Source: an uncultured bacterium
GTDB taxonomy: Bacteria > Armatimonadota > HRBIN16
Assembly: GCA_964535125.1 (NCBI GenBank)
Contig: CAZHSN010000002.1
Location: 1 to 59,444 of the forward strand
Length of the DNA: 59,444 nt
Reading direction: 5' to 3'
Below, piece by piece: positions 1 through 59,444 of this stretch. The notes under the pieces were generated by a model. It searched no databases and was not told the origin of the DNA. It saw only the letters and a program-made list of their open reading frames with translations. Position 1 is the stretch's first letter. Every line of letters starts with the position of its first letter. The translations under genes and the position numbers were made by a program.

Positions 1-2215
<2,215 letters not shown>

Positions 2216-2253
2216 GGCAACAGGATACCGCGACGGGAGCGCCGCTGTCAGCC

Positions 2254-3534
2254 TCAGGATTCGTGCCGCTCAAAAAACACGCGCTTGGCCTTGCCTTCCT
2301 GTCGGGGCAGTTCGCCGATCGCGAACACATCGCCCTGCGGCGTGAACCCCAGCGCCTCTTTCAGATGCTTCGCCACCAGGAAACCGGTCACCCCCGGCTC
2401 CGCCTCTACATTGATGCGTACGTCACGGACGCCGTTGATCTCCTCAATGATGATCTGATAGTTCGCGCCCACTCCGGGGATCTCCATCAGCGCCTGCTCG
2501 ACCTGCTTGGGGAAGAAGTTCACCCCTTTGACGATCAGCATGTCGTCCACGCGTCCGGTGATGGGGGCGATGCGCACGTGTGTGCGGCCGCACGCGCATG
2601 GTTCGCGGGAGAGGATGCGCGTCAAGTCGCCGGTTCGGAACCGGATGACAGGCAGCGCCTCGCGCGTCAAGGCGGTGACCGTCAGCTCCCCAAGCTCGCC
2701 ATCCGGCACCGGGCTGTTGCCGGAGCGCGGCAGGATCTCCACGATGTAGTGATCCTCCCACACATGCAGTCCGTTGTGCGCGCGGCAGTCCATACCCAGC
2801 GTTCCCACGCCTCCGGTCTCGGTCATGCCGTAGATGTCGAAGACTTCGATGTTCAGCCCATCGGCCAATTTGCGCTTCATCGCTTCGGAGAACGTCTCGG
2901 AACCGAACAGGCCCACCTGCAGGTCGGGCAACGCGGTGTTCATCTCGGCCAGCATCTCCATCACCCGCACGCCGTAGGAGACAACACCAGTAAGGATACG
3001 GGTTCGGAAGTCTCGCGCCAGCTTGATCTGGCGTACGGTGTTGCCAGATCCGGTGGGCAGTACGAACAATCCGGCGGCCCGTGCGCCGTGGTAGAAGCCG
3101 AAGCCGCCATTAAAGAGGCCGAACGACGGCGTTATCTGCACCACGTCTCCCACCGCTGCGCCGGCCATCCGATAGCAGCGAGCCATGCACTCGGCCCACT
3201 GGTCGATGTCGGTGTCCGTGTAGGGCATCACCACCGGCGCGCCCGTCGATCCAGAAGACATGTGCATATCGCGAACTCGGGAGCGGTCCACACAGAGCAG
3301 CCCCAGCGGGTAGTGATCACGGAACTCCTGTTTGCTCATAGTGGGCAGCAGCTGCAGGTCATCCAAGGTCCGCAGATCGCCGGGCTGGTAACCGGTTTGA
3401 CTCACATGCGACCGATACTCCGGGTTGGTGTCCCAAACTCGGTCCAGCACCGTGCGCAGGCGCCGTAACTGCAAGGCACGCAGTTCGTCAACGGGCAGGC
3501 ACTCCATGGAGGCCTGATAGTAACAGTCATGCAT
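2254..3534 (-). CDS. Phenylacetate-CoA ligase-like adenylate-forming enzyme (PaaK family)
   Basis: 426-aa ORF with SSGSTGAPVV (AMP-binding P-loop), YGMTETGG and the PaaK-like C-terminus RVDDMLIVKGVNFFP. It lies directly downstream of iorAB with an 8-nt overlap. An alternative ATG exists at 3507. Confidence 0.8.
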   Translation of the reverse strand: MHDCYYQASMECLPVDELRALQLRRLRTVLDRVWDTNPEYRSHVSQTGYQPGDLRTLDDLQLLPTMSKQEFRDHYPLGLLCVDRSRVRDMHMSSGSTGAPVVMPYTDTDIDQWAECMARCYRMAGAAVGDVVQITPSFGLFNGGFGFYHGARAAGLFVLPTGSGNTVRQIKLARDFRTRILTGVVSYGVRVMEMLAEMNTALPDLQVGLFGSETFSEAMKRKLADGLNIEVFDIYGMTETGGVGTLGMDCRAHNGLHVWEDHYIVEILPRSGNSPVPDGELGELTVTALTREALPVIRFRTGDLTRILSREPCACGRTHVRIAPITGRVDDMLIVKGVNFFPKQVEQALMEIPGVGANYQIIIEEINGVRDVRINVEAEPGVTGFLVAKHLKEALGFTPQGDVFAIGELPRQEGKAKRVFFERHES

Positions 3535-4111
3535 CGATTCGGCAGTCCTTTCCGGCTTGGAATGCGCTCCAGTTCGTCTCCCGATGCTCAGCAGGAATGA
3601 TGGTCTCCATCGCGCCGCGCCAGTGTGCTTCGTTCAACGGCAGATGGTTCGCCAGTGCGCCGGTCAGCACCATATTCGCGGTTCGCTCGCTTCCCGCGCG
3701 CCGGGCGATTTCACGCGCATCCAGGTACACGAGACGGGGGAACGCGCGGCGCAGGCGGTGGGGAATGTCGTCCGGCATGGTGGCCTGTCCGCTGGAAACA
3801 CTGACCGGAAGGATCGTAGTGGACGCGACCACCGCCACGCCATCCGCACGCAGATGGTGTGCCTGCCGCAGCGCTTCCGCCTGTTCGAAGGCCATCAGCA
3901 GATGCGCATCTCCTTCGGGGACCAGCGGCCCGGGCACACAGTCGCCCAGCCGCACATGGGCCACTACCGATCCGCCCCGCTGGGCCATGCCGTGGACTTC
4001 GTTGGTGCGCACATCCAGCCCTGCCTGCATCGCGGCGGCGGCGATGACACGCTCCGCCAGCAGAATTCCCTGTCCGCCCACTCCGGTGATGATGATATTG
4101 ATCAGGCTCAT
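3527..4111 (-). CDS. iorB: Indolepyruvate:ferredoxin oxidoreductase beta subunit
   Basis: Begins MSLINIIITGVGGQGILLAERVIAAAAMQAGLDVRTNEVHGMAQRGGSV (IorB/PorG-like). ATG 4111 overlaps the iorA stop (ATGA). The longer track ORF reaching 4324 would overlap the iorA coding region. Confidence 0.85.
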   Translation of the reverse strand: MSLINIIITGVGGQGILLAERVIAAAAMQAGLDVRTNEVHGMAQRGGSVVAHVRLGDCVPGPLVPEGDAHLLMAFEQAEALRQAHHLRADGVAVVASTTILPVSVSSGQATMPDDIPHRLRRAFPRLVYLDAREIARRAGSERTANMVLTGALANHLPLNEAHWRGAMETIIPAEHRETNWSAFQAGKDCRIDA

Positions 4112-5862
4112 TCGGTCACCTCGGCCCACTCCACAATGGCTCCATGCCGACAGGCCTGGGCGCACAACCCGCAGCCAGTACACAGGGCTGCGTTGATGGA
4201 GGGCGGGCCCGCACTGTGCTCGATTGCCGGACATCCGACGCGGAGACAGAGTCCGCAGTCCTTGCAGCGTTCCGCGTCGACCTGGCGCGCTGGTCCCAGG
4301 CGGGTGCGTTCCTTCAGCGGACACGGTGCATGCGACACGATCAGGCTGGGTGCGTCGGTGTGGATCGCCTCGCGGATCGCCGCCGTGACCGCCTTCATAT
4401 CATAAGGATCAACGGTCTGGATGTGGGTAAAACCGCACGCCGCAGCGACCTGCTCGATGGACGCGTCCATGGTGGCGTCACCCTGCAGGGTCCTGCCGGT
4501 TCCGGGGTGATCCTGATGGCCGGTCATCGCTGTGGTGCGGTTATCCAGCACCATCACATTGCAGCGTCCTTTGTTATATGCGATATCGAGCAAACCGGTG
4601 ACGCCTGAATGGAAGAACGTGCTGTCCCCAACGACTCCGACTACCGGACGCGTTTCACCGGCGCGCTCCATACCGTGCGCCATCGTGATCCCGGCTCCCA
4701 TGCACAGAATGGTGTCGGTGCGGTTCAACGGGGGGAACGCCGCCAGGCTGTAGCATCCGATATCCCCGGTGACGACCACATCGAACTTACCGAGCGCCGC
4801 GAACATGCCGCGATGCGGGCAACCCGGGCACAGCACCGGCGGACGGGGCGGGAGATCACGGGCTTCCGCTACCGGCTCCGGTAACGTCCGTTCCCGGCCC
4901 TCCAGGCGGGCGCGCACCTGCATGAGCCGGCCGGGAGTCAGTTCCCCCACACGGGGCACGATCGCCTTGCCGACGGCAGTGATCCCAAGGCTGCGGATAT
5001 GTTCTTCCAGGAACGGGTCTTGTTCTTCCACCACCAGAATCTGATCGACTGAGCGCGCAAATTGGCGGATCAACTGATCAGGAAACGGATAGCTCCAACC
5101 CAGTTTCAGAATGGACGCGTCCGGGAAGACCTCTTTGACGTAGCCATAGGCGGCCGACGCGGTGACAATGCCCAGATGGGCGCCGCGGCGCTCCATTCTG
5201 TTGAACCGGCACTCTGCGGCCTCCGCGGCCATGACGTCGATGCGCTCTTCCAGGCGCTGACGCATGGGGCGCCCCCAAACAGGGATCGGCACATAGCGCG
5301 GCGGGTTTTTCTCAAATCCTATGGGGCGCTTGGGCAGCGAACGCGGACCAGTAAGCAGGGGACCGCAGGAATGGCTGATACGCGTCGTGGAACGCAGGAT
5401 CACGGGCGTGGTGTGCCGCTCGGAAAGCTCCAGGCCGAAGATCGCCATCTCACGGGCCTCTGCGGCGTCGGATGGTTCCAATATCGGACAGCGGGCCAGC
5501 CGGGCATATTGCCGGGTATCCTGCTCTGTTTGGGATGAGTGCATGCCGGGATCGTCGGCCACACAGATCAGCAGCCCGCCCACCGGCCCGATGTAGGCCA
5601 GTGTCATCAGCGGGTCGGCGGCGACGTTCAGTCCCACATGCTTCATGGTTACGATGCAGCGCGCTCCGGCCATACTGGCGCCGGCCGCCACTTCCAACGC
5701 GACCTTCTCATTGGTGGACCACTCGCAGTAGACGCCCTCGTAAGTGGCCATCGCCTCCATGATCTCAGTAGACGGGGTGCCCGGGTAACCGGCCGCTACC
5801 GTCACTCCGGCCTCCCAGGCGCCTCGGGCGATCGCCTCGTTGCCGGATAACATGATTCGCAC
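4108..5862 (-). CDS. iorA: Indolepyruvate:ferredoxin oxidoreductase alpha subunit (TPP enzyme with 2x[4Fe-4S] C-terminus)
   Basis: 584 aa. N-terminus MLSGNEAIARGAWEAGVTVAAGYPGTPSTEI. C-terminal ferredoxin motifs CKDCGLCLRVGCP and CTGCGLCAQAC. Confidence 0.9.
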   Translation of the reverse strand: MRIMLSGNEAIARGAWEAGVTVAAGYPGTPSTEIMEAMATYEGVYCEWSTNEKVALEVAAGASMAGARCIVTMKHVGLNVAADPLMTLAYIGPVGGLLICVADDPGMHSSQTEQDTRQYARLARCPILEPSDAAEAREMAIFGLELSERHTTPVILRSTTRISHSCGPLLTGPRSLPKRPIGFEKNPPRYVPIPVWGRPMRQRLEERIDVMAAEAAECRFNRMERRGAHLGIVTASAAYGYVKEVFPDASILKLGWSYPFPDQLIRQFARSVDQILVVEEQDPFLEEHIRSLGITAVGKAIVPRVGELTPGRLMQVRARLEGRERTLPEPVAEARDLPPRPPVLCPGCPHRGMFAALGKFDVVVTGDIGCYSLAAFPPLNRTDTILCMGAGITMAHGMERAGETRPVVGVVGDSTFFHSGVTGLLDIAYNKGRCNVMVLDNRTTAMTGHQDHPGTGRTLQGDATMDASIEQVAAACGFTHIQTVDPYDMKAVTAAIREAIHTDAPSLIVSHAPCPLKERTRLGPARQVDAERCKDCGLCLRVGCPAIEHSAGPPSINAALCTGCGLCAQACRHGAIVEWAEVTE

Positions 5863-5948
5863 TGCGGATGCCTCTCTGGTGAACTGGGTGCCGCATGCAG
5901 CACCTGTTCAGTGTATGGCCTTCCGGAGGGCGGCTGCAAGGGACGCAG

Positions 5949-5978
5949 TTGCCCGTACCGCCCGCGAACCTGTATCAT
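5949..5978 (+). promoter_or_regulatory. Candidate sigma70-type promoter for the rhamnose mutarotase gene
   Basis: TTGCCC (5949-5954), an 18-nt spacer, then TATCAT (5973-5978), about 30 nt upstream of ATG 6009. A GGAGG RBS sits at 5996-6000. Confidence 0.3.
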
Positions 5979-6008
5979 GCAGGCATACATCCCATTGGAG
6001 GCGTTTTG

Positions 6009-6332
6009 ATGCAACGAGTCGGCATGTTGCTGAAAGTCAAGCCCGAAAAGCTGGACGAATACAAAAAGATCCATGCCAATGTCTGGCCGGATCTACTGGC
6101 CGAACTGAAAAAGGCCGGTATGCGCAACTACAGTCTGTGGCTGTGTCCCGACGGCACGGAATTCGGATATGTGGAAGTCGACGACTGGCAGGCCACGTGT
6201 GACTATCTGGCCACCAGCGACGTGCACAGCCGTTGGCAGGAGTATATGCAGAACTACCTCGACTCTCCCACAGCCGATGATCAGGGCGGTCAGCCGGTGC
6301 TGCTGTTGGAGATGAGCTTCCTGATGGAGTAA
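6009..6332 (+). CDS. rhaM: L-rhamnose mutarotase
   Basis: 107 aa: MQRVGMLLKVKPEKLDEYKKIHANVWPDLLAELKKAGMRNYSLW...SRWQEYM. It aligns by eye along the whole length of E. coli RhaM (YiiL). GGAGG lies 8 nt upstream of ATG 6009. The longer ORF from 5895 lacks this support. Confidence 0.85.
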   Translation: MQRVGMLLKVKPEKLDEYKKIHANVWPDLLAELKKAGMRNYSLWLCPDGTEFGYVEVDDWQATCDYLATSDVHSRWQEYMQNYLDSPTADDQGGQPVLLLEMSFLME

Positions 6333-6431
6333 CATGGCGATAAGCCGCTGAAACAGCCTGTACGGCTGTGTTACATTAATGGTGATAGGACGCATCCATG
6401 CGGATGGGCGCGTCGGCTCCGGACATGGAGG

Positions 6432-7568
6432 ATGTGGATGAAGAGCGCGGTGATAGCCGGCGCCATTGCGCTGGCGCTGTTGAGCCCAAGCGCAACATGG
6501 GCCGCCCGGTCAGCTGGAATGCGGGTCAACCCCAAAGACGGCGCAACCATGGTTCGCGTGCCGGCCGGGCCGTTCTGGATGGGCAGCCGGGCAGGTAGAG
6601 GCTTTTCGGATGAGCAGCCTGCCAAGAAAGTGACGCTGGGTGAATACTGGATCTACCGCACCGAAGTGACGGTGGCCCAGTACAGGCGTTTCTGTCGCGA
6701 AACCGGCCACCCGATGCCGAAGCCTCCGGTCTATGGCTGGAAGGACAATGCTCCCATTACCAACGTCAGCTGGTATGACGCATTGGAATACTGCAAGTGG
6801 GCAGGCGTCACCTTACCCACCGAGGCGCAGTGGGAAAAAGCGGCGCGCGGGGCTGACGAACGCGAATATCCGTGGGGAAACGAGTTCAACAGCTGGCGCC
6901 CCAAACTGGCGAATACGGCCGAGTACTGGAAACTGTACAAGACATCCACCGGCAACAACAGCCGTATCTATGAAACCGCTGCGGTAGGCTCGTTTCCGTT
7001 CAACCGGTCGCCGTACGGCGTGCTGGATATGGCCGGCAACGCCGCCGAATGGTGCGCCGACTGGTATCATCCGGACACCTACGGGAAGATGGCTGCCAAA
7101 GATCCCGCGGGTCCCAAGACCGGTGTGCACCGTGTGGTGCGCGGCGGATCAGTGGGATTCGAGGGGGACAACTCGTATGCCCGCGCCGCGTATCGGTGGC
7201 ACTGCCATCCTGCCGGCAGTTTTGACCGGGTGATCGGTTTCCGTCCTGTCTGGTTTGCCGGAGTGAAGCCCGGCGGCATCTCCAGTGATCTGTTACCCAC
7301 CTACAAGCGGCCTGCCGGCGCGACGGCTGCTGCCCCCGCAGCACCCGCTGCCGGCGGCATGCCGGGAGCGCCACGACCCGGCGGCGGCCCGATGGGTTAC
7401 TCGGGACCGCCCACGGGCGGTACCGGTGGTGGCGGCCCGGCGCCGATTGGCGGCGGTGGCGCATTGCCCGGATACGCGCCGCCGACTGGCGGCGCAGGCG
7501 GTGGAGGCACGCCCGCACCGATGGGTGGAGGCGGCACATTACCGGGATACCGACCACCGGGACAGTGA
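6432..7568 (+). CDS. Secreted FGE-sulfatase (SUMF1/formylglycine-generating enzyme-like) domain protein with a Gly/Pro-rich repeat tail
   Basis: Signal-like N-terminus MKSAVIAGAIALALLSPSATWA. FGE-type motifs include MVRVPAGPFWMGS, TEVTVAQYRRFC, NVSWYDALEYCKWAG, LPTEAQWEKAARG, NAAEWCADWY, RVVRGGS and GFRPV. The start is more likely ATG 6438, which has the better RBS spacing. Confidence 0.8.
   Translation: MWMKSAVIAGAIALALLSPSATWAARSAGMRVNPKDGATMVRVPAGPFWMGSRAGRGFSDEQPAKKVTLGEYWIYRTEVTVAQYRRFCRETGHPMPKPPVYGWKDNAPITNVSWYDALEYCKWAGVTLPTEAQWEKAARGADEREYPWGNEFNSWRPKLANTAEYWKLYKTSTGNNSRIYETAAVGSFPFNRSPYGVLDMAGNAAEWCADWYHPDTYGKMAAKDPAGPKTGVHRVVRGGSVGFEGDNSYARAAYRWHCHPAGSFDRVIGFRPVWFAGVKPGGISSDLLPTYKRPAGATAAAPAAPAAGGMPGAPRPGGGPMGYSGPPTGGTGGGGPAPIGGGGALPGYAPPTGGAGGGGTPAPMGGGGTLPGYRPPGQ
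7353..7565 (+). repeat. Coding tandem repeat, ~2.7 copies of a ~22-aa Gly/Pro-rich unit, at the C-terminus of the FGE-like protein
   Basis: Tail sequence GGPMGYSGPPTGGTGGGGPAPIGGGGALPGYAPPTGGAGGGGTPAPMGGGGTLPGYRPPGQ. The unit is P(I/M)GGGG(A/T)LPGY(A/R)PPTGG(A/T)GGGG. It is not a strict collagen G-X-Y repeat. Confidence 0.75.
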
Positions 7569-7590
7569 TCTGACCGATAGGAACTGCTTG

Positions 7591-7619
7591 GACAGGGGCG
7601 ATGGATCATCGCCCCTGTC
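7591..7619 (+). terminator. Perfect 12-bp hairpin downstream of the FGE-like gene
   Basis: GACAGGGGCGAT (7591-7602), loop GGATC, then ATCGCCCCTGTC (7608-7619). The trailing T-tract is weak (TCTGCGT). Confidence 0.55.
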
Positions 7620-7727
7620 TGCGTATGGGGGATCTGTGCATTACCCCCTGTTTGCTGTGAGTGTGAGGCGCTGATGCGATGTACATACCTGCTGGCAGGG
7701 ATCGCCCTGCTGTTGCTGGAGGCTATC

Positions 7728-9308
7728 ATGAGTGACGCCGCTCCGGCGTTTCGTGTGGGTGTCGAACTGCCCACCAACGTGCCCGCGAAGCCGGGAATCG
7801 AGCATGCGTTGCGCGAGATGGGCGTTCAGTACATCAACGCGTATGTGTTCAACGGCGAGTCCGGGCCCCGTACGCGATCGCCGGAACTGACCGCGCGGAT
7901 GGTGTCGCGGCTGGCGGAGAACCTGGGGATCGAGTATCAGCTGGCGTGCCACCACAAAGACGTTCCGGTGGAGGCGATCCGCGCCGTCGCGGACGATCCC
8001 CGCTTCCGCGGCGTGCTCATTGATGAGTTGGAACATATCAGGCTGCTGTGGCGACTGAACCCGCCGCCGGGTGAGTGGCTGATCGACATGGATGTCGCTG
8101 AGACCTGGGAAGAGGCCGGCGAACGGGCGTTATTGGGCTGGAGACAACTGGGACAGCGTTATGCGGACAAAGGCGTGACGCAGCTGACCTCTACACACGT
8201 GTGGCCGGTGCTGCTGCATACAGCCGCCCGCGCCGGTTGGATCCCCTGTGCGAAAATCTGCAAGGAGTTTTACTCGCCTGTCAGTCTGGCGGTCGGCATG
8301 GGCGCAGCCCGGCAGTATGGGCGTGAGTGCTGGGCCGACGTGGATATGTGGTTCTGGGACATGGTTCCCGGACACAGCCCTGAGGAGGTGTGGAGCAATC
8401 TGCTGCTGGCGTATTGGGCAGGGGTGGACTTGGTCTACCTGGAGGGATGCGGGTTCAACCTGTATCCCGCCGGACGACAGGGGTATCCGTTCTCGCTGAT
8501 GTCGGCCATCACCGATGAAGCGTATCAGTTAACACCGCACGGCGTGATGCTGCGGCGGTTCATCCGCGAGTACGTTCCCAGCCATCCGCGCCCATGGACC
8601 CATCGGGATCTGCTGCCGGATGTCGCGATCGTTCGGTTTGACGACTCGGATTGGGGTCAGGGACATCCCTCATTCGGTGAGGTGCTGTTCGGCTCCGAAC
8701 GGTTCAAGCCGGATGCCGATACCCGTGCCTGGCTGCACGCGTGGAACGTGCTGACGCTGGGTACGACCGGAACCGATGGGATCAGCTTTTTTAAGTCATC
8801 CATCCAGTATCCCCTTCATGAGTACAAACCCACACCGCACCAACGCGATTCGTACTTGACACGCCCGGGATATGCCGCCACGCATCCGTTCTTTGTGCCG
8901 TTCAACAATGTGGTCGTCTATGATCATCTCGCATCGGAAGCGGATCTGGCGGGAGTTCCCTGTCTGATCGTCACCGGTAAACTGCTGAGCGACACCACCT
9001 GGTCGGCCATCCGGAAGCGCGTTCAGGACGGCGCCGTCTGTCTGCTGTGGGCGCCGCTGGCCCGGAAACTGGGGATGGACGCGCCGGAGACTGGAAACCC
9101 GGTGCGGACCGATGGCAAGGGACGCTGGATGCTGGTGAATGACTTCGGCGACGCCGCCGTGAAGGACATGCTGGCGCCGTGGCTGCCTAAGCCGGACGTG
9201 ATCCGGTATCGGTTCCGCCAGGGTGATGTGGTGCTGCGTCAAGTTCCCGGTGATCCCAACCGGGTAACCGTAGAGATCGATGGGAGGCCCGCGGGGAAGC
9301 CCGACTGA
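7728..9308 (+). CDS. Hypothetical protein of unrecognised family, probably cytoplasmic
   Basis: Long ORF uninterrupted to 9308. ATG 7728 (MSDAAPAFRVGVELP...) has GGAGG 6 nt upstream. The track ORF starts at 7674. No diagnostic motif recognised. Confidence 0.6.
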   Translation: MSDAAPAFRVGVELPTNVPAKPGIEHALREMGVQYINAYVFNGESGPRTRSPELTARMVSRLAENLGIEYQLACHHKDVPVEAIRAVADDPRFRGVLIDELEHIRLLWRLNPPPGEWLIDMDVAETWEEAGERALLGWRQLGQRYADKGVTQLTSTHVWPVLLHTAARAGWIPCAKICKEFYSPVSLAVGMGAARQYGRECWADVDMWFWDMVPGHSPEEVWSNLLLAYWAGVDLVYLEGCGFNLYPAGRQGYPFSLMSAITDEAYQLTPHGVMLRRFIREYVPSHPRPWTHRDLLPDVAIVRFDDSDWGQGHPSFGEVLFGSERFKPDADTRAWLHAWNVLTLGTTGTDGISFFKSSIQYPLHEYKPTPHQRDSYLTRPGYAATHPFFVPFNNVVVYDHLASEADLAGVPCLIVTGKLLSDTTWSAIRKRVQDGAVCLLWAPLARKLGMDAPETGNPVRTDGKGRWMLVNDFGDAAVKDMLAPWLPKPDVIRYRFRQGDVVLRQVPGDPNRVTVEIDGRPAGKPD

Positions 9309-9310
9309 AG

Positions 9311-9340
9311 CCTCCGCCGGTCTTTTCAGACCGGCGGAGG
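9311..9340. terminator. Bidirectional hairpin terminator between convergent genes
   Basis: CCTCCGCCGGTC (9311-9322), loop TTTTCA, then GACCGGCGGAGG (9329-9340). This is a perfect 12-bp stem in the 45-nt gap between the stops at 9308 (+) and 9354 (-). Confidence 0.7.
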
Positions 9341-9353
9341 GGTGGCCTTACGG

Positions 9354-12300
9354 TCAGCGCGTCCAGTACGCCGAAGGCGCGTCTCCCATGGGGATCCGCC
9401 ACCAGTCGTTCTCTATCTCGGGTTTCTCCGTTCGGCCGGTGCTGAGCGTCACTTGCGCGGGAGCGGGCCATCGTTTACCGCTCAGCCATACTGCCGGGTG
9501 GGATCCCGGCATGACCTGCAGTGTCCAGCGTGCGCCTTCGCGATACACCCGTACCGATCCGTCTGTGCGGATGTCTCCGAAGTCCACCAGCGGTCCTCCG
9601 GTGTTCAACGCTTTCGGGAGTTCACGTGGCACGGGGACCGGCCGCGTCTCGGGGTCGAAGGTGATCTGACGTCCTCCATCGCGCACCACAACGGTGCCCA
9701 ACAGCGTTCGACCGGTTTTATCACGGTGACCACTGACGCCATACCGGCCTCTGGGTGAGTATAAGCCCAAGGCCAGTTGGTACCGGCCGTCGGGCAGGCT
9801 GTCCGGCAAGGTGATGAGGCGTTTCACGGTGTAGACCGTACCGGGCCGCCAGGCATTGGTGGGTTCTGGGAGCGCATGATCATCCTGAAACGCGATGCCC
9901 TCCGCACCGGCCCCGTCCGGGTGTACAAAGTGGACGAACACCAGCGCCGGTTCCGCCGTGGGTTCTCCGGTGGTCCACTGGTACGTGATCTCCGCGCGGC
10001 GCGGCGCGCTGGAATGGAATTCGCGGACGGCGACTTGCGCCGTATCGTTCAGCCTTTCTGACCAATGTCTCGGGTTGCGCGCATTGACGAAGAGGCTGTC
10101 CGGTGACTGCACGAAGTCGACGCGATACGGCCCCAGCCATCCGGAGACGGCTGTAAAACCGGGAGCGGCTGCTGCCCAGCAGTCGGTGCGGAGCCGGAAT
10201 CGTCCCTCTGTGATGCCTGCCTCCTCACGCGTCGCTGTTATGGTTAACCCATTGGAGTAGCGCACCCGCACGGTGTTCCACTCCTGACTGCGTGCGGCTT
10301 GTGAGGAATCTACCCACGCCCCGTTGAGCCGGTACTGGATGTCGCGCACCCGAACGCCCGCATAACGCTCGGCGACGGGACGGGCGAGGTGGTATTCCAA
10401 CCAGGCCAACGGCAGGTTGTTCCATGTGGGCGCCCCCAGGAACGCACAGTGCCCATGCGCCATCTGCTGCATCCTATAGCGGTCCAGCACGGGCATCGAC
10501 GGGGATATCCCCGGTTCTCCCGGCTGGTACCAGCGCTCGTAATAGCCCATTCCGTGGTTGGCCTGCAGCGGATGGATGCGTAACAGGTTGAAGTCCACCA
10601 TCAAGGGCGCGTCCATGCCTTCGTTGGCCGGATATCCCACTATGTACTGCGCCTCCACGCCATCCAGCAGGCCGCTCCAGTACCAGTGGTTCGCGCCTTC
10701 GCCAAACACGGGTCCGTTGAAGATACCGCGCTCATAGACGAACAGATCCCGATGGGCCGCGAACACCGCGGCGTGCATCCCCGTGTCAGGCTCCCCCGCG
10801 CGCTGATCCACATGAAACCAGGGCGGAACGGCCGAATGGACGTCGAGATAGCAGCTGTTGGTGTTATACCGTCGCTTGATTTCGGGGGATTGTGTCTGAG
10901 CCAGCGGCAATATGGCGGACGGGCGGACCGCAAAGGATTGGATCTGCGTGCCTTCGTTGAACCACGCCAGTTGGCGCTGCCCGTTGCTGTCCAGGGCTAT
11001 GTGTTCTTCGGTAAACCCCTCGAAGTTGGGGTAGTAGTCCACATAGTTTTCGTGCAGCATGATGCGCACGCCGCGTCGGGTGGCGCTGGAGACCAGACGC
11101 TTCATCGCCTCGTCACCGCCCAGCGACGCCATCGCCGGGTAGTGCGCGGGCAGCCCGTTATCATATCCATCGCGCTGCCATGCGTGAATAATGACCGCCA
11201 GCCGATCCATTCCGGCGTCCAGCAGCCGGTTCAGGTCGGTGCGTATCTCATCGAAATGTCCACCCCACACGTCAAGCACCATCCGGCCTCCCACATCAGC
11301 GATGTATGGAGACGCCGGATTGGGTATCCCCGGCAACGCTTCCGCCAGATACACAGACGGGGCGAAACAGACCGTATCATCGGCATTTCTGCGCGTACCG
11401 TCGGTAAGCGGCTGGTAGATGGCGCTGGCGCTCTGCGGATCGATCCCAGTACAGCGTGATCGGGTCCAGTCCACGTAGGCGCTGATAAAGAGCGATTGAT
11501 CGCGCAGATAGAGCACAGGAATGGCGAGGAACGGGACGGTCACATGCCGACGGAACAGCACAGGGCCAGGCATGCCGAACTCAATGCGCTCCAGCCAGGG
11601 TTGATCACAGGTGACCTGGAACGTCATCTGCTTGTCGCGCATCCGGGCGGTGGTCCGCAGCATGGCTGTCCTGGCGCCCCAATGCACACGGCGCTCCCAC
11701 ACGGCGCCGTCGTCGCCAACGGCTGTCAACTGACCGGTATCCATGCGGACGTCTGGCACAGACCAACTCAGCCGACCCGCTGAAGACAGGGGAACCGGGC
11801 CGCCGCCCGCAGGGCCGGTCAGCGTGACACGGCCCAGGGGGCTGGTCGGTTCCCCATCCGCGACTTGCCATGTATAGCGGTACGCGCCTTCCGGAGCCTG
11901 GCAGACGAACGACGCACTGTCGGCGGAGACGGTGACCCGCGCCCGGCCGCGTGTGTGTACCGACGGCAGGACGGTGGGAGCCGGAGCGCTCACGCTCTGT
12001 AAAGGCGGACTGGCGAAGCGCCTGCCCGGAGTCGAGGGCGCCGCGCCAGAGTAAACGATGCGGCGGTCACCCCATAGCGAGAAGTCGAAACTCGCGTCAC
12101 CGGCCGGTCCGGGATCGGTGACAAAGCGGACCGTGATGGTTCGCCCCTTCCATGGGGCGAGGTCGATCCGGAACGGCAGCCACTCCGCCGAGTCCGTTAC
12201 TGTCTGCCAGACATCGACTCCATCAATCAACACCCGATACTGCACCCCATCGGACTTGCCGTTACTGGCCGGCCCGATACAGACCCAGCCCTCCAAATGC

Positions 12301-12647
12301 GCCTCACCCGACGATGGCGCCGCCACCTGAAACTCCTGCCAGATGTATCCTCGGCCGCCTCGCCAGGGACAGTGCAGCAGGGTGGCTCTCCGGCCAGCGA
12401 TTCGCCCTTCCGATCGGATGCCGACACCCGACTGCGGGTGCGGCCAACCATGCCAGCCATCGGGAAGTGCATGCGTCTGTTCCGGCTCAGCGCCCGCGCT
12501 GTAATAGACGTATCCGCATCGGTACAGCCCGACATCGTCCAGGTCAATGTCGCCATGGCGGGGATCCAGCGCCTGATCTGCCGGCACTACGGCCGCGCAG
12601 AGACCCGCCCAGAGAACGCAGATCATCCAAACAACGCGCGCAACCAT
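9354..12647 (-). CDS. Large secreted hypothetical protein (1097 aa), possibly carbohydrate-active, family not recognised
   Basis: Signal-like N-terminus MVARVVWMICVLWAGLCAAVVPA. The N-terminal segment (DGVQYRVLIDGVDVWQ...RIDLAPWKGRTITVRFVTDPGPAGDASFDFSLWGD) resembles an NPCBM/CBM-type beta-sandwich. The central region (HAWQRDGYDNGLPAHYP...RIMLHENYVDYYP) looks like a TIM barrel. The function assignment is inference only. Confidence 0.6.
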   Translation of the reverse strand: MVARVVWMICVLWAGLCAAVVPADQALDPRHGDIDLDDVGLYRCGYVYYSAGAEPEQTHALPDGWHGWPHPQSGVGIRSEGRIAGRRATLLHCPWRGGRGYIWQEFQVAAPSSGEAHLEGWVCIGPASNGKSDGVQYRVLIDGVDVWQTVTDSAEWLPFRIDLAPWKGRTITVRFVTDPGPAGDASFDFSLWGDRRIVYSGAAPSTPGRRFASPPLQSVSAPAPTVLPSVHTRGRARVTVSADSASFVCQAPEGAYRYTWQVADGEPTSPLGRVTLTGPAGGGPVPLSSAGRLSWSVPDVRMDTGQLTAVGDDGAVWERRVHWGARTAMLRTTARMRDKQMTFQVTCDQPWLERIEFGMPGPVLFRRHVTVPFLAIPVLYLRDQSLFISAYVDWTRSRCTGIDPQSASAIYQPLTDGTRRNADDTVCFAPSVYLAEALPGIPNPASPYIADVGGRMVLDVWGGHFDEIRTDLNRLLDAGMDRLAVIIHAWQRDGYDNGLPAHYPAMASLGGDEAMKRLVSSATRRGVRIMLHENYVDYYPNFEGFTEEHIALDSNGQRQLAWFNEGTQIQSFAVRPSAILPLAQTQSPEIKRRYNTNSCYLDVHSAVPPWFHVDQRAGEPDTGMHAAVFAAHRDLFVYERGIFNGPVFGEGANHWYWSGLLDGVEAQYIVGYPANEGMDAPLMVDFNLLRIHPLQANHGMGYYERWYQPGEPGISPSMPVLDRYRMQQMAHGHCAFLGAPTWNNLPLAWLEYHLARPVAERYAGVRVRDIQYRLNGAWVDSSQAARSQEWNTVRVRYSNGLTITATREEAGITEGRFRLRTDCWAAAAPGFTAVSGWLGPYRVDFVQSPDSLFVNARNPRHWSERLNDTAQVAVREFHSSAPRRAEITYQWTTGEPTAEPALVFVHFVHPDGAGAEGIAFQDDHALPEPTNAWRPGTVYTVKRLITLPDSLPDGRYQLALGLYSPRGRYGVSGHRDKTGRTLLGTVVVRDGGRQITFDPETRPVPVPRELPKALNTGGPLVDFGDIRTDGSVRVYREGARWTLQVMPGSHPAVWLSGKRWPAPAQVTLSTGRTEKPEIENDWWRIPMGDAPSAYWTR

Positions 12648-12739
12648 GCAACCACCCCCATTGCCGTGGTTAACCAGACAGTCGGGCCGTCAGGTCACCG
12701 GTTTCGTTCATGCCGTATGCGGCCGGCGTGTGTGCCGGC

Positions 12740-13081
12740 TCACCCCGGAGGCCAACCCATCTTGCGCCCTCCCAGCAGATGGATGTGAAGGTGCATGACG
12801 GTCTGTCCGGCGTCGGCTCCCACATTGGTCACCAGCCGGTATCCGCCATCCAGTTCCAACTGCTTGGCCACCCGCGCACTGGCCTGCAGAAGCCGCCCGA
12901 CGGCCGCCGTCTGGCAGTCTTCCACTGTCGTCGCATCGGTGATATGTTCCTTGGGAATGATCAACAGATGCACCGGCGCTTGTGGGTTGAGATCGTGAAA
13001 CGCCATCAGGTGATCGTCCTCGTATACCACGTTCGCGGGGATCTCACCGTTCACAATGCGGCAAAAGACGCAGTCTGACAT
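12740..13081 (-). CDS. HIT-family (histidine triad) nucleotide hydrolase/transferase
   Basis: MSDCVFCRIVNGEIPANVVYEDD...HLHIHLLGG (HxHxHxx histidine triad). ATG 13081 is preceded by an AAGGAGAAGG RBS. The track ORF's 11 extra N-terminal codons are unsupported. Confidence 0.9.
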   Translation of the reverse strand: MSDCVFCRIVNGEIPANVVYEDDHLMAFHDLNPQAPVHLLIIPKEHITDATTVEDCQTAAVGRLLQASARVAKQLELDGGYRLVTNVGADAGQTVMHLHIHLLGGRKMGWPPG

Positions 13082-13116
13082 ATCGCCTTCTCCTTTCCCG
13101 TTGCGGGTAATCATCG

Positions 13117-14001
13117 TTACTCTGCTCCGGTCTCCAAATCCTGCCGGGAAGGGTGCAATAACGCCAATCTCAATGCGGTTGGCGTGACACCCATCCAGCG
13201 CCGGACAAACCGGGAGACATAAAACGCGTCACAGAACCCCATCTCTTCCGCGATCTGTTTCAGTGATTGCCCCTGCAGCAGGCGTTGACGCACCCGGTCG
13301 GCGCGCAGACGTGCATGCCGACTGATCACACTGTCGCCGGTCTCCCGGGCGTAGCGGTGCGCCAGACCGGACGGACTCATGCCGACCCGATGGGCGATCT
13401 CCGCCAGACTGACGGGTTGTTCTGCGGTTTCATCGAGTATGGCATCGATGCGCTGGCTCCAGGCATCCAAACGCTGATGAGCTGGGATCAATACATAGTC
13501 ATGCATGCCTGACCGCTGTACAGATCGCAGCATATCGAAGAGCCGCCACAGCAGGGCTTGCACCGCACAGAAGCCCGCGTGGCCCTGTTGGTGGCCGATG
13601 TCGGCCATCTCCTCCAGCACTTGACCCAACCCGCCGTCGGAGTCACGGATGACCGCGTGGCTGCCTGCCTCTGGAAGCGGATGGTAGGCGCTGCTGTGGA
13701 ACACCACAAAGGCAGAACGCGTGTGCGTACAGCCGCGCAGGTCTTCGGTGTAGTCAATACCCGGCGCATACAGATGCGCCTGATGCGGAGCGCGGTCGCG
13801 CCAGCGGCTCTCGATACATGCCCGGCCGGAAGCCGTGAAGGTATAGTCCAATACCCAGTGTTCCGCGCGATACGTGCTGACCGCTCCCTTCAACGCACGT
13901 TGCACTGCAGCAACCGTTATCACCGCAGGGTCGGAGGCCGCGGCGCCCCAGGTGAACCCACGGTGTTGGAACGGCGCTGGCGGATGATGTGTGGCGCTCA
14001 C
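13117..14001 (-). CDS. AraC-family transcriptional regulator, divergent from the dehydrogenase/GRE operon
   Basis: C-terminal double HTH: SLAEIAHRVGMSPSGLAHRYARETGDSVISRHARLRADRVRQRLLQGQSLKQIAEEMGFCDAFYVSRFVRRWMGVTP. Confidence 0.85.
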   Translation of the reverse strand: MSATHHPPAPFQHRGFTWGAAASDPAVITVAAVQRALKGAVSTYRAEHWVLDYTFTASGRACIESRWRDRAPHQAHLYAPGIDYTEDLRGCTHTRSAFVVFHSSAYHPLPEAGSHAVIRDSDGGLGQVLEEMADIGHQQGHAGFCAVQALLWRLFDMLRSVQRSGMHDYVLIPAHQRLDAWSQRIDAILDETAEQPVSLAEIAHRVGMSPSGLAHRYARETGDSVISRHARLRADRVRQRLLQGQSLKQIAEEMGFCDAFYVSRFVRRWMGVTPTALRLALLHPSRQDLETGAE

Positions 14002-14024
14002 AGACAGGCCTCTTCCACTGCAGA

Positions 14025-14056
14025 CTTGCAGGAATCAGGAATCCGTGCAAGATAAT
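14025..14056 (+). promoter_or_regulatory. Candidate promoter and operator in the AraC / dehydrogenase-GRE divergent region
   Basis: TTGCAG (14026-14031), a 19-nt spacer, then GATAAT (14051-14056). The spacer holds a tandem direct repeat AGGAATC AGGAATC (14030-14043), flanked by the inverted hexamers CTTGCA and TGCAAG. Confidence 0.35.
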
Positions 14057-14174
14057 ACCAAGCGCCAGCAGGCAATACCATGGCATGCGCCAGCCAATCG
14101 CGATACGCTACCAGCAAGGATGCGGGATCATGAGGTGATGACCGGTATCTGAGACGGGCACAGGGAGGGGCAAC

Positions 14175-15287
14175 ATGCCGTTACAGTCGGCCATGGCCGC
14201 GGTGTTTACGGGGCCTCAACGACCTTTGGAGATCAAGACCTACCCGGTTGAGGCACCGGGTGAGGGTGACGCGCTGTTGTCACTGCGCAGCAGCGGCATA
14301 TGTGGCACGGATGTACATATTTGGGAAGGGCGGCTGCCGATTGGCTGCACCTGTATCCCAGGGCATGAGTTTATCGGGCGGGTCGAGGCGCTGGGTGCAG
14401 GCGTGACCCGGGACGGGTGCGGCGCGCCTCTGGCGGCAGGCGACGAAGCGGTGGCGTGTGTCGCCATCCCGTGCGGCCGGTGCGCTTCCTGCAGGCGGGG
14501 TGAGACCGCGAGCTGCCTGGCGTTCGGGGTGACCTACACCCGTAATCCGGAGACCGCGCCGCATCTGTTTGGCGGGTATGCGCAGGCGCTGTTCAGTCCG
14601 TCAGCCAATCTGGTGAAGTTGCCAAGCGGACTGCCGGCGCAGACAGCTGGCGCGTTCCCTTGCGCCGGCCCCACGGTGTTGCGTGCGCTGGCGTACGCAG
14701 GCGGTTTGCATCCGGGCGCGTTGGTGGTGGTGTTCGGCTCGGGCTCCATGGGCCTGTTTGCGGCAGCCCTCGCCGCCGGTCACGGTTGCCAGGTGATCTT
14801 GGTCGCGTCCCGCAGTCAGCCGGAGCGATGGGAACTGTGTCACCGTACCGGTGCGATTGATGTCCTGGATTACCGCCAGGGGGATCTGGAGACCCGCAAG
14901 GCGGCTGTTATGGAGTACGCCCGTCAGATCAACCATGCGGATGGGGCGGATCTGGTGATGGAGTGCAGCGGTAATCCGGCGGCCTTCCTTGAAGGGTTGG
15001 CGGTGACGCGTACGCGCGGCCGGTTTGTCGTCCCAGGGCAGTACTCCATCGGCGCTCCGGTTTCGGTTTCACCGGAGCAGATTACGTTTCGGGCGCTGCA
15101 GATCACCGGCAGCGGCCAGTATACGCTGGAAGACCTGCGCGCCTATCTGCTGCTGATGCGGGCATCAACACCGCTGCAAGAGCTGGCTGACGCGTGTGTC
15201 ACGCATACATACGCCGTGCAGGACGCCAATCAGGCGATGCGCGACGCCTGCGCCGGCGTCTGCGTGAAAGGAGTGTTCACCCGATGA
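14175..15287 (+). CDS. Zn-dependent medium-chain (MDR) alcohol/polyol dehydrogenase
   Basis: 370 aa. Catalytic Zn motifs GICGTDVHIWEG and GHEFIGRV. Structural Zn site CGRCASCRRGETASC. Rossmann motif VVFGSGSMG. GGGAGGGG RBS before the ATG. The stop overlaps the GRE start (ATGA). Confidence 0.85.
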   Translation: MPLQSAMAAVFTGPQRPLEIKTYPVEAPGEGDALLSLRSSGICGTDVHIWEGRLPIGCTCIPGHEFIGRVEALGAGVTRDGCGAPLAAGDEAVACVAIPCGRCASCRRGETASCLAFGVTYTRNPETAPHLFGGYAQALFSPSANLVKLPSGLPAQTAGAFPCAGPTVLRALAYAGGLHPGALVVVFGSGSMGLFAAALAAGHGCQVILVASRSQPERWELCHRTGAIDVLDYRQGDLETRKAAVMEYARQINHADGADLVMECSGNPAAFLEGLAVTRTRGRFVVPGQYSIGAPVSVSPEQITFRALQITGSGQYTLEDLRAYLLLMRASTPLQELADACVTHTYAVQDANQAMRDACAGVCVKGVFTR

Positions 15288-17377
15288 TCACGGCGCCCGC
15301 GCCAACAACACACAGTTGGGCCCCGCTGCTGACAGGGACACGCACATGGAACCGCACCCGGCCGGGCCGGTATGACTGGCGGGGGTATTATCGGGGACGC
15401 GCGTATCTGGAGCATGACGGGGAAGAAGAGCCGGTGGTGCGCGCCCACGGTTTTGCCTCGGTATTGCGGCATGTCCCGCTGCATGTATACCCCGATGAGA
15501 TGATCGGCGGCAGCCGCGCCGGGTTCGCACAAGACACTTTTCCCGACGGCGTGGATGACACGAACTGGCAGCGGTGCGTACAGGCCTGTCAGGAGCGCGG
15601 TCAGCGGCATTTTCAAGCCAATTGGGATCACTCTGTGGCCGACTTCCGGACGCTTGTGCCCGAAGGCGTGCCGGCCAGGCTGGCGCGCGTCAGGGAGAGA
15701 CTGCATGCTGCCGAAGATGATGACCAACGGAGTGCGCTGGAGGCGATGGCGATCTGCCTGGAGGGGCTGATCGCATATGCTGTCCGACTATCAGCCGTCG
15801 AACGGCAGGCAGGGAACAACGCCTGTGCGGATGCACTCGACGCGTTGACGCATCGTGCACCGGAGTCGTTCCATGAAGGGCTGCAGTTAGTCTGGCTGGT
15901 CCATATGGCGTTCGTGTCCGAAGATCGGTACCACATGGCCGTCGGCCGTATGGACCAGTACCTGTGGCCGCTTTATCGGCGCGACCGGGAGCACGGAATG
16001 TCCCGTGAACGGGCGCTGGAATTGGTCTGTCATCTGTGGGCGCATATCGAAGAGTTGGGTGAGGTCACCAATATCTGCGTGGGCGGGCTGACGCCTGAGG
16101 GAGATGACGGGTCTAACGAACTGTCCGGTGTGATGATCGAAGCCACCCGACTGGTGCAGTCGCCGCATACCAATCTGTCCGCGCGGTTTCACGACGGCAC
16201 GCCGGAGTGGTTCCATCGGGCCTGCTTCGAGTGCATTCGTACCGGGGTGGGGTTTCCGGCGATCTTTAACGACCATGTGTTGATCCCGGGGCTGATTCGG
16301 ATTGGTATTCCGGCCGAGGCGGCGCGCGATACCTGCATGGTGGGCTGCATTGAGACGATGATTTCCGGTCGGCAACGCGCTTGGTCCGACTGCTTCTTCA
16401 ACGCGCCCGCGGTGTTGGAAGAGACCTTCCACCGTCTCCGGGGGTGTGCTCCCGACTGGCCGCGGATCCAGAATACCTTCGTGGAACTGCTGCAGGAACG
16501 GCTGAACACCTTTTTGGACAGCATGGATGAGATCGCCACGTCGCGTCCCAGCGAGCGGTATCCGGATCCGTTCCTCTCTGCGTTAACGCGCGACTGCATC
16601 GGGCGCGGGCGTGACATCAACGCGGGAGGGGCCGAGTTCGAGCGGTTTTTCGGCGTGGCCATGCTGGGCATCGGCACCATGAGTGACTCGCTGGCGGCCG
16701 TGAAGAAGCTGGTGATTGAGGAACAGCGGCTGGAGTATGACACGCTGCTGGACGCGTTGGCTGCCGACTTCAAGGGGTACGAGAGCCTTCGGCAGATGCT
16801 CATCCACCACGCACCGAAGTACGGCAACGGTGACGCTTTCGTGGACAGTATCGCGGTTTGGCTGGTGGATGTGATGGGTGAGGCGGTGCTGCAACGGCCG
16901 GTGAAGGGCGGCGGCCGTTATGTAGGCGCCATTGCCTCCAACGTGACCAATATCCCGGCAGGTCGCGGAGTCGGGGCGTTACCGGATGGCCGGCATGCCG
17001 GTGAACCGCTGTCGGATGCGGGCAGCCCGGCACATGGACGGGACATCAACGGGCCAACCGCCGTGATCGAATCCGTCTCAAAGCCCGACTACAGTCAGAT
17101 GCTGACCGGCAGCGTGATCAACATGCGATTTGACCCGGCTTTGTTTGCGGAGGAAGAGGGTGCGCGCCGGTTTAGCGCGCTCACGCACGCGTTTGTACGC
17201 GGCCGCGTGCCGGAACTTCAATTCAACGTGACGTCCACGGCTACGCTGGAAGAGGCGCGGCGCGATCCGGATCGGTTCCAAGACCTGGTGGTGCGTGTCA
17301 GCGGCTTCTCGGCGTATTACACCCGGCTGACGCCGGAGATACAGCAAGACATCATCAACCGGAGGGCGCACGCTTGA
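15284..17377 (+). CDS. Glycyl radical enzyme (PFL2/1,2-eliminase-like), unusually compact at 697 aa
   Basis: C-terminal glycyl radical motif VVRVSGFSAYYTRL (Gly674, nt 17303-17305). Cys loop MVGCIETMISG (Cys355 at nt 16346-16348, Glu357). The Cys-to-Gly spacing of 319 aa resembles PFL. The in-frame upstream extension is at most 30 codons and lies inside the dehydrogenase gene. Confidence 0.85.
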   Translation: MITAPAPTTHSWAPLLTGTRTWNRTRPGRYDWRGYYRGRAYLEHDGEEEPVVRAHGFASVLRHVPLHVYPDEMIGGSRAGFAQDTFPDGVDDTNWQRCVQACQERGQRHFQANWDHSVADFRTLVPEGVPARLARVRERLHAAEDDDQRSALEAMAICLEGLIAYAVRLSAVERQAGNNACADALDALTHRAPESFHEGLQLVWLVHMAFVSEDRYHMAVGRMDQYLWPLYRRDREHGMSRERALELVCHLWAHIEELGEVTNICVGGLTPEGDDGSNELSGVMIEATRLVQSPHTNLSARFHDGTPEWFHRACFECIRTGVGFPAIFNDHVLIPGLIRIGIPAEAARDTCMVGCIETMISGRQRAWSDCFFNAPAVLEETFHRLRGCAPDWPRIQNTFVELLQERLNTFLDSMDEIATSRPSERYPDPFLSALTRDCIGRGRDINAGGAEFERFFGVAMLGIGTMSDSLAAVKKLVIEEQRLEYDTLLDALAADFKGYESLRQMLIHHAPKYGNGDAFVDSIAVWLVDVMGEAVLQRPVKGGGRYVGAIASNVTNIPAGRGVGALPDGRHAGEPLSDAGSPAHGRDINGPTAVIESVSKPDYSQMLTGSVINMRFDPALFAEEEGARRFSALTHAFVRGRVPELQFNVTSTATLEEARRDPDRFQDLVVRVSGFSAYYTRLTPEIQQDIINRRAHA

Positions 17378-18264
17378 CCGACTCGCCCGAGCTGCTGGTG
17401 ACTCATCTGCAGCGGTTCAGCATCCATGATGGTCCCGGGGTGCGCACCACGGTGTTTTGCAAGGGGTGTCCGTTTCGGTGCCCGTGGTGCCATAATCCCG
17501 AGACGCATCGCCCGGAGCCGGAACTGCAGGGAGATCAATCGCTGTGCGTGCAGTGCGGAGCGTGCGTGGACGCGTGTCCATCGCGGGCGATGAGCGCTCC
17601 CTGCGCGGTCGATCGGGCTGCCTGTCAACGGTGTTTCGCCTGTGTGGGTGTCTGTCCATCGACGGCATTGACCCGCGTGGGTACCTGGATGCGGCCTGAT
17701 GCGGTCGTGTACGAATGCCTGCGTGACATCGACTGGTACCGCGACTCGCAGGGCGGGGTGACTCTCTCCGGAGGCGAGCCGGCCGTGCAGCCAGCCGCCG
17801 TACAGGCGGTACTGGAGGGGCTGAACGCCGCGGGAGTGCACTGCGCAGTGGAGACCGCCGGAGTACACACAGCGGTCATCGAAAACTGGTGCGCGCTGGT
17901 GCAGCTATGGCTGGTGGATCTGAAAGCGCCGCTGGAACGGTATCCGGAACTGATAGGCGCGGATGGAGACGCCCTGCTGCGGACGCTGGACGTGCTGACG
18001 TTGCATCACGGTACCGTGCGGCTGCGCGTCCCGTTGACGCCAGGTGTCAACACGGAGAGACTGGCCGATACAGTGCGGTTCCTGATGGGCAGGTACCCGG
18101 ATATCGAGGGCATTGATCTGTTGCCATATCACCGAGCCGGAAACGTCAAGTGGGTTCTGCTGGGACGCACACCGCCGTTAAGCGATACAGAGCCGCCTTC
18201 CCGCGAGTGGGTGACTGAATGGATGCGGCCGCTTGACGGACTGCCGGTTAATCTGGAATGGTGA
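17374..18264 (+). CDS. Glycyl-radical enzyme activating protein (radical SAM, with two auxiliary ferredoxin-type cluster motifs)
   Basis: FSIHDGPGVRTTVFCKGCPFRCPWCHNPE (CX3CX2C), then CVQCGACVDACP and CQRCFACVGVCP, and SGGEP. The TTG start at 17374 overlaps the GRE stop and has a GGAGGG RBS 7 nt upstream. Confidence 0.85.
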   Translation: MTDSPELLVTHLQRFSIHDGPGVRTTVFCKGCPFRCPWCHNPETHRPEPELQGDQSLCVQCGACVDACPSRAMSAPCAVDRAACQRCFACVGVCPSTALTRVGTWMRPDAVVYECLRDIDWYRDSQGGVTLSGGEPAVQPAAVQAVLEGLNAAGVHCAVETAGVHTAVIENWCALVQLWLVDLKAPLERYPELIGADGDALLRTLDVLTLHHGTVRLRVPLTPGVNTERLADTVRFLMGRYPDIEGIDLLPYHRAGNVKWVLLGRTPPLSDTEPPSREWVTEWMRPLDGLPVNLEW

Positions 18265-18297
18265 TCAATCACATGGCCCGCAACAGGAGGCATATAC

Positions 18298-21200
18298 ATG
18301 GATTTCTGTGATTTTCGCGTCTGGGTCTTGGCAGGCCTCGTGCTGCTGACCGCGGCATGCCGGGCCGCCGATGTACGGCTGGATGACCGGCCGGACTTGG
18401 TGGTGCATCACACGCAGGCCTGGGGTGTGCTGGGACTGGGTACGGCTGCGCACATGGCCGGTGTGGAGCCGATGAAGCTTCATATCGGTGAGCGGAGGTT
18501 CACCCGGGGGTTCGGTTCGCATGCCCCCGGAGTGATCGTCGTGGACCTTGGCGGCGACTATGATCGGTTTTCCGCGCTCGTGGGCGTACAGAAGCAGAAC
18601 GGTCCCGCCGGGTCGGTGGTCTTCCGTGTCGTCGGTGACGGCAAGGTGCTGTTTGACAGCGGTGTGGTCTACCAGCATACGCCACCCAAACAGGTCTCTG
18701 TATCCGTGCGCGGCGTCCAGTCGTTGGAACTGCGCGCCGATGACGCAGGCGACGGCATTACATGCGACGTGGCGAACTGGTGTGATCCCGTATTAACGCC
18801 GTTACCCGAGGCGATCCGCAAGCGCGATCTGGTCTATCTGGATCTCGCGCCGTTCGCCCGCGTGATGCACTGGGACTGGCGGAAGACAGCAGGAGCACCG
18901 AATCACCGGCTTCAGGAGTTCGACGCAGACGAGTTATTTCCGGGGACGCAGTTGGCGCGGAATGCGAGTGGCGGCTACACCGTTCCGACGGTGGACGGTA
19001 AGGCCTGCGTGGGATTGGAGTGGCTGGAGCGGCGCCAGGTCCGCACGCTGTCACTCACGTTGCCGGCAGGCCAGCCGCTGCCTCCGGTTGACGGGATGCG
19101 CGTGGAGGCGTGGATTAAACCAACGCCTCAGTCGGGAATTGAAGGCACCCGGTGGCAGGGCCGGTGGGCGCCATTCGAAGGGGATATCCGGTTGTCCGGG
19201 CGCACCTACGTGTTCACTCCGTTTCCCGCTCGCGCGTTCGGGTCACAGATGGCCCGGTTAAAGGTCCGCTGGATCTGGCCACACGACGCCGCGGTCGCCC
19301 ATATACGCGCCCTGAGCGCTGAGGCGAGGCGCCCGGCGGCGGATGTGACGCTGCACGTGTTCCGAACAGGGAAGTCATTGAACACACCCATTCAGATGAC
19401 GGGCTATAACCTGGCGTTCCATCAGGGCGGCGGGCTGATACACGGCAGGTCCCTTGATGTGCAGCGCGAGACGACGTGCCGTGTCCGGTATACGCAGCCA
19501 ACCCAGTGGCGCCAAGACCGGTCGGTGCTGCGGTTCTCAGGGCCGAATGGCGGATTTGGTGTGGCGATTGATGACCTGCTGGAGCATGGCGCCATCGAGT
19601 CGGACACGTATGGGATTGCCGTCGCGCTCAGTCCGGGGTGGCCGCGCGTACAACAGGCGCGCGCCAATCGGGGACAACGTCAGACGGTGCTGGACCGTGT
19701 GCGTCAGATGCCTGAACAGACGCTGGCCCGTGCATTGAACCGCGTACATTGGCAGGGAATGAACACCGGTCCTACGTTACTGTCGCTGGCAGCCAACCAG
19801 CACAAAGTGGAGTTGGAGCGCGAAGGAGCGGTGCTGTTCGAGTGGACGCCGGACATCCTGCGTCTCACGGAATCTGGCCTGAACCGCCACTTCTCCTGGC
19901 GATTCCAGCCCGCGGTGGGTACAGGGTCGGCCCGGTTCGGCTCCCGGTCGCTGCATCGGGGCTGGTACCCGATTGTGGTGACACGCTGGCGCGAAGGCCA
20001 GGTGGTCTACACCCAGGCCAGCATGATGGCGCCTGCCTCTCCGGCCATTCCGGGGCGGCCCGCCTGGTACCGGCCGGACGCAGCGTGTGTCGTCCGTACG
20101 TCCATGGAAAACGAAGGAACCACGCCGGCACAGGCGCGTGTTGCCTGGCAGCTTCAACTTCCGGAAGGCGCTGTGCAGCCCCGCTTGGAGGGGGACACAG
20201 GCCTGTTCGATGCACCTCACGGTGTGCAGATACATCTGCGTTCGTACGCGGAGTCGATGGCTGGTCGCGTGGAGTCAAACCGCTGGGTGGCCGAAGGGAC
20301 ACTGGCCCCCGGCGAGCGTGCCGTGGTGTCTGCGATGATCAGCTCGCGTCCCGGTGTGGACAGCGGTCTGATGTCCGGCGAAACCGCGCTGGAGGGAACT
20401 CGCCAGTACTGGGACGATCTGATGCGGGAAAGCCTGCAAATCGATCTGCCCGACAAGCGTCTGGAGCGTATCATTTTAGCCAACCGGGTGCACTGCTGGA
20501 TGGCGGCGCGCAGCGAGGCCGAAGGTGAGCGTGTGGCGCCGTGGATCGGCTCCATCCACTACGGCCCATTGGAGAGTGAGAGCCACGCGGTGATCCGCGG
20601 CATGGCCGCTCAGGGACATGACGAGTTCGCGCGGCGCGGTCTGGACTATTTCATCCATCGGTATAATCCGCAGGGTTTCCTGACAACGGGATATACCTGG
20701 ATGGGTACGGGCTGGCACCTGTGGACACTGGGGGAAGCGATGCGCTGGCAGCAGCAGGAAGACTGGTTGCGCGCCCGCGCTGATGAGATGGCGCGTGTGT
20801 GCCGATGGACGCTGGCGCAGATGGAGAAGACGCGGCGAGAGGGCCCGGACGGCCGTCCGCTGCGGGAAAGCGGGTTAATGCCTCCGGGTGTGATGGCCGA
20901 TTGGGATGTATACGCGTATTACTTCTACCTGAACGGCTATTTTGCGGCCGGTCTGCGCGAGGCCGGACTCAGCCTGCAGCGGATCGGACATCCGGATGCT
21001 GAACGGGTCTTGGACGGGTATGCGCGTCTGCGTGAGGCGACACGGCAGGCCTACCTCAGCGTCCAATCCGAAGCGCCGCTGGTTCAGCTTGGTAACGGCA
21101 AGTGGATACCCTATTACCCTACCCAGGCATACGCGCCGGGGCCGGTGGGCGACATGTACCCCGGAGAGGACGCGGGGCGCAGTTGGTGCTATGACGTGGA

Positions 21201-21909
21201 GTTGGGCAGCCATCACCTGGTGCCGTTCGGCATCCTGGATGCTCACGGGCAATCGGCCAACTGGATGATCGACCATCTGGAAGACGTGCAGTTCCTGTCT
21301 GACGGATGGGGCGGGGCGTTTCCCGCAACGCTGAACCACGAGCACTGGTTTGACCTGGGAGGTTTTGGTAAAGTCCAGCCCTATTACCTGCGGTACAACG
21401 AGTTGCTGGCCCAACGCGATGATGTCAAACCATTTCTGCGTTCGTTCTTCAATAGCCTCTGTTCCCTGTTGAACCGGGAAGACCTGTCGATTTGGGAGCA
21501 CTTTATGGTCGGCGCGTATAACAAAACGCACGAAACCGGCGGGTTTCTGCATCAGGCGCGGACCATGTTGGTGATGGAGCGGAACGACGGCTTGCTGCTG
21601 GCCGGATTTACTCCTGCGGAGTGGCTGCGTGACGGCGCCGTCATCAGGGTCAACAACGCCCCCAGTGCGTATGGAACCGTAAGCTACACGGTGACGTCAC
21701 ACGTGAACAGGGGAGAGATCCGCGCCGAAGTTACCCGTCAGCCTCGCGGCACACCCGGTCATGTTACGCTGCGCTTGCGGCATCCCGAGGGGAAGCCCAT
21801 TCGCGAGCTGCAGATCAACGGACGCACCGTGATGCAGGAAGGCGTCCATGCCGGAGACATTCGGTTGCCTGCAGGAGACGCGTCGGTCACGGTGATCGCC
21901 CGCTACTGA
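18298..21909 (+). CDS. Large secreted protein (1203 aa) with an N-terminal NPCBM-like carbohydrate-binding domain and an unrecognised catalytic-size body
   Basis: Signal-like N-terminus MDFCDFRVWVLAGLVLLTAACRAAD. AGGAGG RBS. The body (for example GFLTTGYTWMGTGWHLWTLGEAMRW) is suggestive of an alpha/alpha toroid, but the family is not recognised. Confidence 0.7.
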   Translation: MDFCDFRVWVLAGLVLLTAACRAADVRLDDRPDLVVHHTQAWGVLGLGTAAHMAGVEPMKLHIGERRFTRGFGSHAPGVIVVDLGGDYDRFSALVGVQKQNGPAGSVVFRVVGDGKVLFDSGVVYQHTPPKQVSVSVRGVQSLELRADDAGDGITCDVANWCDPVLTPLPEAIRKRDLVYLDLAPFARVMHWDWRKTAGAPNHRLQEFDADELFPGTQLARNASGGYTVPTVDGKACVGLEWLERRQVRTLSLTLPAGQPLPPVDGMRVEAWIKPTPQSGIEGTRWQGRWAPFEGDIRLSGRTYVFTPFPARAFGSQMARLKVRWIWPHDAAVAHIRALSAEARRPAADVTLHVFRTGKSLNTPIQMTGYNLAFHQGGGLIHGRSLDVQRETTCRVRYTQPTQWRQDRSVLRFSGPNGGFGVAIDDLLEHGAIESDTYGIAVALSPGWPRVQQARANRGQRQTVLDRVRQMPEQTLARALNRVHWQGMNTGPTLLSLAANQHKVELEREGAVLFEWTPDILRLTESGLNRHFSWRFQPAVGTGSARFGSRSLHRGWYPIVVTRWREGQVVYTQASMMAPASPAIPGRPAWYRPDAACVVRTSMENEGTTPAQARVAWQLQLPEGAVQPRLEGDTGLFDAPHGVQIHLRSYAESMAGRVESNRWVAEGTLAPGERAVVSAMISSRPGVDSGLMSGETALEGTRQYWDDLMRESLQIDLPDKRLERIILANRVHCWMAARSEAEGERVAPWIGSIHYGPLESESHAVIRGMAAQGHDEFARRGLDYFIHRYNPQGFLTTGYTWMGTGWHLWTLGEAMRWQQQEDWLRARADEMARVCRWTLAQMEKTRREGPDGRPLRESGLMPPGVMADWDVYAYYFYLNGYFAAGLREAGLSLQRIGHPDAERVLDGYARLREATRQAYLSVQSEAPLVQLGNGKWIPYYPTQAYAPGPVGDMYPGEDAGRSWCYDVELGSHHLVPFGILDAHGQSANWMIDHLEDVQFLSDGWGGAFPATLNHEHWFDLGGFGKVQPYYLRYNELLAQRDDVKPFLRSFFNSLCSLLNREDLSIWEHFMVGAYNKTHETGGFLHQARTMLVMERNDGLLLAGFTPAEWLRDGAVIRVNNAPSAYGTVSYTVTSHVNRGEIRAEVTRQPRGTPGHVTLRLRHPEGKPIRELQINGRTVMQEGVHAGDIRLPAGDASVTVIARY
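18385..18795 (+). other. NPCBM-like (GH98-associated carbohydrate-binding module) domain
   Basis: FTRGFGSHAPGVIVVDLGGDYDRFSALVGVQKQNGPAGSVVFRVVGDGKVLFDSGVV...VRGVQSLELRADDAGDGITCDVANWCDPVL. This matches the NPCBM pattern G-x-H-A-P, Y-x-x-F, GSVxFxVxxDG and DxGDGxxxDxAxWxD. Confidence 0.65.
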
Positions 21910-21917
21910 TCGGTCCT

Positions 21918-21954
21918 GGCAGCGTCAGGCAACCGCTCTCTGCCTGACGCTGCC
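21918..21954 (+). terminator. Perfect 14-bp hairpin between co-directional giant genes, with no U-tract
   Basis: GGCAGCGTCAGGCA (21918-21931), loop ACCGCTCTC, then TGCCTGACGCTGCC (21941-21954). It is followed by TGGCATCAACAGGAGG, the RBS of the next gene. Confidence 0.4.
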
Positions 21955-21978
21955 TGGCATCAACAGGAGGCGTCATCT

Positions 21979-24900
21979 GTGTCTGCTATCGCCCGGGCTG
22001 TTCTGGCCGTTTTCGCGTTTGTACTGGTGTTCCCCGCGCATCCGCTGTATGCTCAACTGCCCTCGTTTGACTTCACCAAGGCATCGGTGGTGGCGGAGTG
22101 GAAGGCCGATCACGGCATCAGTTCCATCACCTCCACGGCGGAGGGTATGCGGATTGTGATCTCCGGAGAAGATCCGTATCTGCATGGCCCGGTACGTAAC
22201 TACCCGGCTGACAGCCCGCTGATCGCCACCATGCGCATGAAGTGTGATCAGCCGGGGTTCACAGAGATATTCTGGTACAAGCAGGGGTCGCATCCGGTTG
22301 CCGGTGATGAATCGGGGTCGTACGTGACTCAAGCAGGTGTCTGGGAGGATGTGCGGATCGTACTGCCGGCGCTGGGGTCGAACACCATCCTGCGCATTGA
22401 CCCGCCGGGATCCGGCGGTGTGTGCGTGATCCAATCCCTGACGTTTCAGGCGATGAACCTGCAGCCGCCCGCAGCCTGGCTGCCGCCCACCAAAGCGTAC
22501 GCAGGCGACGGGGCGCTGGTGTTGGTCAACGGCCAGACACGGCTGGAACACAGCGCCACAGTGTTTGGCCGGTATGATGTGATCCGCAACGGCGTGCGCA
22601 TCGGGTACGGTCATGATCAACCGATGCTGGGATATGTACGCGACTCGGGAGCGTCGGACTGGATCGACATCAAAGCGCATGCTGCGGTGACGGTCTCCGG
22701 AGGCAGTACGATCCGTGAGCGCGCCACCTTGGTGGACGCAGACGGACGCACCTGGACACTCGACACGGTTATCCAACCGGGACCGTTGCCAGACACGTTC
22801 CAGATCGATAGCCGCGTAGCGGTCAGTCGGGATGTGTCGTTGATCTATCTGCCGTTGGTTACGCTGTTCGGCGGAGCGGAGGCGTTTGGCGCGGCGCGAA
22901 ATCAAGGGTTGTTCGCCGGGTTGGAGTACATGGATGCGCCGGACACCAGCAGTTCCGCAGCGGACATCACCACAGCAGAGAAGAACCGCCAACTTCCAGA
23001 CACGTTGAAGATCACCTTCCCGTTGATGTCTGTACAGGGGCTGGGACGCTATGTCGGTCTGATCTGGGACATGAGCAACGCGACTTGTGCGTTGTTCGAC
23101 TCACCGGACCGGTTCTTCCAGTCGGGCAGTCATGTGATGGGGGTTGTGATGCCCGGTTCGGACGGCATCATCCGCGATACCAGCAGTCTGACGCCCCGGG
23201 TGCCCTCCACGTTGACCGCCGAGAATCCGCACTCCACCCGCGCCTGGATCATCGCCGGCGATGGCGCAAGCGTTGTACCGTCCATTGAGCAGTATGTGGC
23301 GCTGCGCGGGTTACCGGCGCTTCCCAGCACGCTGAACCAGGCGGAGTATGTATCGGCAACCGCCAACTCATGGCTCTATTCCAAGATCAGAGAGGGCTCA
23401 AAATACCGGCACGCCTACTGGCCCGGCACATCATTCGATCCTTTAAACGTCGCAGATCCGGCGATCTACATGGAGTGGCTGGCCTCCATGACAGGTAACC
23501 CGACGCTCGCCGCCACGCTGCGCACGGCGGGCGCCGCCGCAAAGGCCAACGTAAACTGGTGGGACTGGAACTACGCCAATGTGTCTCACAACGCGTATCC
23601 CATCGGCATGCTGCTGTGGGGACAGACGGCCGCGATCGCCAACAACGCCGGACCGCGATGCGACAGCTATCTGGGAGCATTCGACGAGCAGGGACGGATT
23701 ATATACAAGCCCCAGCAAGGAGGGATCGATTACGGGGCGACGCACTTTGCACCGGATGCGAACGGGTTGACTGCCAGTTACATGAAACCCGCGCTGGAAC
23801 TGGCCAGTGTCAGCGGCGACCAGACGCGTATTGATGCCGCGCTGAACCGGCTTTACCAGTTCAGCCAGTATGACAACACCGTGCCGCGGGGCGCACAGAC
23901 TTGGGAAGTGCCGCTGCACACCCCGGATATCCTCGCCTCCAGGTGGAATGCTCAGTGTTACCTGATGGGTTACAAGATGACCAACGACCCCGCTCTGTTG
24001 CAGCGTGCGGTCTATTGGGCCTGGACAGGCATACCGTTTGTGTACTTGATCAATCCGGCAGCCCGGGTGATCGGTACCTATGCCACGATCCCGGTGTTTG
24101 GCGCTACCGGCTATAACCTGGTCAACTGGATGGGGCTTCCCGTGCAATGGTGCGGCATGGTATATGCCGATGCACTGTACCGTCTGGCAGACTTTGACAA
24201 CTCCGCGCCATGGAAGATGCTGGCCGACGGCATCACGGTTTCGGGCATTCAACAGAACGAACCGGACAACGGAAACGCCGATCTGCGTGGGTTGCTGCCG
24301 GACTCGTTTAACCTGCGCGCGCAGGTGCGCAACCCGGTGTTTATCAACCCCGGCACGATTCAGGAGTGCGCGACGGTGCTGTATACCGGTAACTTCCTGT
24401 ATGACATGAAAACAGCGCATCCGTGCGGCTATATCATTCATGCGCCCGGCCGGGTTCAGATCACCGAGCAGACAGAGACGCGCGCGGCATTCACGGTAAC
24501 CAACTGGTACGGCGGCGCGTATTACCTGCTGATCAACCGGGTACCCAGCACGCCACGCGTCTGGGTTAACGGACAACAGGTTGCACTGACCGGCGCCAAT
24601 AGCTACACCGCAGCCCAGAAGCGGCTGGTGCTTCAGGTGATCGGCGACGCGCACGTCGTGGTGGATACCGGATATGCGTTAAGCGGCCAGATGGATCTGA
24701 AGGACTACGTGGGCAGCCCCGCGCAGTTTTCACTGCACCTGCGGTTGACCCGTGCAGGGGCAGCACCCGTGGAGAGACACATACCGCTCAATGGGGCGGG
24801 AGGTTTCGAGGCCAAAGGAATACCTGGCGGACAGTATACGGCCCGCTTCCGCGTAGAGCACTGGTTGGCTGTATCCGCGCCTGTTGATCTCACCGCGGAT

Positions 24901-25095
24901 CTGCAGGGGATCACTGCGTCGCTGGTAAACGGAGATGCGGACGGTGACAACCAGATCACCCTGTTTGACTATCTGGTTCTGGATGCGCAATTTGGACTCT
25001 CTGATCAAATGGCCGACTTGGACGGTGACGGCGCGGTTACGCTGTTCGACTATCTGATCATTGATCGATCGTTCGGAGCCGTCGGCAGCAACTGA
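21979..25095 (+). CDS. Large secreted hypothetical protein (1038 aa), paralog A, with a C-terminal dockerin-like module
   Basis: GTG start with AGGAGG 8 nt upstream. Signal peptide MSAIARAVLAVFAFVLVFPAHPLYA/Q. It shares long conserved blocks with the next gene: YDNTVPRGAQTWE, NWMGLPVQWCGMVYADALY, LLPDSF and RNPVFINPGTIQ. Confidence 0.75.
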   Translation: MSAIARAVLAVFAFVLVFPAHPLYAQLPSFDFTKASVVAEWKADHGISSITSTAEGMRIVISGEDPYLHGPVRNYPADSPLIATMRMKCDQPGFTEIFWYKQGSHPVAGDESGSYVTQAGVWEDVRIVLPALGSNTILRIDPPGSGGVCVIQSLTFQAMNLQPPAAWLPPTKAYAGDGALVLVNGQTRLEHSATVFGRYDVIRNGVRIGYGHDQPMLGYVRDSGASDWIDIKAHAAVTVSGGSTIRERATLVDADGRTWTLDTVIQPGPLPDTFQIDSRVAVSRDVSLIYLPLVTLFGGAEAFGAARNQGLFAGLEYMDAPDTSSSAADITTAEKNRQLPDTLKITFPLMSVQGLGRYVGLIWDMSNATCALFDSPDRFFQSGSHVMGVVMPGSDGIIRDTSSLTPRVPSTLTAENPHSTRAWIIAGDGASVVPSIEQYVALRGLPALPSTLNQAEYVSATANSWLYSKIREGSKYRHAYWPGTSFDPLNVADPAIYMEWLASMTGNPTLAATLRTAGAAAKANVNWWDWNYANVSHNAYPIGMLLWGQTAAIANNAGPRCDSYLGAFDEQGRIIYKPQQGGIDYGATHFAPDANGLTASYMKPALELASVSGDQTRIDAALNRLYQFSQYDNTVPRGAQTWEVPLHTPDILASRWNAQCYLMGYKMTNDPALLQRAVYWAWTGIPFVYLINPAARVIGTYATIPVFGATGYNLVNWMGLPVQWCGMVYADALYRLADFDNSAPWKMLADGITVSGIQQNEPDNGNADLRGLLPDSFNLRAQVRNPVFINPGTIQECATVLYTGNFLYDMKTAHPCGYIIHAPGRVQITEQTETRAAFTVTNWYGGAYYLLINRVPSTPRVWVNGQQVALTGANSYTAAQKRLVLQVIGDAHVVVDTGYALSGQMDLKDYVGSPAQFSLHLRLTRAGAAPVERHIPLNGAGGFEAKGIPGGQYTARFRVEHWLAVSAPVDLTADLQGITASLVNGDADGDNQITLFDYLVLDAQFGLSDQMADLDGDGAVTLFDYLIIDRSFGAVGSN
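24928..25092 (+). other. Dockerin-like duplicated Ca-binding (EF-hand-type) repeat
   Basis: NGDADGDNQITLFDYLVLDAQFG and DLDGDGAVTLFDYLIIDRSFG. These are two DxDxDG-x-(I/V)T-x-FDYL segments, as in type I dockerins. Confidence 0.7.
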
Positions 25096-25126
25096 ACTCC
25101 GAATGGTGTCACCTGTGTTCTCTAGG

Positions 25127-25154
25127 CCGTCCGGCAGCGGTGTCTGCCGGACGG
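25127..25154 (+). terminator. Hairpin terminator candidate after paralog A
   Basis: CCGTCCGGCAG (25127-25137), loop CGGTGT, then CTGCCGGACGG (25144-25154), followed by TTCTGT. Confidence 0.5.
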
Positions 25155-25253
25155 TTCTGTGGCGCTTGTCTGCGGGTTGGCTCTTGCCGTGAGGCAGGAG
25201 TTGCATGACAAACTGTCGAAACGGGCTGGGCAATACACCGCAGGAGGCGCAGC

Positions 25254-27905
25254 ATGGCACACAGGGACAGACTGGCGGCGTGGTGCTGTTTGGCGTTGGC
25301 AGCGGCCAACGCGGCGATGGCTCAGACTGTACACTTCGACTTTTCATGGGCAGATACGGTTCGCCAATGGCGCGCAGCGAACCACGTGTCATCGGTGGCT
25401 TATACGCGCGACGGGATGCGCATCGCCATAGCAGGCAACGATCCCTATATCTTTGGCCCTGCCCGGACGTTTCCGGCCGCGCAGCGGTTTCTCGTGACCG
25501 CCCGGGTTTGGTCGGCCACTCCCGGTTTCTTCGAACTGTTCTGGTTCGCCGATGGTGAAAGCCCGGTACAGTCCCAAAGCGTCCGGCTGCCTGTTTCCCA
25601 AGGCGGCGTGTGGCAGACCGTTCAGGCGGCGCTGCCAGCACTTCCCTCCACCACCAGACTGCGCCTGGATCCGCCGGGAACGCGGAGACATGCGATCGTC
25701 CGGTCACTCACGGTGGAAGCGCTTCCCGTGCTTCCGGCTGCGCGATGGACAACACCCGACACAAGTGTGCTGACCGGCGGACTGGCGATACGCAGCGGCT
25801 CCTTAACGTTGCGTCACGGCGGGCGGTTCGGCCAGTTTGATGTACGGTATGGTGATCAGCGTGTGTTGATCGGCATCGGCGATCCGCAGATCGCTTGTGC
25901 CAATGACTCCGGTCCCAGATGGATCGGCAGCCGTCAGTCGGTGGTGTACGCCTCCGGATCCGCCATTGTCAGTCAGGTGACCTTGGCAGATGGAGCGGCT
26001 GCTTGGCGATTGCAGCAGCGTTTCACGCCTGGACGCAACGGAGAGATCCTGGTTGACGCATCTCTGACCGCACTGACTGCATCGAAACTTCACTACGCTC
26101 CGTTGATGCTGGTAAGCGCCTTCAGCGGCCCCAGGCCATACACGCGTCAGCAAGGGCTGTTTCCGGGCTTGGAATATCTGGATGAACCGGACACCAGCAG
26201 TTCGGAGGCCGATATCCGCGGTCCGGGCAGTTGGCGGTTGGCGCCTGACCAGATGAAGGTCACGATCCCCATGAGTGTGGTGCAGACCGCCAACCGGTGG
26301 ACGGCTATGAGTTGGCAACCCGGTGATGACGTATGTGCGGTGTTCGACTCGCCTGACCGCGTATTCCATTCCACGGGCCATCTGCAGGGAGTGGTTGCAC
26401 CGGGAGGAGACGCGATCAACCGGACCGGCCGCACTTTGTGGGCGGATGCGCCCTTATCGATGAAGCGTGGACAGACTGTCCGTACGCGGTGCGTGCTGAA
26501 GGCCGGCGTGGGGGCCAGCGTGGTCCCGGCGCTGCAGTGGTATATAGGCCGCAACGGCCTGCCCGCGTTGCCGCCTGCACCCAGCCGCTCTGCATATGCT
26601 CGATCCGCCGCAGCCGGTTGGCTGGATTCGGGACTGGCGGCATGGCCTAAGTGCAGGCATGCCTATTACCCCGACAGCCCCTTCCATCCCGCACCGGCCA
26701 TTGATCCAGCCGTGTATCTGCGCTGGCTGCAGACACAGCCGCTGCCGGCGGCCCGCAAACGGGCCATTGCGCGGGTCATTCAGCAGGTTGTTCCGTCGGT
26801 CGCCTCCGAACACTACCTCCAGCAGACGGTGTCGCACATCCGCCCGCCCGTGGCGCCTTTGCTGTTTGGCGACGTCGGTAAGGCGGTGGCTGCTGCGCGT
26901 GACGCCGGACATGGCCTGTTGAGCCGGTTCAATGAGCAGGGCCGCGTGATCTACCAGGCTGCGCCCGGCCAGGAAGACCAAGGGGTGACTCACTTTGCGG
27001 ATCATGCCAACGGGTTGACTGCCCCGCTGGTAGAGCAACTGCTCAAATACGCTATGTTCTCCGGTGACCGTGAACTGCGCACGCGCGGACTGGCGCTGCT
27101 GGACGCGCTGATGGAGTATGACAACACAGTGCCCCGCGGCGCTCAAACCTGGGAGTGCCCGCTTCATGTGCCTGACATCCTGGCGTCGGCGCATCTGGTG
27201 AAGGCGTTCGTGATGGGGTACCAGTTGACCGGTGAGACGCGGTATCTGGATCGGGCAAAGTACTGGGCATGGACTGGCGTCCCGTTTATCTATCTGCGTG
27301 ATCCGGCGAGCGGCCCCATCGGCCGTTATGGTTCCATCGCGGTGTTCGGCAGCACCATGTGGGATGCGGTCAACTGGATGGGTTTACCGGTTCAGTGGTG
27401 CGGCATGGTGTATGCCGATGCGCTGTACGATCTGGCCCCGCTGGACGGCTCCGGGCCATGGAAGCGGCTGGCTGATGGGATCACGATATCCGGTATGCAG
27501 CAGAACGAACCCTTGAGCGGCCGCAGGGAACTGGCTGGTCTGTTACCCGATTCGTTTGAGCCACGGTCGCAAACGCGTAATCCGGTGTTCATCAACCCGG
27601 GTACCATACAGTCATCCGCAGCCTGCCTGTACACGGGTGTCCCGTTGTTTTCGGCGGCTGTCAGTCGCCAACATGGCGCGATTGTGAACGCACCGGGGAC
27701 CGTCCGCACCGTAGAAGAGACCAGGGCGCATTGGATACTGAAACTCCAGCTGTGGCCCGCTGCGCCTGCACGCGTGTTGATTTCGGGGTTACACCGGATG
27801 CCGCGGTCAATCAACGGTCGACCTGTGCGAGCCGACGAAATCGTGACAGATGGGGTGCTGGCCATTCGCATGACCGGAACTGGGCGTCTGCGGTTGAGCT
27901 GGTAG
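25254..27905 (+). CDS. Large secreted hypothetical protein (883 aa), paralog B, without a dockerin
   Basis: AGGAGG RBS. Signal peptide MAHRDRLAAWCCLALAAANAAMA/Q. It is collinear with 21979..25095 from the N-terminal FDF-(T/S)-W...GMRI-I-G-DPY domain to the C-terminal catalytic-size region. Confidence 0.75.
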   Translation: MAHRDRLAAWCCLALAAANAAMAQTVHFDFSWADTVRQWRAANHVSSVAYTRDGMRIAIAGNDPYIFGPARTFPAAQRFLVTARVWSATPGFFELFWFADGESPVQSQSVRLPVSQGGVWQTVQAALPALPSTTRLRLDPPGTRRHAIVRSLTVEALPVLPAARWTTPDTSVLTGGLAIRSGSLTLRHGGRFGQFDVRYGDQRVLIGIGDPQIACANDSGPRWIGSRQSVVYASGSAIVSQVTLADGAAAWRLQQRFTPGRNGEILVDASLTALTASKLHYAPLMLVSAFSGPRPYTRQQGLFPGLEYLDEPDTSSSEADIRGPGSWRLAPDQMKVTIPMSVVQTANRWTAMSWQPGDDVCAVFDSPDRVFHSTGHLQGVVAPGGDAINRTGRTLWADAPLSMKRGQTVRTRCVLKAGVGASVVPALQWYIGRNGLPALPPAPSRSAYARSAAAGWLDSGLAAWPKCRHAYYPDSPFHPAPAIDPAVYLRWLQTQPLPAARKRAIARVIQQVVPSVASEHYLQQTVSHIRPPVAPLLFGDVGKAVAAARDAGHGLLSRFNEQGRVIYQAAPGQEDQGVTHFADHANGLTAPLVEQLLKYAMFSGDRELRTRGLALLDALMEYDNTVPRGAQTWECPLHVPDILASAHLVKAFVMGYQLTGETRYLDRAKYWAWTGVPFIYLRDPASGPIGRYGSIAVFGSTMWDAVNWMGLPVQWCGMVYADALYDLAPLDGSGPWKRLADGITISGMQQNEPLSGRRELAGLLPDSFEPRSQTRNPVFINPGTIQSSAACLYTGVPLFSAAVSRQHGAIVNAPGTVRTVEETRAHWILKLQLWPAAPARVLISGLHRMPRSINGRPVRADEIVTDGVLAIRMTGTGRLRLSW

Positions 27906-27914
27906 GCAAGACGA

Positions 27915-29198
27915 TCAGTTGGCAGGCGCTTCCGAGCAGTACAGCGGGGCGCCTGCCTGTTCTCCGCGCACTCCCGTAGCGGTGACCTCGGTGAGCCGAA
28001 CCGGCACAATAGCGCCGATCGGAGCGCCTGACGCAGCGACGGTGACGTCCAGATAGTTAGCGGAGTATCCACGGGCTTCCCCTGCGGGCGTACGTCGCTC
28101 CAGAAGAACGGGCGCCACTTGGCCTAAATGGCGTGCCGCGTACTGTATGGCCACTTCGGCTGCCGAGCGTATCAACAGAGCGCTGCGTTCTGACCGGATG
28201 CGCTCCGGCACCTGAGGGCGCATGGTCTGTGCCGGCGTGTTTGGGCGCGGGCTGAAGGGGAACACATGGCAGCGCGCATATTGCACCTGTCGCACCAACT
28301 CGGCGGTGTGCAGAAACGCCGCCTCGTCCTCGCCAGGGAAGCCCACAATGATGTCTGTGGTAATGGCCATCTCCGCAGAGGCTGCATAGATCCGCTCCGC
28401 CAGGCGCAGTACATCATCGGGCCTGTAGGGCCGTCCCATCCGGGATAATACACCTGCGTCGCCGCTCTGCAGAGGGATGTGCAGATGAGGGCAGACGCGC
28501 GGGTGCTCTGCGCAGAGTGAAATCAGGCGCTGGGTGACATCCGCCAACTCCACGGAACTGAGCCGTATACGGGGGACCAGCGCACTGGATGCCAACGTTT
28601 CCACCAAGTCCGCCAGTTTCATTCCCTGCGCGTCCTCCCATGCGCCCAGCAGAATGCCCGTCAGCACGACTTCCTGGACGCCCTCATCGGCCAGACGGGC
28701 CACTTCATCTCGAATCTCCTGCAGGGGTTTTGAGTACACGACCGGCCGGGTGAGGGGAATGCTGCAATAAGCGCATCGGTTCGAGCAGCCATCCTGCACC
28801 TTCAGAAATGCGCGGGTGCGGAGGCGCCGGCGTGGCGGAAGGACAGGCGTCATACCTCGCCACTCCGGGCGCAGTTTCAGGATTAGGCGAAGCAGATGGT
28901 CTTTTGCAGTGTTAGGCGCCAGCAGATCGGTGTTGGGGAGTGTCTCGCCCGCGTCATGCAGCATTTGTGCGTAACAACCGGTCAATACCCGCAGGGCAGT
29001 GGGTGACGCCGCATTTAGCAGGTTGCGGCTCTTGCGTGCAGCCGTGGCGGTGACAGAGCAGGAGTTGACGACAGCGCAATCGGCGGATCGCCAGCTGTCA
29101 GCCAGCGTGAATCCCGCCTGCAGGAACTGCGTGTTCAGCTGTTCCGCCTCGTATTGATTGACTTTGCATCCCAGCGTCGTGATAGAAAATGTCGGCAT
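27915..29198 (-). CDS. mtaB: MiaB/RimO-family radical SAM methylthiotransferase, MtaB-like
   Basis: MPTFSITTLGCKVNQYEAEQL...VVNSCSVT (UPF0004 Cys triad). Radical SAM motif GCSNRCAYCSIP. 427 aa. Confidence 0.8.
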   Translation of the reverse strand: MPTFSITTLGCKVNQYEAEQLNTQFLQAGFTLADSWRSADCAVVNSCSVTATAARKSRNLLNAASPTALRVLTGCYAQMLHDAGETLPNTDLLAPNTAKDHLLRLILKLRPEWRGMTPVLPPRRRLRTRAFLKVQDGCSNRCAYCSIPLTRPVVYSKPLQEIRDEVARLADEGVQEVVLTGILLGAWEDAQGMKLADLVETLASSALVPRIRLSSVELADVTQRLISLCAEHPRVCPHLHIPLQSGDAGVLSRMGRPYRPDDVLRLAERIYAASAEMAITTDIIVGFPGEDEAAFLHTAELVRQVQYARCHVFPFSPRPNTPAQTMRPQVPERIRSERSALLIRSAAEVAIQYAARHLGQVAPVLLERRTPAGEARGYSANYLDVTVAASGAPIGAIVPVRLTEVTATGVRGEQAGAPLYCSEAPAN

Positions 29199-29328
29199 CA
29201 GTGTATGGGTCCTTCATGTGGTGCGCCGGATCTGCAGGCGCTCAGGGTATTGCTCCGCGAGTGGTACAATACCATATGCTGGCGTAATGCGCACTCTTCA
29301 GCCTGCACCGGAGGTCATCGACTGACGC

Positions 29329-29568
29329 ATGTGGCGATATCTAAACAGCTTCAACATCGTTGGGCTTATTCTGTTCGGTCTGGCCATCTGGGGTTTTGTG
29401 CAGGGAGCTGACGTGTTGCGCGACCCGGCACAACCCCGAGACATGCGGCTGCCGCTGATGTACCTGTTCGGTGCTGTGGTGATGGTGTTGAATGGCTTCA
29501 TCTCCATCCGCGTGTATCGGCAGAAGACCGCCCGGGCCGCTTCAGACGCAAAGGAGACATCGTCATGA
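29329..29568 (+). CDS. Small two-TM membrane protein, hypothetical
   Basis: 79 aa with two hydrophobic helices (IVGLILFGLAIWGFV and LMYLFGAVVMVLNGFISI). The stop overlaps the next start (ATGA), and the next gene's AAGGAGA RBS lies within its 3' end. Confidence 0.55.
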   Translation: MWRYLNSFNIVGLILFGLAIWGFVQGADVLRDPAQPRDMRLPLMYLFGAVVMVLNGFISIRVYRQKTARAASDAKETSS

Positions 29569-29924
29569 GTCCTGTCTGCTGTGCAGACTGTCATAAAACC
29601 CTTGATCGCATCCCGCTCTGGTTGGAGACGGTGAATGTGGTGTTTGTCTGCGAAGACTGCAGACAGAAGCACCGCGCCCCGGTAAAAGCGCGCGCCATGA
29701 TGGACATGGATCCCATCGTGGATGATGAAGCCGTTGCCGATATTGATGTGGCGCCCGAGGTGGAGCCGGAAGCCACCGTATCACTGGAAGTTCTTGCGGA
29801 GCAAGAAAACCGAGACGCTGACACCGCTGATGCCAATGAGGGCGACGGTGAGGGCGAGGATGCGGACGTCGATCTGGATGTTATCCTGACAGACGATGAC
29901 GGCGCCGACACCGACGACATCTGA
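29565..29924 (+). CDS. Small zinc-ribbon-like protein with an extremely acidic tail, hypothetical
   Basis: N-terminus MSPVCCADCHKTL...VFVCEDCRQKH (CxxC...CxxC). The C-terminal ~70 aa are Asp/Glu-rich (DADTADANEGDGEGEDADVDLDVILTDDDGADTDDI). Good RBS and translational coupling to the upstream gene. Confidence 0.55.
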   Translation: MSPVCCADCHKTLDRIPLWLETVNVVFVCEDCRQKHRAPVKARAMMDMDPIVDDEAVADIDVAPEVEPEATVSLEVLAEQENRDADTADANEGDGEGEDADVDLDVILTDDDGADTDDI

Positions 29925-29937
29925 TCGGGTCTGACTG

Positions 29938-30798
29938 ATGGCACACGCATCCGGCATGGTGGACACGCACACCCACATCCTGCATGGCGTGGATGACGGA
30001 TGTGTCGATCTGGACGCTGCGCTGGAGATGGCCCGGCAGGCCCATACCAAAGGCGTCACCGGCATCTGCGCCACACCTCATCTGTTGTGGAAAGACCGCG
30101 AACCGCTGGACTCCGGAGAGATCGGCGAACTGCTGGAAGAACTGCAGGAGTTCCTGACGTTGAACCGTTGTCCGGTTCATGTGTACGCCGGGTGCGAGAT
30201 TCCTTTGGAACTGGATCTGGTCCCGGAAGTGACCGCAGGTCGATGGGCGTCATATGGCGGTCACGGTAAAGCTGTTCTGGTGGAACCCCCGTTTGAATCC
30301 TTTCCGGATAACGGGTTGGATAAGTTGCGGGAACTGATGTCAGCCGGGATCCAGCCTGTACTGGCGCATCCGGAGCGATGCCGGTGGTTTCAGGAAGACC
30401 ATCGCCGTTTTGACCAGGCTGTGAATACCGGTGCGTTGCTTCAGGTTACCGTCTCATCGCTGCGTGCGGACCGTGCGTCTAAACCCGTGTATGATGCAGC
30501 GATGTTCCTGCTGCAGGAGGGGTTGTGCGGTGTGGTGGCTTCCGACGCGCACAATACGCGCAGCAGAGGCATAGAGATGGATCGCGGGGCTGAGATACTG
30601 AGTCAGTTGGTGAACGACCGTGTTTCCAGCCTGCTCACTCAAACGGTACCCACCTGGCTGGTTACCGGCCAACCGGTGAATCACAGCGAGATCTACGACA
30701 GTTACCGGTCTGCAGGCGATGACGCCGAGTCGGGCGGATGGCTGCAACGTCTGCTGGGCCGGTTTAGAAAGCGACGTCCCACTGATGACGACTGGTGA
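29938..30798 (+). CDS. CpsB/CapC-type PHP-family protein-tyrosine phosphatase (polysaccharide biosynthesis regulator)
   Basis: MVDTHTHILHGVDDGCVDLDAALEMARQAHTKGVTGICATPH, plus LAHPERC and ASDAHN motifs. The start may be ATG 29956. Confidence 0.75.
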   Translation: MAHASGMVDTHTHILHGVDDGCVDLDAALEMARQAHTKGVTGICATPHLLWKDREPLDSGEIGELLEELQEFLTLNRCPVHVYAGCEIPLELDLVPEVTAGRWASYGGHGKAVLVEPPFESFPDNGLDKLRELMSAGIQPVLAHPERCRWFQEDHRRFDQAVNTGALLQVTVSSLRADRASKPVYDAAMFLLQEGLCGVVASDAHNTRSRGIEMDRGAEILSQLVNDRVSSLLTQTVPTWLVTGQPVNHSEIYDSYRSAGDDAESGGWLQRLLGRFRKRRPTDDDW

Positions 30799-32056
30799 GC
30801 CGCCTGTAGAGGTTCTGCCCAACGGTAAAGGCATTCTGATATTAGTCGAAAACCTGCCGGTTCCGTTCGACCGCAGGGTCTGGATGGAGGCGACCACGCT
30901 GCGGCAGGCCGGTTTCCATGTGTCGGTGATCTCTCCCAGAGAACCCGGCGATAAGCCTGTGGATGTGATTGAGGGGGTGCATGTATACCGCTACCGGATG
31001 CCTCCCCCCACCCGCGGTGTGATCAGTTTCATCTATGAATTCATCTACTGTTGGCTGATGACGTTCTGGCTGTCCTTGGTGGTCTGGCGGCGCGAAGGGT
31101 TCGATGCTGTCCATGCGTGCAATCCGCCGGATACCTTCTGGATCATCGGACGGTTCTACCAACTGTTCGGCAAGCGGTATGTCTTCGACCACCACGACAT
31201 AAACCCCGAGATTTACGAGGAGCGTTTCCGGCGTAGAGGATGGGTGTACAACGTGCTGTTGTGGCTGGAGCGGATGCAGTTCGCCACGGCCGACCGGGTG
31301 ATTTCGACCAATGAGTCATATAGAGAAATCGCCATTACGCGTGGTCGCTGTCAACCCGATCTCGTGACTGTTGTCCGCAGCGGGCCGGATCTGAGCCGTT
31401 TTGTCCGGCGTGCACCTAACCCGGCGTACCGGAACGGAAGGCGATTCCTGGTGGTGTATCTGGGGGTGATCGGACCTCAGGACGGGTTGGACTACCTGCT
31501 CCGCTCTGTCAACCACATTGCACGCGAGATGGAGCGCCATGATATTCAGTTCTTGATTGTGGGCGGCGGCGACTGGTTGCCGGATATACAGCGTATGTGC
31601 GAGTCACTGGAACTGAACGATCGGGTGCAGTTCACCGGTTTTCTGACAGGCGACGCCTTGTTGGAAGCGCTGTCCACTGCGGATGCAGCGGTTGTCCCCG
31701 ACCCGCGCAATCCTTTGAATGATAACTCGACGAAGAACAAGGTGATCGAATATATGGCGTTAGGGATCCCGATGGTGACGTTTGAACTGAAGGAGACCCG
31801 CTACAGCGCCGGTGAGTACGCGGTGTATGTGACGCCAAATGATGAGATCGAATTCGCGCAAAAGCTGGTCGAGTTGCTTGACAACCCGGACCGCCGAGAC
31901 CAGATCGCGCAGGGTGGTATCGAGCGGGTGCGTGAACGTCTGGCGTGGTCTTTCAGCCGCAGAAAGTTGATTGATCTGTACTGCGGTCTGTTGAAAGTGC
32001 CGGCGCCAGTCGAGTATCCAACCGACAGATCGGTGGAACAGGCGGGTGTGCGATGA
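30785..32056 (+). CDS. Glycosyltransferase family 4 (GT-B)
   Basis: GILILVENLPVPFDRRVWMEATTLRQAGFHVSVISP, and a C-terminal EX7E-type region NSTKNKVIEYMALGIPMV. ATG 30785 overlaps the end of the CpsB gene. The stop overlaps the next start (ATGA). Confidence 0.8.
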   Translation: MTTGEPPVEVLPNGKGILILVENLPVPFDRRVWMEATTLRQAGFHVSVISPREPGDKPVDVIEGVHVYRYRMPPPTRGVISFIYEFIYCWLMTFWLSLVVWRREGFDAVHACNPPDTFWIIGRFYQLFGKRYVFDHHDINPEIYEERFRRRGWVYNVLLWLERMQFATADRVISTNESYREIAITRGRCQPDLVTVVRSGPDLSRFVRRAPNPAYRNGRRFLVVYLGVIGPQDGLDYLLRSVNHIAREMERHDIQFLIVGGGDWLPDIQRMCESLELNDRVQFTGFLTGDALLEALSTADAAVVPDPRNPLNDNSTKNKVIEYMALGIPMVTFELKETRYSAGEYAVYVTPNDEIEFAQKLVELLDNPDRRDQIAQGGIERVRERLAWSFSRRKLIDLYCGLLKVPAPVEYPTDRSVEQAGVR

Positions 32057-32565
32057 TCGTAGGTATCATGAGCGACAGTCACGACCGGATGGAGATGATC
32101 CGCGCGGCGATGGCAGCGTTCCGCAACGCCCGCGTGGACCGAATCATCCACGCAGGAGACTTTGTCGCGCCGTTTGCCGTGCGGGCGATGCGCAGCGCGC
32201 CGGCTCCGGTGTTCGGCGTGCTGGGAAACAACGATGGAGAGCATCAGGGCCTTCAGGCCGCTTTTGATGAGATCGGCGGAACACTGGCTAAGTCAGTTGC
32301 ATGGCTTGATCTGGAAGGCCGCCGTGTCGCGGTCATGCATGAGGACTTCTGGCTGCATCGCGACGCCGATCTGCGCGATGCGAAGGCCGATTTGGCGATA
32401 TACGGCCATACGCATCAACTGGACTGCAGCACCAGAGGCAATATGCTGATCGTCAATCCCGGCGAAGTATGCGGCTACGTCAGCCGTCGGGCCACTGTGG
32501 TGGTGATGCGGCTGCCGGAAATGCAGTATGAAGTGATTGATCTACTGCCAGGCGGAATGCAGTGA
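32053..32565 (+). CDS. YfcE/MJ0936-family metallophosphoesterase
   Basis: MIVGIMSDSHDRMEMI...IIHAGDFV...VLGNNDGE...IYGHTHQ. This is the calcineurin-like phosphoesterase motif set. Confidence 0.8.
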   Translation: MIVGIMSDSHDRMEMIRAAMAAFRNARVDRIIHAGDFVAPFAVRAMRSAPAPVFGVLGNNDGEHQGLQAAFDEIGGTLAKSVAWLDLEGRRVAVMHEDFWLHRDADLRDAKADLAIYGHTHQLDCSTRGNMLIVNPGEVCGYVSRRATVVVMRLPEMQYEVIDLLPGGMQ

Positions 32566-33176
32566 TGCGTACCGGTCGATTGCTGGTGGTGTCCGGTCCC
32601 AGCGGTGTCGGCAAAGACACAGTGCTGCAGCGCGTGTATTCCGTACTGTCAGGAGTCCGGCAATCGGTGAGCGCCACGACACGGCAGCCTCGGGAGGGGG
32701 AGATCGACGGCGTCGACTACACCTTTCTGAGCGACGAGGCGTTTACAGACTACGTCCACAGCGATGCGTTTCTGGAGTGGAAGCAGTACAGCGCTCATCG
32801 GTATGGAACATTGCGGGCGCCGGTCGATGCGTGGCGCGTCCGGGGGCTGGACGTCGTGTTGAAGATCGAAGTCAACGGCGCATTGGATGTGCGTGCCCGC
32901 CATCCCGACTGTGTGCTGGTGTTCATTGCGCCACCGCGGTTGAGCCTGGAAACGCTGCGCGAACGGTTGGAACGCCGTGGCAGTGATGATCCGGACGCTG
33001 TTGCCCGGCGCCTGGATATCGCCCGCTGGGAGATGGAGCACATCCATCTGTATGACTACGTCATTGAGAACGACGTGCTGGATGAAGCGGTGGACGCACT
33101 GCGCAGCATCATCGTGGCGGAGCGTCATCGGCCCGGTGTTGTCACAGGCGACGCAAGCGGAGTTGCTGTACCATGA
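32562..33176 (+). CDS. gmk: Guanylate kinase
   Basis: LLVVSGPSGVGKDTV P-loop, TTRQPREGEIDGVDYTF, and YGT. The start is GTG 32562 or ATG 32565, overlapping the upstream stop. Confidence 0.9.
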   Translation: MMRTGRLLVVSGPSGVGKDTVLQRVYSVLSGVRQSVSATTRQPREGEIDGVDYTFLSDEAFTDYVHSDAFLEWKQYSAHRYGTLRAPVDAWRVRGLDVVLKIEVNGALDVRARHPDCVLVFIAPPRLSLETLRERLERRGSDDPDAVARRLDIARWEMEHIHLYDYVIENDVLDEAVDALRSIIVAERHRPGVVTGDASGVAVP

Positions 33177-34399
33177 ACGACGCACTGACCCTTCAGGGGC
33201 GACGTGTTCTACTGGGAGTGACCGGCAGCATCGCCGCCTACCGCGCCGCCGAGTTGGCGAGCGCTCTGGTGAAGCGCGGCGCACAAGTCGACACCGTACT
33301 GACGGCCCATGCGCTGCGGTTTATCGGCCCGGATACATTCCGTGCGCTGACCCGGCGTCCTCCGTTGACCGACCTGTTTGATGAGCCCGAGGATCACGCG
33401 ATCGCACATATCGAACTGGCGCGCGATGCCGATGTGATGGTGATCGCTCCAGCCACAGCCAACATCATCGCCAAGATCGCCTCTGGTATCGCCGATGATC
33501 TCCTGTCAACCATGGCGTTGGTTCCTTCCGGTCCCCGTCTGATAGCACCCGCGATGAACACCCGGATGTGGGAAAATCCGATCACCCAACGCAACGTGCG
33601 CGTGCTTCAGGACCATGGATGGCAGATCATAGAGCCGGCCGGAGGCTGGCTTGCCTGCGGCGAGCAGGGCGCCGGGCGGCTGGCCGACATGGAGACGCTG
33701 CTCGCGGCGATCGACGCGCTATGGCAGCGCCCTTGGGCGGGTATACGCGTGCTGGTCTCGGCCGGTCCCACCGTTGAACCGATTGATCCGGTGCGCCATA
33801 TATCCAATCGATCGTCAGGCAAGATGGGATACGCGATTGCCGCCCGTGCTGCGGAGCTGGGGGCGCGTGTCACCCTGGTGAGCGGCCCCGTGGCTTTAAC
33901 GGCGCCGCGGGGCGTGCAGATCCTCCGTGTCCACACCGTTGAACAGATGATGCAAGCTGTACACGAGCAGTTCCCGTCGACAGACCTGTTTATCTCCGCT
34001 GCCGCTCCGGCCGACTACCGAGTTGCATCGCCAGAAGAGCGCAAGCATAAGAAGGAAACTGGCAACTGGACACTTCAGCTTGAGCCAACTCCGGACATTC
34101 TGCGGTCGCTGAGTGCCTTGCGCACGCACCAGGTTGTGGTGGGGTTCGCAGCAGAGACGGATGATGTGGAGACTGGCGCCAGGCGGAAGCTGGCAGAGAA
34201 GCCGTTGGATCTGATCGTTGCGAACGACGTGAGTGAGCCCGGCAGCGGTTTCGATGTGGACACCAACCGGGTCACACTGATCTGGGCGGATGGGCGGACC
34301 GACGCTTGGCAACAGATGAGCAAGCGGTCCGTCGCCGCTGGTCTATTGGATCGGCTGCTGCCTCTGGTCAGGGAGCGTCAATCGCCTTCTGTTCGATGA
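33173..34399 (+). CDS. coaBC: Bifunctional phosphopantothenoylcysteine decarboxylase / phosphopantothenate-cysteine ligase
   Basis: N-terminal flavoprotein domain LLGVTGSIAAYRAAELASALVKRG...PAMNTRMW. C-terminal DFP domain SAGPTVEPIDPVRHISNRSSGKMG. ATGA overlap with gmk. Confidence 0.9.
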   Translation: MNDALTLQGRRVLLGVTGSIAAYRAAELASALVKRGAQVDTVLTAHALRFIGPDTFRALTRRPPLTDLFDEPEDHAIAHIELARDADVMVIAPATANIIAKIASGIADDLLSTMALVPSGPRLIAPAMNTRMWENPITQRNVRVLQDHGWQIIEPAGGWLACGEQGAGRLADMETLLAAIDALWQRPWAGIRVLVSAGPTVEPIDPVRHISNRSSGKMGYAIAARAAELGARVTLVSGPVALTAPRGVQILRVHTVEQMMQAVHEQFPSTDLFISAAAPADYRVASPEERKHKKETGNWTLQLEPTPDILRSLSALRTHQVVVGFAAETDDVETGARRKLAEKPLDLIVANDVSEPGSGFDVDTNRVTLIWADGRTDAWQQMSKRSVAAGLLDRLLPLVRERQSPSVR

Positions 34400-34568
34400 C
34401 GCGTTGCCCGGCTGGCAGTCCGGACGCTTGGTCCGTTGCCGTCACCCACAACGCATATGCGGCGAAAAGAACCAGCACCGCAACAACCAGCCAGGCCAGC
34501 CAAGCTGGGAACCGTAGAGTGTCTGGCTCTGTATCAACAGATCGTGGTTTCATGCCATCAGTATACAC
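34368..34568 (-). CDS. Possible small single-TM membrane protein (66 aa), low confidence
   Basis: ORF with a clear hydrophobic helix AWLAWLVVAVLVLFAAYALWV. It is convergent with coaBC and overlaps its 3' end by 32 nt. No homology recognised. Confidence 0.3.
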   Translation of the reverse strand: MYTDGMKPRSVDTEPDTLRFPAWLAWLVVAVLVLFAAYALWVTATDQASGLPAGQRVIEQKAIDAP

Positions 34569-34617
34569 GCAGCATCTGTTAGGATGTCAGACATTCGTTC
34601 CTGCTAGGTGTGACGGG

Positions 34618-34623
34618 TAGAAT
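34618..34623 (+). promoter_or_regulatory. Candidate -10 element upstream of def
   Basis: TAGAAT lies 19 nt upstream of the def ATG. There is no convincing -35 element (TTCGTT at best). Confidence 0.25.
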
Positions 34624-34641
34624 AGGTCGGGGGAAACTTCA

Positions 34642-35184
34642 ATGGATTTCAACGCAGAACTGTTCCGGGTGGATGATGACTACCCGGTGCGCATATATGG
34701 CGACCCGGTGTTGCGGCAGAAGGCGGCGCCTGTGGTTCGCATGAGTGGCGAGGTGCGGCGGCTGATCGCCGACATGAAACGCATCATGCACGAGGCAAAC
34801 GGAGTGGGTTTGGCTGCGCCGCAAGTCGGCGTGTCAAAACGTGTGATTATCTATACCGATTTCACCGATGAGGAGCATCCGGTTCCTCGTGCGCTGATTG
34901 ACCCGGTTATCATCAAGACCGGAGAGCAGCAGGAGGAGATAGAAGAAGGGTGACTCTCGCTGCCTCGCTTGCGGGGCATGGTGACCCGACCGGCCGATAT
35001 CTGGGTCAAGGCGTTGAACGAGCAGGCCCGTCCGGTGCGTTTTCGCGCCACCGGTATGAACGCCCGGGTTTTACAACATGAAATGGACCATCTGGATGGG
35101 GTGCTGTTTATTGATCGGGCTGATCCGGATACGCTGCGTTTCCTGACTCCGGAAGAACTGGCCGATCCGGCATACGCTGACTGA
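34642..35184 (+). CDS. def: Peptide deformylase interrupted by one in-frame TGA (34951-34953) at the EGCLS metal-ligand Cys codon; either a selenocysteine candidate or a pseudogene/sequencing error
   Basis: The track ORFs 34642..34953 and 34969..35184 are in the same frame. The joined product carries all three PDF motifs: GVGLAAPQVG, EEG-[TGA]-LSLP and QHEMDHLDG. It overlaps the fmt start by 1 nt (TGATG). Confidence 0.85.
34960..34980 (+). other. GC-rich hairpin 9-11 nt downstream of the in-frame UGA of def (possible bacterial SECIS position)
   Basis: GCCUCG (34962-34967) pairs with CGGGGC (34972-34977) around a CUUG loop, with one G-U pair. The stem can be extended by U-A and by a C-G pair across a bulged U. 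SelB-binding features cannot be verified by eye. Confidence 0.35.
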
Positions 35185-36107
35185 TGACACGCGTGTTGTT
35201 CTTTGGCACCTCGGCGTTCGCGGCTCCAAGTCTGCAGGCGCTGGTGGACTGCGGGTATGCCGTACAGGTGGTGACCCAGCCGGACCGACCCACCGGACGC
35301 GGTTTACGCCTGTCTCCCTCTCCAGTCAAGCAAGCGGCGGTTCAGTTGGGATTGTGTGTGCTTCAACCGGAGCGATGCCGGCGCAAGTCATTCGTCGATG
35401 AGGCAGCCAGGTTCGCTCCCGACATCATCGTCACGGCGGCATATGGTCAGATACTGAGCCGCAGGCTGTTGGATTTACCGACGACCGGGGCGGCGCTGAA
35501 CGTCCATGCCTCGCTGTTACCCCGATGGCGCGGGGCGGCGCCGATCCACCATGCACTGCTGGCCGGTGACTGTGAGACAGGTGTCACCATTATGCAGATG
35601 GTGGAAGAACTGGATGCCGGCCCTGTGTATGCCTGCCGGAAACGCCCCATTGAGTGCGACAGTGACACGGGCTCGCTAGAGGCGTTGCTCGCCCACGACG
35701 GTGCGGAACTGCTGCGCGAGGTGCTGAGTCAACTGCCTGATGGACTCCACCCGACGCCCCAACCGGATGATGGCGTGACGTATGCGCCTCCGATAGGGCC
35801 TGCGGATGCTGAGATCCATTGGAGTGAGTCGGCGCTGCGTTGTCTGGGACGTGTGCGTGCAATGGCGCCGCGCCCCGGCGCCCGGTTTATGCATCGCGGC
35901 CGCGGTGTCAAGCTGTGGAAGGCGCAGATCGCTCCCGTATCCGGCGATGCGGGTTGTGTCATCGGCATACACCCGGAAGGGCTTGTGATTGCCTGCGGTG
36001 AAGAGAGCCTGGTCTTGCAGCAAGTGCAGCCCGATGGCCGGCCCAAGATGAGCGCACTGGACTGGGCGAATGGCGTGCGGCTCCGGGCGCATGACCGGCT
36101 GGGTTGA
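35184..36107 (+). CDS. fmt: Methionyl-tRNA formyltransferase
   Basis: MTRVLFFGTSAFAAPSLQAL...VVTQPDRPTGRG...NVHASLLPRWRGAAPIH. 307 aa. Confidence 0.9.
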   Translation: MTRVLFFGTSAFAAPSLQALVDCGYAVQVVTQPDRPTGRGLRLSPSPVKQAAVQLGLCVLQPERCRRKSFVDEAARFAPDIIVTAAYGQILSRRLLDLPTTGAALNVHASLLPRWRGAAPIHHALLAGDCETGVTIMQMVEELDAGPVYACRKRPIECDSDTGSLEALLAHDGAELLREVLSQLPDGLHPTPQPDDGVTYAPPIGPADAEIHWSESALRCLGRVRAMAPRPGARFMHRGRGVKLWKAQIAPVSGDAGCVIGIHPEGLVIACGEESLVLQQVQPDGRPKMSALDWANGVRLRAHDRLG

Positions 36108-36143
36108 TAAATGGTCGTCTGACGGTTGAAGGGAGCCATGCAT

Positions 36144-37472
36144 ATGGATAACGCGCAGAACAACAGGTCATATATTCGGTTGGATCACGAGCTGTTCACG
36201 CTGCCCAACGGGTTGCGCGTGGTGCTGTCACCGGATGCATCCGCACCCGTGGGAGCGGTAGTGGTGTTGTATGACGTCGGCGCCCGCAACGAACCGGAAG
36301 GGCGGACCGGTTTCGCGCATCTGTTCGAGCACATGATGTTCCAAGGTTCGGAGTGCGTACCCAAAGGGGAGTTCTTTGCGCGCGTAGAGGAAGCCGGCGG
36401 TGTGCTGAACGGCGGCACCAGCAGCGATATGACCATCTACTACGAGTCCGTTCCTGGCCACCAAGTGGAACTCGCGTTGTGGCTGGAAGCGGACCGTATG
36501 CGTGCGTTGCAGGTGAACCAGGAAAACCTGGACAACCAGCGCGACGTGGTGAAGGAAGAAAAGCGGCTGCGGTATGACAACCAACCCTATAACTGGGCGC
36601 TGATGGGGTTGCTGTATGAGAAGGCGTTTGATAACTTCGCGAACGGGCACTCTGTGATCGGTTCGATGGAAGACCTGGACGCCGCGTCACTGGAGTATGT
36701 TCAGTGGTTCTGGCGTACCTATTACGCACCCAACAACGCGATTCTGGTGGTCGCTGGCGATATTGATGCGGCTCAGTGCCGGCAATGGGTGGAAACCTAT
36801 TACGGGGGCATCGCCGCACAGCCGCTGCCGACCCCGCCCCACTTCGATGAAGCGGGGCGCACATCGCCGGTCCACATCAGCTATCTGGATCCGCTTGCCA
36901 TCGAACCGGCAGTCGCTGTGGCTTGGCAGGCGCCCCCGCGCACCCATCCGGATATGACCGCGTTGAACATGGGTTACACCCTGCTGGCCGAAGGGGACGC
37001 CTCACGCCTGTACCAACGGCTGGTCAAGCAGGACCGGTCCTGTTCGACGATGTTCAGCTGGCTGGACGCACGTCGGGGGCCCAGCCTGACCGTGATTGCC
37101 GGTGTATACAAGTCCGAGTTTTCCGCAGAACAGATCGAAGCTGCAGTGCTGGATGAAGCCGAACGGCTGGCGCAACACGGTCCCACTGAGGCTGAGATGG
37201 ACCGCATACGCAATATGATGTTGTACCTGCGGCTGAGACACGGATCGGTGGGTATGGGTGACCTGCAGACACCGTTGGGACGGGCAATTGAACTGGCTGA
37301 CAATCTGTTAGTGTACGGTGACCCGGCACACACAAACCGGGACATCGAACAGATACAAGCGGTCTCGGCCGCTGATGTACAGCGTGCGGTGCAACGATGG
37401 ATGCATCCGGACCAGCGCACGGTACTGTGCATTGAACCCGGAGCGTCGGCAGCGGAGGGAGAAGACGAATGA
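36144..37472 (+). CDS. M16-family zinc peptidase (pitrilysin/insulinase-like), active-site subunit
   Basis: The inverted zincin motif HLFEHMMFQGSE (HxxEH) is present. ATG 36144 has the best RBS spacing (GGGAG 8 nt upstream). The track ORF begins at TTG 36126. Confidence 0.8.
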   Translation: MDNAQNNRSYIRLDHELFTLPNGLRVVLSPDASAPVGAVVVLYDVGARNEPEGRTGFAHLFEHMMFQGSECVPKGEFFARVEEAGGVLNGGTSSDMTIYYESVPGHQVELALWLEADRMRALQVNQENLDNQRDVVKEEKRLRYDNQPYNWALMGLLYEKAFDNFANGHSVIGSMEDLDAASLEYVQWFWRTYYAPNNAILVVAGDIDAAQCRQWVETYYGGIAAQPLPTPPHFDEAGRTSPVHISYLDPLAIEPAVAVAWQAPPRTHPDMTALNMGYTLLAEGDASRLYQRLVKQDRSCSTMFSWLDARRGPSLTVIAGVYKSEFSAEQIEAAVLDEAERLAQHGPTEAEMDRIRNMMLYLRLRHGSVGMGDLQTPLGRAIELADNLLVYGDPAHTNRDIEQIQAVSAADVQRAVQRWMHPDQRTVLCIEPGASAAEGEDE

Positions 37473-38821
37473 TGAGTTCCTGGTACCCATGTCCACTGGC
37501 AGGCGCTCCGGGCGTGCTGCATATCCCCGATGCCAGTCGCACCGTGATGCCGAATGGGTTGTCAGTGGTCTGCATCCGCAAGAGCGGTATGCCGCTGGCA
37601 ACCTTTCATCTGGTCAGCCGATCCGGCGCCGGTCATGACCCCGACGCCATGGCCGGACTAGGCGACGCCTGTGCGGCGCTGTTGACGGCTGGAACGTCCC
37701 GCCTGACGGCCAAGCAGTTTGCCGAGCAAGTGGAGTCGCTGGGTGGTGAAATGGCCGGCAGTGTGTCCCGTGACCATTCGGTACTGGCGGCTGAAGTACT
37801 CTCTTGGAATCAGCGTGGCATGTTGGCCCTGCTGTTTGAGGCGATCTGTGACGCCCAGTATCCGGATGATGAAGTGTCTCTCTACTGCGAAAACGCCCTG
37901 CAGACGCTAAGCATCAACCGGTCACAACCGGCGTTTCTGGCATCCGAGGCGATCGCTGCGGCTCTTTATGGAACGCATCCCTATAGCCGGGTCGCACCGG
38001 ATGAGGGCTTCCTCGAGACCGCCGAACGTGACACGCTGCTGCCTGCACGCTCAGAGCGGTGGCGTCCCGATCGGTGCGTGCTGGTCGCGGTGGGTGACAT
38101 TGACCCGGAAGGGCTTCTGAATGACCTGGCGGCTCTTTCCGGCGGATGGCAGGCAGGCGCTACGGATCCCTTCCTCGTGCCCCCCGTCACAGAACCGGCA
38201 CGACGCCAGGTGATCGTTGTGAACCGCCCCGGTTCTGTGCAGGTGAACCTGGCCATCGGAATGTTGGCCCCTGAAGCCGCGCATCCGGACGCATTGGCAT
38301 TGGATGTGCTGAACTGCGTGTTGGGTGGGCGGACCGGCTCGCGGTTGTTCTTGAACGTACGTGAGCGTCTGGGCTACGCCTACAGCGTAGGCTCGCGTTA
38401 CAGCAGCAACCTCAACATGGCCTCATGGATGATGTCGGCGCAAACCCGTACGGACGCCGCTGCGGACGCCGCACGTGAGATGCTGGACGAGAGCGAGCGG
38501 TTGCGCACCGGCGGTGTCACGGACGCCGAAGTGGCTGCTGCCAAGTCGTACATGGATGGGGTTTTCTGCATGAAATTGGGCACGCAATCAGGATTGGCGG
38601 CTTTGCTGGAGGGGATCGAGGTGTTCGGATTGGCGCAGGACCGGATCCACACCTATCGCGATCGGTTGCGCACCGTGGATACAGACGAGATCCAGCGGGT
38701 GGCGTCGCGTTGGCTCAAGCCGGCGGACATGGCGGTGGTGGCGGTGGGTGACGCGGAAGCGCTTGCCGGAGCCATGTCACAGTTCGGTCAGGTGAGTGTC
38801 GTGGAGCCCGGGTCCGCCTGA
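37469..38821 (+). CDS. M16-family peptidase homolog lacking the HxxEH motif (probably the non-catalytic partner)
   Basis: 450 aa with an insulinase-like fold. The equivalent position reads GLGDACAALLTAGTS, with no His or Glu ligands. ATGA overlap with the upstream M16 gene. Confidence 0.75.
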   Translation: MMSSWYPCPLAGAPGVLHIPDASRTVMPNGLSVVCIRKSGMPLATFHLVSRSGAGHDPDAMAGLGDACAALLTAGTSRLTAKQFAEQVESLGGEMAGSVSRDHSVLAAEVLSWNQRGMLALLFEAICDAQYPDDEVSLYCENALQTLSINRSQPAFLASEAIAAALYGTHPYSRVAPDEGFLETAERDTLLPARSERWRPDRCVLVAVGDIDPEGLLNDLAALSGGWQAGATDPFLVPPVTEPARRQVIVVNRPGSVQVNLAIGMLAPEAAHPDALALDVLNCVLGGRTGSRLFLNVRERLGYAYSVGSRYSSNLNMASWMMSAQTRTDAAADAAREMLDESERLRTGGVTDAEVAAAKSYMDGVFCMKLGTQSGLAALLEGIEVFGLAQDRIHTYRDRLRTVDTDEIQRVASRWLKPADMAVVAVGDAEALAGAMSQFGQVSVVEPGSA

Positions 38822-38877
38822 CTTCCCGGCAGTCAGGCGGCATTCCTGCGGCGTATCGGTTTGGCGGACGCCGTTGC

Positions 38878-39562
38878 CTAGGAAGTCGACGCGTGTCGCG
38901 TCAGCTGTTCGAGCGCACTGTATGCCGCCTGCTGTTCGGCCAGGCGTTTCGTGCGTCCTTCGCCGACTCCCAGTCGCTTCTGGTCCAGTGCGACAGCGAC
39001 AACCCAGTTGGGCGCGTGATCAGGCCCGGAACTGGCCAGTACGGTATACTGGGGCACTTCGCGGTAGCGTGCTTGACAGTACTCCTGCAGTCTGCTCTTC
39101 ACATCGGATGCCCGGGAGTGCGACATCGCCTCGTCGATGCGGTGTCCCAGCACTCTCAGCACGAATGCACGCGCGGTCTCCAGCCCTCCGGAGAGATAGG
39201 CTGCGCCGATCACCGCTTCCAGCGCGTCAGCCAGTTTCTTGCGGCGGGCGCTGGATGCGCCTGTTGGATCGGCTACGCCGGTGACCAGCAGCGCTTCCAG
39301 GCCGATACGTTCTCCCTCTTCGGCCAATGTGGATCGGCTGACAACCGTAGCGCGAGCGCGCGTCAGATCACCCTCGGGATGGTCGGGGTGACGCCGGTAT
39401 AACTCCTCGGCGACGATCATGCCGAGCACCGCATCACCCAGGAACTCCAGCCGTTGATAGCTGCGGGCTATGTCACCGTCCACCGCCGCTGGATGGGTGA
39501 GCGCCTGCCGGAGCACCGGTTCGCAGTGTTCCGGCAGACCGAGTTTGGACGCGAGCGCACGG

Positions 39563-39570
<8 letters not shown>
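38878..39570 (-). CDS. rnc: Ribonuclease III
   Basis: RNase III signature QRLEFLGDAVLGMIVAEELY, plus ALEAVIGAAYL and a C-terminal dsRBD (KSRLQEYCQARY...GEGRTKRLAEQQAA). There is no in-frame ATG between 39777 and the signature. TTG 39570 is proposed as the start, and this is uncertain. Confidence 0.75.
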
Positions 39571-40756
<1,186 letters not shown>

Positions 40757-40872
40757 TGGGTTGTCCCTCCTCATGAATACGGCCTGTGGCAGGATGGCAG
40801 CGTGACTATATTGTAACCGCATGCCCATGCACGCTGACACTGCCGGTTGTGAACTCATTCACAACCGGCGGC

Positions 40873-42030
40873 TCAGGGCCGCCGGCGCTGCTCGTTGGCC
40901 TCACGCATCATCCGCACCAGTTCAGGAGCCTTTGCGGGCGTTACATCATAGTCGGCCTGCCATGGTGTATGCCACTGCCAGATCAACACGATGGGGATGT
41001 CTTCCTCAATAGCGATCTGCAGTACATGCTTCATGTAGGGAATCGGCCCATACACCTCTCCCAGGAACAACGGCATGCCGGCCTTGTCTGCCAGACGCTT
41101 CAGCTTGCGCAGCGGCTCCGCCGATTGCACATCCGTATTACCAAAGCGGATGTTATCGTGTTCGGGATAGAAGTGTACGGAGATGACCTCCGCCGGTGAA
41201 GGATGCGTGTCGCGGTACCAGCGCACTACGTCCGCTTCCGAGTCATGCGTCCAGTCACCCTTCTTCGGATTGCGGCGCAGATGCTGCGCCGGGGGTCTGG
41301 GCGATGAATACCCGGGGGTGATCAGGTGGTTCGGGTCCAGCGAGCGGACCAACTTCGCCACATCACGCACGTACGAAATCATCTGGTCTGTGGTGAAGTT
41401 GTCCCGACGCAGGCGCACAGGAGGGCCGCCGAGATGGACCCCGCAGAGGTCGTGGAAGCCGTGAGGACGCGTGGACTCAATGTCTGCGCCCAGGTTGAGC
41501 TCGTTCGAGATCTCCCACATAAGGATTGTGGGGTTGTCTTTATAACGCTTCACGAACTCTACCGTGTAAGCCTCCATGTACTGCCAGGAGCGGCTGTTCC
41601 GGTTGGTAAGCATATCTTGGACACATTCGTGCGCCATATCCGGAAACAGGTAAGTATTCCAGTTGATGGTCGGTATCAGCCAGATCCCCAGCTTCGCGGC
41701 ATCCGCCACCACGCTGTCCATGGCTTTCCACCAGTTTTCGGTATCTGCCCATTGCTTCATGTCCTGCGGCCAAAAACCGACCCCGGCAAAGCGGATGACC
41801 TTGAAACCGTGTTCGGCCGCCTCCCGCATGGCGGTTTCCGCCTGTTGACGCTCTTCTCCGCCTCGCAGGTATTGCAGAAACAGATCGAACTTATTCACGG
41901 CAATCGCGCGGAATGGCTTGCCGTCCATCACCAGGTCTGTTCCCTGGCGCTGCAGAAAGCCGGCGGGTGCGGTTTGGGCGGAGCCCTGCAGGAACAGCGC
42001 AGCGGTCAGTACGGTCAGTATCGTGCGCAT
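40873..42030 (-). CDS. Secreted GH5-family glycoside hydrolase (cellulase/mannanase-like)
   Basis: Signal peptide MRTILTVLTAALFLQGSAQTA. The conserved acid/base motif is ILMWEISNELN. GGGAGG RBS 6 nt upstream of ATG 42030. Confidence 0.75.
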   Translation of the reverse strand: MRTILTVLTAALFLQGSAQTAPAGFLQRQGTDLVMDGKPFRAIAVNKFDLFLQYLRGGEERQQAETAMREAAEHGFKVIRFAGVGFWPQDMKQWADTENWWKAMDSVVADAAKLGIWLIPTINWNTYLFPDMAHECVQDMLTNRNSRSWQYMEAYTVEFVKRYKDNPTILMWEISNELNLGADIESTRPHGFHDLCGVHLGGPPVRLRRDNFTTDQMISYVRDVAKLVRSLDPNHLITPGYSSPRPPAQHLRRNPKKGDWTHDSEADVVRWYRDTHPSPAEVISVHFYPEHDNIRFGNTDVQSAEPLRKLKRLADKAGMPLFLGEVYGPIPYMKHVLQIAIEEDIPIVLIWQWHTPWQADYDVTPAKAPELVRMMREANEQRRRP

Positions 42031-42136
42031 GTATAACCTCCCATCGCATCGTGTTCGGTATATCAACGTGTTCGTTGCCGTCGACCTGTTTTCCTGCTGC
42101 GTGGTACTATGGGGAACGAACACACAGGAGGCGAGT

Positions 42137-42958
42137 ATGACTGGCAAAACGCTGCGGCTGAAACGGCTTTTCACACGTGGTAGATCCGTCATCGTCCCGA
42201 TGGATCATGCGATCTATTTCGGTCCTGTTCCTGCGTTGCGTGATCCGGCCGGTTGGGTGGCCGACGTTGCCGGAACGGAAGCTGACGCGTTACTGATGAC
42301 GCTGGGATGCCTGAACCGGGTGGCGCCGGTGGTGGGCAACCAGGGCGTCATTGCGCGGATTGACGGCACAGTGACGCGACTGGGGCCGAGTCTGGAGGTC
42401 ACAGACCAGATCGCCAGCGTGGAACAGGCGGTCAGTGCGGGAGCAGACGCGGTGGTGTTGAATGTGTATGTGGGAGTGGACAGCGAGCGCGAGATGCTGG
42501 GCAAGCTGGGGCGTGCAGCGGAGGCGTGCCAGCGGTGGGGTATGCCTCTGGTGGCCGAAATGATCCCGGGAGCGGCTCTGGCGCGACACTACGCGGTAGG
42601 AGCGCCTCAAGCCGAGCGTGAGGTGCTGGCCGAGCAGGTAGCAGTCGCAGCACGTGTAGGGGCTGAGATGGGCGCGGATGTCATCAAGACCTGTTACACA
42701 GGCAGCGCCGATACATTCGCGTTCGTGGTTGAGAATGCTACGGTTCCGGTCTGGGCGGCAGGCGGGCCGGTGGCGACAGGAGCGGGAGGCGTGATCCAGA
42801 TGGTCGATGAGGTGATGCGTTCGGGAGCGGCCGGCGTCTGTATCGGACGGAATGTGTGGGAGCGCGCGGAACGTTTGGTGCTGTTGCAGACGATCTGCCG
42901 GATGGTTCACCACCAACTCAGCGCGGCCGAAGCACAGGAGTCGCTTGCAGAACGTTGA
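42137..42958 (+). CDS. Class I aldolase of the DhnA/FbaB/LsrF family
   Basis: RLFTRGRSVIVPMDHAIYFGP...DAVVLNVYVG...PLVAEM...ADVIKTCYTG (Schiff-base Lys context). AGGAGG RBS before ATG 42137. Confidence 0.7.
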   Translation: MTGKTLRLKRLFTRGRSVIVPMDHAIYFGPVPALRDPAGWVADVAGTEADALLMTLGCLNRVAPVVGNQGVIARIDGTVTRLGPSLEVTDQIASVEQAVSAGADAVVLNVYVGVDSEREMLGKLGRAAEACQRWGMPLVAEMIPGAALARHYAVGAPQAEREVLAEQVAVAARVGAEMGADVIKTCYTGSADTFAFVVENATVPVWAAGGPVATGAGGVIQMVDEVMRSGAAGVCIGRNVWERAERLVLLQTICRMVHHQLSAAEAQESLAER

Positions 42959-43024
42959 TCATTGCCCCTGTGTCTGGCGGATGTACAATGACCATGCGGC
43001 CGCTTTGGCCGATCGAGGTAGCGA

Positions 43025-43759
43025 TTGCTCAGCGTAGCATGTGTCAACACAGGCGACCGGTATCCGGACATCTATGTGGATCGTCTCTATCGGATGGTGC
43101 AGCGGCACCTAAGTATGCCGTTCCGATTTGTCTGTTACACTGACAGACCACGTCCTCTGGACCCTGCGGTTCAACAGGCGGACGCGTCGTCATGGGGCCT
43201 TAGCGGGTGGTTCGCCAAGCTGCGGCTGTTCGACGGTGAGCTGTTGAACGGAGAACCGCTGCTGTATATCGATCTGTCGGCGATCATCCGCAGTTCACTC
43301 GATCCAATGGTGTCCTACGCGCACGGTCATCCGTTTGTGGCCGTCAGAGATTGGAACTATGACTGTCTGAACTCCTGCGTGATGTGGATATCGCCATGCG
43401 CGGAGACACAGGGGATCTGGGATGCGTATCGTACGGGTGTGCGTTATCAAAGTCCGTTAAAGGGCGATCAGGACTACATCGATGACCATGTGCGGGAACA
43501 CGGTCTGCATGACTGGGTGACGTGGTGGCCGCCGGAATGGGTGATCTCGTACCGCAGGCTATTTCGCGTGCATCGGCGCAGCCACTTCACCGCCATGGAT
43601 GTGCTCTCACGCTCGATAGTGGTGAAGTTCCACGGCACACCGCGGCCGCACCAGTTAGGGGACTGGCGGGTGATGACTATGCTGTACCTGCGATACCCTT
43701 CGGCGTACCTGCATGCCCGTCCGCAGATGGTTCACCATCTGCGCGACGCCTGGCGGTAG
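43025..43759 (+). CDS. Hypothetical protein, tentatively a nucleotide-sugar glycosyltransferase-like enzyme
   Basis: 244-aa ORF with a TTG start: VACVNTGDRYPDIYVDRLYRMVQRHLSMPFRFVCYTDR...LYIDLS. The pattern resembles small GT-A-like proteins, but the assignment is weak. Confidence 0.45.
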   Translation: MLSVACVNTGDRYPDIYVDRLYRMVQRHLSMPFRFVCYTDRPRPLDPAVQQADASSWGLSGWFAKLRLFDGELLNGEPLLYIDLSAIIRSSLDPMVSYAHGHPFVAVRDWNYDCLNSCVMWISPCAETQGIWDAYRTGVRYQSPLKGDQDYIDDHVREHGLHDWVTWWPPEWVISYRRLFRVHRRSHFTAMDVLSRSIVVKFHGTPRPHQLGDWRVMTMLYLRYPSAYLHARPQMVHHLRDAWR

Positions 43760-43804
43760 TTGCCGGTAAATCGCCATGACACCTCGTTGGGGCCGGTGAG
43801 GCTC

Positions 43805-44911
43805 ATGGGTGTTGAATCCAGCGTGCTGTTTGTGATGCCCCGGCTGCACGGCGGGGGTGCGGAGCGTGTGGTGACGACCCTGTGCAACGGCCTGGCGGAA
43901 CAGGGCGTGCGCACCGGCCTGGCCGTGTTTCGATGCACACCGGAGGAGCGCACTTCACTGCATCCGCGCGTAGCGGTGCATGTGCTGGGTCATGGAGCGC
44001 GCCAACCATGGACGGCCGCGCTGACCATCGCCAAACTCTACAGGCTTGCCGGCGACTACCGCGTGGCGGTGTCCGGACTGGAGTTCCACACCGATCGAGT
44101 GGTGTACCAGATGAGCCGCCTCCGCCGTACCTGTGAACCTTGGGCGATGCTGCACATTGACCTTTCGGCATACGCCCCATTCCGCCGCCATGCCCGCCGA
44201 CAGGACTTCGTACAGTCGGTCTATCCGCGTTTTGCCGGCGTTATCTGCGTCTCTGAGGGGGTAAGGCGCGGTCTGCAGGTAGTCACACAGCATGGTTGCG
44301 CCAACACCCATGTGATGTTAAACCCGCTTCCACTCGACTCGGTCCGACGTCTGGCGGACGCTGTGTCTCCACTGGATGTACCCTATCTGGTATGTGTGGG
44401 TCGTTTGAATCCGCAGAAAGACCACAGGACGTTGCTGAACGCATACCGGCGTCTGCGGGACAGGAGCGAGGACGCGCCGGAACTGGTCATCATCGGAGAC
44501 GGCTCGCTGCGGGACGAACTGGCCGAGTACGCCGCAGCACTGGGCCTCAGCCCGCACGTGCGGTTCACAGGGCATCTGGCGAATCCGTACCCTTGGATAG
44601 CGCACGCGCGCGCGCTGGTGTTGAGTTCGGTGTATGAAGGGCTGGGTATGGTGTTGCTGGAGGCGATGGCGCTCGGTACACCCGTCGTGTCTACCGATTG
44701 CCCCAGCGGACCTGCCGAACTGATCGGCCAGGATGCACGCGGTCTTCTATCTCCGGTCGGTGATGGGGACGCGCTGGCTCAGGCGATCGCCACCGTACTC
44801 GAGTGTGAATATGCCACACAGATGAGGACACAACGGGCGTTGGAGTATGTGAAGCAGTTCGATGCGCCGCTCGTTGTACAGCGCTACAGGGATCTTCTGT
44901 TCCACGGGTAG
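43805..44911 (+). CDS. Glycosyltransferase family 4 (GT-B)
   Basis: VLFVMPRLHGGGAERVV, and the C-terminal region GRLNPQKDH...SSVYEGLGMVLLEAMALGTPVVSTD. ATG 43805. The track ORF starts at TTG 43760. Confidence 0.8.
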   Translation: MGVESSVLFVMPRLHGGGAERVVTTLCNGLAEQGVRTGLAVFRCTPEERTSLHPRVAVHVLGHGARQPWTAALTIAKLYRLAGDYRVAVSGLEFHTDRVVYQMSRLRRTCEPWAMLHIDLSAYAPFRRHARRQDFVQSVYPRFAGVICVSEGVRRGLQVVTQHGCANTHVMLNPLPLDSVRRLADAVSPLDVPYLVCVGRLNPQKDHRTLLNAYRRLRDRSEDAPELVIIGDGSLRDELAEYAAALGLSPHVRFTGHLANPYPWIAHARALVLSSVYEGLGMVLLEAMALGTPVVSTDCPSGPAELIGQDARGLLSPVGDGDALAQAIATVLECEYATQMRTQRALEYVKQFDAPLVVQRYRDLLFHG

Positions 44912-44934
44912 GCCCGCGGATGACCTGTACGGGT

Positions 44935-45480
44935 TCAGTCGGCCGACGGCGGGGGCAGTGTACGCTGGAAGGTCTCCAGCATGTCACTCATGCTGAATGC
45001 CACGGGGAATGCGGCGGCATAGGTCTCCAGAGCGTAGCTCCAGACGGCCTCCAGCAGCGGATCCCACATGTAGTACAGGTATTGCAGGTCGTGCGGCTCC
45101 ACCAGCAGACATCCGCGTGACTCCAAGTCATCAGGGATGGCCTGGAAACAGGCCACTTCACCCACAAACACAGGCACCCACGAGACCGCGTGCTCATCGC
45201 TCTCCAGACGGTAGCTGCCCAGCGGGGTCACACGCTGCAAGGTAATGCCGGCCTCCTCACGGGCCTCCCGCAGGACGGCGCGACGCGGCGTCTCGCCTTC
45301 CCGTATGTGGCCTCCGGGAATAGACCATCCCCGGCCTTCAATATCGACCAGCAGTGCGCGGCCGGAGAAAAACGCAAACAGCAGGGCGGCCTTGGCGGAT
45401 TCGCGCCGGGTGCTGCCGGCTACGAAGGTGACCAGTTGGTTCTTCCAGCGTACGGTTGGAAATGGCATGGATGCTTTCAT
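44935..45480 (-). CDS. NUDIX hydrolase
   Basis: Nudix box GGHIREGETPRRAVLREAREEAGI (GX5EX7REUXEEXGU). Confidence 0.85.
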   Translation of the reverse strand: MKASMPFPTVRWKNQLVTFVAGSTRRESAKAALLFAFFSGRALLVDIEGRGWSIPGGHIREGETPRRAVLREAREEAGITLQRVTPLGSYRLESDEHAVSWVPVFVGEVACFQAIPDDLESRGCLLVEPHDLQYLYYMWDPLLEAVWSYALETYAAAFPVAFSMSDMLETFQRTLPPPSAD

Positions 45481-45556
45481 CGAAGCCCATTATGGCTTGC
45501 CTGTCATCTGATGTCAATGGTTGACGCCTGGCTGCGCGCAGAGAGCAGCCCGTTGC

Positions 45557-45565
45557 TGGTAAAAT
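45557..45565 (+). promoter_or_regulatory. Candidate extended -10 promoter for the ANTAR regulator operon
   Basis: TGGTAAAAT (TGn + TAAAAT) lies about 65 nt upstream of ATG 45631. No clear -35 element. Confidence 0.3.
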
Positions 45566-45630
45566 CAATAAGACAGACCTCTTTGGCACTGACATTGAGG
45601 ACATGCAACAGCCTAAGGGAGGGCGCCCAG

Positions 45631-46212
45631 ATGAGCGACGCGACTTTGCGTATTGTCATCGCTGATGACGAACCGATCATACGGATCGACCTGAAAAACA
45701 TGCTCGAGGCGCTCGGCTACGATGTGGTGGCTGAAGCCGGTGATGGCCTGGAGGCGCTGGATGCCGTCCGGACGCACAAACCGGATCTCGTGATACTCGA
45801 CGTGAAGATGCCCAATATGGACGGCATCGATGCGGCGCGACTGATCACCGAGGAGAAACTCGGGCCGGTGATGCTGCTGACCGCGTACTATGATGAAGAT
45901 CTAATCGATCGCGCCAAGGACGCCGGTGTGTTCGCATACTTGGTGAAGCCGTTTAAGGAGCCCGATCTGAGCCCCAACATCGAAATCGCTCTTGCCCGGT
46001 ACAAGGAGTTCCTCTCGCTCGAAGAAGAGGTAGATGATCTCAACGAGCGGTTGAACACACGCAAACTGATTGAGCGTGCGAAAGGGATCCTGATGGACCA
46101 GTACGGCCTGAAGGAGCAGGAGGCGTTCCGACGGATTCAGATCCAGAGCATGAACACCCGCAAATCGATGAAGGAGATCGCCGAAGCGATCATCATCGCC
46201 CACAGCGTGTGA
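45631..46212 (+). CDS. REC-ANTAR response regulator (PdtaR/AmiR-type RNA-binding antiterminator)
   Basis: REC domain RIVIADDEPIIR...DLVILDVKMPNMDG...YLVKP. ANTAR domain RKLIERAKGILMDQYGLKEQEAFRRIQIQSMNTRKSMKEIAEAII. AAGGGAGGG RBS. Confidence 0.85.
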   Translation: MSDATLRIVIADDEPIIRIDLKNMLEALGYDVVAEAGDGLEALDAVRTHKPDLVILDVKMPNMDGIDAARLITEEKLGPVMLLTAYYDEDLIDRAKDAGVFAYLVKPFKEPDLSPNIEIALARYKEFLSLEEEVDDLNERLNTRKLIERAKGILMDQYGLKEQEAFRRIQIQSMNTRKSMKEIAEAIIIAHSV

Positions 46213-48032
46213 TGCACTCAGGACGCCATCGTTTCCGGCCAACACTTCGCGTGCGGCGTCTGATGCGGCAGCTTGGGCGTCGCCTTCGGGGCGACCAGAC
46301 CGATCTGGCGGTGCTGACCGAGGAACTGGAACTGCGTGACAAGACGCTGATTGAGCGGGAAGCCACCATTCGTGAACTGAGAGCCCAGCTGACAGAACGC
46401 CACGCCGAAGTGGATGCGCTGCGCCGTATTGGCAACGCGGTCGGTTCCGCGATGCAACTGGAGGACAGCCTCAACGCACTGGTGGAGGCCGCACAGCGGC
46501 TGACCGGTACCCAATCGTGCCATATCTACCTGTTTGATGCATCGCGCACGGAACTGGTGCTTCGTGCTTCGGATGAAGAAGGCAGAGGGATGGTGGGTAA
46601 TGTCCGGTTGCGGTTGGGAGAGGGTATTACCGGCTGGGTGGCGAGAGAGCGCCGGCCGGTAGCTGTCTCCCGGGAGGCCTACAAGGATCACCGGTTCAAA
46701 TTCCTGCCGGATGTAACGATGAACCGGTTCGAGTCAATTCTGGCAGTCCCCTTGGTCTACGAAGACGAGGTGCTGGGTGTGGTCAATGTGCGTACGGTGG
46801 AACCGCACACATACGGGCCGCATCAGATCCGCATTCTATCCAACCTGGCGGCTCAGGCCGCCGGAGCCATCACGAAGGCTCGTCAGATGCGTGAGTTGGA
46901 ACAGCGGGCCGAGCAGGCGTCCACATTGACCGAGGTGACGAAGCGCCTGGCCGGAAACCTGTACCTGGAAGACCAGTTGGCGTTCCTGGTGAACGTCACG
47001 GTGCAGGCGATGCGGTATAAGCTCTGCACGGTCATGTTGCTGGATGAAAAGACCAACGAACTGGAACTGAAGGCGACCAGCAGCACCAGTCAGGAATACA
47101 TCAGCAAGCCCAACATCCCGGTCAGCAGTTCCATTGCCGGGCAGGCCGTATCGCGCGGCGCCACCATAACGGTTGATGATGTGAAACGGCAGCCGGGTTA
47201 CCACTTTCCGGATATCGCGGCGCGAGAGGGCCTATGCTCGATGGCGAGCATTCCGTTGCGCACTCAAGACCGGATCATCGGCGTGATGAACTGCTATACA
47301 GCCACGCCTCACCAATTCGTGGAAGACGAGTTGAACATCCTGTCTGCGTTTGCCAACACTGCCGCTGTGGCTATTCAGCACGCGCGGCTGAGCGTGCGGT
47401 CCGCAATCCTGGCGGAGATGCATCATCGGGTGAAGAACAACCTGCAGCAGGTAGCCAGCCTCCTGCGTCTGCAGATGCGGTTTACATCCGATCTGCACGC
47501 GAAAGACGCGTTGCGTGAGAGCCTGGGACGCATCTTATCAATCGCTTCCGTACATGATCTGCTGAGCCGTGAAGACTTGGATTCCGTACCGCTGAACCGT
47601 CTGGCAGAGTCGATCCTGTCAGCGACCCAGCAGGGATTGGTGCCGCCGGACAAACGCATCGAGATGCGGGCGTCGTGTGCGAAACTGATGCTTCCGCTGC
47701 ATCGGGCCACATCACTGGCGCTGGTGTTGAATGAGTTGGTGCAGAACGCCATTGAGCACGGATTCGCAGAGCGGAAGCAGGGTTCTATCCTTGTTAACCT
47801 GCACCAGGATGATGAACACATCGTGATGGAAGTCACTAACGATGGCGTTCCGCTGCCCACAGGTTTTGATCCCGGGAAAACCCCCAGCCTCGGTTTACGT
47901 ATTGTCGAGGATCTGGTGCGTGGTGGTCTGCGGGGTTCCTTCCGTATGTTCAATCGCGACGGGTTGGCCTTGGCGGAGGTGCGTTTCCCTATCAATGAAC
48001 GTCGGCGGACGATTCTGGAGCCTGATGAATGA
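46209..48032 (+). CDS. Cytoplasmic sensor histidine kinase with coiled-coil, two GAF-like domains and a HisKA_2-type kinase core (PdtaS-like)
   Basis: H-box EMHHRVKNNLQQVASLLRLQ, N-box LVLNELVQNAIEHGF and G-box region GLGLRIVEDLV. No TM segments seen. The start overlaps the regulator stop. Confidence 0.8.
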   Translation: MMHSGRHRFRPTLRVRRLMRQLGRRLRGDQTDLAVLTEELELRDKTLIEREATIRELRAQLTERHAEVDALRRIGNAVGSAMQLEDSLNALVEAAQRLTGTQSCHIYLFDASRTELVLRASDEEGRGMVGNVRLRLGEGITGWVARERRPVAVSREAYKDHRFKFLPDVTMNRFESILAVPLVYEDEVLGVVNVRTVEPHTYGPHQIRILSNLAAQAAGAITKARQMRELEQRAEQASTLTEVTKRLAGNLYLEDQLAFLVNVTVQAMRYKLCTVMLLDEKTNELELKATSSTSQEYISKPNIPVSSSIAGQAVSRGATITVDDVKRQPGYHFPDIAAREGLCSMASIPLRTQDRIIGVMNCYTATPHQFVEDELNILSAFANTAAVAIQHARLSVRSAILAEMHHRVKNNLQQVASLLRLQMRFTSDLHAKDALRESLGRILSIASVHDLLSREDLDSVPLNRLAESILSATQQGLVPPDKRIEMRASCAKLMLPLHRATSLALVLNELVQNAIEHGFAERKQGSILVNLHQDDEHIVMEVTNDGVPLPTGFDPGKTPSLGLRIVEDLVRGGLRGSFRMFNRDGLALAEVRFPINERRRTILEPDE

Positions 48033-48745
48033 ACGACGATGAACAGCTTCAGCTGTTATGGGATCTGCAGCTGTTAGACGCACGCATTCTGAAACGTCAG
48101 AGACGGTTGCGCGAAATCGAGGCCGGACCCTTGTGCGCCGCAGAGGCGCGCCGGCTGTTGGAAACGAAAGCCGCAGCCGAACAGGCGTTATCAGAGGCGA
48201 AAGCTCACTTGTGCGCCCTGGAGACGGAACTGGCTCAGACCGAAGAGCGCCGGAAACAGACTCACAAACGGCTGTATGGCGGGACAGTGACGGCCACGCG
48301 CGAGTTGAACGCACTGGAACACGAATTGGCTGCCTTGAAGGAGCGTCAGGGTGAACTGGACGGGCAGGTGCTGCAAGCCATGGACCGCGTGACGGAACTG
48401 GAGTCGGAGGCCAGCGAAGCGATCCAGGCGAGCGCTGCTCTGTTGGACCAATACCGTGTTGAAAAGTCATCCATGGACGCCGAGAAGCAGCATATCGAAG
48501 CGGAGTTGACAGACCTGACGGTGCGCAGGGAACGGGCCGCTCAGCGCGTTGAGACGCGTCACATCAGCCGATATGAGACGCTGAGGCAGCGGGGCAATGG
48601 ATACGGTATGAGCCCGGTTGAGGGCGACCATTGTAAACTGTGCCGCACGACCATCAGTGTGACCGTGATGAAACGTCTGCAGAGCGGTGCGGTGGTACAG
48701 TGTGAAAACTGCAGCCGCATTCTGTACCCGGCAAAGGAGTCGTAG
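48029..48745 (+). CDS. Coiled-coil protein with a C-terminal C4 zinc ribbon (COG1579/DUF164-like)
   Basis: 238 aa. A long heptad-rich region is followed by CKLCRTTIS...VQCENCSRILY. ATGA overlap with the kinase stop. Confidence 0.75.
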   Translation: MNDDEQLQLLWDLQLLDARILKRQRRLREIEAGPLCAAEARRLLETKAAAEQALSEAKAHLCALETELAQTEERRKQTHKRLYGGTVTATRELNALEHELAALKERQGELDGQVLQAMDRVTELESEASEAIQASAALLDQYRVEKSSMDAEKQHIEAELTDLTVRRERAAQRVETRHISRYETLRQRGNGYGMSPVEGDHCKLCRTTISVTVMKRLQSGAVVQCENCSRILYPAKES

Positions 48746-48748
48746 CCC

Positions 48749-48781
48749 GACCTCCCGCAGCGCCATGTGCCGCGGGAGGTC
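48749..48781. terminator. Hairpin between convergent genes
   Basis: GACCTCCCGC (48749-48758), a 13-nt loop, then GCGGGAGGTC (48772-48781), in the 47-nt gap between the stops at 48745 (+) and 48793 (-). Confidence 0.5.
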
Positions 48782-48792
48782 CGATGCGCCGA

Positions 48793-50142
48793 TCAACGCG
48801 GCGGAAACAGCCCTAACAGCGTATCTGCCAGCACTTCCATGCCGCGGTCATCGGGATGGTTTATGTTGTTTCCCAACAACGCCATATACGGGATACCCCG
48901 TTTCTGCAGCGCCACCCAACCGGCTGCCGCGTCGGCCACAGCCACACCGCGTGCTGCACCGAACGCCTTCAATGCGGCCGTATATGGGCGCGGGTCTGCT
49001 TGGAACCGTGCGTTTGGCTGGCGCATCCAATCCGGGCGTACCAGGTGCGGCGTGGTCAGGATGACCTCCGCACCGGCCTGCTGGAGCGCCTCGACCATGC
49101 GTCCGTACTGGCGGTCGACGCCGGCCTGGTCCAACCCAGCGTCGTTGACGAACTCAATGACCACCAAGTCAGCGCGCTTATCCACGACCTCCCGCTCAAA
49201 CCTGCTGCGACCATCCACCACGGTATCGGTAAACACGGCGCTGTTCGCGCCGCCTTGCGCCGTAGTGATCAGCTCAATCCGGGCAGATGGAAACCGTTGT
49301 TTCAGTTTTGCCACAAACTGATACTGCCAACCTCCGTTGGGTGACAAAGACGGGTACCCTCCGGCGGTAACACTGTCGCCAAATGCCAGCACCTTCAGCG
49401 GAATGCCGTCACGCAGCGCCCGCAGTGTGCGCGGCAGCAACCGTTCCGCCACAGGCGGTCCCACAGGCGTTGCGTTCAAGGTGATCACATACAGGTGCTC
49501 CGGCGTGAGACGGGCCGCTGGCCGAGGCAGATAGATGGAGCCGAAAGCGATCTCGCCATCGTGCAGCGCAGGCGGGAACAGACGCCCCATTCCTTCTGTC
49601 CCTCGTACGACTCGGCAGCGGCCGTCCGGTGTCACCGCGAGTGTGTCCCAGCGGCTTGGAGTGTAGTCATAGTCGGCGTATACCACCGACGCGGGAGCCA
49701 CTTTACCGTCAGCCACACGGCCGAAGGTGCCCCATTCCTCGTCCAAAAGGTAGTCCTCGCCCGGTTCAAAGGGCATGCTGGGGCCGGGTTGAGGCTTCAG
49801 CCGGAAGGTTCCGGGAACCAGGCTGCCTGAGACTGTACACTCATCTGCTATCAACCGCGTCAGTCGGGCGCCCTTCATCCATCCGCCTGCATTCGGGTTG
49901 AACTCGGGTATGCGCTCATGCACTTCATCACGCACTTGGATCGGCGTGATGTTCGTCACTTTGAGGTACTGTGCGCGGGGAATGGTGATGCGTGTACCGG
50001 CGACATTCAGGACGCCGGCCGAGACACGTATGGTCCAGTCAGACTCTATCTCAATGTTCACCGGGCGCTCCAACGGTTTGGCGGGTGCGCCGAATGCGAC
50101 GGCGCTTGCCAGGATCAGCGGCCAGATACCGGAAACGTTCAT
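48793..50142 (-). CDS. Secreted SGNH/GDSL-family hydrolase with an N-terminal accessory domain
   Basis: Signal-like N-terminus MNVSGIWPLILASAVAFGAPA. Block I VLAFGDSVTAGG, later FVNDAG, and C-terminal NINHPDDRG (the DxxH-type block). Confidence 0.7.
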   Translation of the reverse strand: MNVSGIWPLILASAVAFGAPAKPLERPVNIEIESDWTIRVSAGVLNVAGTRITIPRAQYLKVTNITPIQVRDEVHERIPEFNPNAGGWMKGARLTRLIADECTVSGSLVPGTFRLKPQPGPSMPFEPGEDYLLDEEWGTFGRVADGKVAPASVVYADYDYTPSRWDTLAVTPDGRCRVVRGTEGMGRLFPPALHDGEIAFGSIYLPRPAARLTPEHLYVITLNATPVGPPVAERLLPRTLRALRDGIPLKVLAFGDSVTAGGYPSLSPNGGWQYQFVAKLKQRFPSARIELITTAQGGANSAVFTDTVVDGRSRFEREVVDKRADLVVIEFVNDAGLDQAGVDRQYGRMVEALQQAGAEVILTTPHLVRPDWMRQPNARFQADPRPYTAALKAFGAARGVAVADAAAGWVALQKRGIPYMALLGNNINHPDDRGMEVLADTLLGLFPPR

Positions 50143-50274
50143 CCATTTACCTCCTGCTCAGACATCGGCCTGCAGTTAGGATTGTACAGGCTTCACGCCT
50201 TCGATACGGGATGCAGGAATTCCGGCGGCGTCTGTATAACGGAATGCGGCACATCCCACTATCCGGAGGAAACG

Positions 50275-51036
50275 ATGATAACAGGCAAGCTGGGGGTTCA
50301 GTTGTACTCAGTCCGCGATGATGCGGCACAGGATCTGGCGGGTGTCCTGAAGGGCATCCGGGCGATGGGGTATGACGGCGTGGATTTCGCCGGATATTAC
50401 GGCCACAGCGCTGAGGCGATCGCTGCGATGCTGGCGGACACCGGACTGGGTGTCGCCGGAGCGCATGTAGGGATTGATACGCTGCTCGGTGATGAACTGG
50501 AGCGCAGCATCGAGTTCCACCGGACGATAGGGAACCGTTACCTGGTGGTGCCCGGGCTTCCGGCGCAGTACACAGAGTCGGCCGATGCCTGGCGTCGCAC
50601 CGCCGACATACTGAACGACATCGCCGAGCGGTTGGCGCCGCATGGCATGCTGACGGGATACCACAACCATATGACCGAATGGCAGCCTTTGGATGGTGAG
50701 ATCCCCTGGCGCCTGCTGATGGAACGGACGCGCCCGGAAGTGATCATGCAGTTCGACACTGGCAACGCGTATGCGGGTGGTGTCGATCCTGTAGAGGAGA
50801 TGCGATGGGCCGCTCCGCGCGCCGTAACGGTGCACATCAAGGAGCATGCCCTGAACGGACAGCCCGCGATGATCGGTCAAGGCGACGTGCCGTGGGGGCC
50901 TGTGTTGGACGCGATCGACGAGGCGGGTGTCTGCGAGTGGCTGACCATCGAACAGGAGAGCTACTGCGGCAGTCCGATGAAGAGCATTGAGGGCAGTCTG
51001 CAGGGGCTGAAGCAGCTGTTGGCCGCCCGGAAGTAA
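50275..51036 (+). CDS. Sugar phosphate isomerase/epimerase (xylose isomerase-like TIM barrel)
   Basis: MITGKLGVQLYSVRDD...GYDGVDFAGY...GYHNH...QFDTGN...HIKE. GGAGGA RBS 4 nt upstream. The track ORF from 49918 is an overlap artefact. Confidence 0.8.
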   Translation: MITGKLGVQLYSVRDDAAQDLAGVLKGIRAMGYDGVDFAGYYGHSAEAIAAMLADTGLGVAGAHVGIDTLLGDELERSIEFHRTIGNRYLVVPGLPAQYTESADAWRRTADILNDIAERLAPHGMLTGYHNHMTEWQPLDGEIPWRLLMERTRPEVIMQFDTGNAYAGGVDPVEEMRWAAPRAVTVHIKEHALNGQPAMIGQGDVPWGPVLDAIDEAGVCEWLTIEQESYCGSPMKSIEGSLQGLKQLLAARK

Positions 51037-51037
51037 G

Positions 51038-51067
51038 GCGCAACCCGCGGGGATGTGCGGGTTGCGC
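51038..51067. terminator. Bidirectional hairpin terminator between convergent genes
   Basis: GCGCAACCCGC (51038-51048), an 8-nt loop, then GCGGGTTGCGC (51057-51067). An alternative overlapping stem GGGGATG/CATCCCC is also possible. Confidence 0.6.
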
Positions 51068-51077
51068 ATCCCCGGCT

Positions 51078-52139
51078 TCACACTTTGAAGCGCACGTATA
51101 CCACGTCGCCGTCCTTGACGACGTAGTCCTTCATCTCCAAGCGCATCGCGCCGGCTGCCTTGGCGGCCTCCCATGACCCATGGCTCTGCAGGGTGTCGAA
51201 TGGTATGACTTCCAAACGGATGAACCCGCGCGCCAGATCTGAATGAATACGGCCCGCGGCTTCCACCGCACTGCCTCCCTCACGCAGTGTCCAGGCGTGT
51301 ACCTCAGGTTCTCCGCAGGTGAAGAAGGTGATCAACCCCAGTGAGCGGTAGGCCTCCCGGATCAGGCGGTTGCGTGCCGGTTCACTGATCCCCAACGCCT
51401 GCAGGAACTCCGTCTCATCGGCAGCGTCCAGTTCGGCGACGTCTGCTTCGATGGTGGCGCAGAGAGACAGCAGACGCTGTTGCTTCTCTGCTGCATAGGC
51501 TTGCAGTTCAGGGGTGACGTCCGTGTCGGCAGCGTGTTCTTCTGGCACATTGGCGACCAGTATCAACGGCTTCTGAGTCAGAAACGTGAAGCCCCGCAGT
51601 TCCTTTTCGTGTTCCGGCTGCAGCGTGGCGTTACGCAGCGGTATCTCCTGCTCCAGGATCGCCTGAAACGCATGCAGCGCTTCCCTTTCGGCCTGTTCGG
51701 CAGGCAGGCTCTTTCGTGCTTTGAGTGCTTTGTCCAGCCGTTCGAGCCGTGTCTCTATCAGCGTCAGATCGGCCAGCAGCAGCTCTTCATCTATACGCCG
51801 TGCTGCAGAGACGGGATCGACCGTGCCGCTGAACGCGTCGACCACGTGGACCAGTGCGTCGACCTGCCGGATACCCGACAGGAAGTCGGTGCCCAAAGCG
51901 CCTCTGTGATGGTCATCTCCGATACGTGCGGCGCCGTCCAGAAACTGCACTGTGGCCGGATTGACGCGTTTGGGGGAGTAGACCTGCACCATGAAGTCAA
52001 AGCGGGGATCCGGTACAACCACGGCGCCCTGATGGGCGTTAGGCATACCCGGCACGCTGCCGGCGGGCGCACCGCTCAGCAGTGCGCGAAACAGCGTGGT
52101 CTTGCCCGATTGCGGCAGGCCGATGAGTCCGACGTTCAT
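51078..52139 (-). CDS. ychF: Ribosome-binding ATPase YchF (Obg-like GTPase family)
   Basis: MNVGLIGLPQSGKTTLFRAL, a coiled insertion domain, and a C-terminal TGS-like region (FFTCGEPEVHAWTLREGGSAVEAAGRIHSDLARGFIR...VVKDGDVVYVRF). Confidence 0.85.
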   Translation of the reverse strand: MNVGLIGLPQSGKTTLFRALLSGAPAGSVPGMPNAHQGAVVVPDPRFDFMVQVYSPKRVNPATVQFLDGAARIGDDHHRGALGTDFLSGIRQVDALVHVVDAFSGTVDPVSAARRIDEELLLADLTLIETRLERLDKALKARKSLPAEQAEREALHAFQAILEQEIPLRNATLQPEHEKELRGFTFLTQKPLILVANVPEEHAADTDVTPELQAYAAEKQQRLLSLCATIEADVAELDAADETEFLQALGISEPARNRLIREAYRSLGLITFFTCGEPEVHAWTLREGGSAVEAAGRIHSDLARGFIRLEVIPFDTLQSHGSWEAAKAAGAMRLEMKDYVVKDGDVVYVRFKV

Positions 52140-52148
52140 ATCGCGGGT

Positions 52149-52328
52149 CTATTGCTCCTGTTGTATGTAATCAATCTGCAGGGAAGGTGGCGGCTGGTTG
52201 CGAAACCGCCCCCACGCATACCACCACAGGGCGGCCATCAGTAGTATCAACACGATATTACGCAGCCAGTACCGTGGCGCTGGCTGTGGAAGGCTGTTCC
52301 GTGGACGTTGGTAATCTGACGTACGCAT
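52149..52328 (-). CDS. Possible small single-TM protein (59 aa) downstream of ychF's neighbour region, low confidence
   Basis: ATG 52328 gives MRTSDYQRPRNSLPQPAPRYWLRNIVLILLMAALWWYAWGRF... with one hydrophobic helix. The rest of the 204-aa track ORF overlaps the AraC gene in antisense. Confidence 0.3.
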   Translation of the reverse strand: MRTSDYQRPRNSLPQPAPRYWLRNIVLILLMAALWWYAWGRFRNQPPPSLQIDYIQQEQ

Positions 52329-52355
52329 GGCACATACCAGTGTAACACGACGGCG

Positions 52356-53306
52356 ATGGTTGGCAGGACCAGACCGCCCGTTCGTATACACCCGAGCAAG
52401 CTGCGGGATAATGTGCGTATGGATACGATAAGCCGCCTCTCTCCCTATGTGCGTCTGGCGCACTACTACCCGGTACCGGCAGGATGGCGCATCCCCCCTC
52501 GGGTGATCAATGACCATCTGCTGTTGTACACCCGGGACGCATCCGGCTGGCTTCGTATTGAGGACTGTACATACCGGATCACGCCGCGTTCGTTGCTGCT
52601 GGTGCCGCCTGGTGCATTGCACGAGACATGGTACGACGCGATGACGCCGATATTGATGTACAATCTGCACTTCGATTATATGGAGCGAGATGACAGTGAG
52701 CATGTGCCGATCTGCAGCGCGTCGCCCGCGGAGACCCGTGCGCATCCTGAGAGGATACGTCAACCGTTTGAAGGTGATCCCTCACTGACCCTTCCCGTTG
52801 CCATTGAGGCGTTTGCTCCCGCTGTTTATGAGCAGCTGTTCTTTACCATTCACAGCGCGGCACAGACGAACCGTCCGTTCGAGCGCATGCGGGCGAAGGC
52901 GGTGATGCTGGAACTGCTGGCGCATCTGTATACTGCAGGAACCTTGTCAGACCGTCAGGTCGGCGCCCGTCTGCGCGCCCGTGAGTTGTTGGCTGGACTG
53001 CCTGGATATATAGAAGAGCGGCTGGCCGACGGGATTGGCGTAAGGGATCTGTGTGAGTTCTGTCATCTCAGCCGGACGCACCTGCGGCGTCTGATGGTCG
53101 CCGCCTACGGAGTCACCCCCGCAGACTACCTGTCCCGATGCCGCATGACACGCGCCCGGTATCTGCTGCAGCACGAACAGATCGCCGTCGCGCAAGTCGC
53201 TGGTTTGTGCGGTTACCAGAGCGTGCAGTACTTCACGCGTGTGTTCTCGGCGGCCTATGGAATGCCTCCCGGCCAGTATCGGGTCCGGATGACTCGCACG
53301 ACGTGA
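52356..53306 (+). CDS. AraC-family transcriptional regulator with an N-terminal cupin-like sensor domain
   Basis: C-terminal HTH pair VRDLCEFCHLSRTHLRRLMVAAYGVTPADYLSRCRMTRARYLLQHEQIAVAQVAGLCGYQSVQYFTRVFSAAYGMPPGQYR. An alternative ATG exists at 52419. Confidence 0.85.
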   Translation: MVGRTRPPVRIHPSKLRDNVRMDTISRLSPYVRLAHYYPVPAGWRIPPRVINDHLLLYTRDASGWLRIEDCTYRITPRSLLLVPPGALHETWYDAMTPILMYNLHFDYMERDDSEHVPICSASPAETRAHPERIRQPFEGDPSLTLPVAIEAFAPAVYEQLFFTIHSAAQTNRPFERMRAKAVMLELLAHLYTAGTLSDRQVGARLRARELLAGLPGYIEERLADGIGVRDLCEFCHLSRTHLRRLMVAAYGVTPADYLSRCRMTRARYLLQHEQIAVAQVAGLCGYQSVQYFTRVFSAAYGMPPGQYRVRMTRTT

Positions 53307-53423
53307 TACGGTGCAAAAGTGCAACTTGGTGTTTCTGATGGACAAACACCGGCACTGCAAATGGGCTGATACTGAGGTTGGCGTTGGCTGGCAACGCGAT
53401 CATGAGAGGCAAGGGGACGAGAT

Positions 53424-54086
53424 ATGTCAGGTAGCTGCGAAGCCGCACCGTTGACCGCGGCCGTTGTGACCGGGGCGCATCCGTTTGACGTTCCGGAATT
53501 CCATCGTCTGTTTCGGGGAATGGATGCTGTGGACGCCTACATTCAGGACTTGGAAAACTTCTGCTGGGACTGGGGACAGATGCGCGACCGGTATGATGTG
53601 GTTCTTTTCTACAATATGCACATGCAGATGGGCGATCATGACCCTGCGGCCGCGGTGCTGGATGGGCTGGGTAAGCCGCATCAGGGCCTGGTTGTACTCC
53701 ATCACGCTTTGCTGGCGTATCCCGACAACACCATATGGTCTGATATGGTGGGTATCGCCGACCGCCGGTTTGGGTACCACCCGGACCAGTCGCTGCCGGT
53801 CAGCGTGGCCGATCCATCCCATCCCATCACGGCCGGCATGAGTGACTGGATAATCACCGACGAGAGCTACACCATGCAGTCGCCCAGTGACGACAGTCAC
53901 ACGCTGTTGACCGTCGAGCATCCGCTCAGCATGCGCTCCGTGGCGTGGACGCGGCAGTTCCGTCAGTCGCGCGTGTTTTGCCTGTCTCTCGGGCACGACC
54001 CGGCCGCGTGGTCCAATCCGGGCTTCCAGACAGTGCTGCGGCGCGGCATACTGTGGGCCGGCCGGCGGCTTGGAGCGGCGTCATGA
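53424..54086 (+). CDS. ThuA-like (trehalose utilisation / class I glutamine amidotransferase-like) domain protein
   Basis: 220 aa. VVTGAHPFDVPEF...YDVVLFYNMH...LVVLHHAL...HPIT...W are typical of the ThuA family. The stop overlaps the next start (ATGA). Confidence 0.65.
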   Translation: MSGSCEAAPLTAAVVTGAHPFDVPEFHRLFRGMDAVDAYIQDLENFCWDWGQMRDRYDVVLFYNMHMQMGDHDPAAAVLDGLGKPHQGLVVLHHALLAYPDNTIWSDMVGIADRRFGYHPDQSLPVSVADPSHPITAGMSDWIITDESYTMQSPSDDSHTLLTVEHPLSMRSVAWTRQFRQSRVFCLSLGHDPAAWSNPGFQTVLRRGILWAGRRLGAAS

Positions 54087-55042
54087 AGGCGCTGGTGACG
54101 CGTTTGTGCGCCGATGGTGTGCGCGAAAAACGGATGGTCGATGACTGGCCTGCCCCACCTGAAGTAACAGGCAACCTGGTGCGTGTTCGGACGCTGTTTT
54201 CAGGAGTGACCAACGGAACCGAGCGGAACGATCTGATCGGCGGTAACTATGCCACCCCGTCCGAGCGACTGCCGGCCACCTGGGGGTATCAGAACGTGGG
54301 TGTCGTGGTCGAAGTCGGGCCCGAATGCCGCGAGCTGTCTGTGGGCGATGTGGTCTACTCCAGCGCCGATCATGTGGAGTATGCCGTGTTCCCGGAAGAC
54401 TGGCTGCTAGTGAAACTGCCGGATTCTGTGGACCGAACCCATGCGGCGCTGTTCGGGATGACCAGTGTGGCGATGCGTACTTGCCGGCATGCGGACTTGC
54501 GTATGGGTGAGCGGGTGTTGGTAGTGGGCGCCGGGTTTATCGGTCAGTTGGCGGCCCAGATCGCCGATGCGATGGGAGCGCGCGTCACAATCTGCGATCT
54601 CAGTGCGGAGCGCCTGAGCGATGCGCAGCGTCTGGGTGCGGTGGAAGAGGCATTCGTCAGTGATGCGGACGGCTGGTCACGGTGTGTTCCCGGTGGATCG
54701 TTTGATGCGGTGATCGATGTGGCAGGTGCGCCCGGCATGGAAGACCAGTTGATCGGCGCCGTACGGGCGCGGGGGCGTGTGCTGCTCATCGCCGGACGCT
54801 GCCAAGTCAACTACACGTTCAACCTGGGACAGTCTCACGAGGTCACCATCAAGCAGAATAGCCACTTTGACCGCGATGATCTGCACAATGTCTGCCGGCT
54901 GACCGCGAGAGGCCGGTTGATGATTGGTCCATTGCTGCGCGCCGTTGTCCCGGCTTCGGAGGCCTATGAAGTGTATGAGACGCTGCGTGACCACCCGCAG
55001 GAGTTGGGCGGTACTGTGTTCCGCTGGTCGGACAGCGTATAG
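54083..55042 (+). CDS. MDR-family Zn-type/quinone-type dehydrogenase
   Basis: VRTLFSGVTNGTE...GYQNVGVVVEVG...VLVVGAGFIGQLAAQIADAMGARV (Rossmann motif GxGxxG). 319 aa. Confidence 0.7.
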   Translation: MKALVTRLCADGVREKRMVDDWPAPPEVTGNLVRVRTLFSGVTNGTERNDLIGGNYATPSERLPATWGYQNVGVVVEVGPECRELSVGDVVYSSADHVEYAVFPEDWLLVKLPDSVDRTHAALFGMTSVAMRTCRHADLRMGERVLVVGAGFIGQLAAQIADAMGARVTICDLSAERLSDAQRLGAVEEAFVSDADGWSRCVPGGSFDAVIDVAGAPGMEDQLIGAVRARGRVLLIAGRCQVNYTFNLGQSHEVTIKQNSHFDRDDLHNVCRLTARGRLMIGPLLRAVVPASEAYEVYETLRDHPQELGGTVFRWSDSV

Positions 55043-55067
55043 GTGATAGACCGGTGCAGACGTGCGG

Positions 55068-56342
55068 TTAAGCCGTTTCGGCTTGCACGTCTGTGATCAA
55101 CTGCAACGCCGCGTTCATCACCAGATCCGGTGCGTCTGGCGTGAACGGGAACAGGCTGAAGAAGCGCGGCGCTTCATATGCCGCATAGTCGCCGGGGCAT
55201 TCATAGATATCCCGGGTGGGCAGATAACTGGTCAGCCCGTTCGCGTAGCCGATGGTCATCAGATCGGGGTGATGCGCACGCAATACGGCATCATGCCCGG
55301 AAAACGGCTCGAACGGAACCGCGCACAGCACCGCACAGCCGATCCGGCACGCCCAGATCGGCACAGGATCGGTGAACGGGTTGGCCGCCATCTCGTCTCT
55401 ATAGGCCAGAGCTTTGTCGATCCATATTTCCGCAAAGCGCCTGTGTCCCGGTGAACCGGCGTGCTGCAGCAGGTGCGTCGCGTCGCGCTTGAGATCATCC
55501 AGGGTTGGTACATTGAGCGGAATCGGCAGACGCCGTTCGGCGACGGGCAGACAGCTCACCGCGCTTTCCGGTGCATGCCGGGCACGTCTCACCCGGTTCC
55601 ACACGTGTCGACCGATGGATGCGACTTCCTGCGGCCAGTGCTCATGATGTCCGGTGTGCCATGACACCGGATCAATGTCACCGCAGAAACCCTGCAATAC
55701 CAACGCGCGCGCGGCCGCCTGCTCGGCGCACTCGCACACGGCCCCCGGCCAGTCTGCGGACAGAACCGGATCTGCGCCCGTATGCACCGGGTGACAGGCG
55801 TATGAGGTAATGACGATGGGGGTGTGCGCGCCATCGAACCACAGCGTTTTCAAACGGGGGTCGATCTGGCAGAAGTTGGAATGGCGGCGGTTGATGCCGA
55901 ACGGCTCGATGGTCTCACAACGCCACCGGACGGTGACCGGCTCCAGCGATTCGGCCGCATGGATGGCGGCGCCTCTCAGTTTGCCGGGCAGTTCGGCCAC
56001 ATAGTCGGGGTTCATTTCGCCGATACCATCCCACGCGACAGTGGCGGGTCCTGCATGCGTATGTGTGGACGCCAACAGGACCCGTACCGGATCAATCCCC
56101 AAGTCAGCCGCTATCAGCGCGCGGAGCCGATCTGCCTCCGTCACCGAAAAGCCGATCAAGTCGGTAGACAGCATGCATACCGTGTCGGTCCCGGCCCGTA
56201 GTACACAGCATCTTACGTTCAGGGGGCTTTCGATCCGCTCCATGGTGCGCCCCAAGTAATAGCCGAAGCCGCAAAGCTCCACACCTCGGGGAGGCGTTAT
56301 GTCCCGAGTGGCATACCCGGCTTCCAGTCTGATGTCGCTCAC
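55068..56342 (-). CDS. Neutral/alkaline ceramidase N-terminal-domain-like hydrolase
   Basis: AGYATRDITPPRGVELCGFGYY...PLNVRCCVLR...MLSTDLIGF...LASTHTHAGP matches the ceramidase_alk N-domain pattern. No signal peptide evident. Confidence 0.55.
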   Translation of the reverse strand: MSDIRLEAGYATRDITPPRGVELCGFGYYLGRTMERIESPLNVRCCVLRAGTDTVCMLSTDLIGFSVTEADRLRALIAADLGIDPVRVLLASTHTHAGPATVAWDGIGEMNPDYVAELPGKLRGAAIHAAESLEPVTVRWRCETIEPFGINRRHSNFCQIDPRLKTLWFDGAHTPIVITSYACHPVHTGADPVLSADWPGAVCECAEQAAARALVLQGFCGDIDPVSWHTGHHEHWPQEVASIGRHVWNRVRRARHAPESAVSCLPVAERRLPIPLNVPTLDDLKRDATHLLQHAGSPGHRRFAEIWIDKALAYRDEMAANPFTDPVPIWACRIGCAVLCAVPFEPFSGHDAVLRAHHPDLMTIGYANGLTSYLPTRDIYECPGDYAAYEAPRFFSLFPFTPDAPDLVMNAALQLITDVQAETA

Positions 56343-56348
56343 AGCGTG

Positions 56349-59078
56349 TTACCTCCCGGTGATGCCGATGTGCAGCGCCGAACCTGGCAAGACCGTAACG
56401 GCTTCCGGAAATGTGATCACCGGTCCGCTGCGGGTTGCCCGCACACGGGTATCACCGCAACGGACGCTCAGATCTCCCTGCGGCAGATCGGCCAGTTCCA
56501 GGCGGTTCAACACAAGCTGGCCACAGGTGACCTCCAGCCAGAAGCGGCCGTCATGTGGTGCCTGTGCGTACCGGCCCCATCCGGAATCGGCGGACCAGAA
56601 CGTCGTCCACTCCGGGGCGCTGATCCGGGGCGCGAAGCGCATCCATCCCTCCGGGGCGCTGTATCCGTAGCCATCCAGCGCGAGCTTTACCGACCAGGAC
56701 GCCAACGCTCTGGCGTAGTGATGGCCGCACTCCACGTGGTTCCACGGGTTGCGGTTATGGCCGCTGTATCGGTCAGTGATGGCCTGCACAACCGCCAGCC
56801 CTTCGTCCACATGTCCTTCGTAGATCAAATGAGCGGCCACCTGGAACTCAATGCCTGTCCACGCCTCATCGCTGTAGACAAACGGCAAGGCCGGCCGGTT
56901 GCCATGAGGCCAGGTGCAGAGTAACAACGCGGACTCTTCGGGCAGGGCGTAAACACGCTGTACATTGGCAAACGATCCCATGGGATGACGGGTGTTGTAC
57001 GTGTAGATCGCTTTCACAGCGCTGCGGACATGTGCCGGATCGAGCAGATAACCGAGGTTGTATACATGTGCAGCCCACTGTCCCAGCAACTGATCGGCAA
57101 GGCATCCCGCTCCGTACTGGTACTTGGGATACGCATCAGCAGCAGAAAGCGGTGTCTGGCGCGGTTGCCCGTTACTGCGGCAGGAACAGCTCACCGGCGA
57201 TGGGCTGGCCAGATGCGCGGGAATAGTGACCTCCGGTATGACCTGAACGTGTTGCTCGTAGTACTCGCCGTTAAACAATGTCGCGTCCACACGGTCACGG
57301 CCGCTCGTGTATTTGGCTTCATACACCCGTGCGGCCTCATCGTCCCCCAGCGCTTTGGCCATCCGCGATGCGGCGCGTAACGCGCCCAGATACATCACCG
57401 TGCACAGGGTGTTCGGCCCGAAGAACTCAATGTCATAGGTATTGTGCTGTTCGCCTTCCATCACGCCGTCGCCGTCCGGGTCCCACAACGAATCGATCAC
57501 ATGCCCTTCCGGAGTGCGTTCCATCTTATCGGGTGTCATGGTCCATGCGTATTCCAGCGTGCGCTTAACATGAGGCCAGAGCGAGCGCAGAAAGGCCGTG
57601 TCGCCGCTCAGTTGCCAGTCTCTGTATACTTGCATGATGGCGCCCAGTTGCCCGTCCGCACACGGCTTGAAGTTCATCAGGCCGTTTCCCGGCGGCAAGT
57701 GGGACCGAAACGCCATGTTACCCGACTCGCGCGTGTTATACAGGAACTCGGTACTTCGCATGGAGCGCTCGAGACTGGGGAACAGGAAGGCCAGGGTCTG
57801 TTCGTAGTTCCAGACATGCGTGCAACTGCCCATGCAACAACCGCAGGTATCTCCGCAGCCTTCCCATGCCACAAACAGCCGCTCGTCCAACAGCAGGCAC
57901 GTGGGTGAGCGGATAATGCTGACTTGAGAACCGACCGCCTCAATGACGCGGGACGGAAGGCTGGAGGCATACAGTGCATCGCGCCACGCGTCGGTATGCG
58001 CGCGCAGCGTACACAGGTTGTCCAGCAGCGTGTCTGCAGCCCTGCGTGCGTTCGTGAAGCGCGCACCCGCCCAGGTGCGCAGCAAGGGCACTTGCGGTGC
58101 TTGAGGCGCCTGCCACGGGTTCGCCATCCAGGGCCACAACCAACTCATTACGACAGGAATGGTGACAAACTGTCCTGCCGGGATGGCGGCGTGCATCAGC
58201 AGCGTCGCGGTTTCTCCACTCTGCGGCGCCGGCTCTCCTTCACGGGGTCCCTCCGGCCGACCTGTGGTGGAGAACGCATCCCAAAACAGGTGGCAGCCGT
58301 CCCACCATCCGCCCCGGTACCAGCGGCTCAATCCTTCTGTGTCGGGCCACTCGGTGCAAAGGCACAGCGAGCCGGTGTCGGCGTCTTCCGCGGGCGCCTG
58401 GGGGTGGTGTAATAGATATCCCTTCCGGCCGTTTTCGCAAAACCATTCGTTGATACTGCCGGCTGCGGTTCGCCCGCCGTCCGGTTTAGGGGCGGTACAG
58501 GGGTTACTGAGACACGCCGCCAATGTCACCTGAAGCGGCTGTTCTGTGGGGTTGGCGATCGTCCACTCAAACACAGCGAGCGGCAGTGAACTGGAGTCCA
58601 CGTCCAGAGGCACGAAGGGATTCCATGCCTGCAACTGTGCGGTCACGGGGACATCCGGATCGGACAGGCTCAGATGAGCGGTGGGGTATGTGCCGGTGAA
58701 CTCCGCGTTCTGAAACCGGGGCAACCCCTGCAGTTGCGCTTGGGGTTCGCCAAAGCCGCTTCGGTAGGGAGGGCGCAGAGCGCCCTCCAGGACTCGGCCG
58801 ATGCCCGGCTCACCCTCTGCGCTGACATGCAGAGCGAAGAATGTGAAGGGCAGCCAGGAGTTCTTGTTGGGTTTGTTATAGATCTCAATATCCCGCAGGT
58901 TACCCCGGCCACCCAGTGAGATGCATCCGGTGCCAATGCCGCCCAGTGGAAAAGCGATCTCCTCCAGCTGGCGGCCTGTGAAACGCCGCTGTGGGCCTGT
59001 AGCCCTTAAGATATCTGTTGGCCAGGGAACGTGATGCATCCGATCCTCCTGATTGTCATCTAGAGCGGTGTTCGGCAT
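56349..59078 (-). CDS. GH116-family beta-glucosidase / glucosylceramidase (GBA2-like)
   Basis: 909 aa. The GBA2-type N-domain is FPLGGIGTGCISLGGRGNLRDIEIYNKPNK...LPRFQNAEFTGTYPTAHLSL. The C-terminal domain is alpha/alpha-6-like (GYLLDPAHVRSA...NRNPWNHVECGHHYARA). Confidence 0.8.
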   Translation of the reverse strand: MPNTALDDNQEDRMHHVPWPTDILRATGPQRRFTGRQLEEIAFPLGGIGTGCISLGGRGNLRDIEIYNKPNKNSWLPFTFFALHVSAEGEPGIGRVLEGALRPPYRSGFGEPQAQLQGLPRFQNAEFTGTYPTAHLSLSDPDVPVTAQLQAWNPFVPLDVDSSSLPLAVFEWTIANPTEQPLQVTLAACLSNPCTAPKPDGGRTAAGSINEWFCENGRKGYLLHHPQAPAEDADTGSLCLCTEWPDTEGLSRWYRGGWWDGCHLFWDAFSTTGRPEGPREGEPAPQSGETATLLMHAAIPAGQFVTIPVVMSWLWPWMANPWQAPQAPQVPLLRTWAGARFTNARRAADTLLDNLCTLRAHTDAWRDALYASSLPSRVIEAVGSQVSIIRSPTCLLLDERLFVAWEGCGDTCGCCMGSCTHVWNYEQTLAFLFPSLERSMRSTEFLYNTRESGNMAFRSHLPPGNGLMNFKPCADGQLGAIMQVYRDWQLSGDTAFLRSLWPHVKRTLEYAWTMTPDKMERTPEGHVIDSLWDPDGDGVMEGEQHNTYDIEFFGPNTLCTVMYLGALRAASRMAKALGDDEAARVYEAKYTSGRDRVDATLFNGEYYEQHVQVIPEVTIPAHLASPSPVSCSCRSNGQPRQTPLSAADAYPKYQYGAGCLADQLLGQWAAHVYNLGYLLDPAHVRSAVKAIYTYNTRHPMGSFANVQRVYALPEESALLLCTWPHGNRPALPFVYSDEAWTGIEFQVAAHLIYEGHVDEGLAVVQAITDRYSGHNRNPWNHVECGHHYARALASWSVKLALDGYGYSAPEGWMRFAPRISAPEWTTFWSADSGWGRYAQAPHDGRFWLEVTCGQLVLNRLELADLPQGDLSVRCGDTRVRATRSGPVITFPEAVTVLPGSALHIGITGR

Positions 59079-59163
59079 GTGATGGTCGGATTCCTACTTT
59101 TACCGGCCGAATCCTGCATGTGTTCGGCAGCAGTAGGCAACAACACCGCAGATATGCCACGAT

Positions 59164-59444
59164 ATGACCATGAGCGGATCATCAGGTGCACGGCTGATCA
59201 TTAACGCCATAAGCAACTACATGCAGACCCTGCTGTCTGCGGTGGTGTTCTTCTTCTTTACCCCCTACATGGTGCGTACGGTGGGCGCTGAACACTTTGC
59301 GCTGTGGTCGCTGGTCTTTTCCGTGCTGGGTTTCTTTGGCTTGATGGATTTCGGGTTTGCCACCAGTGTGGTGAAATACGTCGCCGAAGCCCGGTGCAGC
59401 GGCGACCTGGCGCGACGGAACCGCATTCTGAGCACGATCGCTAT
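59164..59444 (+). CDS. Polysaccharide flippase (MOP/Wzx superfamily), N-terminal fragment running off the window
   Basis: MTMSGSSGARLIINAISNYMQTLLSAVVFFFFTPYMVRTVGAEHFALWSLVFSVLGFFGLMDFGFATSVVKYV is a typical N-terminus for an oligosaccharide flippase. Confidence 0.6.
   Translation, partial: MTMSGSSGARLIINAISNYMQTLLSAVVFFFFTPYMVRTVGAEHFALWSLVFSVLGFFGLMDFGFATSVVKYVAEARCSGDLARRNRILSTIA

Follow-up and report, generated by a model that had tools for sequence, protein, structure and literature searches.

The window, by which we mean the whole 59,444-nucleotide stretch of DNA that was analyzed, carries at 14175-18264 a module of three translationally coupled genes encoding a Zn-dependent MDR dehydrogenase (DH), an oxygen-sensitive glycyl radical enzyme (GRE) and a radical-SAM activase, with the gene of an AraC-family regulator divergent from this operon (Table 1). 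The gene structure and domains are directly observed: the domain matches agree with all four identities proposed in the initial annotation, and the coupling it described (ATGA, TTGA) can be read at both junctions. At the DH/GRE junction, ccgATGAtc, the GRE ATG overlaps the DH stop TGA, and at the GRE/activase junction, cgcTTGAcc, the activase TTG overlaps the GRE stop; GGAG-type ribosome-binding sites lie 8-13 nt 5' of both downstream starts. The GRE open reading frame spans 15194-17377, where the ATG at 15284 yields 697 amino acids and a GTG further upstream yields 727, the upper limit given originally. The shorter form is supported by its homologs, which align from residue 1 and share the same 4-nt overlap. 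GC3 of the GRE gene (0.73) is similar to that of adjoining genes.

Table 1. Features of the DH-GRE-activase module and its flanks.
Feature	Coordinates	Strand	Evidence or remark
AraC-family transcriptional regulator, 294 aa	13117..14001	-	PF12833 HTH_18, E=4.7e-16, residues 202-278
Divergent control region	14002..14174		Imperfect direct repeat; candidate AraC operator
Zn-dependent MDR alcohol dehydrogenase or carbonyl reductase (DH), 370 aa	14175..15287	+	ADH_N + ADH_zinc_N
Compact glycyl radical enzyme (GRE), 697 aa	15284..17377	+	PFL-like + Gly_radical domains; C-x-E eliminase type
GRE-activating radical-SAM enzyme, 296 aa, TTG start	17374..18264	+	TIGR02494
NPCBM-domain protein, 1203 aa	18298..21909	+	NPCBM domain, E=1.5e-32; module membership uncertain

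The divergent AraC gene recurs in about a third of loci: a homolog lies no more than 3 kb away in 12 of 39 non-Chloroflexota loci, and likewise in L066, L067, L070 and L073. The direct-repeat halves of the control region, at 14047-14069 and 14072-14094, have ATACCA cores, and the middle of the spacer is more conserved than its flanks in comparison with a relative of 81% identity (L001). Neither a sigma-70 consensus nor an Rfam element was found in 14002-14174; judged by its sequence, the repeat is a candidate operator for the AraC protein. The activase scores 262 bits against TIGR02494 (cut-off 174). It carries the motif CPFRCPWC (Cx3Cx2C) and two extra ferredoxin-like cluster motifs, CVQCGACVDAC and CQRCFACVGVC, and adjoins the GRE in 11 of the 39 non-Chloroflexota loci.

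Profile searches of the GRE returned both domains expected of it: residues 116-558 match positions 159-645 of the PF02901 PFL-like profile (E=1.3e-99), and PF01228 Gly_radical is matched with E=2e-21. The Gly loop RVSGFSAYY (Gly674) and the Cys loop GCIET (Cys355, Glu357), both recognized at the outset, are intact, invariant in 37 of 37 aligned homologs and conserved in 117. The Cys-Gly spacing is 319; solved eliminases have 330-337 and PFL has 315. An AlphaFold (AF2) model has a complete barrel (pLDDT 92.9, pTM 0.92), and Foldseek finds eliminases and isomerases to be the nearest folds, every eliminase giving a TM score of 0.84-0.89 with a sequence identity of 23-28%. The initial annotation had placed the shortening of the protein wholly in the N-terminal half of the barrel. 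It is mostly, but not entirely, N-terminal, and it is not spread through that half-barrel: most of the missing residues belong to the helical region preceding strand β1 and to the β2-β3 helix. Counted in alignment columns, the deficit is about 63 ahead of β1, 5 around residue 144, and 10-15 from β2 to β3.

The GRE is shorter than every characterized PFL-like GRE and falls under the TIGR01774 cut-off, as might a degenerate or truncated remnant devoid of radical function. However, its length (about 695 residues), start site and catalytic loops are kept in more than 100 homologs from many phyla, the AF2 barrel is complete and confident, a dedicated activase is coupled to the gene, and its GC3 resembles that of its neighbors. 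The remnant reading is thereby effectively refuted. Short length by itself is not unique, since metagenomes also contain compact GRE clades, 700-730 aa long, that are unrelated to this one.

The more than 100 GRE homologs have 690-700 aa, share 50-57% identity and all retain the catalytic residues. They come from Lentisphaerota, Kiritimatiellia, Verrucomicrobiota, Planctomycetota, Armatimonadota, Spirochaetota and Anaerolineae, so that the family spans at least seven lineages of phylum or class rank. Its identity to every solved GRE is 23-28%, with no single one closer than the others; the top sequence and fold match, by a slight margin, is PflD (8yjo, 8id0). Against every NCBIfam equivalog model the GRE scores far below cut-off, as for PflD (335 bits against 1109), HypD (320 against 1100), CutC (305 against 1050), HpsG (304 against 1000) and HpfG (292 against 1000), and it also fails the broad PFL2/GD subfamily model (399 against 678). 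In a neighbor-joining tree, where the separation is seen directly, the family is monophyletic to the exclusion of GD, PD, PflD, YbiW and CutC. By these sequence comparisons the compact GRE family is a clade of its own, apart from characterized GREs, in line with what the initial annotation had suggested. No characterized member was found in the literature searched, a 2026 review included; the family is a widespread, never-studied branch and a good target for enzymology.

In the DH, the catalytic Zn ligands (Cys43, His64/Glu65, Cys163) and the structural-Zn cysteines (100, 103, 106 and 114) are invariant in 120 homologs. The Rossmann β2 strand ends in G-S-x-S...Arg218 with no Asp, and the cofactor is probably of the NADP(H) type. 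Since the Cys-His-Cys ligand set is that of ADH/CAD enzymes and no acidic residue ends β2, the protein fits an NADPH-dependent aldehyde or ketone reductase. Among PDB entries, 1vj0, a zinc-containing alcohol dehydrogenase, matches best, and there are weak matches to Glu_dehyd_C. No NCBIfam model is passed, the best being TIGR03366 (phosphonate-catabolism-associated ADH; 161 against 328). DH and GRE diverge at similar rates (50-57% identity).

The partnership of the two enzymes, first noticed at this locus, is real and directly observed elsewhere: no more than 400 bp separate DH and GRE in 30 of the 39 non-Chloroflexota loci, and a short GRE is directly downstream in all three DH-seeded loci. 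The DH adjoins the GRE in none of 10 Chloroflexota loci and thus is not universally required nearby. An esterase recurs near the GRE in about 10 loci; it resembles carbohydrate and PHB-type esterases, with a weak monoacylglycerol-lipase match, and in L073 the order is DH, esterase::GRE fusion, activase. Besides DH, activase, AraC and esterase, no conserved flanking gene was found in the loci compared. Domains of microcompartment (BMC) shell proteins, aldehyde dehydrogenase and phosphotransacylase, noted as missing from the start, are absent from the window ORFs scanned.

The L073 order would suit an oxidative sugar route with the esterase and GRE as consecutive steps: the DH would act as an aldose 1-dehydrogenase using NADP+, the α/β-hydrolase that recurs nearby as the lactonase, and the GRE as a radical aldonate (2,3-diol) dehydratase yielding a 2-keto-3-deoxy acid. 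Conserved Arg108 and Arg215 could bind a carboxylate, a rhamnose mutarotase is nearby, and the Glu_dehyd_C matches of the DH agree. We nevertheless hold this route to be decidedly unlikely. MDR sugar 1-dehydrogenases use a Cys-His-Glu/Asp ligand set, whereas that of the DH is shared with alcohol and aldehyde reductases; the esterase does not resemble known sugar lactonases and occurs in those few loci only; a KDG-type aldolase or kinase is not consistently adjacent; and non-radical dehydratases already perform aldonate dehydration readily.

In order to assign pocket residues, we aligned the GRE sequence to solved enzymes. The tetrad His116, Cys355, Glu357 and Asp369, invariant in 37 sequences and in about 16 clusters formed at 50% identity, aligns with His164, Cys433, Glu435 and Asp447 of GD, the roles of which have been described (PMC13450708). 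Elsewhere the pocket differs. GD and PD have G-H-S where the compact family has R-Y-x-M, the Tyr-x-Ser of GD is replaced by Ala551 and Asn553, and Val261 occupies the site at the beginning of β3 where GD has Tyr339. Also missing is the short helix between β2 and β3, which contacts substrate in solved eliminases and bears Phe333 in GD. Polar or charged residues conserved family-wide are Arg108, Arg215, Asn553, Asn556 and Gln364, the mapping of Arg108 being alignment-dependent because HMMER and MAFFT place a nearby deletion differently.

These differences bear on whether the module is isofunctional with small-diol systems, in which case the GRE would dehydrate 1,2-propanediol (from rhamnose or fucose fermentation) or glycerol, and the DH, as an ADH/CAD-type aldehyde reductase, would turn propanal or 3-hydroxypropanal into the alcohol as an electron sink. 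The three functions are identical to those of Clostridium butyricum dhaB1-dhaB2-dhaT, except that an MDR enzyme stands in place of the Fe-ADH, and such a module would be self-contained, with further enzymes unneeded. The tetrad is like that of GD and PD, the rhaM, RhaT and GH78 neighbors would supply lactaldehyde and 1,2-propanediol, and the lipase-like match of the esterase could point to glycerol. However, GD and PD share nearly all their pocket residues (G-H-S, the β2-β3-helix Phe/Tyr, G-W-H-D, Tyr-Pro-x-Ser), and the compact family differs at all of these positions bar the His and Asp. It also forms a separate clade under the PFL2/GD cut-off, its two Arg, two Asn and Gln suggest a ligand larger or more polar than propanediol, and PD systems are usually associated with BMC genes, which are absent here. 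This equivalence is therefore unlikely, and we propose from the aligned pocket that the substrate is not glycerol or 1,2-propanediol held in the GD/PD manner.

Because the isomerases PflD and YbiW also retain C-x-E, His and Asp, sequence cannot separate dehydratase from isomerase chemistry. An isomerase or ether-cleaving GRE of this type would abstract hydrogen beside a ring or glycosidic oxygen and then break the C-O bond, for example in an unphosphorylated anhydro-sugar or glycoside, the DH reducing the keto product. PflD is marginally the top match, and a bulkier sugar could fit where the β2-β3 helix has been lost. Additionally, three tandem GRE paralogs with differing pocket positions recall the epimer-specific YbiW/PflD pair. 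Such chemistry seems to us quite unlikely, given the PflD equivalog score and the placement of the family outside the PflD/YbiW clade; the PflD-type pocket residues S-S-L, G-L-H-D and Tyr-Thr-Val-Ser are not conserved, and PTS, kinase and FsaA-type aldolase genes are not consistently near the GRE loci.

The two conserved Arg could also serve a lyase that cleaves a C-S, C-N or C-P bond in an anionic 2-hydroxyalkyl compound resembling isethionate, DHPS, choline or hydroxyethylphosphonate, with the DH making the alcohol substrate from an aldehyde, as SarD does for IslA. The TIGR03366 match of the DH, although far under cut-off, and the sulfatase and FGE genes in some neighborhoods are in keeping with this. 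It is very improbable all the same: IslA, IseG and HpsG bind sulfonate through a triad (Arg at His-4, Gln in place of that His, β8 Arg) where the compact family has Ala112, His116 and Ala549/Ala551, the position of CutC Asp216 is His, the equivalog scores are far under cut-offs, and aminotransferase, sulfite reductase and phosphonate genes were not found in the GRE neighborhoods.

We give roughly even chances to the interpretation that the module is a self-contained, AraC-controlled polyol/diol dehydratase and carbonyl reductase for a glycan-derived metabolite. Reaction type, DH direction, cofactor and substrate class are what we infer here. The activase would place a glycyl radical on Gly674, from which it would move to Cys355. 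In a vicinal diol or polyol of hydrophilic character, this residue would take hydrogen from a carbinol carbon, Glu357 would deprotonate the hydroxyl of that carbon, and the neighboring hydroxyl would depart, helped by His116 and Asp369. A deoxy aldehyde or ketone would form on return of the hydrogen. B12-independent glycerol dehydratase carries out 1,2-elimination by the same logic. The coupled DH (Zn, probably NADP(H)) would carry out a carbonyl/alcohol step, most likely reducing the reactive carbonyl product, or alternatively making the diol from a sugar carbonyl. With a reductase adjacent to the GRE, a microcompartment would not be needed.

As substrate we consider most likely a small metabolite that derives from sugar and is released as glycans are broken down, deoxyhexose links being the commonest hint. 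The window contains rhaM (rhamnose mutarotase), and homolog neighborhoods include RhaT with GH3, GH78 with an ABC transporter, and a CUT2-type monosaccharide ABC transporter with GH2 and GH30, amid many glycosidases. This context lends weak support to the sugar-derived polyol or deoxy-sugar suggested, since no further flanking gene is conserved and PVC genomes are glycosidase-rich anyway.

Downstream, the NPCBM gene starts 33 nt past the activase stop behind an AGGAGG ribosome-binding site; no terminator-like site was found in this gap, and the gene is possibly co-transcribed with the module. Only L001, the relative of 81% identity, has the same arrangement, which is thus lineage-specific.

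The module consists of a divergently oriented AraC-type regulator followed by the MDR dehydrogenase (DH), the glycyl radical enzyme (GRE) and its activase. The last three genes are joined by overlapping codons: the DH stop overlaps the GRE start (ccgATGAtc), the GRE stop overlaps the activase start (cgcTTGAcc), and GGAG-type ribosome-binding sites lie upstream at both junctions. The GRE matches the PFL-like profile (PF02901, E=1.3e-99, residues 116-558 against profile positions 159-645; Pfam) and the Gly_radical profile (PF01228, E=2e-21), with the motif RVSG674FSAYY invariant among homologues. The activase scores 262 bits against TIGR02494 (cut-off 174; NCBIfam), which marks it as a dedicated radical-SAM activase, and it carries a Cx3Cx2C motif and two ferredoxin-like Cys motifs. 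Among the window ORFs scanned we found no domain of a microcompartment (BMC) shell protein, aldehyde dehydrogenase or phosphotransacylase, and none of these genes occurs in the homologous loci annotated. The initial annotation had proposed translational coupling of the three genes, a GRE of 697 aa that could not exceed 727 aa, Gly674 and C355-x-E357 loops, the lack of BMC-associated genes, and domain borders to be read from profiles; all of this was borne out.

Coordinates of the module genes and of other features discussed in the text
Feature	Sequence	Coordinates	Strand	Description
AraC-type regulator	window	13117-14001	-	HTH_18
MDR dehydrogenase (DH)	window	14175-15287	+	370 aa; ADH_N (PF08240) and ADH_zinc_N (PF00107)
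GRE	window	15284-17377	+	697 aa from ATG; ORF opens at GTG 15194 (would be 727 aa)
Activase	window	17374-18264	+	296 aa; TTG start; TIGR02494
NPCBM-domain protein	window	18298-21909	+	1203 aa
Large paralogue	window	21979-25095	+	1038 aa
Large paralogue	window	25254-27905	+	883 aa
Peptide deformylase ORF	window	34642-34953	+	103 aa; profile positions 3-93 of 156
Response regulator and histidine kinase pair	window	45190-48032	+	ANTAR domain; tandem GAF, HWE/HisKA_2
Group of second AraC regulator, second MDR-like dehydrogenase and GH116-family glycosidase, first segment	window	52356-55042	+	
Same group, second segment	window	56349-59078	-	
AraC, DH - GRE - GRE - GRE - activase	locus L066	6796-15212		GREs of 696, 711 and 689 aa
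Esterase::GRE fusion gene	locus L073	6095-8908		protein P0244; 937 aa
Two Cys-rich proteins	locus L052	5627-7656		no Pfam match
Two Cys-rich proteins	locus L053	7612-9650		no Pfam match

The intergenic region between the AraC and DH genes holds an imperfect direct repeat with ATACCA cores, which is kept in the 81%-identity relative. No riboswitch was matched by Rfam, and the promoter search returned no sigma-70 consensus. The gene for an NPCBM-domain protein starts 33 nt past the activase stop behind a strong ribosome-binding site; no terminator was found after the activase, and in this lineage alone the NPCBM gene may share a transcript with the module.

Searching 5.8 billion proteins, we obtained over 100 homologues 690-700 aa long (median 695) that share 50-57% identity with the GRE, and one more at 81%. 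We also scanned GTDB species genomes and located 62 loci, distributed over Lentisphaerota/Victivallales, Kiritimatiellia, Verrucomicrobiota, Planctomycetota/Phycisphaerae, Armatimonadota, TA06 and Anaerolineae/Chloroflexia; a member is also present in Spirochaetota. One carrier among the 62 is cultured, Oligosphaera ethanolica DSM 24202. Across 37 diverse members Cys355, Glu357, Gly674, His116, Asp369 and about 100 further positions are invariant, and homologues share the start position and the same 4-nt overlap with DH. AlphaFold2 (AF2), run with the family alignment, modelled the whole chain at pLDDT 92.9 and pTM 0.92. The conserved length and termini and the complete fold rule out a truncated or split gene, and the chance that the GRE is a remnant, which the initial annotation had held out as a way for its reading to fail, is negligible. 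When 1.84 billion cluster representatives were scanned exhaustively with HMMER, about 16 clusters (50% identity level) showed the compact architecture, at 37-47% identity and 690-726 aa. In a 135-sequence alignment, short N-termini or short loops at β2-β3 also occur in other uncharacterised clades, and therefore, across metagenomic sequences, the family is not alone in being compact. The unusual shortness claimed at first is thus right when set against characterised GREs, among which the compact size is unique, and does not hold against uncharacterised metagenomic clades, some of which are likewise short.

The family is well separated from characterised GREs. All NCBIfam equivalogs fail by a factor of at least three: the GRE reaches 334.9 bits against the PflD/YbiW model NF007437 (cut-off 1109), 305 against CutC TIGR04394 (1050), 320 against HypD NF043068 (1100) and 292-304 against the IslA/IseG/HpsG/HpfG-type models (1000), and it also falls below the cut-off of the broad PFL2/GD subfamily model TIGR01774 (398.8 bits against 678.2). 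The PDB sequence search returned PflD, glycerol dehydratase (GD), 1,2-propanediol dehydratase (PD), CutC, YbiW, HypD, HpsG, IslA and HplG at E values of 1e-86 to 1e-69, and Foldseek gave TM scores of 0.84-0.89 to solved GREs at 23-28% identity, with none standing out. In a neighbor-joining tree of 135 representatives together with sequence fragments of GD, PD, two PflDs, YbiW and CutC (fragments reconstructed from HMMER alignments), the 22 compact-family sequences form an exclusive clade, outside the PflD/YbiW clade and apart from GD and PD, which group together. The sister of the compact clade is a pair with C-x-H, not C-x-E, on the Cys loop. These two proteins (P0262 and P0266) also have Glu at the Asp369 position and depart from the eliminase hallmark.

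The June 2026 GRE review names twelve eliminases/isomerases that have been characterised, the compact family not among them, and states that entire GRE clades lack validation (PMC13450708). In the literature searched we found no study of the compact clade, nor is the clade mentioned in the AARE paper. Scores under the NCBIfam cut-offs, low identity to PDB entries, the pocket residues and the tree together exclude membership of any characterised GRE. The earlier proposal of an uncharacterised subfamily is accordingly upheld, and placement inside a characterised clade with conserved pocket residues, the other outcome that would have spoken against it, was not what we observed. The reading of the initial annotation holds overall. 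We conclude that the compact GRE clade is real, widespread and uncharacterised, with a fixed DH partner, and is not in itself a new principle.

Residue equivalences were derived from profile alignments to solved enzymes, including the B12-independent GD of Clostridium butyricum (1R8W/1R9D), whose system comprises the GRE DhaB1, the activase DhaB2 and the dehydrogenase DhaT. His116 corresponds to GD His164, the position of CutC Asp216 and IslA Gln193; Cys355 and Glu357 correspond to GD Cys433 and Glu435, Cys355 aligning also with the Cys of PflD and CutC; and Asp369 corresponds to GD Asp447. These matches indicate that the dehydratase acid-base/radical tetrad is retained. The C-x-E arrangement on the Cys loop, here GC355-I-E357-T with an invariant Glu, is the motif of GRE 1,2-eliminases/isomerases (PMC13450708). 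From the GD/PD pocket set (His164, His281-Ser282, Phe333, Tyr339, Asp447, Tyr640) only the His and the Asp are kept. After β2, where GD and PD have G-H-S, the compact family has R215-Y-(A/H)-M, so that (A/H)217-Met218 stands in place of His281-Ser282 with Arg215 nearby; Phe333 lies in a deletion; and on β8 Tyr640 and Ser642 are replaced by Ala551 and Asn553. Arg108 may occupy the CutC Tyr208 site on β1; this mapping is alignment-dependent, as HMMER and MAFFT disagree on where a nearby deletion falls. The resulting signature, R108-x-F110 ... [D/S]115-H116 / R215 / C355-x-E357 / [R/K]363-Q364 / W367-[S/A]-D369 / A551-x-N553-x-x-N556, is common to all compact clusters and absent from every other clade of the 135-sequence alignment.

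The family is missing about 80-90 residues in total: about 63 columns before β1 (44 of them directly upstream of Arg108), 5 near residue 144, and 10-15 where the long helix 241-258 leads into strand β3 (262-267), a stretch for which the AF2 model leaves 3 residues only. GD, PD, both PflDs, YbiW and CutC carry this β2-β3 segment as an insertion with respect to the family, and it holds GD Phe333; the segment was also mapped against GD and representatives of canonical length. According to the HypD paper, the position of GD Phe333 is that of HypD Ser334, PD Phe338 and CutC Phe389, which all touch substrate, and Ser334 sits on a short α-helix linking the β2 and β3 strands; of the HypD residues Asp278, Ser334 and Phe340, the part with Ser334 is deleted in the GRE. 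The aromatic position at the start of β3 (HypD Phe340, CutC Phe395, IslA Trp374, GD Tyr339) is Val261. A β2-β3 'cap helix' is described as conserved across GREs (PMC13450708), and the alignment and the secondary structure of the model suggest that the compact family is without this segment. Structure prediction, which the initial annotation had suggested, has thus given a complete and confident barrel with pocket residues that, by alignment, differ from those of GD and PD.

The genomic neighborhood points to DH as a fixed partner. Where both flanks were available (39 non-Chloroflexota and 10 Chloroflexota loci), an MDR DH lies within 400 bp of the GRE in 30/39 and 0/10, respectively, an adjacent activase is present in 11/39 and 1/10, and a divergent AraC gene within 3 kb in 12 of the 39, with none recorded in Chloroflexota. 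Two of the 39 loci (L070 and L072) were fetched by DH seeding, and a short GRE is directly downstream in all three DH-seeded loci. DH and GRE homologues have diverged to a similar degree (50-57% identity), and the partnership of the two enzymes put forward earlier is well supported by these counts. In Oligosphaera ethanolica (L053) and a related MAG (L052), DH follows the GRE, and two conserved Cys-rich proteins lie directly upstream of the GRE, in the place of DH or AraC elsewhere.

In 120 DH homologues Cys43, His64/Glu65 and Cys163 (in an L-C-A-G-type motif), the catalytic Zn set, and the structural-Zn residues Cys100/103/106/114 are invariant. All named equivalogs (threonine, sorbitol, idonate, HpnZ-type) score far below their cut-offs in NCBIfam, the best match being TIGR03366 (161 against 328). 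The end of Rossmann β2 reads I-G-S-x-S ... Arg218, and the acidic residue is absent. Compared with ADH/CAD and NADP-dependent ADHs, this points to an NADP(H)-linked aldehyde/ketone reductase and would count against a sugar 1-dehydrogenase. Elsewhere in the window, a further AraC regulator precedes another MDR-like dehydrogenase, which is unrelated to DH (26% identity over 149 aa); a GH116-family glycosidase adjoins this pair.

The reading we favor, with about even confidence, is that the compact GRE would remove water from a hydrophilic vicinal diol or polyol by a GD-like radical 1,2-elimination, while the NADP(H)-type DH would carry out a coupled carbonyl/alcohol step, the module being under AraC control. 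The adjacent reductase would plausibly stand in place of the microcompartment that other GRE eliminases use against reactive aldehydes. The GD of C. butyricum has the same barrel fold (TM 0.89), and its GRE, activase and alcohol dehydrogenase presumably form a compact operon without a microcompartment, much as seen here. However, identity is 25%, the proteins measure 697 and 787 aa, and the partner in our module is an MDR Zn enzyme, likely of the NADP(H) type, whereas DhaT, the 1,3-propanediol dehydrogenase, is an Fe-ADH; the regulator here is AraC-type. PD (Roseburia inulinivorans 5I2A/5I2G; 9RCO) shares the eliminase hallmarks, the fold and a possible link to rhamnose/fucose catabolism, but it keeps the GD-type pocket (G-H-S, F/Y helix, G-W-H-D, Tyr-Pro-Val-Ser), which the compact family does not. 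PD genes normally sit in BMC (GRM) loci together with those for aldehyde dehydrogenase and phosphotransacylase, and the module has none of these GRM genes. An isofunctional glycerol or propanediol module is disfavored by the pocket differences and seems unlikely.

The 1,5-anhydrohexitol-6-phosphate isomerases PflD and YbiW (8YJO, 8ID0, 8ID7) are the top sequence and fold matches, share the C-x-E, His and Asp, and act on a carbohydrate. They differ from the compact family in other pocket residues, in falling into a separate clade at 27% identity, and in that the module has no PTS/aldolase context; we regard a PflD-like isomerase or ether cleavage as improbable. PflD and YbiW are epimer-specific paralogues, which recalls the three tandem GREs of L066. 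The latter lie on one contig and share 71-74% identity, with differences at positions 216-218 and 549-553, presumed to be pocket positions, which suggests sub-specialization on related substrates.

The logic of a GRE eliminase with an NAD(P)H carbonyl reductase, acting directly after or before the GRE, is also found in HpfG/HpfD (DHPS dehydratase with sulfopropionaldehyde reductase) and in IslA with sulfoacetaldehyde reductase. In the compact family the reductase belongs to a different family, and the Arg/Gln/Arg sulfonate-binding triad is absent, the positions being, by alignment, Ala112, His116 and Ala549/Ala551. We consider a C-S, C-N or C-P lyase highly improbable. The HpfG and IslA GRE reactions are described in PMC13450708.

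A Pfam census of 196 flanking ORFs in about 60 loci, a neighborhood survey of the kind first suggested for this module, revealed no conserved flanking partner beyond DH, activase, AraC and an esterase, and the module looks self-contained. The esterase, a generic α/β-hydrolase in the identity search, recurs as one cluster in six loci and in L070. The L073 esterase is joined to the GRE N-terminus (AraC, DH - esterase::GRE - activase, with DH and activase on either side of the fusion gene). At least seven other loci encode this type of esterase separately; the fusion, seen on a single contig, could still be an artefact of misassembly or a frameshift. Gene order in L073, together with two Arg residues, would fit a route through dehydrogenase, lactonase and aldonate dehydratase, but the ligand type of DH speaks against this route, which we judge to be very doubtful.

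Scattered gene neighbors include rhaM, an FGE-sulfatase, DUF5696, the NPCBM protein (CBM matches only) and two large paralogues in the window; RhaT with GH3, and GH78 with an ABC transporter, elsewhere; a CUT2-type monosaccharide ABC transporter with GH2, GH30 and a second short GRE at one locus; GH38, GH9, GH42 and others at other loci; and DeoC, an M20 peptidase and URO-D at further loci. The carrier organisms are glycosidase-rich anyway, so the glycan-gene context is weak evidence; the neighborhood leans weakly towards a sugar, possibly deoxyhexose, substrate. The two large paralogues, 43% identical, match nothing in Pfam or the PDB by sequence and are members of a family of hypothetical proteins of about 880 aa from Armatimonadota, Phycisphaerae and Verrucomicrobiota. 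Their AF2 model (pLDDT 90) combines β-sandwiches with an (α/α)6-type barrel, as in glycoside hydrolases and lyases, with remote fold matches only (GH101, GH94, GH63, GH116, GH78 and PL enzymes) and no close structural relative. They are probably an undescribed carbohydrate-active enzyme family, and as a hint to the GRE substrate the downstream large proteins say only that glycans are degraded.

More tentatively, the family may catalyze an undescribed reaction on a free, unphosphorylated carbohydrate-derived substrate, in an active site opened by loss of the cap helix, with an obligate DH capturing the carbonyl and replacing the microcompartment. For instance, a deoxy-hexose, hexitol or aldonate set free by an esterase might undergo radical dehydration or C-O scission, with DH perhaps docking at the open barrel end and capturing the carbonyl directly. 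Time and again, GRE eliminases have led to unforeseen anaerobic pathways (choline to TMA, hydroxyproline, sulfonates, anhydro-sugars). The present clade is widespread in glycan-degrading, poorly cultured anaerobes of the Lentisphaerota, Kiritimatiellia, Planctomycetota, Armatimonadota and Anaerolineae, and once its substrate is assigned, a new step of anaerobic carbohydrate/deoxy-sugar turnover in sediments, digesters and guts would probably come to light. An architecture about 90 residues shorter and without the β2-β3 helix tests which parts of the GRE scaffold are essential, and the cultured Oligosphaera strain puts physiology within reach; the clade is a worthwhile target for enzymology and structure.

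Two further observations concern the window itself. The peptide deformylase ORF, directly upstream of a formyltransferase gene at 35184, could contain a frameshift or be a miscall. A histidine kinase with tandem GAF domains accompanies an ANTAR-domain response regulator.
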